From contig JBNKUM010000091.1 in assembly GCA_050298595.1 (NCBI GenBank), positions 1 to 44,453 on the forward strand: a stretch of DNA of 44,453 bases, given 5' to 3'. Below the pieces are notes generated by a model. The model did no database searches. It saw only the letters and a program-made list of their open reading frames with translations, and was not told the origin of the DNA. This DNA comes from Gammaproteobacteria bacterium (lineage in GTDB: Bacteria; Pseudomonadota; Gammaproteobacteria; GCA-001735895). A program made the position numbers and the translations under genes. Positions within the stretch are counted from its first letter, which is position 1. Each line of letters opens with the position of its first letter. Below are positions 1 to 44,453 of this stretch, one piece after another.

Positions 1-395
1 GTGTTGGACAGGGAAAGATAAAACTCCTCACCTTCATTCAACACGATAGTCGGCGCCGTGAACTGGGCGTTCAGGATCCCCACATCGTGGGAATCCTCCA
101 GTGGCGTTACCGTCTTGCCTGTCATGTCGTCACCGGCCCGATTTTGATCGGTGATCACACCAAACCCAAAGGCATACAGAGGCTCATCACGGCCCGGGAC
201 ATTGGTGTAACCATCCCCTGAGCTCAGATGCATACAGGTTGCATTGGGATGAGCTGGATCCGGTGTATCAATTACCGCATCCCCATCGGTATCACCTGGG
301 CACTGCACGAATGCAGACGCCTGGACGGGTGTTGCCGGTAACATGAGCATCGCCAGCAGCGAGGCACATGATCCGTATTTCAACAAAGTTTTCAT
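1..395 (-). CDS. Secreted multicopper-oxidase-like (cupredoxin domain) protein, 5' part only; runs off the window edge
   Basis: Not in the ORF track. Manual translation from ATG 395 (GAGG RBS upstream): MKTLLKYGSCASLLAMLMLPATPVQA|SAFVQCPGDTDGDA...CMHLSSGDG...LYAFGF...AQFTAPTIVLNEGEEFYLSLSN. This is a signal peptide plus the PTI-x3-EG-x5-L-x-N start of a Cu-oxidase_3-type domain. Copper-ligand motifs are outside the window. Confidence 0.7.
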   Translation of the reverse strand, partial: MKTLLKYGSCASLLAMLMLPATPVQASAFVQCPGDTDGDAVIDTPDPAHPNATCMHLSSGDGYTNVPGRDEPLYAFGFGVITDQNRAGDDMTGKTVTPLEDSHDVGILNAQFTAPTIVLNEGEEFYLSLSN

Positions 396-460
396 TTTTC
401 CGTACCTCACGGTTTGAATGTTTTCCAGTTCAGATTTCTGATTAGTTAATCGTTTCATCA

Positions 461-3400
461 TTACTGCACCTCATCAGAACCCTGATCAACAACCAGGTTA
501 GCTATACCAGGCTCCTGATCGATATCCACACCATATGGACGATTACGATTCGGGTTGCCACCATCAATAGCACCGGTAGAAGCCGCTGTCAGATGGTAGT
601 CAGAAGCGCCAGAAACAGTTCCACCGTTTCCACCATTCACACCGTCAGCCGCTGTAGACACATCATTGATTGACAATGGTGCGAAGCGAGCGTCGATCCA
701 GTTACCGCCTTCATCCAGTGCCGGAGCAACCATAATGGTCTGAAACTCAGCCTGAACCGGGCTCATACCAGCAGAACCATTCAGGTAGTCGTTTGCAAAA
801 CTGGGGTTTGCATCGGTCAGATGCCAGCCAGCAGGATACCCTGTCGCATCAGATACTGTGCTCCAGCGCAGCTGGTCCAGAGTCTCACCAACACCCGCAT
901 TAACAACACCCAGATCTGTATAGCCTGCAACCGGAACTAGCTGGCTAGGATTACACTGGGTATTTACGTTTTGCGCACAGCTGTTAGTGATATCACCAGT
1001 ATTACTCAGCACAAAATAGTTAGACTGGTTCTGCCACAGGATATTGCTGTGCAGGAATGGGTTACCAAAAGGCTTATTCAAGCGGTTATTCAGCGAAGCG
1101 TAATCCATCAGACCATCCAGAGTCTGATGATGAAAAGACGCAATACCCGCAATCTGTGGCGTGGACTGAGTTGGGCTACCCGGTGCAAAGGCAGCACCTG
1201 CGGTCGCAGTACTCACGTTATTGGCAATGGTATTGTTCTCGATATTAACTACCGCTGCATCCAGCATCGAGATTGCACCCGCATTACCTGCCACGTTATT
1301 GACGATAGTGTTATTGGAGACTCTCACTACCCACCATGCGCCTTGACCAGCAGCACGACTCGGATTGGCTTCAATATCAGCACCGTTAGCACGACGGATC
1401 GCAATACCGGAACCATTACCGGCTCCGGCCTGGTTACCCTGGATCAGGTTACGGTTGATAGTGACATGACCAGAACCCTCGGTGAAGGTTGAGTCAGCAC
1501 CCAGTGCTGCGTCCATACCTGCAATCAGGATACCGCCACCATCGGTCTCGAAGCCTGGAGTCTGACGGAAAGACTGATTAAAGATAATCTGGTTATCCTC
1601 AATTCTGCCGCCGGTACTCAGACCCAGATGACCGATACCCGCACCATCAGTTGCCGCGAAGTTACCGCAGATCAGGTTATCAGTGATACGGTAGTTAGTA
1701 GAGCCATTGTAAAGCGCAATACCGCCACCAGTACCATTCTGTGCACCGTTACGGATGACCTGATTGTGATGAATCCTCAGATTATCGTTTCCAGCATCCG
1801 GATACTGTGCGTTGTTATCGAGCAGTGCATAATGGCCTACACGGATACCGCCACCGTAGGTACCTTCGTTACCGGTTACACGGTTGTTACTGATATCCAG
1901 ACCATTCACATAGCCATTCAGGAAGATACCGCCACCAGTCATACCACCGGTGATCGTAAAGCCATCAATACCCGAGCTCTTGCGACCATTGTTGAAGGTA
2001 TTTGTATTACCCGGAGCCTTACTGGCCACCATGATACCCGCGCCTTCTTCAGTGTCGAACAGCAGAGGACCATTCTCCTGGCCATTCAATAGATCAAAGT
2101 CACCGTTAGTCACGTGAGCCAATGTCTCATCCTTCCAGATCTGAGTCTTCTCAGCTGGGACAGGACGCGCATTGATCGTAGTAGAGAATGCACCGGCACC
2201 TTGCAGGTAAACAGGCTTCCACATCACAACCATTTCATTGTACACACCGGGTGCAACCAGGATCAGGTCACCGCGATTTGCGATATCGATAGCATCCTGG
2301 ATAGGTGTATCAGTCAACACGGGGCTTGGATAAACCGTACGCACCTGACTGTTGTTGAACTCAAGCGGACCAACCATCACAGAAGCACCCATGGGTGATT
2401 CGGTACCAGCCGCATTAACGACGCTCAACTGGAAACGACCTTCTGCAAAGTTTTGAGGCAGTACAGCTTCAATAATCGAATCACTCCAGCTTGAAATGAC
2501 TAAAGGCTCACTGTTTCCCGCTTCGTCAGTCAGATAGACATTACCCCAGGTAGCGCTATTATCTGCAGCACCACCAAAACCATAGTCACGAGTAACGAAC
2601 TTCTGCATGAATTCATTAGAAGCTGGATTCAATACATCACGCAAACCAACTGAGTGTAGCGTCAGGGTACGTGCAGCATCGTCAGCAACCGTTGAATCTG
2701 CAATATAAGGCCCAGGCAGACCATTCGGTCCGTCAACCTGAGCAATCATCGGCGTTGCATCACCTGCTTCACAATCCAGCTGATAACCCGCACCAGCAAA
2801 TGCTGCGATCTGTAATACCGGCGTATCCAGGTAGGTAGTCGCACCAGGCATATACTGAAAGGTATAGCAGAACTGGGTGTATTGAGGATTGTAGTTAGGA
2901 TCGATGATGGCTGGAGTATTAGGATCATTATCATGATCAATATAGCCTCCATCATTCATACAGGCTGTCAGCATATTCGGTGTAAAACCGGATGGACTGG
3001 CTGCATTCGCTGTATAGGTAGAAGGCAACATCGCGTTGTACTTACCATACTGGTCAGCATACACACGGGTAACCTCATGACCTTTCCAGTCGTAGAAAGC
3101 AACAGGCAACCAGGGTGGCGAGAACTTTTCACCGAAAGTTGGAGCATTCGGGTTAAATTCATTAGCCAGGTCATTCAGGATACCGCCAACTACATGAGAG
3201 GCCTTTGGTACTTCAGTGAAGAAATGGAAGTCAGCCGCAGCGTTTTTGCCATCGGTTAACAGAACCAGTTTCTTATCACACAAAGGACGCGTTTCACCCG
3301 CGAAAGGTGCTGCATAATCCGGGTTAGGTATAGTTACACCCTCGCTGACTATAGTTGCCCCAGGAATTGGATTTCCATCAGCATCAGTCACAAAGGTCAA

Positions 3401-6100
3401 CAGATCTGGAACCACATGATCGTCACCCACACAGGTAGGTGGTAGCAACTGTGCAGCCGCCAGGTAGTCGTCACCAAAATCGACATTCTTGGACTCTTCT
3501 TTCAGTGACTCATAGCCCGGAGGAGTGAAGCCCTGAACAATATAGTAACCGGCTTTCAGATACTCTTTGGAATCCTGACCTGTAGTCATGACACTGGCAA
3601 CAGGGTTACTTGGGAAAGCATAACCACCATCGAATACACCAGGACGCACCTGGTTCCAGTTACGCATGCTATCCATACAAAGGTTATCAGCCACCAGATC
3701 GCCCATCAGGTTTTTACCCTGACAGTTTTCAGGAGGCGTATCGTCCCAGCTGTCAGACCAGGTTACATCAACTGCGTCACCATAATCGAAGCTACCATTA
3801 CCATTACGGTCGATATCTTCTGGACCTTTAGCAGCAGGGTCGGCAAACCAGCCTAGCGGATAGTTATCAATGTCAGGTTCCTGAATACCGGCTACACCAT
3901 TTATATCGTCGGCAACTTCGTCGATATTGTCATCCTGATACAGCGCAAACTGCACACGAGGAATACCAGGCTCCCAGATTTCGGCAGCCGCAAAGCGAGG
4001 ATCATGCTCGGCACGGGTGATCGCATTGACTGCCACACCGCTGATACCGCCATTCTCATCAGCACCGTAAGTAGTCTTACCAAACTCAACGACCGACTTC
4101 TGACCCAGAAAGCCCTGCATACCCAAAGTCAGCGCAGGCCCTCTTAAAGTAAGAGAGTAACCATCGGTAGTACATTCTTTGGCATCAGGGTTGGTATCGC
4201 AATCTGGTAAAGCAATGGGATTACCATCCACATCCAGACCCGCATTCTGTGGTTGTGCAATAAAACCATTGGCCTGCAGATCGTTGTCAGGATTAACTGT
4301 ACTACCATCACCACCACCGTTATCAACGGTAATCGTTACACCAGTCGCCTTGAACTTGGCAAAGTCGGTTTCCAGAACCAGCCAGTGGAAGAATGGGAAC
4401 ACCTGCTCTAGAGGTGCAGCGCCTTCCACGTCAATCGCCATGCTCTGGTAGATACGACCATCACGCCAGCGAATATTGGTTGCAAATGAATCCGCATTTG
4501 CATTGCTTTCATTAGGATCCCTAATACCATCTTCATCTTCATCAATGAATACACTGGTGAACATCTTGTGGAACCAGTTGAAGATCGGGATTTCACCCAG
4601 CGCACAAATATTAGTGCCGTTAGCGCAATCAGCTGTATTGGGTGCACTACCGTTAGTGTTGGAAGCAACCAACTGAGTTAAAGCTGTTACCGTAACACCG
4701 TCACCCGCTGCATTTGGGGCGATAGAGAAAGGATGGTTTGCAATAACCGCATCCAGACCGTCATCGTAAATCGACAGGCTGTAGTCACCGGTTGGCAGAC
4801 CACCAATATCAAATGTTGAAGTATCGTCACAGGCACCGGAATAAATCGTCTTGCCTGCAATACCCAGGTTGACACCTACACGACAACCCGGGAATGGCGT
4901 GCCGTTGTTAAATGTGAAGTCTGGCGAACGTGACATGTGATTATCAACCACAGTACCTGTGATAGAAGCAGCGACACCCCCTGGTACTGGTTGCGCATAA
5001 CCAACACAGGGGTTCACGTCAGGATCAGTCACTTCAACAGTCTGTAACACACCATCAACTTCAACCTGAGTGGTCATGGAAATAGGGCTACCATCACCCC
5101 AGGTTCCCGCATTACAGTCGTATTCACGTACAAAACCGATGAATACGTGTGGCCCTGGAGGACCGAATTCTACAAAGTTCTGCGGCTCGTTGGCCTTAAC
5201 CCAGGCATCCACGACCTTCGTACCTTCTATCGTAGAGGTCTGGATCCAGCCCGCGCCAGCAGGAGGAACAACCTGAACACCATACTTTCCGGGTGGCAGG
5301 TTCTTGATCACCAGATAACCCTGATCATTCGGTACTAACTGAACCGTATTGGCTGGCAGTGCACCAGGAGTAATGATGGTACCGTTGGTTTGAGAGCCTG
5401 CAGGGAATGAGGCAACCGAACCATCAGCATTGTATTCGGTACCCAGAGGATTACCGAAAGCATCATAAGCGACACGGCCACCACCAGCACCGTATTGACC
5501 CGCAGGATCTTCCAGAATGATGTGGAAAGGCTGGAACTGACCGTCAACGATAGAACCGTTAAGGCCACGCTCGCCTACGTCGATGGCGCCATTGATCGGG
5601 CTATTATCCTCAAACACCTGGATACTGATCTGCGCAGTAGGGATAGGCGATGGATTGGTACGGACTTCGGCAGTCGCTCCGCTAGCTGTAACCGTTACCG
5701 GCTTACCACCTAACTGATACTGTCCATAGGGAAGCACTGAAACGAAGTAGTCACCTTCTGGCACATTCAGCGTAATACTATCTGCTGTAGTCTCACCAGA
5801 AAGACCAACACCGTTTGCATCTCTGGCAACCGGCGTATGACTCTTGTGGAAATTAAAAGACAGGCTCTTGTTTAATTCAGTGCCAGAAAGATCTTGCCAG
5901 ACATCAACCCCAGGAGTTGATTTATACATTGGGTCTTCCTCTACGATGTATCTAAAGCCCCCGGCAACATTTCCTGCGCCATCTTCGGTAGTAATGGTAA
6001 GCGACGCCGCGTGCACCACTCCTGAAAGGGCTGTCCCTAACAGGAAGGTAGCCACCGCGACCGGCTTGACCAACCTTTCATACATTAATGATTTACTCAT
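461..6100 (-). CDS. Giant secreted/surface protein: SdrD-B/prealbumin-like repeats, IPT/TIG-like domain, right-handed parallel beta-helix, choice-of-anchor-Q-like C-terminus
   Basis: ORF 461..6145; likely start ATG 6100 (GAGGAAAACCAG-ATG). Signal peptide ends VVHA. Motifs: FEDNSPINGAIDVGERGL, FIDEDEDGIRDPNE, IQDAIDIANRGDLILVAPGVYNE (beta-helix entry), GGGI/NNTIxxN repeats, DYHLTAAS..AIDGG...DQGSDE. Confidence 0.8.
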   Translation of the reverse strand: MSKSLMYERLVKPVAVATFLLGTALSGVVHAASLTITTEDGAGNVAGGFRYIVEEDPMYKSTPGVDVWQDLSGTELNKSLSFNFHKSHTPVARDANGVGLSGETTADSITLNVPEGDYFVSVLPYGQYQLGGKPVTVTASGATAEVRTNPSPIPTAQISIQVFEDNSPINGAIDVGERGLNGSIVDGQFQPFHIILEDPAGQYGAGGGRVAYDAFGNPLGTEYNADGSVASFPAGSQTNGTIITPGALPANTVQLVPNDQGYLVIKNLPPGKYGVQVVPPAGAGWIQTSTIEGTKVVDAWVKANEPQNFVEFGPPGPHVFIGFVREYDCNAGTWGDGSPISMTTQVEVDGVLQTVEVTDPDVNPCVGYAQPVPGGVAASITGTVVDNHMSRSPDFTFNNGTPFPGCRVGVNLGIAGKTIYSGACDDTSTFDIGGLPTGDYSLSIYDDGLDAVIANHPFSIAPNAAGDGVTVTALTQLVASNTNGSAPNTADCANGTNICALGEIPIFNWFHKMFTSVFIDEDEDGIRDPNESNANADSFATNIRWRDGRIYQSMAIDVEGAAPLEQVFPFFHWLVLETDFAKFKATGVTITVDNGGGDGSTVNPDNDLQANGFIAQPQNAGLDVDGNPIALPDCDTNPDAKECTTDGYSLTLRGPALTLGMQGFLGQKSVVEFGKTTYGADENGGISGVAVNAITRAEHDPRFAAAEIWEPGIPRVQFALYQDDNIDEVADDINGVAGIQEPDIDNYPLGWFADPAAKGPEDIDRNGNGSFDYGDAVDVTWSDSWDDTPPENCQGKNLMGDLVADNLCMDSMRNWNQVRPGVFDGGYAFPSNPVASVMTTGQDSKEYLKAGYYIVQGFTPPGYESLKEESKNVDFGDDYLAAAQLLPPTCVGDDHVVPDLLTFVTDADGNPIPGATIVSEGVTIPNPDYAAPFAGETRPLCDKKLVLLTDGKNAAADFHFFTEVPKASHVVGGILNDLANEFNPNAPTFGEKFSPPWLPVAFYDWKGHEVTRVYADQYGKYNAMLPSTYTANAASPSGFTPNMLTACMNDGGYIDHDNDPNTPAIIDPNYNPQYTQFCYTFQYMPGATTYLDTPVLQIAAFAGAGYQLDCEAGDATPMIAQVDGPNGLPGPYIADSTVADDAARTLTLHSVGLRDVLNPASNEFMQKFVTRDYGFGGAADNSATWGNVYLTDEAGNSEPLVISSWSDSIIEAVLPQNFAEGRFQLSVVNAAGTESPMGASVMVGPLEFNNSQVRTVYPSPVLTDTPIQDAIDIANRGDLILVAPGVYNEMVVMWKPVYLQGAGAFSTTINARPVPAEKTQIWKDETLAHVTNGDFDLLNGQENGPLLFDTEEGAGIMVASKAPGNTNTFNNGRKSSGIDGFTITGGMTGGGIFLNGYVNGLDISNNRVTGNEGTYGGGIRVGHYALLDNNAQYPDAGNDNLRIHHNQVIRNGAQNGTGGGIALYNGSTNYRITDNLICGNFAATDGAGIGHLGLSTGGRIEDNQIIFNQSFRQTPGFETDGGGILIAGMDAALGADSTFTEGSGHVTINRNLIQGNQAGAGNGSGIAIRRANGADIEANPSRAAGQGAWWVVRVSNNTIVNNVAGNAGAISMLDAAVVNIENNTIANNVSTATAGAAFAPGSPTQSTPQIAGIASFHHQTLDGLMDYASLNNRLNKPFGNPFLHSNILWQNQSNYFVLSNTGDITNSCAQNVNTQCNPSQLVPVAGYTDLGVVNAGVGETLDQLRWSTVSDATGYPAGWHLTDANPSFANDYLNGSAGMSPVQAEFQTIMVAPALDEGGNWIDARFAPLSINDVSTAADGVNGGNGGTVSGASDYHLTAASTGAIDGGNPNRNRPYGVDIDQEPGIANLVVDQGSDEVQ

Positions 6101-6483
6101 CTGGTTTTCCTCATAACATTCATCACTTGTAACGCCCAATTTCATAGTCAGGTAACATTTGATTGTTCAAATTCGGGCAAGCTACCCAAAAACCTTTTTT
6201 GATGAATGTGATAATAGGTATGTATGTAAATGGGAGATATACGTAGAACAGTGGCTTTGCTGCGACAATCTGCCGCATGTTTCATGAGGAATTAACGCGT
6301 ATGTAGGTAGAATTTTACGCAGTCAAAGGTGGATATAAACTCAGTGTATAATTTAAGTTTTTTATAGCAAATTTGTGAACCAGGTCCACTCTGGCCCATT
6401 CTTTTTCACGTAGTTTTCACGTTAAAGCCGTATTCTTAGTCTTATTTTGCTTATATATTCTGTATCTCCGGGGGGGGCTACAT

Positions 6484-7071
6484 ATGAGAGATAAAATTCT
6501 TTTATCAAGCTTACTGGTTTCTCTAAGCTTTAACCTCGCAGCTTTCGACTTAAGCAGCCTGGTTACTACGGGGAACAACCTGGCTTTTGTATCTGCAAAA
6601 CCAACTCCTGCTGGCGAATTCCGTTATAGCTTCCCAGCAATCAGTTTAATTAACCAGAACAATGAATCGGTAGCTCTCGACTCCTTATTTAATACTGATA
6701 AAAATATCGTGTTTGCTTTCTTTTTTACACATTGTGTAACTGTTTGTACCACAGTTACTCTTAGCCTTAAAAGCATTCAACCCCATTTACCAGAAAATAC
6801 CATAATAGCAATGATCAGCATTGACCCCGATACTGATACACCAGCCGAGCTGAAAAGCTATGCTGAACAGCATCGTATCGACAATCCAAACTGGTATCTG
6901 TTAACTGGACAAACAAGTCAGATCGAAGATTTCCAGAAAAGTTTTGAAGCTTACCGTGGAAATAAAATGAACCACAGTACTTCAATTTTTGTAAAACAGG
7001 CTAATTCAGAAGTTGTTACTGAAATTAAAAACAATTTCTCTACTATTCCTTTACTTCTAAAAAGCAGTTAA
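6484..7071 (+). CDS. SCO/SenC family copper chaperone (exported)
   Basis: FFFTHCVTVC (CxxxC), ISIDPDTDTP, WYLLTG and the downstream His in NHST; N-terminal signal peptide. Confidence 0.9.
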   Translation: MRDKILLSSLLVSLSFNLAAFDLSSLVTTGNNLAFVSAKPTPAGEFRYSFPAISLINQNNESVALDSLFNTDKNIVFAFFFTHCVTVCTTVTLSLKSIQPHLPENTIIAMISIDPDTDTPAELKSYAEQHRIDNPNWYLLTGQTSQIEDFQKSFEAYRGNKMNHSTSIFVKQANSEVVTEIKNNFSTIPLLLKSS

Positions 7072-7091
7072 ATAAGAAAAGGGACACAGCA

Positions 7092-7973
7092 ATGAATATT
7101 CAACAACAAAATGGAATCGTTTCAACCATAAGCTTTTCACCTTTTGACGAAACATCAAAATATACAGAATTACGTGATCGCATTTTTCGCAAAGCTATAG
7201 AAAAATCACATATTACACCGCTCAACCATATCGATATTTTCGACGAGTCTATTTTAACTTTCGAATCCCTATATCAAGCTTTAGACTTTTTAGTTTCTAT
7301 TCTGCGCATTACAACCGGAAGAGAAGAGCAGATTGATAACTCGATCAGTATCAAATCGAGCTTATGCATGGGTGATTATTTTATTCATCAGGATCAGATT
7401 TACGGTGAAGCGGTAAATTTTGCAACCAGGCTATCCTATGCTTCTCGCAAGAATGAAATGCTACTAAGCCGTGTGGATACCGCCCTTGTTGATCAGTACA
7501 TTTTATCTCACCCTGACGTAAGTTACTTTATACGTGATGATGAAGACAACTCAATCAGTATTGCATTAAATGATGAAGATATTACAAAGGCACAGGATAG
7601 AGAGATGGCCTTTAAGGTTGAATGTAACGGACAAAGCAAGGTATTTCGTTCTTCACGTAATATCATTATCCCAATTGGTCGATCAGGCAATTCTGAAATT
7701 TTTATAGATAGCGATCAAATATCGCGTAACCATGCTACGATTCAATTGAACTACAACACTATTTATCTAGAAGATCATAGCTCAAATGGAACTTATGTTT
7801 ATACAGATGATCGTGAAATATATGTATCGCATGAAAAAATCGAGCTAAGCAACAGTGGACATATCTCTTGCGGTATTAGTATGTACTCCAATCTCAAGTC
7901 TTCAGAATTAATAAGTTTTGAATTATGCGAACTTGACAATATGACCAGCAATACGCCGACTCTGGTAAGTTAA
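7092..7973 (+). CDS. Degenerate adenylate/guanylate-cyclase-like domain + FHA domain protein
   Basis: GEAVNFATRL resembles the class III cyclase GDxVNxAxRL motif; FHA motifs IGRS, ISRNHA, DHSSNGTYV. Confidence 0.8.
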   Translation: MNIQQQNGIVSTISFSPFDETSKYTELRDRIFRKAIEKSHITPLNHIDIFDESILTFESLYQALDFLVSILRITTGREEQIDNSISIKSSLCMGDYFIHQDQIYGEAVNFATRLSYASRKNEMLLSRVDTALVDQYILSHPDVSYFIRDDEDNSISIALNDEDITKAQDREMAFKVECNGQSKVFRSSRNIIIPIGRSGNSEIFIDSDQISRNHATIQLNYNTIYLEDHSSNGTYVYTDDREIYVSHEKIELSNSGHISCGISMYSNLKSSELISFELCELDNMTSNTPTLVS

Positions 7974-8443
7974 TAAATTCTCAACCAGATAGAGCATTAA
8001 ATACCCCTCTATTCTCTAAGACCCCTTATTTTTCTGCTTAATATGCAACACTAATTAAGCACAGAAATCCTTCCTGAAAACTCAAGTACTGACCTCAAAT
8101 AGAACAGTTTTTGTCTTTAATTTTATATGATAATTCTCCATTAATTCTCCTGATTACCCAAAAACATAACCACCTTAATACGCTTAAAAATGCAATCACT
8201 ATAGAGAAGGAAATTGCCTGGAACAGGTTCTCTTAACACCCACACCATAATCCAGGGCTACATTTTTAAGAATCACCTATAACTCCTGATCACCAGACAA
8301 TAGCTCTATTAAGATTCCTCTATGCATCTGTCATGACAATTTTGTCAACAAATTCTTCTGCAATGAATTTGAGCGGCATAGCTGCACGTAGCGTGAAAAC
8401 TACTTGTCGAACCAGGGTTCTCATCAATCCTCGCTCGACATAA

Positions 8444-8510
8444 GCTCGGCTCTGGCTTCCTGCTTCGCCCTAACACCTAAATCTCTTTAGGCGTCCTGCA
8501 TTGTTCTACT
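8444..8510. repeat. 67-bp GGA-hairpin module, copy 1
   Basis: 63/67 identical to 8717..8783 by manual alignment. Confidence 0.9.
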
Positions 8511-8617
8511 TCCAGCATCTATGCAGTCGTGTCTACTTAAAAAACTCGCAGTTGCGGGGTAAGTAATTGAAAGAGCATAGCCACCCCAAGCATTTTGCTA
8601 ACTGTTAACGGATAGAC

Positions 8618-8646
8618 TAAAAACGCCATAGCTTCTGGCGTTTTTA
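8618..8646. terminator. Bidirectional intrinsic-terminator-like hairpin
   Basis: taaaaacgcca-tagcttc-tggcgttttta: perfect 11-bp arms that include A/T tracts. Confidence 0.6.
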
Positions 8647-8716
8647 CACGTTACAACGACCATCCCTGGTCACCGCCCTTTGGGTCAGCGGTGCTGTTCT
8701 AATTCGCTCGCTAATT

Positions 8717-8783
8717 GCTCAGCTCTGGCTTCCTGCTTCGCCCTAACACCTAAATCCCTTTAGGCGTCCTGCATTACTCTACT
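8717..8783. repeat. 67-bp GGA-hairpin module, copy 2
   Basis: Direct repeat of 8444..8510. The minus strand reads GCAGGACG, cctaaa-GGGA-tttagg and GCAGGAAG. Confidence 0.9.
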
Positions 8784-8840
8784 ACGATGCATCCATGCAT
8801 CTATCCCTGCGAATTAGTCGGGGCACCTGGTCGGCGCTCC

Positions 8841-8915
8841 ACAAACTTATCTGGAATAAGTTTGAACAACTTGAGCTGGCCTGCTTGCAGGTAAAACACA
8901 TGGATGTGTTTTATA
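8841..8915 (+). repeat. Palindromic repeat element with two GGA-loop hairpins
   Basis: caaacttat-ctgga-ataagtttg (8842-8864) and taaaacaca-tgga-tgtgtttta (8892-8913), both with perfect 9-bp stems. Confidence 0.7.
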
Positions 8916-8970
8916 AATGGCATGCGCACACGTCGAACAGGGTCCTTCATCTAATCAGGCTTCCCGCCAT

Positions 8971-8993
8971 AAAAAAACCCCGCAGTTGCGGGG
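8971..8993 (-). terminator. Rho-independent terminator of the tRNA-Ser transcript
   Basis: ccccgc-agtt-gcgggg hairpin followed by T7 on the minus strand, 8 nt downstream of the tRNA CCA. Confidence 0.85.
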
Positions 8994-9001
8994 CTTATTT
9001 A

Positions 9002-9092
9002 TGGCGGAGAGCGAGGGATTCGAACCCTCGATACGCTATTAACGTATACGCCCTTAGCAGGGGCGCGCCTTCAGCCACTCGGCCAGCTCTCC
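9002..9092 (-). tRNA. tRNA-Ser(GCT)
   Basis: GGAGAGCTGGCCGAGTGGCTGAAGGCG...CT-GCT-AA anticodon loop, long variable arm, GGTTCGAATCC, encoded CCA; usual position after csrA. Confidence 0.97.
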
Positions 9093-9110
9093 GTATTTTT
9101 TAAAACTTCC

Positions 9111-9311
9111 TTAGTAACTATTACCGAGATTGTCTGGATCCTGTTCCTGCTCCGCCTTGATACGGTCATAAATTTCTTCACGATGTACAGCCACTTCACG
9201 GGGTGCATTTACACCAATACGCACTTGATTTCCCTTAACGCCGAGAACGGTTACTGTTACTTCATCACCGATCATTAAGGTCTCACCTACTCGCCTTGTT
9301 AATATAAGCAT
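9111..9311 (-). CDS. csrA: Carbon storage regulator CsrA/RsmA
   Basis: [48 protein letters not shown]; synteny with lysC and tRNA-Ser. Confidence 0.99.
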
Positions 9312-9489
9312 TTTTCATCTCCTATTTAAGTCAATCATAAATGCAGGTTTTCCGAACAATACCTGTCTTATTATTAATCCAAAAATTACTACGACGTCCG
9401 AGGATAGAATTCTACCCGACATTTTCAGCTAGAGCCAGCCCCAACAGTTACATATCTTTAGATATGCTTACTTCGTCACTTTATTAAGT

Positions 9490-10731
9490 CTAAATTGTTT
9501 CTTCGATAGTCTTTGCCAGATCAAATCCATCGTGTAATGCACGAACTCCAAGCTCTAAATACTTTTCATCAACAACAACAGATATCTTAATCTCTGAGGT
9601 TCCAATCATGATGATGTTAATCCCTTCTTTGGCCAGTACTTCGAACATCCTGCTCGCTATACCAGCATGTGAACGCATACCAACACCAACTATCGAAAGC
9701 TTAGCAATTTTATTATTGCCAGATACCTCTCTGGCACCAAGGCTTTCCGATGTCTTTCTCAAGATTCCCAACGCCAACTCATAATCATTACGATGGACGG
9801 TAAAGGTAAAATCAGTAGTTCCATCTGCACCAATATTTTGAAGAATCATATCGACTTCGATATTAGCATCCGAGATTGGCCCTAAAATTTGGAATGCCAC
9901 GCCGGGAGTATCCGGCACTCCATTAATGGTTAATTGCGCTTCATCACGATTAAAGGCAATTCCAGAAATTACTGCCTGTTCCACAGTATCATCCTCTTTT
10001 GTTTCAGATGTAATCAGAGTTCCACCCCCCTCTTCAAAAGAGGATAAAACGCGTAAAGGTACTTCGTATTTGCCTGCGAATTCAACCGCTCTAATCTGCA
10101 ATACCTTCGATCCCAGACTTGCCATTTCAAGCATTTCTTCAAAGGTGATTTTTTCCAGACGACGTGCATCAGAAACCACACGTGGGTCGGTAGTATAAAC
10201 ACCATCTACATCGGTAAATATCTGGCACTCATCAGCCTTCAATGCGGCCGCTAATGCAACGCCAGTAGTATCAGAACCACCACGCCCCAGAGTCGTGATA
10301 TTGCCATTTTCATCAACTCCCTGAAATCCGGCTACTACAATTATTTTCCCCTCAGCAAGATCCTGTTTAATATTGTCAGAATCAATGGCAAGAATGCGTG
10401 CTTTATTGTGCGCACCATCGGTAACAATTTTAACCTGCGCCCCGGTATAGGATTTAGCCGCATACCCTCTTTTTTCAATCGCCATGGTAAGTAGAGCGAT
10501 AGTTACCTGCTCACCCGTAGTGAGTAGTACATCAAGCTCGCGTCCGCGGATAGAAGGGTTTATCTGTTTGGCCAGATCGGTCAGACGATTAGTTTCCCCA
10601 CTCATAGCAGAAACCACGACAACCATGTCATTGCCCTGGTTTTTATAACCAATGACTTTATCAGCAACCGCCTCAATGCGTTCGATAGAACCCACCGAAG
10701 TTCCGCCATATTTCTGAACTAAAAGTGCCAT
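9490..10731 (-). CDS. lysC: Aspartate kinase
   Basis: VQKYGGTSV, TTLGRGGSDTT, DVDGVYTTDPR and two ACT domains. Confidence 0.97.
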   Translation of the reverse strand: MALLVQKYGGTSVGSIERIEAVADKVIGYKNQGNDMVVVVSAMSGETNRLTDLAKQINPSIRGRELDVLLTTGEQVTIALLTMAIEKRGYAAKSYTGAQVKIVTDGAHNKARILAIDSDNIKQDLAEGKIIVVAGFQGVDENGNITTLGRGGSDTTGVALAAALKADECQIFTDVDGVYTTDPRVVSDARRLEKITFEEMLEMASLGSKVLQIRAVEFAGKYEVPLRVLSSFEEGGGTLITSETKEDDTVEQAVISGIAFNRDEAQLTINGVPDTPGVAFQILGPISDANIEVDMILQNIGADGTTDFTFTVHRNDYELALGILRKTSESLGAREVSGNNKIAKLSIVGVGMRSHAGIASRMFEVLAKEGINIIMIGTSEIKISVVVDEKYLELGVRALHDGFDLAKTIEETI

Positions 10732-10830
10732 TAATGAATTTGCTTAATCTAAAGGAAATCGCTTAACCCGAAATTGGGTCGGGGATTATAGATATCACCA
10801 CGCATCAAGTCACGAAATATCTGATGAAAC

Positions 10831-13461
10831 TCAGTTAGATAATTGTCCTTTTACCCATTCAGGCACAGAATTCAGTGCTTCTGACAGGTTTTCAGGCTGA
10901 TTTCCACCTGCCTGAGCCATATCTGGACGCCCTCCACCTTTACCACCGCACTGTTGTGCAACCATATTCACCAGGTCGCCTGCACGTATTTTTGCCGTTT
11001 CAGCTTTACTCACACCCGCGATGATCGACACCTTGCCTTCTTCCGAAGATGCAAGAACGACTATCGCCTGACCCAGTTTATTTTTTAACTGATCAACGGT
11101 ATCTCGCAATGTTTTGACATCTGCTCCCTCGAGCTCTGCAGCTAATACCTTGATGCCGTCGATCTCTACAGCCTGAGAAGCCAGATCACCACCTGCCTGA
11201 GAGGCTATTCTGGATTTTAACTGTTCCAGTTCTTTTTCCAGCTTGCGCTGGTTTTGCTGCATCTGCTCAACCTTGTGCATCACATCGTCACGACCCGCTT
11301 TGACTAAAGAAGCCAATTGATCAAGCTGGTCCTCATCATCATAAAAGCGCTGCATTGCAGCTTCGCCAGTGAGTGCTTCGATACGACGCACGCCTGCGGC
11401 TACGCCTGTTTCCAGAACGATTTTAAATAGACCTATATCGCCTGCGCGTTCAACATGTGTACCACCACACAGCTCTACCGAATCCGAACCTATACTCAGT
11501 ACACGAACCGTACTGCCATATTTTTCGCCGAACAGCATCATGGCTCCGGTTTCTTTGGCATCGTCTATAGACATCAGCTGAGCCTTTGTTTCCAGATTCA
11601 TTCTGATTTCATCATTCACCAGGCCTTCAATCTGACGAATTTCAGTATCAGTCATGGGTTGAAAATGGGAAAAGTCAAAACGTAATTTTTCACTGTCAAC
11701 CAGTGATCCTTTTTGCTGTACGTGATCACCCAATACGGTACGCAGAGCTTCATGCATTAAATGGGTAGCGGAATGATTTAACTTAATCGCCTGTCGACGC
11801 TGCTCATTCACGTGCGCATAGATTTTATCGCTGGTTTTGATAGAGCCCGACTCAAGCTGGCCTATATGCAAAAACACATCACTCTGTTTTTGCGTGTCAT
11901 TAACCATAAAACGATTATCTCCAGCCAGCAGTTCACCGGTATCACCAACCTGCCCACCAGACTCTCCGTAGAACGGGGTGTGATTCAGGATAATGATCGC
12001 TTCTTCGCCAGCATTAAGCTCGTCGACTTCATCACCATCCTTAATAATACTAATGATCTGACAATCTTCGGCCAGTGATTCATATCCCTTGAATTCAGTT
12101 TTCTGCACATCCTGCAGTTGAATCACATTGTCGCCCGATACGAACTGGCTATGCAAACGCGACAGGTCTTTCTGTTCGGCCATAGCTTTGTCAAAGCCTT
12201 CCAGATCGATTTCAAGCTGCTGTTCGCGCGCCACATCGGCGGTCAAATCTGCCGGGAACCCATAGGTGTCATATAACTTGAAAACAGTTTCGCCATCAAT
12301 CACCTTGCCTCTCATAGTATCGATAGTTTGTTGCAGAATTTTCATTCCATTCTCCAGCGTTTCGGCAAAACGCTGTTCTTCCTTGAGTAACACATTGGCG
12401 ACATGCTGGCTGTTTTTAACCAGTTCTGGATAGGCTTCACCCATTTGTTCAACCAGATCTTCTACCAGTCGATAGAAGAAGGGTTCGTTACAACCCAATT
12501 GATGTCCGTGACGCGAAGCACGTCGAATGATACGACGCAATACATAACCTCGACCTTCATTGGAAGGTAAAACACCATCCACAATCATGAAGGCACAGGA
12601 ACGGATATGATCGGCGATAACGCGTAATGATTTATTTTCCAGATCAGTGACCGAAGTATATTTAGCTGCCGCTTTGATCAAAGCCTGAAACAGGTCGATC
12701 TCATAGTTGCTGTGTACATTCTGTATGATCGCAGCCAGGCGCTCCAGCCCCATACCAGTATCTACCGAAGGCTTGGGCAAAGGAGTCAACGTGCCACTGG
12801 CATCGCGGTCGTATTGCATGAATACTAGATTCCAGATTTCGATGTAACGGTCTCCATCTTCCTCAGGTGACCCCGGAGGTCCACCCCAGATATGATCACC
12901 ATGGTCATAAAAGATTTCACTGCAGGGACCACAGGGGCCGGTATCACCCATCGACCAGAAGTTATCGCTTTCGTTCTTTTTCCCGCCCGGCTTGTCTCCG
13001 ATGCGGCCAAAACGTGCGGGATCAATATTCATTTCCTTAAGCCAGATATCAGCGGCTTCGTCATCTTCTTCGTATACGGTGACCCATAATTTTTCCGCGG
13101 GTAAGCCAACCACTTCGGTCAAAAATTCCCAGGCAAACAGAATGGCTTCGCGCTTAAAGTAATCGCCGAAGCTGAAGTTACCCAGCATTTCAAAAAAGGT
13201 GTGATGACGCGCGGTGTAACCCACATTTTCCAGATCGTTATGTTTTCCGCCAGCCCGCACACAACGCTGTGACGTAGTCGCACGTGTATAGGCGCGTAAA
13301 TCTTTACCCAGAAAAACATCCTTAAACTGCACCATACCAGCATTAGTAAATAACAGGGTGGGGTCATTTCCAGGCACTAGTGAACTGGAAGCCACTACTT
13401 CATGCCCTTTATCTTTAAAGAAAGTCAGAAACTGTTCTCGTAATTCTGCGCTGGTAGTCAT
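10831..13461 (-). CDS. alaS: Alanine--tRNA ligase
   Basis: [34 protein letters not shown], editing HxxxH and ELCGGTHV, C-terminal [14 protein letters not shown]. Confidence 0.99.
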
Positions 13462-13545
13462 TAATACTGTTAAACCTGATTATTGATGATATTTTCCAAG
13501 CCTTTAAATGGCTTACAAACTGAATTTGAATAGGACGGTTCCAAA

Positions 13546-13983
13546 TCAGCGGAATAATCGCATGACTGACTCTGGAGAAAAACCCCTATTTTGCAAAAAA
13601 CGAGCCTGTTTCATCTTTTCTGCATAATCTTCGGGGATATGAGTGCCGAATTTCTTGATACGCTGCTCCTGCATGCGTTCAGTCCAGCTGTCACTGTAGC
13701 AGGACATGACCTGTGCTAGCAGATTTTCGGAAATACCACGCTGGGATAATTCATGCTGTATGCGCAATGGACCATAGCCCTTTTGCGCACGTTGATATAG
13801 ATAGCTCTCGGCATAGCGCTCATCGCTTTGCAGATTTTCCAGTTGCAACTGCTGTAGTGTCTGTTCGATTTCATCATCATCGAATTCGCGCTGCCTGAGT
13901 TTCTGCACCAGTTCACTACGCGAGTGCTCGCGCCGAGAAAGTAAATCCATCGCGGTATTGCGAGCACTACGAACAACCTTCAA
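13546..13983 (-). CDS. recX: Regulatory protein RecX
   Basis: LLSRREHSRSEL, GYGPLRIQHEL, RFLQNRGF; directly downstream of recA. Start codon uncertain. Confidence 0.95.
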   Translation of the reverse strand: MKVVRSARNTAMDLLSRREHSRSELVQKLRQREFDDDEIEQTLQQLQLENLQSDERYAESYLYQRAQKGYGPLRIQHELSQRGISENLLAQVMSCYSDSWTERMQEQRIKKFGTHIPEDYAEKMKQARFLQNRGFSPESVMRLFR

Positions 13984-13986
13984 GAT

Positions 13987-15090
13987 TTAACTCTCAATCA
14001 GATCGGCTTTCGCTTGCTGATTTTCATCCTTGCCTTTACTCCTGCCTTTATTCTTGCCTTCATCTATCTCTTCAACCTTCTCTTCATCCCTGCCTTTATT
14101 CTGTGGCAATAACTCAGCACGGATACGTGCTTCGATGTCGGCGGCCATTTCAGGATGCTCCTTGAGATAATTACGCACATTATCCTTACCCTGACCAATA
14201 CGCTCTTCTTTATAGCTATACCAGGCCCCAGCCTTGTCAACAAACCCCAGCTTAACGCCGAGATCAATTAATTCACCCTCAAGTGAGGTACCTTCACCAT
14301 ACAGGATTTCAAATTCACACTGTTTAAATGGGGGAGCCACCTTATTCTTCACCACCTTGACTCGGGTTTCATTACCCACCACTTCATCACCTTTCTTAAT
14401 GGCACCGATACGACGGATATCCAGACGCACTGAAGAATAGAATTTCAAGGCATTACCACCCGTAGTGGTCTCCGGATTACCGAACATGACACCGATCTTC
14501 ATACGGATCTGGTTGATGAAAATCACCATAGAATTGGATCGTTTGATGCTACCTGTCAGCTTACGTAACGCCTGAGACATCAAACGCGCTTGCAGACCAA
14601 CATGCGAATCACCCATGTCGCCTTCAATCTCTGCCTTTGGTGTCAATGCTGCCACCGAGTCGATTACGATCACATCCACCGCACCCGAACGCACCAGCAT
14701 ATCGGTGATTTCCAGTGATTGTTCGCCGGTATCTGGCTGAGAAACCAGTAATTCTTCCATATCAACACCGAGCTTCTCGGCATATAGTGGATCCAGTGCG
14801 TGCTCCGCATCCACAAACGCTGCTGTTCCACCTTTTTTCTGACACTGTGCCAGCACCTGTAAGGCCAAAGTCGTTTTACCAGAGGATTCAGGACCATAGA
14901 TTTCGATCACCCGACCTTTGGGTAGACCACCCACACCCAGGGCAATATCCAGCGACAAAGAACCGGTTGAGATCGCTTCCAGATTGCGATCGATCATGCC
15001 GTCGCCCATGCGCATCACAGATCCTTTACCAAACTGCTTTTCGATTTGTGTTAACGCAGCGCCTAGCGCCTTCTTTTTATTGTCGTCCAT
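13987..15090 (-). CDS. recA: Recombinase RecA
   Basis: [10 protein letters not shown]-loop, [34 protein letters not shown]. Confidence 0.99.
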
Positions 15091-15279
15091 TTTAACTCCT
15101 GATCGTGTTGAGTGGATTTAATAGCCCCGAATTATCACACAGGATAACGAGAACATAAAGAGAACTTTCATCTGGTGAGGATATTTTTTTATCCGTCCTT
15201 CAGACTCATTTGTTTCATGGAGTAGAGGATAACTTATTAGTGGCTCATGAGGTGAGCCTGAAGAAATTATTTTTGAAAA

Positions 15280-15762
15280 TTAGTTAATGAGTTGAAGGAC
15301 TTGTTGTAATGCATATCGCAGGCTGCTATTTCGCACCCGCTCACGATCGCCTCCAAATACCTGTGTTTCACAGATCAGAGTCTCAGGTGTAGCAAAACCA
15401 AACCATACTGTACCCACCGGTTTTTCAGCACTACCACCACCCGGCCCGGCGATACCGGTTACGGCTATGGCATATTGAGCCGTACTATTTGCAATAGCCC
15501 CCCTGGCCATTTCGCGGGCTGTAGCTTCACTTACAGCGCCATGCCGTTGCAGGGTTTGTGGGCTGACGCCCAGCATATCCATCTTGGCCTGATTGCTGTA
15601 GGTGACAAAGCCGCGTTCGAACCAGTCCGAGCTACCCGCCAGATCGGTAAAAGTTTTAGCGATCAAACCGCCGGTGCAGGATTCAGCTGTGCAGATCATC
15701 GATCCAGTGTGGGTTAATTTCTCGGCGAGCTGGTGAGTGAGTTGTTCAGTATCCAGAGTCAT
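15280..15762 (-). CDS. pncC: Nicotinamide-nucleotide amidohydrolase (CinA C-terminal domain)
   Basis: TAESCTGG, GFVTYSN, GAVSE, TGIAGPGGG; upstream of recA. Confidence 0.95.
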   Translation of the reverse strand: MTLDTEQLTHQLAEKLTHTGSMICTAESCTGGLIAKTFTDLAGSSDWFERGFVTYSNQAKMDMLGVSPQTLQRHGAVSEATAREMARGAIANSTAQYAIAVTGIAGPGGGSAEKPVGTVWFGFATPETLICETQVFGGDRERVRNSSLRYALQQVLQLIN

Positions 15763-15821
15763 GGCGGTATTATAAATGAGTCTGAGAAATATGCCTGCTC
15801 TGATACATGCATGGCTTTAAA

Positions 15822-16102
15822 CCTGGATTCCACAGTTGACCGCTTGTATTAGTGGGTAACCCTCTGTTTCGTAAACGATCACAGTCGGTTTGTATTTTCA
15901 TCAAAGAGGTGAATCCCGCTACGAGCTGAATTGCACGTTTGAGGCAGTGTATCTGTACGTTGCCTATAGGGACATAGGTAAGGGGCGTGAGCAGGACGCG
16001 GAATCTTTGTAACTCCCTGGAATAGCTCGCTATTGTGCGTTGTCACGCCTTGATCTACACCACCTCAAACGCACTACAACTCGTCCAACTGAGGATTCCA
16101 GG
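15822..16102. mobile_element. MITE-like element of ~281 bp
   Basis: Terminal inverted repeats cctggattccacagttg (15822-15838) and caactgaggattccagg (16086-16102), 15/17 match; internal inverted segments; no coding capacity. Confidence 0.65.
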
Positions 16103-16129
16103 AAAAGGCTACTACTTTGAACATTAAAC

Positions 16130-16345
16130 CATTTACTGACGCTTCTACCCGAGTCATCCCTACGGGAACTGGCTATTTACTGTCCCTCAATAAACCAGTG
16201 CAATTTGCTCAACCTCTGGATCAGATATGGCCTGCAATGGAATCTGATTAGCCTCGGCCTCATTCACTCGAACCACATAATCTATGGATGATTGCGGCGA
16301 GGTAATCACCGGGTTCTGCCCCGAACCGCTGGTTTAAATCGCAGC
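16130..16345 (-). pseudogene. pbpC: Relic of the penicillin-binding protein 1C C-terminal domain
   Basis: Manual translation GQNPVITSPQSSIDYVVRVNEAEANQIPLQAISDPEVE, frameshift, then LHWFIEGQ*IASSRRDDSGRS. Matches the PxIxSP...HWF.G...DDxGRS pattern of PBP1C C-termini. Confidence 0.55.
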
Positions 16346-16399
16346 CAGATTCAAATTGTGGCGGCGTTTTCTGGAAAATACCCGACCTTATAAGCATCG

Positions 16400-16859
16400 G
16401 TAGCTTGATGCGGCAACATAGTATCCAGACTCAGAGCTTGCTGATCCCGGCAAAAATTGTAATCGGTAAAAAGATAATCCTGATACGGCTTAAAATGAAA
16501 ATTCTGCGTCTGAATATTCAGTCGCGCTGACATCTTTCTATCCAGTGCGGCGTACTGAATAAATTACCCAGCGTCACTCTGGCGTTAATTTTCTGCTGGG
16601 TATTCCAGCCATTATTGATAACATCCAGCAGCTTACTTTGAATCTTCATGGTATCGGTCTGGAATTCTTCTACCTAGAAACTGCTGCCACCAATCTCTCG
16701 ACCACGATAGCGGTTATCGCGTACCAGATGCAGTGAAACTTCGTTGCTTCCGGTATCAGAAGTGGCTTCGGTCGGATATTGAAAATCTGCTAGCCCCATT
16801 TTTGGTAAGCGATATTTCTCAACCTTAACCTCCTTATTACGTGGATCACTTATAACCAC
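16400..16859 (-). pseudogene. Internal fragment of a bacterial alpha-2-macroglobulin (YfhM-like)
   Basis: VISDPRN...TEATSDTG..VSLHL...IGGSSF*VEEFQTDTMKI...GW...ARVTLGNLF, frameshift, then FHFKPYQDYLFTD. In-frame TAG at 16674-16676 interrupts the FxVEEFxPDxxK motif. Confidence 0.65.
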
Positions 16860-16912
16860 TACTTAATAGATTTATCACAGATAAAATTAATGCGGAATCC
16901 TGGATAATACGC

Positions 16913-17812
16913 TCAAATAGTTTCAGCTCGATTTATCCGCTTATCTGATCGCCGATATCCCGCAATAAGGGAACCACTCACTATCGCCAGACAGGCTAGC
17001 AACAGCGTGATGTCGGCCTTATCAAGTCCGCTCAGCACCAGTAGCAGAGCCGAAATAACTGGAGCAGAGTATGCCAGTACGCCGAGCAGTTGCAGGTTGC
17101 CGTGTTTAATCCCGAAATCCCAGGTAAAGAATGCGAAGCCGACCGGGCCCAGGCCCAGACCTGCAACACCGACCCACTGATTAAATGAGTCAGGCCACAT
17201 CGTTGTCTCCCATAACAAATGACACAGTAGCGCCAGTATCGAAGTGGCTGCGCAAAACCATCCAACTGCATCGGTCGAAACCTGTTTGACCAGACGACTT
17301 AATACCGAATAACCCGACCAGATAAAAGCGCAGGCGAGCGCTAACAGATAACCGCTGAGGTATTGCGGATTAAATCCATCGCCACCCTGACCGATCAATA
17401 ACCAGCAACCAAGCAACGCAATAATTGCACCGAACAGATGTCGTTTAAGCAAGCGCTCCCCTGGCAGCAAGCTGGCAAACACAACAATCAATAACGGCCA
17501 AAGGTAAGCAATCAGACTAACGCTTACCGACGGTGCTCTGGTCATGGCAAGGAAGTAACAAAAATGGTAACCAAAATAGCCACCCACAGCTAATAGCCAG
17601 GCCAGTTTAGGCTGCCGTAGATGGCATAAACCCGACTGCCCCTGTCGCCACCAGTTAAGCAGCATGAGAAAAAAAGCCAGAGCAAAGGTCATCGCCATCA
17701 ATTGAAAGGGCGGTATCCGGCCTTCAGTTAAACGAGTGAACAAAGCCAGAGTACCCCAGAGAAAGATTGAAACAGAACCGATCAGGGTGGCCCGGAAAGT
17801 CATACTCGACAT
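16913..17812 (-). CDS. DMT/EamA family exporter (YddG-like)
   Basis: About 10 TM helices; LIAYLWPLLIV, WSGYSVLSR, GLGPVGFAFFTWDFGIKHG. Confidence 0.9.
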   Translation of the reverse strand: MSSMTFRATLIGSVSIFLWGTLALFTRLTEGRIPPFQLMAMTFALAFFLMLLNWWRQGQSGLCHLRQPKLAWLLAVGGYFGYHFCYFLAMTRAPSVSVSLIAYLWPLLIVVFASLLPGERLLKRHLFGAIIALLGCWLLIGQGGDGFNPQYLSGYLLALACAFIWSGYSVLSRLVKQVSTDAVGWFCAATSILALLCHLLWETTMWPDSFNQWVGVAGLGLGPVGFAFFTWDFGIKHGNLQLLGVLAYSAPVISALLLVLSGLDKADITLLLACLAIVSGSLIAGYRRSDKRINRAETI

Positions 17813-17885
17813 AAAAAATATCCCACTAATGAATCACAAAAGCTTAGCGCCCAAGATACCCGGAATCTTTATCAATAGGGCGAAA

Positions 17886-18638
17886 TTATTTTCCGAAACG
17901 GCGGAAATAACTGGGAGGGATAGCAAAATGCTTACGAAAACGATCGCTAAAGGCTGCAAGGTTGTTATAACCAACAGCGTCTGCCACCTGTTGAATGCTC
18001 AGACTACCTTGCTCTAACAATTGCCAGGCTTGCTGCATGCGTTTCTCAATAAGGTATTGATGGGGTGTCATCCCAAGCTGTTTACGAAAGAGTTCAGTAA
18101 GATGACGAGGACTCAGATTGGCGATAAACGCCAGCTGCCTGTTACTGATGTCTGCGTCGAAATGATTATCCAGATAGTTACGTGCCACAGAAATGCGACG
18201 ATCCAGTCCAGGTTTTTTACCGTATTGTTCCTGCAGTAACTGAATCAACAACAATAGCATCTGCCGCTGGGTAGTGCCGGAGTTACGCTGCAGCAATTGC
18301 TGATGCAGGAAACGCACATACTGATTTAGCGCAGGGCTTAAGTGAATAAAAGGGGGTAACTGTTCAAACTCCGGGGCGAGCACATCAGGAATATCGGCCA
18401 CCACAAAACAGTTCTCCTGTGAAGCTGAAAACCCATGCTCTTTTCCAGCATTGATAATGGCTGCCTGATCAATATTGACCTGACCTGCCTGCTTACCGAC
18501 TGAGATATCCAGCTGACCGCTGACAGGCAACACCAGTTGATGGTAATCATGCTGATGATTATCGGTTTCTGCGCTATAGCTGCGCAGATCAAGAATCAGG
18601 CTATCGAGTGGCATGTACATATTCTCAGGTTTACCCAT
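17886..18638 (-). CDS. AraC family transcriptional regulator
   Basis: Cupin HQHDYHQLVLP; C-terminal double HTH (LSPRHLTELFRKQLGMTP, IQQVADAVGY...FSDRFRKHF). Start may be a few codons later. Confidence 0.93.
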   Translation of the reverse strand: MGKPENMYMPLDSLILDLRSYSAETDNHQHDYHQLVLPVSGQLDISVGKQAGQVNIDQAAIINAGKEHGFSASQENCFVVADIPDVLAPEFEQLPPFIHLSPALNQYVRFLHQQLLQRNSGTTQRQMLLLLIQLLQEQYGKKPGLDRRISVARNYLDNHFDADISNRQLAFIANLSPRHLTELFRKQLGMTPHQYLIEKRMQQAWQLLEQGSLSIQQVADAVGYNNLAAFSDRFRKHFAIPPSYFRRFGK

Positions 18639-18826
18639 CCAGGGGGTCGTTGATAATGAAACAACGTCATGGTAATCGATTCGAATAAAAGCACTACCCT
18701 ACTACTAAACCCGTTTACAAGCTGTCTTAGTTAATTTCTTGTTATTGGAATAAATACTGCTCGGTGCCTGGCGCTCTTTGCTCTGAATTTTTATATTAAA
18801 TGGCTATGTAGCAAACTCAGGCAGTT

Positions 18827-18880
18827 TGTCATCCTATGCTTTACCTATCTTATATTAAATAGGTAAAGCATAGGATGACA
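18827..18880. repeat. Perfect 22-bp palindrome (REP-like)
   Basis: tgtcatcctatgctttacctat-N10-ataggtaaagcataggatgaca. Confidence 0.85.
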
Positions 18881-19028
18881 GGGATATTCTTAAGTAAGTG
18901 CCATTCGTATCTGCCCCAGTTATTCTAGAAGACAAACAACCAGGGCAAAACGAACCCTGAACATTTTACTTCCATGTTTCTCCATACTCTACGTGGCAGC
19001 TCTGGAAACACTCTATTACCGACTGAAA

Positions 19029-22000
19029 TTAAAATCCGCTACTACTGATACTATGTTCATGGCACGAACCATAACAATCTTTGTCAGTTGCTATGCCTCT
19101 GTGCCTTCTCTCACCCGTATCATAGTCACGGTCATGACAGCCTGCGCAGTAAGGCTTATAGCTTGTATTCGACCACTCACTATCTGGAATAGTTGCTGTA
19201 ATGGTGTTGCCATGACAGGCCGTACAGCTCAGGGCTCTGCGGTGATCGAGCGGATTGTATGGGCCACTACCGCCTAGCCCTGGGATTGACAAAGGATGAA
19301 CAAAAGTAGACGGTGACCAGGCGTTGGTGCTATGGCAAACGTCACACTCTTCGGTAGTTCCCAGGTGACCACTATTCATGTCGTCTGCATGACAGGAAGT
19401 ACAATTACCTGCCGTGCTGGCATCATGCACCCAGCTAGCACCGCTGAAGGTTGCTGTAGATTTATGGCATACGTTGCAATCCTGGTTCGTATCAACATGC
19501 GGAGGATCTGCATCCTGCTTGCTTTTTGCACCGACGGTGTTGCCGTCATGACAGGAATCACAGCGTGCATTCTGTACCGCAGGACTGCTGTGATCGACTG
19601 TCGCACCCACAAATGATCCAGTGTTATGACATGAGCCACAATCCTGGCTGGTCGAGACATGGCCAGCAGGTTTGCCTGTAGCAAAACCCGCGTCATGACA
19701 GGATGAACAGTTATCCTGTATGCCTACGTGGGCGAAGGTGGCAGGTGTAAAGCCGGTGGTCTGGTGACAGAAAGAGCAATCCTGATTGGTCGGCACGTGT
19801 CCCGGGGGAGGCGTCTTGCCTGGTGCAGTGACTCCGTCATGACAGGATGAACAGTTATCCTCTATGCCATTGTGGTCGAACTTCGCGCCACTGAAATCTT
19901 CGGTGTTATGACAGTCTGAGCAATCCTGAGTCGGTGCAATAGCAACATGCTCGGATGACATACCGGTGGCATAGCTGCCATCATGGCACGATGCACAGTT
20001 GTCGACTATGCCCTGGTGATTAAACACTGCCTCTGCAAAGGTAGCGCCGGCTTTATGACACAACACACAATCGTCCGTGGTAGGGATATGCGGTGTATCA
20101 GTTTTGGCGTCCATTCCAGTGGCATCGGTTCCATTGTGGCAGCTGTCGCAGCGATTACCGACTACAGGTGGCTTACCATGGTCGAGGAAGGCGTCTGAGA
20201 AACTATCGATGTTATGACAGGCTGAGCAATCTTCGTTGGTATTGCTGTGTACTACTGTGAGCGGTGCACCGATAGCACCAGCCGCTACATGATCATCGAT
20301 GCCGTCATGACAGGATTCGCAGTTATCCGTAATGCCCTTGTGGCTGAAAGTAGATTGTGTGAATGAAGAAACCGTGTGGCAGATGTAGCAATCCTGCGAT
20401 GTAGGCAGATGGCTCGCGCTCTTGACCTGACTTACGGCTGGCAGAAACTGATCAATATGGCAGCCTTCACAACCCGAGGTCAGGCTGTCGTGTACAGCAC
20501 TGCGAAAGATGGTGGAGGTAAAAGTGTCGGTAGAATCGTGACAAACGCTACACTCACCCAGTGCCGGGATATGGTTAACAGGTTTATCCATGGAAATACT
20601 ATTGCCATGGCAGGCACTACAGTTATTGGGGTCAATGCCGATATGATTATACAGAATGCCTGCAAAGCTGTTGAAGTTGGTAATATTGTGGCAGCTAGAG
20701 CAGTCTTCGTCGGTGGGCACATGATTATCCGGTTTGCCGGTGCTGATGCCACCGTCATGGCAAAGTTCGCAATTGTTGGTATCTATCCCCTCGTGATTGA
20801 ACGGAGTGGGGACAAAAGCGGTTGTATCATGACACACACCACAGTCGGCCGTAGTGGGTAAATGGTTAGGTCCCTTGCCCTTAGTGATGACATCATCATG
20901 GCATGCTGAGCAAGTCATCGCGTTCAGATAGCTGTCGGCATGGTTAAAGGTACCACTGTTAAAGTCGCCCGGTGAATGACAGGCATCACAGTCTTCAGTG
21001 GTCGGTAGATGATTCGATGACATGCCAGTAGCGCCATTGGTGCTGCCATCATGACAGGATACGCAGGTTCTGTTGGTCACCTCTGTCGAGTTGTGATCGA
21101 CATATGCCGGAGTGAACAGGTCAGTGGTATGACAGCTGCCACAATCCGAAGTGGTGACCACATGATTGCTCGTGGGCTTGGCTGGTGCATTGATACTGGT
21201 ACTTGAATTATGACAGGACTCACAGGTCTGTACGCCTGGGTCTACCAGACGGTGGTCGAAAAAACCGTCCATACTGAAGCTAACAATACTATGACAGTCA
21301 CGGCAATCCAGTAACGGATTAATGTCAGGATGCCCGACAATCGTACCGCTGGCAGTGACGCCATGACAGGAATCACAACGACTTTCGGTCACTATCGGTG
21401 CGGTATGATCTGGATACGCGCCGACGAAGCTGGTGGTATTATGACAGGATCCACACTCTGCGTCTGGGGCATGAGTATAGTTGGTATTGTCTGGACCCAT
21501 GGCGATACTGCCGTTGTGGCAACCAGCACATTGCCTGACGATTCCTTCATGATCGAAGCTGCCATCCGGGTTCAGGTTCAGGAAATGATCGGTGTTGTGA
21601 CACTCGTCGCACTCAGCATTAGTCTGGGTGTGAAATTCGGATTTTCCAATCGCCACAATATTGTTATGGCAAGAACTACAGGTCCCGAACACTTCGTTAT
21701 GATCGACAATGTCGATCAGCTTAAAACCTTCCGGTGTATGACAGGCTTCACACAGATCGCTGGTACCCGGGTGTGTAACTGACTTCCCCCTGGCAGTGCT
21801 GTCATCATGACAGGAATGACAGGTCCGACTGGTTACCTCGGGATCGGTATGATCGATTACGGCATCCTTGAAGCCCTGGGTATTGTGGCAACTGCCACAG
21901 TCCTGCATGGTAGAGACATGGTTACCCGGTTTGGCCAGGCTGATCACGCCATTGTGACAGGCCGCGCAGGTATTTTGCTCGAGATACAGCTGAGCATGGT

Positions 22001-25000
22001 TGAACACACCCGTGGTAAAGCTGCCTGGGGTATGACAGACCACACAATCCTCAGCGGTAGCCAGATGTCCCTGAGAGGGGGATGGCTTGCCAGTTGCGTT
22101 GTAACCATTGTGACAGGATCCACAGCGCACGCTTGTTACAGCAGGATCAGAATGATCAACAAAGGCATTCTTGAACTGCGTGGTGTTATGGCAGGAACCA
22201 CAATCCTGTTCAGTTGGTAAGTGTAACTCCGGTTTGCCGATGCTGATTTCGTCGTTGTGACAGCTGGAACAGGTATATTGGCTCAGATAATTGCTGGAAT
22301 GGCTGAATGTACCGGTCGCGAAGGTACCAGTGGTATGGCACACGGAGCAATCCTCGGTAGTAGGCAAATGACCTGTCGAGGGTTTGTCTTCGGCCCTGGC
22401 ACCATCGTGGCAGGACTGACAGTCGCTGGTAATGCCCTGATGATCAAAGTTACCACCTAAAAATGTGGCAGTACTGTGGCAGAAATGACAATCCAGTGTG
22501 GTTGACATGTGATTCGGCGACCTACCAGGCGCAATATCACCGTTGTGACAGGAGGCACAGTCATCCACTATTCCGGTGTGATTGTATCCGGCACCCAGGA
22601 ATGAGGTCGTTGTATGACATACCACGCAATCCTGATTAGTAGGTGCATGATCGGTTGGTTTGCCCAGTGCAAACACGTCGTTATGGCAGAAGCTGCATTT
22701 ATCAACTATGCCAGCATGGGTGAAGTTTGCAGGTTTAAAACCAGAAGTATAGTGGCAGACACTGCAATCCTGACTGGTAGGCAGATGCTCAGCATGCTTG
22801 CCCGCAGTGATGCTACCGTTATGACATGCTACGCAATCCCCGACGATGCCAGTATGATCATATTTAGCCCCGCTAAACGCCGAGGTGTTATGGCAGTTTG
22901 AGCAATCCTCGCTCACCGGCATATGATTATCTGACATGCCGCTGGCCGCTAGCCCATCGTGACAGGATGCACAGTTATTTACCACACCGTCATGACCAAA
23001 ATAGGCATTGGCAAAGGTACCAACCACATGACAGACCTGGCAATCTTCGCTGGTCGTGACGTGGTTGTTTGCGCTGGCTTTGCCAGTGGCGATCGCGCCA
23101 TCATGACAGCTGTCACAACGTTTACCCACCACATCGGTGCCAGAGTGATCTATCAAAGCAGGAGTGAACGCTTCGTTAGTAGTATTGTGGCAGATCCCGC
23201 AATCCTGTTCTGTCGGAACATGGTTGACTGATTTGCCGATTGCGCCGCTCGCGCTGTGATCACCATCGTGACAGGACACGCAGTTACCGGTAATGCCACT
23301 GTGATTAAAGTTCACTACAGGCTTGAATGCTGAGTTGGCATGACAGATGTTACAGTCCTGCGTGGTCGGCAAATGGGGTACAGGGTCATCCGTCGTCGGC
23401 TTGCCAGTCGCGTAACGGCTGTTATGGCAGCCTTCACAGCCCTTAGAAATATCAATGTGATAGGCCGCCAGGAAGCTTGACGATGCGAAGCCACCAGTAT
23501 TTGTACTGGTATGACAAACACTACAGTCCTCGGCTATTGGGATATGGTTGCTGGTCTTGCCCAGCGCGATGTTGCCATCGTGGCACAGGCTGCAGTTGTT
23601 GCTGTCTATACCCACATGGTCAAAGCTAGCTCCCGCAAAGCTGGAAAACCCGCTGCTATGGCAATCGATACAATCTCTGGAAGTGGGCAGGTGATTGCCT
23701 GACTTGCCCTTGCTGATTTGTCCATCATGACAGCTTTCACAGGATATTGTAATGCTGCTGTGATTGAAGGTGGCATCAGTAAAGTCGCTGGTCGTGTGGC
23801 ATACCGAGCATTGTTGCTCGGTTGGCAGGTGGTGGTCGATCTTGCCGACAGTGATGACTCCGTTATGGCAAGCACCGCAGCGGTTAACGTCGCGGCTGCT
23901 ATGGTCAAACACGCCACTGGAGAAGGTGCCAGGTGTGTGGCAAACCGTGCAATCCTCGCTGGTAACCGGCAGATGGTTAAATGGCATACCCACAGCCGTG
24001 TCACCATGACAGCTGTCACAGCGTTTACCTACTACGGCAGGGCCGCTGTGGTCGACAAAAGCGTCAGCAAAATCCGTTGTGTTATGACAGAAGGCGCAAT
24101 CGACGCCTGCTACATACGGATGGTTGATGGTATTAGCTAGCCCCGCCGCATTCACATCGTTATGACAGGAGGCACAGGGTTGGGATACCGAATCGATCAC
24201 GGCATGATCAAATATGCCACCGAGATCAAAGGTCTCTATGCTATGGCAGACATCGCATTCTAATGTAGTAACCACATGGATTGGTACGGCGCTAGCTTTA
24301 CCACTCGCATCGGTATCGTTATGACAGTTGCTGCAATTGGCCTTGAAATCAGAGTGATCCACAAAGGCAGGCATAAATGATTCAGTGCTATGGCAGTAAC
24401 CACATTGGGTTTCGGTAACCACATGGTCTTCATCCTTACCTATGGCGGTTTGACCATTGTGGCAACGACTACAGGTAGCGTTCGTCAGCTTGTTGTGGTC
24501 ATAGCTACCATCCGATTCCAGCTCAATAAACGACTGAGTGTTATGACATTCGTTGCATTCCAGCGTGGTAACTTCGTGGAACGCGGACTTGCCAACGGCC
24601 GCCGTGCCGTTGTGGCAGTCACTGCATTGCCCAAAGACTTCTTCATGATCAACGAAAGTGATAATAGAAAATCCCATCACGCTATGGCAGGTCTCACACA
24701 TATGGCTGGTCGCAGGGTGATTTGGAGATTGCATCGCTTCGGGGTTAAAGTTTTTCAGGTGACATTGTGCGCAGTCTGAAGGGAATGTGGGGTAATGATT
24801 AAATGAGCCGGTAGGCTTTCTGTTGCTGGGCTGTGTCGCGACCACATAGGATACTGCTCGGTCACTAGATATGCCTTCCACGCCGACCACCAGTTGTACC
24901 CGGTAATCACCTTCGATATCGGCTATAAAGCTCGGCGTGGCACTGAGTGGATCGATTAAAATGGCCTGGCTTTCTGCTGGCCTGGAAAGGAATGACCAGG

Positions 25001-25286
25001 CATAAGTCAGCGCAGAGCTGGATGAAGTGCTGGAGTGGCTGGCGCCATCCAACTGTACAAGTTCTCCCACTCGCACAGGGAGTATGTTGCCAACGCCGGC
25101 TTTGATCGCGATATAGTGTTCATCGATGGGTGTTGGCGGGGTGGTTCCATCGCCATTGTCCGTCCCGCCTTCGTTATTGCTGGCTGGGTCCGATGCACCA
25201 CCGCCACCACAGGCAGCGATAGAGACCATTAATAGGATAACAAATAGGTATTGAACCAGCCTGTTTTTTTTATTTAGTATAGCCAT
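19029..25286 (-). CDS. Giant lipoprotein multiheme c-type cytochrome (~77 hemes) with an N-terminal PKD/Ig-like domain
   Basis: ORF 19029..25334; probable start ATG 25286. Lipobox SIAA-C, Gly/Pro linker, PKD-like VGELVQLDG..LTYAWSF..PSFIADIEGDYRVQLVV, then 76 CxxCH plus a terminal CYGSCH (manual count). Confidence 0.95.
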   Translation of the reverse strand: MAILNKKNRLVQYLFVILLMVSIAACGGGGASDPASNNEGGTDNGDGTTPPTPIDEHYIAIKAGVGNILPVRVGELVQLDGASHSSTSSSSALTYAWSFLSRPAESQAILIDPLSATPSFIADIEGDYRVQLVVGVEGISSDRAVSYVVATQPSNRKPTGSFNHYPTFPSDCAQCHLKNFNPEAMQSPNHPATSHMCETCHSVMGFSIITFVDHEEVFGQCSDCHNGTAAVGKSAFHEVTTLECNECHNTQSFIELESDGSYDHNKLTNATCSRCHNGQTAIGKDEDHVVTETQCGYCHSTESFMPAFVDHSDFKANCSNCHNDTDASGKASAVPIHVVTTLECDVCHSIETFDLGGIFDHAVIDSVSQPCASCHNDVNAAGLANTINHPYVAGVDCAFCHNTTDFADAFVDHSGPAVVGKRCDSCHGDTAVGMPFNHLPVTSEDCTVCHTPGTFSSGVFDHSSRDVNRCGACHNGVITVGKIDHHLPTEQQCSVCHTTSDFTDATFNHSSITISCESCHDGQISKGKSGNHLPTSRDCIDCHSSGFSSFAGASFDHVGIDSNNCSLCHDGNIALGKTSNHIPIAEDCSVCHTSTNTGGFASSSFLAAYHIDISKGCEGCHNSRYATGKPTTDDPVPHLPTTQDCNICHANSAFKPVVNFNHSGITGNCVSCHDGDHSASGAIGKSVNHVPTEQDCGICHNTTNEAFTPALIDHSGTDVVGKRCDSCHDGAIATGKASANNHVTTSEDCQVCHVVGTFANAYFGHDGVVNNCASCHDGLAASGMSDNHMPVSEDCSNCHNTSAFSGAKYDHTGIVGDCVACHNGSITAGKHAEHLPTSQDCSVCHYTSGFKPANFTHAGIVDKCSFCHNDVFALGKPTDHAPTNQDCVVCHTTTSFLGAGYNHTGIVDDCASCHNGDIAPGRSPNHMSTTLDCHFCHSTATFLGGNFDHQGITSDCQSCHDGARAEDKPSTGHLPTTEDCSVCHTTGTFATGTFSHSSNYLSQYTCSSCHNDEISIGKPELHLPTEQDCGSCHNTTQFKNAFVDHSDPAVTSVRCGSCHNGYNATGKPSPSQGHLATAEDCVVCHTPGSFTTGVFNHAQLYLEQNTCAACHNGVISLAKPGNHVSTMQDCGSCHNTQGFKDAVIDHTDPEVTSRTCHSCHDDSTARGKSVTHPGTSDLCEACHTPEGFKLIDIVDHNEVFGTCSSCHNNIVAIGKSEFHTQTNAECDECHNTDHFLNLNPDGSFDHEGIVRQCAGCHNGSIAMGPDNTNYTHAPDAECGSCHNTTSFVGAYPDHTAPIVTESRCDSCHGVTASGTIVGHPDINPLLDCRDCHSIVSFSMDGFFDHRLVDPGVQTCESCHNSSTSINAPAKPTSNHVVTTSDCGSCHTTDLFTPAYVDHNSTEVTNRTCVSCHDGSTNGATGMSSNHLPTTEDCDACHSPGDFNSGTFNHADSYLNAMTCSACHDDVITKGKGPNHLPTTADCGVCHDTTAFVPTPFNHEGIDTNNCELCHDGGISTGKPDNHVPTDEDCSSCHNITNFNSFAGILYNHIGIDPNNCSACHGNSISMDKPVNHIPALGECSVCHDSTDTFTSTIFRSAVHDSLTSGCEGCHIDQFLPAVSQVKSASHLPTSQDCYICHTVSSFTQSTFSHKGITDNCESCHDGIDDHVAAGAIGAPLTVVHSNTNEDCSACHNIDSFSDAFLDHGKPPVVGNRCDSCHNGTDATGMDAKTDTPHIPTTDDCVLCHKAGATFAEAVFNHQGIVDNCASCHDGSYATGMSSEHVAIAPTQDCSDCHNTEDFSGAKFDHNGIEDNCSSCHDGVTAPGKTPPPGHVPTNQDCSFCHQTTGFTPATFAHVGIQDNCSSCHDAGFATGKPAGHVSTSQDCGSCHNTGSFVGATVDHSSPAVQNARCDSCHDGNTVGAKSKQDADPPHVDTNQDCNVCHKSTATFSGASWVHDASTAGNCTSCHADDMNSGHLGTTEECDVCHSTNAWSPSTFVHPLSIPGLGGSGPYNPLDHRRALSCTACHGNTITATIPDSEWSNTSYKPYCAGCHDRDYDTGERRHRGIATDKDCYGSCHEHSISSSGF

Positions 25287-25562
25287 TGTAAGATAAGCAA
25301 CCTTGCGTTTGAGTGAAATAAAGAGCCTGAGCACTTATTTCCTGTTTCGAATCTGTACAGCAACGGCAGCGGATGGTAATTACATTTCGTTTAAGAAACC
25401 ATACTACCTTTGGGGTAATGGTGGGACCGCCTATAGACTATCAGCAACGACTGCAATTGGCACCAGAGTCCTGCCTCTTCCGCAACACCCTCTTATTACC
25501 CAGAACACGTTCAACTGTGTTGTCACCTTTAGGGCCTCTGTTCTTTATGATCAGCCCATTCA

Positions 25563-26110
25563 GAAGATGCGCAGATAAATAAACCCATTGAAGGCGTAAT
25601 TGTTTTTGTTGATTGGCCGGTAAAATATGTACCATTTTTTGTGGGTGAAGTTGGCGGGCGTGTTAATGCGGTAGTAGCTTTTGAAGGAGTAACAGATGCA
25701 AAAGGTGTTATAAGATTTCCAGCATGGGGGCCGGAATACGCCGACTGGGATGTCAATATAGATCGTTCAGGGTCGATTATTCGAATATTTAAACAGGGCT
25801 ATAAATTCCTTGAGTTGAGGAATAATACGAACTTCATCGATCTTTCAAAAAGCCCTAATTATGATTCCTCATTACCCTCTGACTGGAATAATAAAGTAGT
25901 CAAGCTGTAACCGTTTAAGGGAGGGAATAAAGAGTATGCACATCATCTGATAAATTTCGAAGATTCTTTGTTTCTTTCTTCCGGGTAGCCCCTTGTTTGG
26001 CACATAGTGCCGTAAGAATGCTAAAGGAATTATACAGAATGCAAAAATATTTTAATTCGAAAAATATACAACACCATCTTTATACGGTTGCAAGGCCATG
26101 CGATGAATAA
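25563..26110 (+). pseudogene. Truncated gene for a carboxypeptidase-regulatory-like (prealbumin fold) exported protein
   Basis: EDAQINKPIEGVIVFVDW...EGVTDAKGVIRFPAWGP...IFKQGY...VVKL*PFKGGNKEYA. No start codon or signal peptide (in-frame TGA at 25548); internal TAA at 25908-25910. Confidence 0.45.
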
Positions 26111-26269
26111 TTATTGCTATTAACCGGAGTGCTTAATGAGATTTGTATTACAGTGTATTGGATTTTTTACAGCCTTCTATATGTGGTTATTGCGCAGGCC
26201 TATGCCATTAAAACTCATAAAGTAATAACTGCTCCCAAAAACCGTAAACATCCTAGCCCATATTTTTTA

Positions 26270-26302
26270 ACGTATACAGAAGCAGGACTCTTCTGTATAC
26301 GT
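26270..26302. terminator. Perfect 13-bp hairpin downstream of the VWA gene
   Basis: acgtatacagaag-caggact-cttctgtatacgt, 14 nt from the VWA stop; weak U-tract. Confidence 0.5.
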
Positions 26303-26316
26303 AATTAACAACATAA

Positions 26317-26967
26317 CTAACGCCTGGCAATCAGTTTGTCGATACGTTCCAGGTCGTTTACAACGGCCCAGTCTCCACCCGCTTTATTGACGCGCTCCTG
26401 CCATTGATCCAGCCGCTTTAGATAATCACGCGGGTCGATATTATCGCTACGCAACTTGGTGACATTCAGTGCAACCACGTGGACGCCGGGAAGCGAAAGC
26501 GGAAAATTCCGTATGTGGCCCTTTTCCAAATCTTCTTCAAGATCAGAGAAGATAAGCACATATCGCTCACCCGCTCCGGTCTCGGTCAGGTATTCACTCG
26601 CCTGTAGAACGCCTCCGGTAATATCGGTATGCCGACTGCCATGTTTTGTCGCCTTCACAAAGTGCTCTATTGTCGCCTTGAAGGCGCGCTTCTGCTCGTT
26701 GGTAGTACTCGGACGCTCGTCAAACGTGGTGCTGGCGATGATATCCTTTTCGCTGAAACTGCCACTGTCGATACGCGCTATCGCAATCGAGTCTCCACTA
26801 TCCAGTGTTGCCAGCAGATAGTTGATTATCGTCTGTGCCTTGCTCATTTCTTCGGTATAGGTACCGGAGGTATCGAGTAGCAGAAACACTGCACGCGATT
26901 TGGACTGTGGCGAACTACAGCCCACCATGGTCATTAGCAGCATAATTAGCATTAGTTTTTTCATCAC
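26317..26967 (-). CDS. VWA-domain lipoprotein
   Basis: Lipobox MVG-C; MIDAS-like LLLDTSGT, TDITG, LIFSD; ATGA overlap with the upstream gene. Confidence 0.85.
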   Translation of the reverse strand: MMKKLMLIMLLMTMVGCSSPQSKSRAVFLLLDTSGTYTEEMSKAQTIINYLLATLDSGDSIAIARIDSGSFSEKDIIASTTFDERPSTTNEQKRAFKATIEHFVKATKHGSRHTDITGGVLQASEYLTETGAGERYVLIFSDLEEDLEKGHIRNFPLSLPGVHVVALNVTKLRSDNIDPRDYLKRLDQWQERVNKAGGDWAVVNDLERIDKLIARR

Positions 26968-28409
26968 TTTTCCTCCGCATACAGTTGCCTGCTTTCGCTG
27001 CCTTTTTGCTTTGCCTGTTTTGCCGGCTGATAACGGCTGACCCAGGCTTCGATGCCAAGTGGAAGCATAATGAATAAATCATACAAACTGATAAGGATCG
27101 AACTGATTTGACGCGCTACACCACCGATCAGTCGCGCGACAAAAGCTATTGCATGTAACACAGCCATAGCGAGTACTCCCAGCACGGTACGCAAGGAATG
27201 GATAAATGACTCCAGCGGGATCGCAACAAATGACAGTGCAAACGGCAGGATAAAGCCCATGATCATTTGACCGAGCGAAGGTATCCAGCGGAATTGCGCT
27301 TCGACTACACCGGTTCCAGCCAGTGACTGGGTCAGGGCTTCACGGTCCAGTGCCAGTAAATCGCGCATATAGGCGAGCGAAGCTTCCACGGTTGCCAGAA
27401 TGGCGAGTATGCTGAAGGTAATTACCAGCATGCGCTTGCGCATTTTATCATCCATCGATCCGATGATCGGAAACAGGTGGGTGATGCGCAGGGATTCCAT
27501 CAGGAATAATCCCATCGCAATCTCAACCATGATGATCACCAGCGCAGCGATATCCGAGGTACGCATAGGACCGATATAACTGGTACCGCCGACCATTTCC
27601 GACATGGGCATAGCGATTAACTGAAAGTTGATCAGTCCGCCTAATACCGCAATGATTAATACCAGCGAGGATATGAAGAACTGGGTCATGGAAGATGATG
27701 CCAGCGTGCGCGCGATGCTGTCTTCAGCATTACGAATTGCTTCATAGCTTTCCATCTGCTGATCGATTTGCGCAGAACGCTCATCCAGTCCATCTATCCT
27801 GTCTTTCACCTGGGTTAGTGATTGCCCCAGCTCACGCCACTGGGGCTGCATGCCACCTAATAGCTTGTGCCGCTCCAATGTCGACTTACGATAGGCTTTC
27901 TGTGTTTCCTTATGAGCTTTTTCCAGCGATGCACCGATATTGTCGAGAATATCGCAAACAGTAGCGTCACCGGTGCGTGGGATTGCAGCCACTGCATCCA
28001 CCGCATTCAACCAGCTAGGCGGTAGTGGTGGAGCATCGGTGGCAGACTGATAGTCTTCTTCGATTTTATCGATAGCATCACTTATCTGACGATGCAACGC
28101 CGGGTAACTGCTCAGATCTCGTGCCACCAGAGTATTCACGCGCTGGAATTCGCGTTCGATGGCGCGCTCGCAGGCCTCCTGACCCATTGCCAGTACCACT
28201 TCCTTGTTACGTCTTTGTAGACCTTGTTCCAGCTTACGTAAGGATGCTGCGAACAGACGGCAGGCAACATAGATTGTGCGTCCGGTAGATCGAAATAATG
28301 CATGGGCAGGGTTACGCGCCAGATAAGCTATAAAAACCAGAATTACCAGCCAGATAGCAGCTGACAGTCCTGGGGTGTCGGACCAGACCGACAGTATCTC
28401 TGTAAACAT
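26964..28409 (-). CDS. Multi-pass membrane protein with a long coiled-coil region
   Basis: N-terminal TM, ~200-aa helical soluble stretch, then 5-6 TM segments. Likely start ATG 28409 after a GAGGTG RBS. Confidence 0.8.
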   Translation of the reverse strand: MFTEILSVWSDTPGLSAAIWLVILVFIAYLARNPAHALFRSTGRTIYVACRLFAASLRKLEQGLQRRNKEVVLAMGQEACERAIEREFQRVNTLVARDLSSYPALHRQISDAIDKIEEDYQSATDAPPLPPSWLNAVDAVAAIPRTGDATVCDILDNIGASLEKAHKETQKAYRKSTLERHKLLGGMQPQWRELGQSLTQVKDRIDGLDERSAQIDQQMESYEAIRNAEDSIARTLASSSMTQFFISSLVLIIAVLGGLINFQLIAMPMSEMVGGTSYIGPMRTSDIAALVIIMVEIAMGLFLMESLRITHLFPIIGSMDDKMRKRMLVITFSILAILATVEASLAYMRDLLALDREALTQSLAGTGVVEAQFRWIPSLGQMIMGFILPFALSFVAIPLESFIHSLRTVLGVLAMAVLHAIAFVARLIGGVARQISSILISLYDLFIMLPLGIEAWVSRYQPAKQAKQKGSESRQLYAEEK

Positions 28410-28457
28410 GATAGTCACCTCTTAGTGTTGAATGTGACTGAAATATAAAAGGTGGCT

Positions 28458-28475
28458 GTGAAAAATCGGTGAAAA
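28458..28475. promoter_or_regulatory. Candidate response-regulator binding tandem repeat
   Basis: GTGAAAA twice with an 11-bp period in the divergent intergenic region upstream of an OmpR-like regulator. Confidence 0.3.
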
Positions 28476-28569
28476 GATCGAATTTGTATTAATTCACATT
28501 CCTGAGACTGCGTTATTTATATGACCAGGTATACTTACAGCTCAGGATAAAACTTACACAATCTCAATC

Positions 28570-29379
28570 ATGGCCTCGATTTTCTGGGTAGAAGACCAGT
28601 CTCACTGGATACAAAAATTTTCATCGATACTCGAACAGAGCGATTTCGATGGCCAGGCAAACCAGCTTGCTATCTTTAGATTTGCCGAAGCGGCGAAACA
28701 GCAGATTGCCCTCACAGACTCCCTGTCGCCCCCCGACGTGGCGCTACTCGACGCACGTATGAACGGTAATGATCAGGCTGGATTTTCAGTCTCCAGTGCA
28801 TTGCGCAAGAAATGGCCTGACATTCCCATCATTTATCTTTCAGAACATAGTGGAACCGATATCGAACGCGATGCACTGGAACAATTTGCTGCCGCCGATT
28901 TTATCGCCAAACATCAGAACAATGTTGAACAGGTTTTATGCTGGCGTATCAAGGCAGTACTCAGACAACGCTCACTCGGCAGCCAGACTTCTAAGAATAC
29001 TAAAGACCAGATCACTAGCGGAGATCTAACCATCGATTTAAATAGCTGGAATGTGTACTGGAAAAACGTACGCCTGATGAACCCGAATAATCTATTACGC
29101 CCACTGGCCCCGACACCAAGAAAAATACTACGTGAGCTGATTGACTGTTCACCGCGCCCACTGACATCGCTGCAGATTGCTGAACGCATAGAAGCGGATA
29201 GCGAGAAATTTTCTTATGCCAGTTACCGTCAACATATCAAAACCCTGCGCCGAGCTATCGATGCCGCCGAAGGAGGAGAAGGTCGCTTTATCGAACTCTG
29301 CAGCCAGGGGTCAGGTATCGTCACCTTTGGAGACGAAGGCGCATATTTCTGGAAACCACCCGCGAAGACCCCATCATGA
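28570..29379 (+). CDS. Response regulator (REC + OmpR-like winged helix)
   Basis: WVED, LLDARM (phospho-acceptor Asp), IIYLS, ADFIAK; C-terminal GDLTIDL...HIKTLRR. Confidence 0.88.
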   Translation: MASIFWVEDQSHWIQKFSSILEQSDFDGQANQLAIFRFAEAAKQQIALTDSLSPPDVALLDARMNGNDQAGFSVSSALRKKWPDIPIIYLSEHSGTDIERDALEQFAAADFIAKHQNNVEQVLCWRIKAVLRQRSLGSQTSKNTKDQITSGDLTIDLNSWNVYWKNVRLMNPNNLLRPLAPTPRKILRELIDCSPRPLTSLQIAERIEADSEKFSYASYRQHIKTLRRAIDAAEGGEGRFIELCSQGSGIVTFGDEGAYFWKPPAKTPS

Positions 29380-30899
29380 GTCGAACAGGAATCCCTTATC
29401 CGTGGATTAGTACGCTTGCTGCTTTATTAATCATCATCTGGCAGTTTGTTTTATCTAAGCCTGAATGGATTCAACCCTATGAATTACCAGAGTATTTTCT
29501 CAACACCGGATACCTGGTATCGGGATTTGCCGTATGGTTGCTACTAGTGACACTGGACATCTATCGCTACTTCAGGGGCTGGACCAGGTATAAGGCGAAG
29601 ATGGTAAAACATGAAGAACAGATCGCCGAGTTATTTGATTCCAGGCGTGAGCTCGGCACCCGAGTGCGCACCTATTCCGATCATGCCGACAAGCTGAAAT
29701 TATTCATCAGCGATAAGTTACTCGAATATATTGAATACGATGAAAAATTCCTGCACTTTAAGAATATCGCCTCCGAAGTCAGGCACAATGGCGTCATCAG
29801 TTACGACAAGGCACAAACGGCACTTAAAAATGCAGCCGCGCTATGCGCTGACCGGCTAGATGATCCCACACAGTCCAAACAGTTTGAACAAGCCGCCGAC
29901 AGCCTGCTATACCTTTGGGACCTGCTCGATATAGCGACCACCGACAATATCTCGCTGCATGTTGCCAACCGCATCTACGATAGCGAAGAATATTATTTTC
30001 AGTCGACGCTGAATAACAGCGACCCATCGACCCTGCCCTATGTACCGACATTTTCCCTGTTCAATGCACTGCAAAAAGCGATATTGCCCATCGTCGAAAA
30101 CCCCACAGAATTTAATCCCTTAAACCTGCTGACACTACCATTCGATTATTGCGACAAACGCCTGCAGCTACGGGTGGATAATGACAGTGACATGCTGGGT
30201 AATATCAATCATATGGTGCTGTTACTGGAAAACCTGTTAAACAACGCGCTGTATTATGCCGGACAGCAATCTTCGAAAAATCGCACGAATCAGGTTGCGA
30301 TCCTGCTCACAAAGCAACAGGGCGAAGCCGTGATCGAAGTGTATAACCCTGGACCAGCAATACAGGAAGAAGACCGCAAACGTATCTTCCAGCTGGGTTA
30401 TTCATCGCGGCGCATCCGCGACCACCATGGCAAAGGTCTGGGGCTATATTTTGTCAATGAAATCTGCAAAGGTTTCGAGGGAAGTATTGATTTTGAAAAC
30501 ATAGAAAATCAGGAGAATGGATTATCACTTCGCGTTCAGCTCAGCAATGGTGAGGTTGAAACACATTTTATTTCCATCATCGAAGAGAATGGCAAACCAC
30601 TGTGCCATATCGCACAAAGCAAAAAACCTGCGAAAAGCAAACTGGAGTGGTCGTTTGCCAGCCCGGTCAGTAGCGTGGAAATCAGTTCTCAGGCTGGTGC
30701 CGAACCGCAGCTAATTGATGACCTGCTCAGAGTGGGAAGCTTATCCAGGCCTGATACCAGCAACCCTCAACTCCCACGCTGGAAACTTGATATTACTAAC
30801 CGAAAAAGATCTGCAAAACTGGTATTTAAACCTGTCGATGTACGCGGGGTTTGCTTCAGACTAAAGCTACCAACAGCCCTTTCAAGACTTGAAATATAG
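29376..30899 (+). CDS. Atypical membrane sensor histidine kinase
   Basis: Two N-terminal TMs; N box ENLLNNALYY, G1 NPGPAI, F box IFQLGYS, G2 GKGLGLY; ATGA overlap with the regulator. Confidence 0.85.
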   Translation: MSRTGIPYPWISTLAALLIIIWQFVLSKPEWIQPYELPEYFLNTGYLVSGFAVWLLLVTLDIYRYFRGWTRYKAKMVKHEEQIAELFDSRRELGTRVRTYSDHADKLKLFISDKLLEYIEYDEKFLHFKNIASEVRHNGVISYDKAQTALKNAAALCADRLDDPTQSKQFEQAADSLLYLWDLLDIATTDNISLHVANRIYDSEEYYFQSTLNNSDPSTLPYVPTFSLFNALQKAILPIVENPTEFNPLNLLTLPFDYCDKRLQLRVDNDSDMLGNINHMVLLLENLLNNALYYAGQQSSKNRTNQVAILLTKQQGEAVIEVYNPGPAIQEEDRKRIFQLGYSSRRIRDHHGKGLGLYFVNEICKGFEGSIDFENIENQENGLSLRVQLSNGEVETHFISIIEENGKPLCHIAQSKKPAKSKLEWSFASPVSSVEISSQAGAEPQLIDDLLRVGSLSRPDTSNPQLPRWKLDITNRKRSAKLVFKPVDVRGVCFRLKLPTALSRLEI

Positions 30900-31167
30900 G
30901 ACGCCTACTGGATTATTGCTAGCGCAATAACTGCTGCGCAGCAGGAGTCAGGGCTTACGTAGAGCATGGATGCTCGGCTATTTTCTTCACTGTCAAATCA
31001 TTAAAAATGAAAACCAACGAAGATAACGTTTTTCGTTTTTGTATACGCTAACGAGACAGGGTGACCTATTAAAGACTATTTTCATTTGAATTATGTGCTA
31101 TAAGTGACTTTTAGAATCCAGTGGGCGGCATTACCCGACTTACTGACGTATATCATTTACTTTTTGG

Positions 31168-31929
31168 ATGAATTTTGCCAATCACATGACTCAGCATTTA
31201 AAAAAGACGTTGGCCGCGTTATTTCTGGCCGCCTTTATCACCTCCCCCTGCTTAGCACGCGAGATATCCATAGAAACACTTGAATGGCCCCCTAATATCA
31301 GCGCAAACCTGCCTGGATATGGGTTAACTGGCGCCATGGTTAAGGCCGCATTCGAAGCCGCTGGACATACGGTAAAAATTCAGTTTCTACCCTGGACTCG
31401 AGCATTGAATGATGTACTCGAGGGTCGAGCCGATGTTGTTATGGGAGCCTATTACAATGAGCAACGCGCTAAGGATTATATCTTCAGCGATCTTATCTAC
31501 CATGTGGACGTTGGCCTGATTGCTCGCCCTGGGCTAAATAAAAAGGACTACGTATCACTGCAGGAACTGGTGCCTTACAAAATTGGAATTACTCGTAGTT
31601 ATGCCAATAGCGAGGAGTTCGATGCGGCCAGGTACCTTAAGAAAATTACAGCTGCAACACCTACTCTGAATATCCGTAAACTGTATCGTGGGCGTATCGA
31701 TATGGCTGTTATGAGTTTTGATTCTTTTCGTTATGAAGCCGAAAAAGAAGGTTTTTGTCCGGATAGAGTGACTTTTGTGCATCCCCCTTTACAACGGCAT
31801 GGTTTGTTTATCATGGGATCGCGTAATATTTCCGACGGCCAGGAGATTATCGATGATTTTAATAAGGGATTAAAGGCCATTAAGGAAAATGGAACTTTTG
31901 ACAGTGTCATGAATAAATACCGTATCTAA
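31168..31929 (+). CDS. Periplasmic substrate-binding protein (family 3 fold)
   Basis: Signal peptide (likely start MTQHLKK); EWPP, FLPWTRA, KLYRGRID, FNKGLKAIKENGTFD. Confidence 0.88.
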   Translation: MNFANHMTQHLKKTLAALFLAAFITSPCLAREISIETLEWPPNISANLPGYGLTGAMVKAAFEAAGHTVKIQFLPWTRALNDVLEGRADVVMGAYYNEQRAKDYIFSDLIYHVDVGLIARPGLNKKDYVSLQELVPYKIGITRSYANSEEFDAARYLKKITAATPTLNIRKLYRGRIDMAVMSFDSFRYEAEKEGFCPDRVTFVHPPLQRHGLFIMGSRNISDGQEIIDDFNKGLKAIKENGTFDSVMNKYRI

Positions 31930-31975
31930 CCCTATATCAACGCTATTTTAGCTATTTAATCCCGAGGAGTATTTA

Positions 31976-32695
31976 ATGAATAACAAAGCAATTCGTTGGT
32001 ATAGCACCATACGCATGAAGATGATTTTATTAGTAGTTATTTCCTGTATCGTCGTGCTGGGCGGGCTCAGTACTTACACAACCATTGCTGAACGCAATAA
32101 GCTCTCCAGGGACCTGTCCGCACTAGCCAAGATCACCGCGCAACGCCTGTCCAAACACCTGACAGGTCCCATGTGGGATCTGGACAAAAGCCTGGTTGGA
32201 GAGATTCTTGAATCGGAAATGCTTGAAGAAAATATTCAGGCAATCACCGTCTGGGACATAGAGACCGACAAGCTATTCACCGCCCGTCAGCGCGGCCCTA
32301 ATGGCATACCTGAGTCATCTAACGGCTCAATCAATGGCGATTACATTCAAGCCGCAAGCGTTATTAATAATGGCACTCAGGATATTGGCAAACTAACTAT
32401 TTTTGTTTCCAAAAAGGAACTTAATCAAAAGCTGGCTCAATCCACGATACAGTCACTCATTTCTTTGGTTGTGCTTGTTCTGGCAATGGCAGGCATTTTA
32501 ACCATGGTGATGAATCAACTGATTATTAAACCGATCAAGGCACTGGCAGACCACGCTGACGATATCAGTCATGGGAATTTTAAGCACGACATCATATCTG
32601 ATTCGAATGATGAAATAGGTCAGCTTGCTCAAGCTTTTCAACGTATGCAAATAAGCCTGCGTGCAGCATTCAAGCATCTTCAGGACAGGGCGTAA
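31976..32695 (+). CDS. Two-TM sensor protein ending in a HAMP domain, with no output domain
   Basis: GAGGAG RBS; TM1, periplasmic domain, TM2, then IIKPIKAL...ISHGNF...DEIGQLAQAFQRMQISL and stop. Confidence 0.88.
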   Translation: MNNKAIRWYSTIRMKMILLVVISCIVVLGGLSTYTTIAERNKLSRDLSALAKITAQRLSKHLTGPMWDLDKSLVGEILESEMLEENIQAITVWDIETDKLFTARQRGPNGIPESSNGSINGDYIQAASVINNGTQDIGKLTIFVSKKELNQKLAQSTIQSLISLVVLVLAMAGILTMVMNQLIIKPIKALADHADDISHGNFKHDIISDSNDEIGQLAQAFQRMQISLRAAFKHLQDRA

Positions 32696-32746
32696 GTCTC
32701 TAGATAGATTTTTTTGTGGTATGAAATCAAAACAGAGTAAGTCGAT

Positions 32747-33376
32747 ATGAGTGATGGAAAATCAACAGTATCATATGCGGAGCTTGTAAATTTGATACGC
32801 ATTCACCTTCGCGATGGCATATCCGGCCTGATTACTGGCATTAGCGAAAAACAGCACTCCTTCCAGATCGGCTTCGAAAAGGGGGAGATCGTTTTCCTGA
32901 CTTACCGCGTATTTAAATCAGTAGCAGCTCTGGAGAAGCTACTCCTGATTGATTCAGCTAAAATTATCGAACATCTCGGAGGCGCACCCCCCTCGCTGCA
33001 GGAAGATCTTCCTGATAGCAGAAGCATTATGTCGCGCCTAACAACAGGTAAGTCTGCAGCAGGCCGTGGAGAATTTGCCAGTGCGAATGTCGGCTCTTCA
33101 CCGAAGCCTGCACCAGCCCCCCGCCCGCTCTCAGAAGAGAGCAAGCAGGTTTCCACACCACCAGCCCAGACAAAAATAGATGTATCGCAGCTCGATACTA
33201 TTAAGCGCTCTGCGGTACATTCTTTCGGCCCATTTGCTGCAATGATGTGTGATGAGCATTTAACGCCTTCCAATCTGGCCAATGTCGAACTTCGCACTCT
33301 TTTAATGCGGATAGCACAAGATCTTGGTGCAAGCGATACAGATACCAGGGCATTTATCGATCAAATTATCCATTAA
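32747..33376 (+). CDS. Hypothetical two-domain cytoplasmic protein (PATAN/DUF4388-like N-terminus, Pro-rich linker, small helical C-domain)
   Basis: SGLITG...QIGFEKGEIV; PKPAPAPRP linker; FGPFAAMMCDEHL. The domain call is tentative. Confidence 0.65.
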   Translation: MSDGKSTVSYAELVNLIRIHLRDGISGLITGISEKQHSFQIGFEKGEIVFLTYRVFKSVAALEKLLLIDSAKIIEHLGGAPPSLQEDLPDSRSIMSRLTTGKSAAGRGEFASANVGSSPKPAPAPRPLSEESKQVSTPPAQTKIDVSQLDTIKRSAVHSFGPFAAMMCDEHLTPSNLANVELRTLLMRIAQDLGASDTDTRAFIDQIIH

Positions 33377-33666
33377 CTTCCGAGGTCAGGGATTGCTACT
33401 CAAAATGCAATCGATTACAGCGTGAATTAACAAGTAATGACCTGAGCAGGTAGTTGTGAATTTAAATTGACCAGGAGCCTGATCAATCATATGAAATACT
33501 GGTGCAGTCATACTAGTATAATCTCGTAATCAGGTGAGTGAATACAATCAGGACTTTTCGAGAGACAGCATATCAATATCATTTTTTTAGAATGCAGGAT
33601 CACAGAACCGATTAGCCCTGAGCTAATTCACCTTAACTCCAGGTGTACAATTCGCATGAACGCTGT

Positions 33667-33718
33667 TGTAGTGTACTAAACTGTGAAAAGAAATCCCGCT
33701 ACAGTTTAGGACACTGCA
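33667..33718. repeat. 18-bp inverted repeat pair (TG...CA), possible collapsed IS scar
   Basis: tgtagtgtactaaactgt-N16-acagtttaggacactgca, 16/18 complementary. Confidence 0.55.
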
Positions 33719-33914
33719 CCAGGTCGAAGCACTTTGGAAAATGAATACCCATCTGACTGAGTAGTAGTATTTTTTATGTATAAAAAACCAGATAGCTACT
33801 CATGATAAGATATCAATCAGATCAGCAGTCATGAATTTCATCTGTCGACCCAGAAGAGAATTTGCTGATAGAAGTACTGTTGTGTTGCTTATTGCACCTT
33901 TTTTACATCAGCAC

Positions 33915-34103
33915 TCAATAACCAGCTTTCTTGCGGTTCATTTGTGCTTCAACAGAGAATTGCCAATCCGTGATGTCATCCTCGTAATTACTCAACTCTG
34001 CTTCCAGTTCCTTGATACGATCGATAGCCTCTTTGATAATTTGCTCATCCGACCTGTTAAGCTGTGAGGAAATAACCTTTAATTTTTGAATTAGATTAAT
34101 CAT
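33915..34103 (-). CDS. Small hypothetical coiled-coil protein
   Basis: AGGAG RBS 6 nt before the ATG; heptad pattern in IKEAIDRIKELEAEL. Confidence 0.6.
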   Translation of the reverse strand: MINLIQKLKVISSQLNRSDEQIIKEAIDRIKELEAELSNYEDDITDWQFSVEAQMNRKKAGY

Positions 34104-34448
34104 ATTTAACTCCTAGTACTCTGATTAATTAGCGTCGCTCACCTACCCCCTACTAAGTGTAGCTGACTACGATTTATAACAACTCGATAATAATACACCC
34201 TACCACCCAGGGAAAACACATATGATTGCAGCTTGGATTTCGAATTTTTTCTCTTTTTTCTAAATCACCAGATACCTTTGGGAAGCATAATAGATCGTTG
34301 ATGAGCTCATTAAATCCTGTAAGCCTGATTGCTAGAAACGCAGTGCGCACTCAATATTGGTTTTCATTCTGTAACAATATTAAATTTTTTATTGATTATC
34401 TTAATTAGCTTAATTAGAGTTCTATGCTTTTAAACTAGGGGCTTTCAC

Positions 34449-34985
34449 GTGAACAAAAGCTATGAAAAACTACCTGCTATTACCGTAGGTTTACACTGGA
34501 TTATTGCGATTGCAATCATTGCAATGCTTGCTTTAGGCATGTATGTCGAAGATCTACCGCGCAGCCCTGAGAAAGGCGACCTGATTGCTATACATAAATC
34601 CATAGGCGTTATCATTCTTGTCCTGGCATTGATTCGAATCGCATGGCGTGTGATTAGCAAATACCCCGAACAGCTAGGAGAAATGTCAAAATGGCAGGAA
34701 ATTATTGCTAAACTCACCCTGTTGGTGCTGATCCTTGGAACGGTTATGCTACCAGCTTCCGGCATCGCAATGTCTATTGGCGGCGGACATGGTTTAGCTG
34801 TTTTCGGTATTGAATTAATTGCTCGCACTGGTGAAAAAATGGAAACACTTTCAAAGCTCGGTCACATCATGCACGGCCTGGGTGGAAACCTGTTGATCGC
34901 TTTTGTTGTTCTACACATCGCTGGAGCTATTAAACATGAACACATCGATAAGGACGGCACTTTGTCGCGTATGCTCGGACGTTAA
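34449..34985 (+). CDS. Cytochrome b561 (CybB/YceJ family)
   Basis: Four TM helices with heme-ligand His in LHW, IHKSIG, IMHG and LHIAGAIKH. Confidence 0.92.
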   Translation: MNKSYEKLPAITVGLHWIIAIAIIAMLALGMYVEDLPRSPEKGDLIAIHKSIGVIILVLALIRIAWRVISKYPEQLGEMSKWQEIIAKLTLLVLILGTVMLPASGIAMSIGGGHGLAVFGIELIARTGEKMETLSKLGHIMHGLGGNLLIAFVVLHIAGAIKHEHIDKDGTLSRMLGR

Positions 34986-35012
34986 ACGCACTTTGAAATT
35001 TATTAATCCAAT

Positions 35013-35046
35013 CCATCCGGCAATCCATAAGCCGGATGGTTTTTTT
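35013..35046 (+). terminator. Rho-independent terminator between convergent genes
   Basis: ccatccggc-N9-gccggatgg followed by a T-run. Confidence 0.8.
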
Positions 35047-36130
35047 ATCCGTCCGCCAACGATTTCAAACTAGTCACATTTTCCAGCGCATGCGTCATCG
35101 GCGTATTCAAGCCTATCCCCTGCTCAAGCGACATATCATAAGCAATCCTGTTAATCAGATACTCGGCTTCGATAAGTCGGTAAGCACTGTTTATGCGATA
35201 AGACAGGCGCCATACCACCGCATGATCTCCTGTCTCCACAATCCTTACTCGCGGTGGTCGATCAATATTAATTAACGAACTATTATCGCAGGCATATTGC
35301 CAGACCTGAGTTAGAAAGCCCTCTACCCTTTCACTGCTAATTCCATAACCAATCTTAAAATCTACGTAGCAACCCAGATTATCATTCGAATCACTACTGA
35401 GAATCTCAATCTTGCAGGCACGAAAACGCGAATTAGGCAGCAGGATTTTATATTTTCTACGCAGATCTTTAAACACGGTCTGGGTCAAAGATGTGCGCAT
35501 CACTACAGCAAGCAAATCAAGCTCTTTAACCTGCACCACCGAACCCGGTTCCACATCATTGTTATAAAGCAGGATTAGACCATTGATATTGTCGGGAGCC
35601 CAGACATCCTTGGTAGAATAAACAATCAGCAGCGCAGCCCCCAATACTGAGGTAGCCTGCAGCCAGCTGGTCATATCCCAGGTATTGATAATGATAAGAA
35701 ATGAAATAACTGCAGCTATAGCCCAGCCGATCAGACTGATGACCTCTGACTGGTAAGTATGAGAAAGCACTTCAGCATCATCTATCTGACGCACCCGACC
35801 ATAGCGTTTACGTACATGTAACTGAAACAGATTAACCAACAGGTAGGAACAGAGCAATGTCAGTCCTGTGATAGATAAAGGTCGAGCCTTATCGGTAAAG
35901 AACACTGCCAGAAAATACAGCAGGAATAAGGTCATGTTGACGGAACGCAACATCCATACCGTACTACTGTGTTTGGATTCCCCCGCAGGGTAACCAAATC
36001 GAGAGACGATATTGCTAGAAAGTAAAAATATTAATCCATTTATCGCCAGAACAAAGTAATCGAATAAGGTAAATACGGCATCTACCTTATTCAATACATT
36101 ATGAACGATCTCGCTAAAAAACTGTTCCAT
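35045..36130 (-). CDS. MscS family mechanosensitive channel
   Basis: N-terminal TMs, NINGLILLYNNDVEPGSVVQV, LPNSRF, and a C-terminal alpha/beta domain. Confidence 0.8.
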   Translation of the reverse strand: MEQFFSEIVHNVLNKVDAVFTLFDYFVLAINGLIFLLSSNIVSRFGYPAGESKHSSTVWMLRSVNMTLFLLYFLAVFFTDKARPLSITGLTLLCSYLLVNLFQLHVRKRYGRVRQIDDAEVLSHTYQSEVISLIGWAIAAVISFLIIINTWDMTSWLQATSVLGAALLIVYSTKDVWAPDNINGLILLYNNDVEPGSVVQVKELDLLAVVMRTSLTQTVFKDLRRKYKILLPNSRFRACKIEILSSDSNDNLGCYVDFKIGYGISSERVEGFLTQVWQYACDNSSLINIDRPPRVRIVETGDHAVVWRLSYRINSAYRLIEAEYLINRIAYDMSLEQGIGLNTPMTHALENVTSLKSLADG

Positions 36131-36259
36131 GCACTACTCCACTCAGCTAAAGGTCGCTACATTCTATGCTGGTTTGAATGGAAAAACAGCTGTAACGACC
36201 TTTAGCTATGCTAAGCGAAAATAGTGATGGATTAATTTATCCCTGTTATAACAACCGCA

Positions 36260-37636
36260 TTAAAAACGAGCACTATACGCCAGCTGCCAGTTAAGCTGAC
36301 CGTGTGAGATATCCATTTGGGTTGTGCTATTGGTTACATCTACAGTTGGAGCATATACCATAGAAAAGTCGATACCACTGGTTTTACTCATGACATAACC
36401 TACACCCGCAGTATAGTGATTCTCGACAATAGCTGGGAATAATGGATGCACATACTTGTCTGGCACAGGGTTACTGGAAAGATTTGCACCAGCTCGCAGG
36501 GTGATTTTGTCGTCCAGTTTATAGGCACCACCGAGGCTAACGACATTCTGATCATCCCAGTCCTGATAGAAAGTGATATCAGCTGTTTCACCGCCTGTTT
36601 CAAAAACAAGATTGAAATCCTTCATGACGCCTGACCATTTCAGCACTTTGAAATCAGCAACCAGTAACCAGTTACTATCTGGCGTATAGGCCACACCAAA
36701 AGCCATAGTGGCTGGCCACTGGAAATCCTTAACAGTAATTTTGCCCGGTACGGTATTGTCTGGATTAGCACCATCTGTGTCATACATAACCATTGAAGCA
36801 TCTCCATCCCAGTCAGACATTGAAGTTTTTAAATGGTAGGCAGCACCGATAGTAACCTCCGGGTTAACAACATAGGTCATACCAATCTTACCGCCAAAAC
36901 CACTACCGGATGTCTCCTGGGTAAAATCACTACTATTGGAGAAATTGATTGCTACCGCATCATAACCACCCATCACGGCACTACCAATATTAGTTGCAAG
37001 CCCAGCACTAACAGTTGCTTCACCCAGAACCTGCCCTCCACCAAACCCAGTCAAAAAATCAGAAAAGGTGCCAGGCTGACCAGAGCCTATAGACATAGGC
37101 ATCTTCATATCCAGACCACCCCAGACATAATCGATACTACCACCGATATTAAATTGCTCATTTACCGAGTAGGCAAAGGGCGCCATGATCCGACCTACAC
37201 CAACCTCAGAACGCGCATCCTGACCGGTACCCGCACCCATGAAGGTGTTTGCCGCATATTCGGTTCCCATGCCGCCCTGAGAGAACATACCGACACCATA
37301 GGCCATCTGGCCCTGCTTTTTCACCCATCCCACCGCTGGCATTAAGTATTGATCACCACCTGATGGCGCTTTCATACCCATAAACTCACTCTTAACATCA
37401 GGGCCTAACACGCCGATGGCCAGATCGAGCTGACTCGTACCGTCGGCCATCAATCCAAGCGTTGCAGGATTATTCATCATTGCCGCAGCGCCATTGTCAT
37501 AGGCCATAGAAGCACCACCCATAGATGTTGAAATAGGGCCAAAGCCCTCCATGTTCATACCATTGGTGGCCTGAGCCATAACAGGCATCATGCACGTCAG
37601 ACTGGTTACAAGTTTAATAAAATTTTTATAATCCAT
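36260..37636 (-). CDS. FadL/OmpP1/TodX family outer-membrane transporter
   Basis: Signal peptide ending AQA; hatch TNGMNMEGFG...MGGAS, NNPA motif; C-terminal Phe; AAGGAGG RBS. Confidence 0.9.
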   Translation of the reverse strand: MDYKNFIKLVTSLTCMMPVMAQATNGMNMEGFGPISTSMGGASMAYDNGAAAMMNNPATLGLMADGTSQLDLAIGVLGPDVKSEFMGMKAPSGGDQYLMPAVGWVKKQGQMAYGVGMFSQGGMGTEYAANTFMGAGTGQDARSEVGVGRIMAPFAYSVNEQFNIGGSIDYVWGGLDMKMPMSIGSGQPGTFSDFLTGFGGGQVLGEATVSAGLATNIGSAVMGGYDAVAINFSNSSDFTQETSGSGFGGKIGMTYVVNPEVTIGAAYHLKTSMSDWDGDASMVMYDTDGANPDNTVPGKITVKDFQWPATMAFGVAYTPDSNWLLVADFKVLKWSGVMKDFNLVFETGGETADITFYQDWDDQNVVSLGGAYKLDDKITLRAGANLSSNPVPDKYVHPLFPAIVENHYTAGVGYVMSKTSGIDFSMVYAPTVDVTNSTTQMDISHGQLNWQLAYSARF

Positions 37637-38064
37637 AACTACCTCCTTAAATATTTATTTTTTAATATATTTTATTATGTTCCAATTTACGAATACATCA
37701 TCTTTATCTATGAATTAACAATCAGAATAATGTAACAAAATCAGAGGCCTAGCCGAATCTTGCATCAAACATGTCTTGCTGACAAGCTAAACAGATAAAA
37801 AGAAATAAAAAAGTAAACATAAGATGCATCAACTAAGCTCACTAGCGATAAGTTATTATCATAGCTGCATTAATTGAATTTATGGAAATCCTGCCTGGCG
37901 TATGAATAATATGCGCTCACGATCAGACCTCAACAAATATTCTGAGTATCAAAGATAGAGCACTGCACTAGTAGCAGTAGTGGTTTACTGGCATGTTTGC
38001 TATTCTGCCGGGTTTCAAGAACCGAACCCAATCATTCTCAATTCAGGCCAGATATCAGCACAAT

Positions 38065-40632
38065 ATGAGCAGTAATAAACCCCACACCCCCATGATGCAG
38101 CAATACCTGAAGATCAAGGCCGAGCATAAGAATATGCTGGTGTTTTACCGTATGGGTGACTTTTACGAACTGTTTTTTGAGGATGCAAAAAAAGCCGCGC
38201 GTCTGCTTGATATTACGCTGACCAAACGCGGCCAGTCAGCAGGCGAGCCGATTCCGATGGCTGGCATCCCTTACCACGCGGCCGATTCTTATCTGGCGCG
38301 CCTGGTTAAACAGGGTGAATCCATTGCTATTTGCGAGCAGATAGGCGACCCGGCTACCAGCAAGGGTCCGGTAGAGCGCAAGGTTATGCGTGTGGTTACC
38401 CCTGGGACACTTACCGAAGAAGCATTGCTAGAGGATCGACAGGAGAATCTTCTGTGTAGCATCTATAAAACCAATGGAATATGGGGACTGGCCTCGATAG
38501 AAGTTAGTACTGGCCGCTTTACCTGTAGTGAGCTAAGCAGCGACAACCAGTTGCAGGCTGAAATCACCCGGCTGAATCCGGCCGAACTGATTTACTGCGA
38601 AGACCAGCCTTTACCGCTGGAAAACCGACACCTGAAACAGGCGCATTATCAACCCGCCTGGTACTTTGATTACGATAGCTGTTATCGATTGCTCAACGAG
38701 CAATTTCATACGCGCGACCTGCGAGGTTTCGGATTACAGGATTATCCTGTTGCCATCTGTGCGGCAGGTTGTTTGCTGCAATATGTTCAGGATACCCTGC
38801 GTACAACGCTGCCTCATTTACAGTCCATCAAAACCGAGAGCATTAGCAACAGCCTGTTGATAGACTCTGCCAGTCGTCGTAATCTGGAGCTCACCGAATC
38901 GCTATCCAGCCAATCCAGTTCGCACCATACGCTGTACGGGATACTCAATCATTGCGGCAGCGCGATGGGAACACGCGAACTCAAACGCTGGATGCAGCAA
39001 CCACTTAAACAACAACACACCATACGCCAGCGCCATCAGGCGGTAGATCAAATTATTCAGCAGCAATGTCAACAACAACTGGCTGATAACCTGAAATCAA
39101 TCGCTGATATTGAACGCATCAGCAGTCGCATAGCGCTATCCTCTGCCCGACCACGAGACCTGACTGCACTGCTTGGTAGTCTACGCAATCTGCCTGCGAT
39201 AGAAACTATTCTCGAACAACTCGACAGCCCCTTAATCGATACCTTATCTGCCGCGATTGAACCGCTACCCGAACTGATTGAATTGCTGGATAAAGCGGTT
39301 ATCGCAGAGCCGCCTATGCTTATACGGGATGGCGGCGTCATTGCCAGCGGTTACGATGCCGAGCTGGATGAGCTGCGTGGACTGAGTGAGAATGCCGATC
39401 AATTCCTGCTGGATCTGGAACAGCGCGAACAGCAGAAAAGCGGCATCAATAATCTTAAGGTTGCCTATAACCGGGTACATGGTTTTTATATAGAAGTCAG
39501 TAAGCTGCATAGTGAGCAGGTACCCGCTGAATATATCCGTCGTCAAACACTTAAGGGGGTTGAACGCTATATCACGCCCGAGCTGAAAAGTTTTGAAGAC
39601 AAGGTGCTATCCGCTCGCGAACGTTCGCTGGCACGTGAGAAGCAGTTATACGAAGAGTTACTCGGCAAATTATCCGAATATTGTGCTCAGATACTCTCTA
39701 CCGCCAGTGCACTGGCTCAGATAGATGTACTGTCGAGTTTTGCCCTTTGTGCCGAACAATATAACTGGTGCCAGCCAGAATTATGTACAGACAACCTGCT
39801 GCATATTCAGGGAGGACGGCATCCGGTTGTGGAACAGGTTCAGTCCGACCCCTTTATTGCCAACGATGTAAAGTTTGACAACACTACACGTGTACTGATG
39901 ATTACCGGCCCCAATATGGGTGGTAAGTCTACCTATATGCGACAGACCGCGCTAATAGTCATCCTCGCCTGTATGGGCTGTTATGTACCCGCCAGTAGTG
40001 CAGAAATCGGGCCTATTGATCAGGTATTCACCCGCATTGGCGCCAGCGATGATCTATCCAGCGGTCGCTCAACCTTCATGGTAGAAATGACTGAAGCAGC
40101 AAACATTCTAAACAATGCCACCGAAAACAGTCTAGTGCTAATGGATGAAATCGGTAGAGGAACCAGCACCTTTGACGGCCTGTCACTGGCCTGGGCCTGT
40201 GCACAGGCACTTTCCTGTGAAACTCGCGCTATGACCCTTTTTGCCACGCATTATTTTGAACTCACCCAGCTGGCCGAAACCTATGACGCTTTGATCAATG
40301 TTCATCTGGATGCCGTTGAACATGGGGATAACATTGTGTTCATGCATCAGGTAAAACCTGGCCCGGCCAGTCAAAGTTATGGCCTTCAGGTTGCTCGCCT
40401 TGCAGGCATTCCAGAATCCGTTATTCAACAGGCGCGTCATAAATTGCAGGAGCTTGAACAGCAGAACCTGGCACATCCACAATTCGATTTATTCAGCATG
40501 CCAGCTGCGGTAGCAGAAAAAGCCCCTGCACCCAAAAACCCGATACTGGATGAGTTAAGGCAACTGGATATCGACAGCCTGTCTGCGCGTCAGGCACTCG
40601 ACTACCTTTATCAGTTAAAAGATAAATTATGA
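38065..40632 (+). CDS. mutS: DNA mismatch repair protein MutS
   Basis: [47 protein letters not shown]. The ORF opens at 37993; the likely start is 38065. Confidence 0.99.
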
Positions 40633-41471
40633 AGCTGCCGCTAGAGCTGCATGTTAAGGCGCAACAAAACTGCAAGGCAGAGGATCTGCTGCAACAGACA
40701 GCTGAACTATCAGCGGATATTATTCACAGCTGTTTCGACAATGGCTCAGTATGGCTACAAAAATTTGCCAAACCGATTCGAATAAGAGATACGGAAACTA
40801 TATTAACCGCAGGTCAGCAGATATATCTCTACTGCAACAAGAGCACACTGGACCCCTGCCCCTATGTACCCGCACTGATTAAAGACTTTGAAACCTTCAG
40901 TATCTGGAACAAACCCTCCGGGATGTTAAGTCAGGGCAGTAAATGGGGTGACCACTGGACGCTTTATCGCTGGATAGAACAGCATGTCTGGCCGCAGCGA
41001 CAATCATTCATTACTCACCGACTGGATCGGTTTACGCAGGGCCTGATGATTGTTGCGCATAGTGAAGAATGTAATTCTCTGCTGCATCGAATGTTTGAAA
41101 ATCGTCAGGTGAAAAAAACCTACCGCGCGATAGTAAGAGGATTGATTGATAATAAACAGACCTTCGACATTGCAAGCAATGTACAAAATAAAAAAGCCGT
41201 CACCAGCATCCGATTAATTTCTCAGAATACACCGAGCAATTACTCAGTGATCGAAGCAAAACCGCAAACGGGTCGCAAACATCAAATTCGAATACACCTT
41301 GCGAGCATCGGTCACCCGGTGCTAAATGACCGTCAGTATGGCACTGAACCACATGCAGGAGACCTCCGGTTACAGGCCAGTGCACTGGAGTTTACTCACC
41401 CTTATACCCAACAAAAATTGTCGATTAATCTATCTGAAAAAGAGTTATTATCGGCGCAACTGAATAACTAA
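40629..41471 (+). CDS. RluA family RNA pseudouridine synthase
   Basis: [14 protein letters not shown] catalytic motif, [11 protein letters not shown]; ATGA overlap with mutS. Confidence 0.93.
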
Positions 41472-41491
41472 ATTAATTCTGGAGCCTTTTC

Positions 41492-41815
41492 ATGACTTAC
41501 GTTGTACTGGAAAACTGCATTCGCTGTAAATACACCGACTGTGTCGACGTATGTCCGGTAGACTGTTTCCACGAAGGCCCCAACTTTCTGGTGATTGATC
41601 CCGACGAATGCATCGATTGCACGCTATGCGAAGCCGAATGCCCCGCGCAGGCTATAGTCTCGGAAGACGACCTGCCCATGGAGCAGGCTTATTTTCTTAA
41701 GCTCAATGAAGAGCTGTCACAACAATGGCCCGTAATCACTGCGCGCAAGGAACCATTACCCGATGCTGAAGAATGGAATGGAAAACTCGACAAATTAAAA
41801 TATCTGGAAAAATAG
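41492..41815 (+). CDS. fdxA: 7Fe ferredoxin FdxA
   Basis: [26 protein letters not shown]...[12 protein letters not shown]. Confidence 0.96.
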
Positions 41816-41897
41816 GGCCTTAGTTGATATTCCGCTGTGGACAAGCCAGCAGTAACACACTAGCATTTATGTTCTTTGAGTAAATAAGGACATTAGA

Positions 41898-42821
41898 ATG
41901 CCTGCACTCACCTCAATTTCCTGTAAATACGATGCTTTCAGCGCATTAGTTAAAATACACGACCCTGAATTATTGCTAGACGTTTTTATTAATCAACTCG
42001 CCCCTGATCATATTCAGGACTTGCAGGTAGAAATATTTGAATGCATTGATAACAAGTGGCACAAAATCACCGCAAACGGTTGTACAACCCTGGAATTTGA
42101 CCCGCTTAAACGTGAAACACTGAAAACCAGGATTAATCCCGATCAAAGCAATACATGGTTTTACGACTCACAACTCGAAAGCTGGTTCTGTGTTTACAAA
42201 CCCCTGAGCGGCAAGCAGTTCGCGTTGTATCTAAAGATCACCGATCCAGACCATATTATTGATGAAGAATACACCCAGTTGTTGTTTAGCTTTTACTGCC
42301 ACCAGTTACTCAGCCTGGAAAGTACTTATAGAGACAGCCTGACCGGGCTATATAACCGACGCGCTTTCGACCTGCGCATGGACTCCTTACTGAAGCAGCA
42401 CCATCGTCCACGCCGACAAAATCAGCTCTCCCCTTCTTATTTTGTCATGCTGGACATCGATAATTTCAAAAGCATCAATGATGAGTATGGTCACCTGTAT
42501 GGTGATGAAGTATTAGCTACTGTCGCCAGAATCATGACTGATTCATTCCGCGAATACGATCTGCTATTTCGTTATGGTGGTGAAGAATTTACTGCGGTGT
42601 TAATGGATATAGATAAAGAACTTTGCATAAAGGCACTGGACAGATTTCGTCAGAATATTGAGCTGCACGTATTTCCAAAGGATAATCAGGTGACTGTGAG
42701 CATGGGTTATACGGACTTTGATACGCAGTTAACGATAGATGAGATTATTGATCAGGCGGATAAGGCGCTGTATTTGAGTAAACAGCATGGGCGGAATCAG
42801 ATTAATAAGTATAGTCGGTAG
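41898..42821 (+). CDS. Diguanylate cyclase (GGDEF)
   Basis: DSLTGLYNRR, DIDNFKSINDEYGH, RxxD I-site (REYD) and GGEEF are intact. Confidence 0.93.
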   Translation: MPALTSISCKYDAFSALVKIHDPELLLDVFINQLAPDHIQDLQVEIFECIDNKWHKITANGCTTLEFDPLKRETLKTRINPDQSNTWFYDSQLESWFCVYKPLSGKQFALYLKITDPDHIIDEEYTQLLFSFYCHQLLSLESTYRDSLTGLYNRRAFDLRMDSLLKQHHRPRRQNQLSPSYFVMLDIDNFKSINDEYGHLYGDEVLATVARIMTDSFREYDLLFRYGGEEFTAVLMDIDKELCIKALDRFRQNIELHVFPKDNQVTVSMGYTDFDTQLTIDEIIDQADKALYLSKQHGRNQINKYSR

Positions 42822-42845
42822 TTGGAGTAGTTTTTTCCGCTGTCA

Positions 42846-42923
42846 TTACTCCGGGCTCCATGCCCTTCACCCTTCGGCCCGCACTGATTGCGATCATAAT
42901 CGCTCCCGACGATTTTGTTGTCA
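42846..42923 (-). repeat. Palindromic GGA-loop repeat element, same architecture as 8841..8915
   Basis: Minus strand: acaaaatcgt-cggga-gcgatt...gggccgaagggtgaa-gggc-atgga-gccc-ggagtaa. Confidence 0.6.
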
Positions 42924-43123
42924 AAAGCACGCCTCTGGCCTCCTCGGCTCAGGCGTCCAGCATGATTCTACATGCGGATACCCTGCCCTCTATCCTCACA
43001 AAATCAGACCATTTCCGGCACTCCATAGGGCAATTAACCCCAAACCACACTAATGAGGGAAATGCTCAAAGCAGAGCATCGTCTCGCTACAGTCGGATTC
43101 TGGAGTTAATGTGGAGAAAACCG

Positions 43124-44170
43124 TTAACGTCTTCGGGAGCGTTTACGCCCGGGTGCTTGCGACGCTGAACCCGCTTCAACTGACAGCTTACCCTGCAATT
43201 GTGCAATAGCACCTGTGCTAAGTGGCCCCAGTTTCTCTTCGATCTGTTCCTGTGTTGGCACTGCGCGGGGCTGGTGCGTATCAATGGCCTCGCGCATCGC
43301 CGCGACATGCTCGGGCATGGTGCCACAGCAACCGCCGATAATATGGGCGCCCGCATCAATCGCCATGCGCGCGTATTCAGCCATGGTTTCGACCGTACCG
43401 TCATAGACGATCTCGCCATTGACATATTGAGGAATCCCGCAATTGGCCTTAGCAACAATCAGAGGCTGAGTACTGTCGCCCATCGCGGTTCTCAGGTTAA
43501 TCACTGCAGCCACCAGCTCTGCGGCACCCACACCGCAATTCGAGCCCAGCGCAATCAGTGGGGCATCGGTCTGACTGGCATTGGCGACGATATCCGCCGC
43601 AGACAGTCCCATCATCGTACGCCCGTTAGTATCGATACTGTAGGTAGTCACAATTGGCAGTCCGAGGCCAGCACAGGCTTCGACTGCGGCATTGGCTTCC
43701 TCGGCAGAGGACATGGTCTCTATCCAGAAGACATCCACGCCCCCGGTCTTCAGCGCCTCGGCCTGCTCACGAAAGGCGTCGACAGCCTCTTCATATGTGA
43801 TTTTACCCAGGGGAGCCAGGATTTCCCCGGTGGGACCAATCGACCCGGCCGCAACGATCTCACGCCCTGACTGTTCGATTTCCTGTTTGAGCAGTTCAAC
43901 CGCCGCAATATTCAACTGTGCAACACGATCAGCAGCCTGGTGCTGTTGCAAACGATAACGACTGCCACCAAAGGTATTACTAAGAATAATGTCCGACCCG
44001 GCTTCAACAAAACTACGGTAATGTGCGGCGATGCGCTCCGGATAATCGCTATTCCACAACTCGGGCGCATCGCCAGTTTGCAACCCCATTCGAAACAGGT
44101 TGGAACCGGTAGCACCATCAGCAAGAAGTACGCCTTTACTCTGGATCAGCTTTTCTAACAAATTGGACAT
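43124..44170 (-). CDS. bmt: Homocysteine S-methyltransferase family protein (stand-alone MetH N-terminal/Bmt-like domain)
   Basis: LLADGATGSNL, APELWN, IETMS; Zn ligands in GSNCG and IGGCCGT. Likely start 44170. Confidence 0.85.
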   Translation of the reverse strand: MSNLLEKLIQSKGVLLADGATGSNLFRMGLQTGDAPELWNSDYPERIAAHYRSFVEAGSDIILSNTFGGSRYRLQQHQAADRVAQLNIAAVELLKQEIEQSGREIVAAGSIGPTGEILAPLGKITYEEAVDAFREQAEALKTGGVDVFWIETMSSAEEANAAVEACAGLGLPIVTTYSIDTNGRTMMGLSAADIVANASQTDAPLIALGSNCGVGAAELVAAVINLRTAMGDSTQPLIVAKANCGIPQYVNGEIVYDGTVETMAEYARMAIDAGAHIIGGCCGTMPEHVAAMREAIDTHQPRAVPTQEQIEEKLGPLSTGAIAQLQGKLSVEAGSASQAPGRKRSRRR

Positions 44171-44315
44171 GATTTTCAACAAACAGGGAAAAACGCGATT
44201 ATGCCTCAGATGAACATAATCACCTATAATCGCGAATGGAAATGTAAAGTTTCGGAAGTGAAATCCGGGTTAGAGAGCAATAGTTTCTAACATTAGTGGA
44301 AATTGTTCTCTGACC

Positions 44316-44453
44316 CGAATGGCACTGACTTAAGCCCAAGTCATTGAAATAATTAGAATAGATTGTAAAAGTGACTGGTGTAATATTAGGCTTCAAATCG
44401 CCAAATCATTCACCAACATCAGGGACCAGTCACATGCGCCATCATAACGCTAA
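44316..44453 (+). mobile_element. Probable left end of an IS4-family element with the start of a transposase ORF; truncated by the window end
   Basis: cgaatggcactgacttaag at 44316-44334 (18/19 inverted match at 18889-18907). ATG 44434 gives MRHHNA, recalling the MRHxNxVF starts of IS4/DUF4372 transposases. Only 6 codons are visible. Confidence 0.5.

What the first reader, a model, noticed from the sequence alone, without database searches (positions are those of the whole stretch)
19029..25286. A ~77-heme single-chain lipoprotein cytochrome in a gammaproteobacterium: candidate surface-anchored heme wire
Seen: lipobox, flexible linker and PKD/Ig-like domain, then 76 CxxCH + 1 CxxxCH in ~1,900 aa (about one heme per 25 aa). 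Spacers alternate strictly between 'xG..A.GK..xH.PT..D' and 'F....F[DN]H......', and each carries a His. Established: CxxCH binds heme c, and a spare His per heme supports bis-His ligation and electron transfer rather than catalysis; characterised Shewanella MtrA/MtrC have 10 hemes. Inference: an extended outer-membrane-anchored conduit for extracellular electron transfer or charge storage, very large for this class of organism.
Basis: partly seen in the sequence, partly recalled or inferred. Interest (0 to 1): 0.92.

Follow-up and report, generated by a model that had tools for sequence, protein, structure and literature searches.

The report
Doubled 77-heme lipoprotein wire, PCC3-linked
This gene is real and encodes a lipid-anchored protein predicted to carry 77 hemes in a row; it is a double-length member of an untested family of "electron wire" proteins that almost always occurs with the PCC3 outer-membrane conduit and probably extends it beyond the cell surface.

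Summary
Confirmed: a 2,085-aa ORF (19029-25286, minus strand) with lipobox, linker, PKD domain, 76 CxxCH plus one CxxxCH, and one spare His per heme. It is not an assembly artefact: two congeneric genomes carry 76- and 77-heme orthologues, and the genome has ccmA-I. The di-heme repeat is that of the PCC3 "extracellular" cytochrome (He et al. 2017), published with up to 85 hemes (63 in a gammaproteobacterium), so the size is no record. What I did not find in print is the lipid-anchored PKD form. It looks like a detachable fifth PCC3 component: 48 of 49 other genomes carrying it encode the PCC3 porin (background 50 of 399), four loci place it directly after the porin, and this genome has an intact PCC3 cluster elsewhere. 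The family is bimodal (29-39 versus 70-80 hemes); trees suggest about four separate doublings, this one joining two paralogues. Best reading (0.65): an MtrC-like surface extension of PCC3. Surface exposure, heme loading, shape and direction of flow are untested. This scan already reported the 37- and 39-heme paralogues of this genome and relatives elsewhere. New variant of a known kind; interest 0.52.

The parts
19029..25286 (-). Whole CDS: 2,085-aa lipoprotein c-type cytochrome, 77 heme-binding motifs
25209..25286 (-). Lipoprotein signal peptide, lipobox IAA-C26; Gly at +2 (outer-membrane sorting by the recalled E. coli +2 rule)
   Evidence: sequence; Cys-Gly/Ser/Asp lipobox starts across homologues
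25116..25208 (-). Flexible G/D/N/T/P-rich tether, residues 27-57
   Evidence: sequence
24831..25115 (-). PKD/Ig-like domain, about residues 58-152
   Evidence: conserved in 42 aligned sequences
21753..24773 (-). First heme array, hemes 1-41; His164 just upstream is invariant
   Evidence: groups with L040/L041/L042 first arrays in trees
19332..21752 (-). Second heme array, hemes 42-74, a copy of the unit starting at heme 2 (period 40); sister to the 37-heme paralogue on contig C74
   Evidence: 65% DNA identity to the C74 paralogue over 2.2 kb
19032..19331 (-). C-terminal three-heme cap ending in non-canonical CxxxCH; the last 272 nt are 86% identical to the C5 paralogue
18940..18960 (-). Terminator-like hairpin downstream of the stop; the class is not above chance (5 found, 5.1 expected)

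Best explanation
The protein is exported by Sec, loaded with about 77 c hemes by Ccm, lipidated at Cys26, sorted to the outer membrane and displayed on the surface. Its di-heme repeats form one long bis-His heme chain, each heme taking its distal His from the spacer just upstream. It works as a detachable outer extension of the PCC3 conduit encoded on contig C62 (diheme-b inner-membrane protein, 21-heme periplasmic cytochrome, 14-heme cytochrome, porin), much as MtrC/OmcA extend MtrAB, with the 37- and 39-heme paralogues as shorter alternatives. It carries electrons between PCC3 and solid or distant partners over roughly 55-75 nm if straight (7-10 A per heme, recalled from OmcS and GSU1996). 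Shown: sequence anatomy, His budget, ccm genes, repeat homology, co-occurrence and gene linkage with PCC3. Inferred: heme loading, ligation pattern, surface exposure, contact with PCC3, linear shape. Direction of flow is a lean (about 0.55-0.6) towards outward, from NAD(P)H through the flavin/Fe-S protein conserved beside the PCC3 membrane protein.
For: ccmABCDEF, dsbE, ccmH-like and ccmI on C8; two gspD over cut-off. Same repeat as the Amphritea atlantica PCC3 cytochrome (L092, 64 motifs beside porin, IMP and 21-heme) and the 14-heme PCC3 protein of this genome. PCC3 porin in 48 of 49 other genomes with the lipoprotein against 50 of 399 class genomes. In that class sample all 5 genomes with a PKD+heme match are porin-positive and 0 of 349 porin-negative ones match. 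The gene directly follows the porin on the same strand in L048, L065, L070, L080. The porin-adjacent PCC3 cytochrome has at most 14 hemes in 26 of 39 lipoprotein-positive but 1 of 32 lipoprotein-negative genomes (medians 13 and 24). The C62 membrane protein has SGxxG and two WX3HX13H motifs, and a flavin/Fe-S oxidoreductase lies beside it in 46 of 54 loci. No MtrB/PioB porin over cut-off in the genome.
Against: No neighbour in this window is an electron-transfer partner, and the orthologues in G011 and G013 lie in different neighbourhoods. Only 9 of 52 loci show a PCC3 core gene nearby (many loci are short). About 90% of porin-positive genomes show no such lipoprotein (5 of 50, a floor), so it is accessory. 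Length complementarity fails for several long forms: G011 has 77 plus 43 hemes and the Sedimenticolaceae have 70 plus 41-49. A lipobox does not tell which face of the membrane the protein occupies. Models lacked hemes and do not establish shape (pTM 0.37-0.38). PCC3 itself is functionally unverified, and its extracellular cytochrome Slit_1448 was not detected in the ES-1 proteomes. The genome has other multiheme clusters (C26, C103) that could be partners. Kin are not independent, so the P values overstate.
Confidence: 0.65

Rival explanations
1. [quoted passage not shown]
For: Periplasm-facing is the default for Lol-sorted lipoproteins (recalled). Three paralogues hold 153 hemes in all. Doubling raises capacity regardless of reach. 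Hoover et al. raise the capacitor idea for PCC3 (passages).
Against: The repeat and cap are those of the PCC3 'extracellular' subunit, not of the quite different periplasmic triheme repeat. PKD domains matched here are extracellular-type folds. Short porin-adjacent cytochromes go with lipoprotein presence, which a periplasmic store would not predict.
Confidence: 0.18
2. It is a surface cytochrome that works independently of PCC3: fed by another conduit of the genome (C26 or C103 clusters), or mediating cell-to-cell or cell-to-host contact through its PKD domain. The PCC3 link then reflects shared ancestry and habitat.
For: Stand-alone gene, no synteny among orthologues; the genome is rich in other multiheme proteins; relatives include host-associated Ca. 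Thiodiazotropha.
Against: 48 of 49 co-occurrence across many record titles and operon-like placement after the porin in four loci; no match in 349 porin-negative genomes.
Confidence: 0.11
3. The long form is a by-product of recombination among repeat-rich paralogues, only partly matured or rarely expressed, with no function beyond that of the 36-39-heme form.
For: Mosaic history: the halves come from different paralogue clades and the cap is shared with the C5 paralogue. Congeners G001, G004, G010, G012 show only 38-39-heme forms with this query.
Against: All 77 motifs and their His are intact; the long form is kept in three species at 40-44% identity with CxxCH masked and arose about four times.
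Confidence: 0.06

Closest known systems
'Extracellular' multiheme cytochrome of PCC3 porin-cytochrome clusters (He et al. 2017, PMC5566968; Hoover et al. 2023, PMC10734462)
   Same: Same di-heme repeat and C-terminal cap, Thr/Ser/Ala/Gly-rich, 26.8 aa per heme (published median 26), variable and very high heme numbers (median 34; 63 in Amphritea; 85 in Agromonas). The Amphritea protein was retrieved by this query.
   Different: Lipobox, tether and PKD domain replace the Sec signal and the N-terminal FDHxxTGFPL segment; the gene is usually outside the four-gene cluster and occurs in addition to the cluster's own cytochrome; multiple paralogues; whole-array doubling.
Shewanella MtrC/OmcA surface decaheme lipoproteins
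   Same: Lipid-anchored multiheme proteins with paralogues that extend a porin-cytochrome conduit (recalled; functional analogy).
   Different: 77 versus 10 hemes; TIGR03507 score 200 is below its 209 cut-off and is summed over CxxCH stretches; only a weak motif-level PDB hit to MtrC 9eov, E 1.6e-5; no MtrB in this genome.
Geobacter GSU1996 / c7-repeat 'nanowire' cytochromes and polymerised OmcS/OmcE/OmcZ filaments
   Same: Chains of closely spaced bis-His hemes; the only Foldseek rows for the repeat model were GSU1996 and a c7 domain.
   Different: Those rows are not significant (E 0.59-8.5) and VIA-align found nothing at Z 2 or more; a di-heme rather than tri-heme unit; one polypeptide rather than a polymer.
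Giant multiheme cytochromes of Desulfuromonadia and Methanoperedens
   Same: Comparable size: up to 87 motifs in Desulfuromonadia and a cited record of 113 (PMC11492766, passages).
   Different: Homology to these was not tested; different lineage and partner system.

Membership tests
PCC3 extracellular MHC | Very many hemes, 22-39 aa per heme, small-residue-rich repeats | tested here: met
   77 motifs, 26.8 aa per heme, S/T/G/D/A commonest apart from C and H (definition)
PCC3 extracellular MHC | Sequence homology to published PCC3 extracellular MHCs | tested here: met
   Amphritea atlantica DSM 18887 locus L092, 40% identity over the heme part, E 1e-44 among candidates; shared cap with the C62 14-heme protein
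PCC3 extracellular MHC | Gene lies in the IMP - periplasmic MHC - extracellular MHC - porin cluster | tested here: not met
   Stand-alone in this window; the cluster is on C62 with its own 14-heme gene. Four homologous loci have the lipoprotein as a fifth gene after the porin
PCC3 extracellular MHC | N-terminus as in cluster members (Sec signal, FDHxxTGFPLxGxH; pattern read from loci here) | tested here: not met
   Lipobox plus PKD instead
PCC3 system (genome level) | Porin, periplasmic MHC, extracellular MHC and IMP with SGXXG and two WX3HX13H | tested here: met
   C62:16599-22395: 705-aa porin, 14-heme, 21-heme, IMP with all three motifs
MtrC/OmcA family | Decaheme, full-length match to TIGR03507, MtrAB partner | tested here: not met
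c-type cytochrome | CxxCH motifs in an exported protein plus a maturation system | tested here: met
Surface-exposed electron conduit | Located on the outer face and transfers electrons to or from extracellular partners | not testable with these tools
   T2SS secretins present; no localisation or activity data
Linear heme wire | Continuous, elongated heme chain | tested here: inconclusive
   Heme-free model of 8 repeats is periodic, pLDDT 73.6, pTM 0.37, no fold match; Hoover et al. describe PCC3 models as long and mostly linear

The most novel reading that the evidence does not exclude
PCC3 has an undescribed fifth, exchangeable component: PKD lipoprotein cytochromes that act as single-chain surface wires of genetically set length. 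Marine sulfur-oxidising and sediment gammaproteobacteria, including clam symbionts, have repeatedly doubled the ~36-40-heme unit to ~70-80 hemes, and this organism keeps 37-, 39- and 77-heme versions to tune its electrical reach to tens of nanometres without polymerising a filament, possibly discharging NAD(P)H-derived electrons onto minerals or partner cells. The di-heme repeat may be a heme-chain fold with no solved example.
Probability: 0.4. Interest if true: 0.75.

Novelty: new variant of a known kind. Interest (0 to 1): 0.52.

Why it matters
PCC3 is widespread (50 of 399 class genomes sampled) yet untested. A lipid-anchored partner that is almost never found without it gives a concrete, testable architecture for how these bacteria reach extracellular electron donors or acceptors. 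Natural 37-, 39- and 77-heme versions in one genome allow a direct test of why some cells build one long chain rather than polymerise small cytochromes, a question left open in PMC11492766 (passages). The largest solved single-chain multiheme cytochrome has 16 hemes, and this repeat matched no solved fold.

Tried and rejected
Assembly concatenation: rejected. Longest exact repeat within the gene is 27 nt and with paralogues 38 nt; contigs of run X3 tile 19110-25818 with short overlaps and one covers the junction of the halves, though no single piece spans the gene; orthologues of 76-77 hemes exist in two other species. Record size: rejected. MtrC, DmsE, HmcA or c7 membership: family hits are sums over CxxCH stretches; DmsE TIGR03508 passes its cut-off only that way, over 12 stretches. 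Intermolecular His ligation of the OmcS type: considered, not needed, since His counts balance within the chain and the tail His is not conserved. A conserved non-PCC3 neighbour: none in more than 7 of the 49 loci clustered. Single origin of the long form: not supported by two quick trees; the careful tree did not finish and no clade test was run. Strict length complementarity with the PCC3 cytochrome: a trend only. Expression: no RNA holder listed. Complex prediction with the PCC3 porin and 14-heme protein was not available, so docking is untested. Promoter and terminator scans were at chance level. He et al. Supplementary Table 4 gave only its legend; the supplements of Garber et al. and of the preprints were not seen and might list this family.
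Full report
Observation. The minus strand holds one open frame from 19029 to 25334; the ATG at 25286 gives 2,085 aa. It has a lipobox (IAA-C26, then GGGG), a tether, a PKD/Ig domain at about residues 58-152, 76 CxxCH and a final CxxxCH. Shuffles give about one CxxCH (mean 1.06, maximum 5 in 200). Spacers 1-73 alternate strictly between two types, and self-similarity is high at even and negative at odd offsets (means 15.7 and -4.9). One correction: 75 of 76 spacers hold a His. The budget still closes if each heme takes the His just upstream: His164, invariant in 42 aligned sequences, 73 regular spacers, two His in spacer 74 and one in spacer 76 make 77. In 42 full-length homologues all 1,584 internal spacers hold a His and 1,491 exactly one; the cap pattern 2-0-1-0 is seen in 20 of 42, and 8 more show it shifted because their last motif is CX6CH. 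All-bis-His ligation is an inference from these counts.

Reality of the gene. The window is the whole contig C91 of a 5.49-Mb genome, 98.6% complete. The longest exact repeat inside the gene is 27 nt. Contigs of run X3 tile 19110-25818 with overlaps of 10-40 nt, one crossing the junction of the two halves; no piece spans the whole gene, and X3 is from the same study as the possible source runs. Congeners G011 and G013 have 77- and 76-heme orthologues in unrelated neighbourhoods. ccmABCDEF, dsbE, a ccmH-like gene and ccmI lie on C8. There are two gspD over cut-off, a dsrA, a RuBisCO large subunit and no MtrB/PioB over cut-off. A sulfur-oxidising autotroph is my inference; the dsrA type was not tested.

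Family. The genome has two paralogues with the same anatomy (39 hemes on C5, 37 on C74) and an intact PCC3 cluster on C62: inner-membrane protein with SGxxG and two WX3HX13H, 21-heme periplasmic protein, 14-heme protein with the same repeat and cap, and a 705-aa porin. A search limited to proteins of 1,146-3,649 aa found 216 hits and listed 120; 97 of these have five or more motifs. They split into PKD lipoproteins, bimodal at 29-39 and 72-79 hemes with one at 51, and PKD-less forms with 41-129. Genome contigs added 70-, 70-, 70- and 80-heme PKD forms and the 64-motif Amphritea atlantica protein inside its PCC3 cluster, the protein He et al. cite with 63.

Link to PCC3. Of 78 loci returned (best 80 of 210 confirmed stretches), 52 are PKD-type and lie in 49 genomes. 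A PCC3 porin profile found 48 of those 49 (three only as contig-end fragments), against 50 of 399 genomes of the class drawn evenly at 80% completeness or more (one not scored, two candidates scored per genome, so a floor). The reverse search on the same sample matched 6 other genomes: 5 with PKD plus hemes, all porin-positive (one contributed to the profile; in G315 the proteins have only 10 and 14 hemes), and one PKD-only (at most 9 candidates scored per genome). Five lipoprotein-negative genomes with short PCC3 cytochromes were rescored in full and stayed negative. In L048, L065, L070 and L080 the lipoprotein gene directly follows the porin; in L048 and L065 the whole order periplasmic 21-heme, 9-heme, porin, lipoprotein is visible; 9 of 52 loci have a core gene nearby. 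The porin-adjacent cytochrome has at most 14 hemes in 26 of 39 lipoprotein-positive and 1 of 32 negative genomes (medians 13 and 24). I dropped 14 positive and 13 negative genomes that lacked a readable gene or were not fetched, among them two negatives with cut frames of at least 9 and 12 hemes; several values are lower bounds or sums across frame breaks, and the largest value per genome was used. Counter-examples are G011 (77 plus 43) and the Sedimenticolaceae (70 plus 41-49). Kin are not independent, so these are strong patterns, not corrected statistics.

History of the long form. The strongest internal period is 40 hemes; other long forms have periods 36, 37 and 45. A quick IQ-TREE (69 rows, SH-aLRT only, careful search unfinished) and FastTree (41 rows) agree: both halves are sisters in the Sedimenticolaceae 70-heme clade (100), in P0003 (100) and in the 73-heme clade (99), while the halves of this protein and its two orthologues fall in different clades, the second half being sister to the C74 paralogue (99). 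I read this as about four separate doublings, this one by joining two paralogues. The cap is 86% identical in DNA to that of the C5 paralogue; as the orthologue L041 has this cap type and the C5 orthologues L054 and L057 do not, it was probably copied from this gene into C5. No clade test was run.

Structure. The PKD domain folds confidently; the heme region with 8 sequences does not. An 8-heme block with 55 sequences gave a periodic, nearly secondary-structure-free model (pLDDT 73.6, pTM 0.37) with no PDB match (Foldseek best E 0.59 to GSU1996; VIA-align none at Z 2 or more among 48,161 chains). A heme-free model cannot show that a fold is new. The ESM Atlas holds an automatically named 70-member cluster with this PKD plus cytochrome make-up (score 0.95).

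Mechanism. Most likely (0.65) the protein is a surface-displayed, lipid-tethered bis-His heme chain that extends PCC3 as MtrC extends MtrAB. Rivals are a periplasmic capacitor (0.18), a PCC3-independent surface role (0.11) and a non-functional recombination product (0.06). A flavin/NAD(P)/Fe-S oxidoreductase sits beside the PCC3 membrane protein in 46 of 54 loci that contain that protein, out of 80 searched. With the ferric-reductase-like His motifs noted by He et al. (passage), this makes NAD(P)H-to-outside flow slightly more likely than uptake; the literature frames PCC3 as a candidate iron-oxidation route, unverified. The NAD(P)H-fed wording follows an earlier scan note (e1-6378605).

Literature seen. 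He et al. 2017 (PMC5566968): passages and the PCC3 section; four components, 'lipoprotein' 0 occurrences in the main text; Supplementary Table 4 gave only its legend. Hoover et al. 2023 (PMC10734462): passages; 10-35 hemes, no PKD, 'lipoprotein' only for LolD. Passages only: 10.1101/2025.02.27.639646, PMC12016527, 10.1101/2022.05.06.490989, PMC13322032, PMC11492766, 10.1101/2025.05.29.656830. Garber et al. 2024 (PMC11475568): main text parts 1-2 of 3; it does not describe this family in text, but its 76 unnamed families in unseen supplements may include it. Nine searches listed no paper on a PKD lipoprotein partner of PCC3; the library lacks most subscription journals. MtrC/OmcA biology, the Lol +2 rule and heme spacing are recalled.

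Verdict. Real, and correctly seen, but not a record and not a new class: a double-length, lipid-anchored variant of the PCC3 extracellular cytochrome. This scan has already reported the two shorter paralogues and relatives in other genomes. The additions here are the measured dependence on PCC3, the operon evidence, the length trend and the repeated doubling. Novelty: new variant of a known kind. Interest 0.52.

Noticed in passing
L192 (G362:C17:44500-56300); P0002: PCC3-type cytochromes larger than the cited record of 113 motifs: a frame with at least 116 motifs beside a PCC3 porin (cut by the region fetched) and a 3,274-aa protein with 129.
   Followed up: no
L068, L074, L076: Ca. Thiodiazotropha and a related Sedimenticolaceae genome carry ~70-heme PKD lipoproteins, doubled separately, together with 41-49-heme PCC3 cytochromes; striking for bivalve symbionts.
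   Followed up: partly
L004:12421-15785 (G000:C62:22420-25784): A divergently transcribed Fe-S/FAD/NAD(P) oxidoreductase and a Sel1/ankyrin protein accompany PCC3 in most loci (oxidoreductase in 46 of 54); they are not among the four components named in the He et al. section read.
   Followed up: partly
L004:6600-8726: The PCC3 porin carries N-terminal SPOR and TPR domains, suggesting peptidoglycan binding.
   Followed up: no
window 461-6145 (-): 1,894-aa secreted-looking acidic protein with a C-terminal beta-helix (PF13229) and Asp-rich motifs; no other family.
   Followed up: no
window 26317-28418 (-): Overlapping pair upstream: a 484-aa membrane/coiled-coil protein without a family over cut-off and a 216-aa lipoprotein with a weak vWA match, divergent from a two-component system at 28570-30899.
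   Followed up: partly
window 18827-18880: 27-nt inverted repeat, 93% complementary, no loop; read contigs have loose ends here in three runs, as expected of a repeated or variable element.
   Followed up: no
window 19029-25286: Runs X2 and X4 hold divergent alleles of the gene (about 10% different over several hundred bases), so strain variants co-exist; no indel in the gene except one low-depth contig of X5.
   Followed up: no
G000:C26:4202-23263 and C103:38666-51314: Two further large multiheme-cytochrome clusters in the genome (up to 20 and 14 motifs per protein), apparently already noted by this scan.
   Followed up: no
L033 and L034 (G001): G001 holds two PCC3 clusters, one with porin, IMP and oxidoreductase 100% identical to those of G000, suggesting mixed bins or recent transfer.
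   Followed up: no
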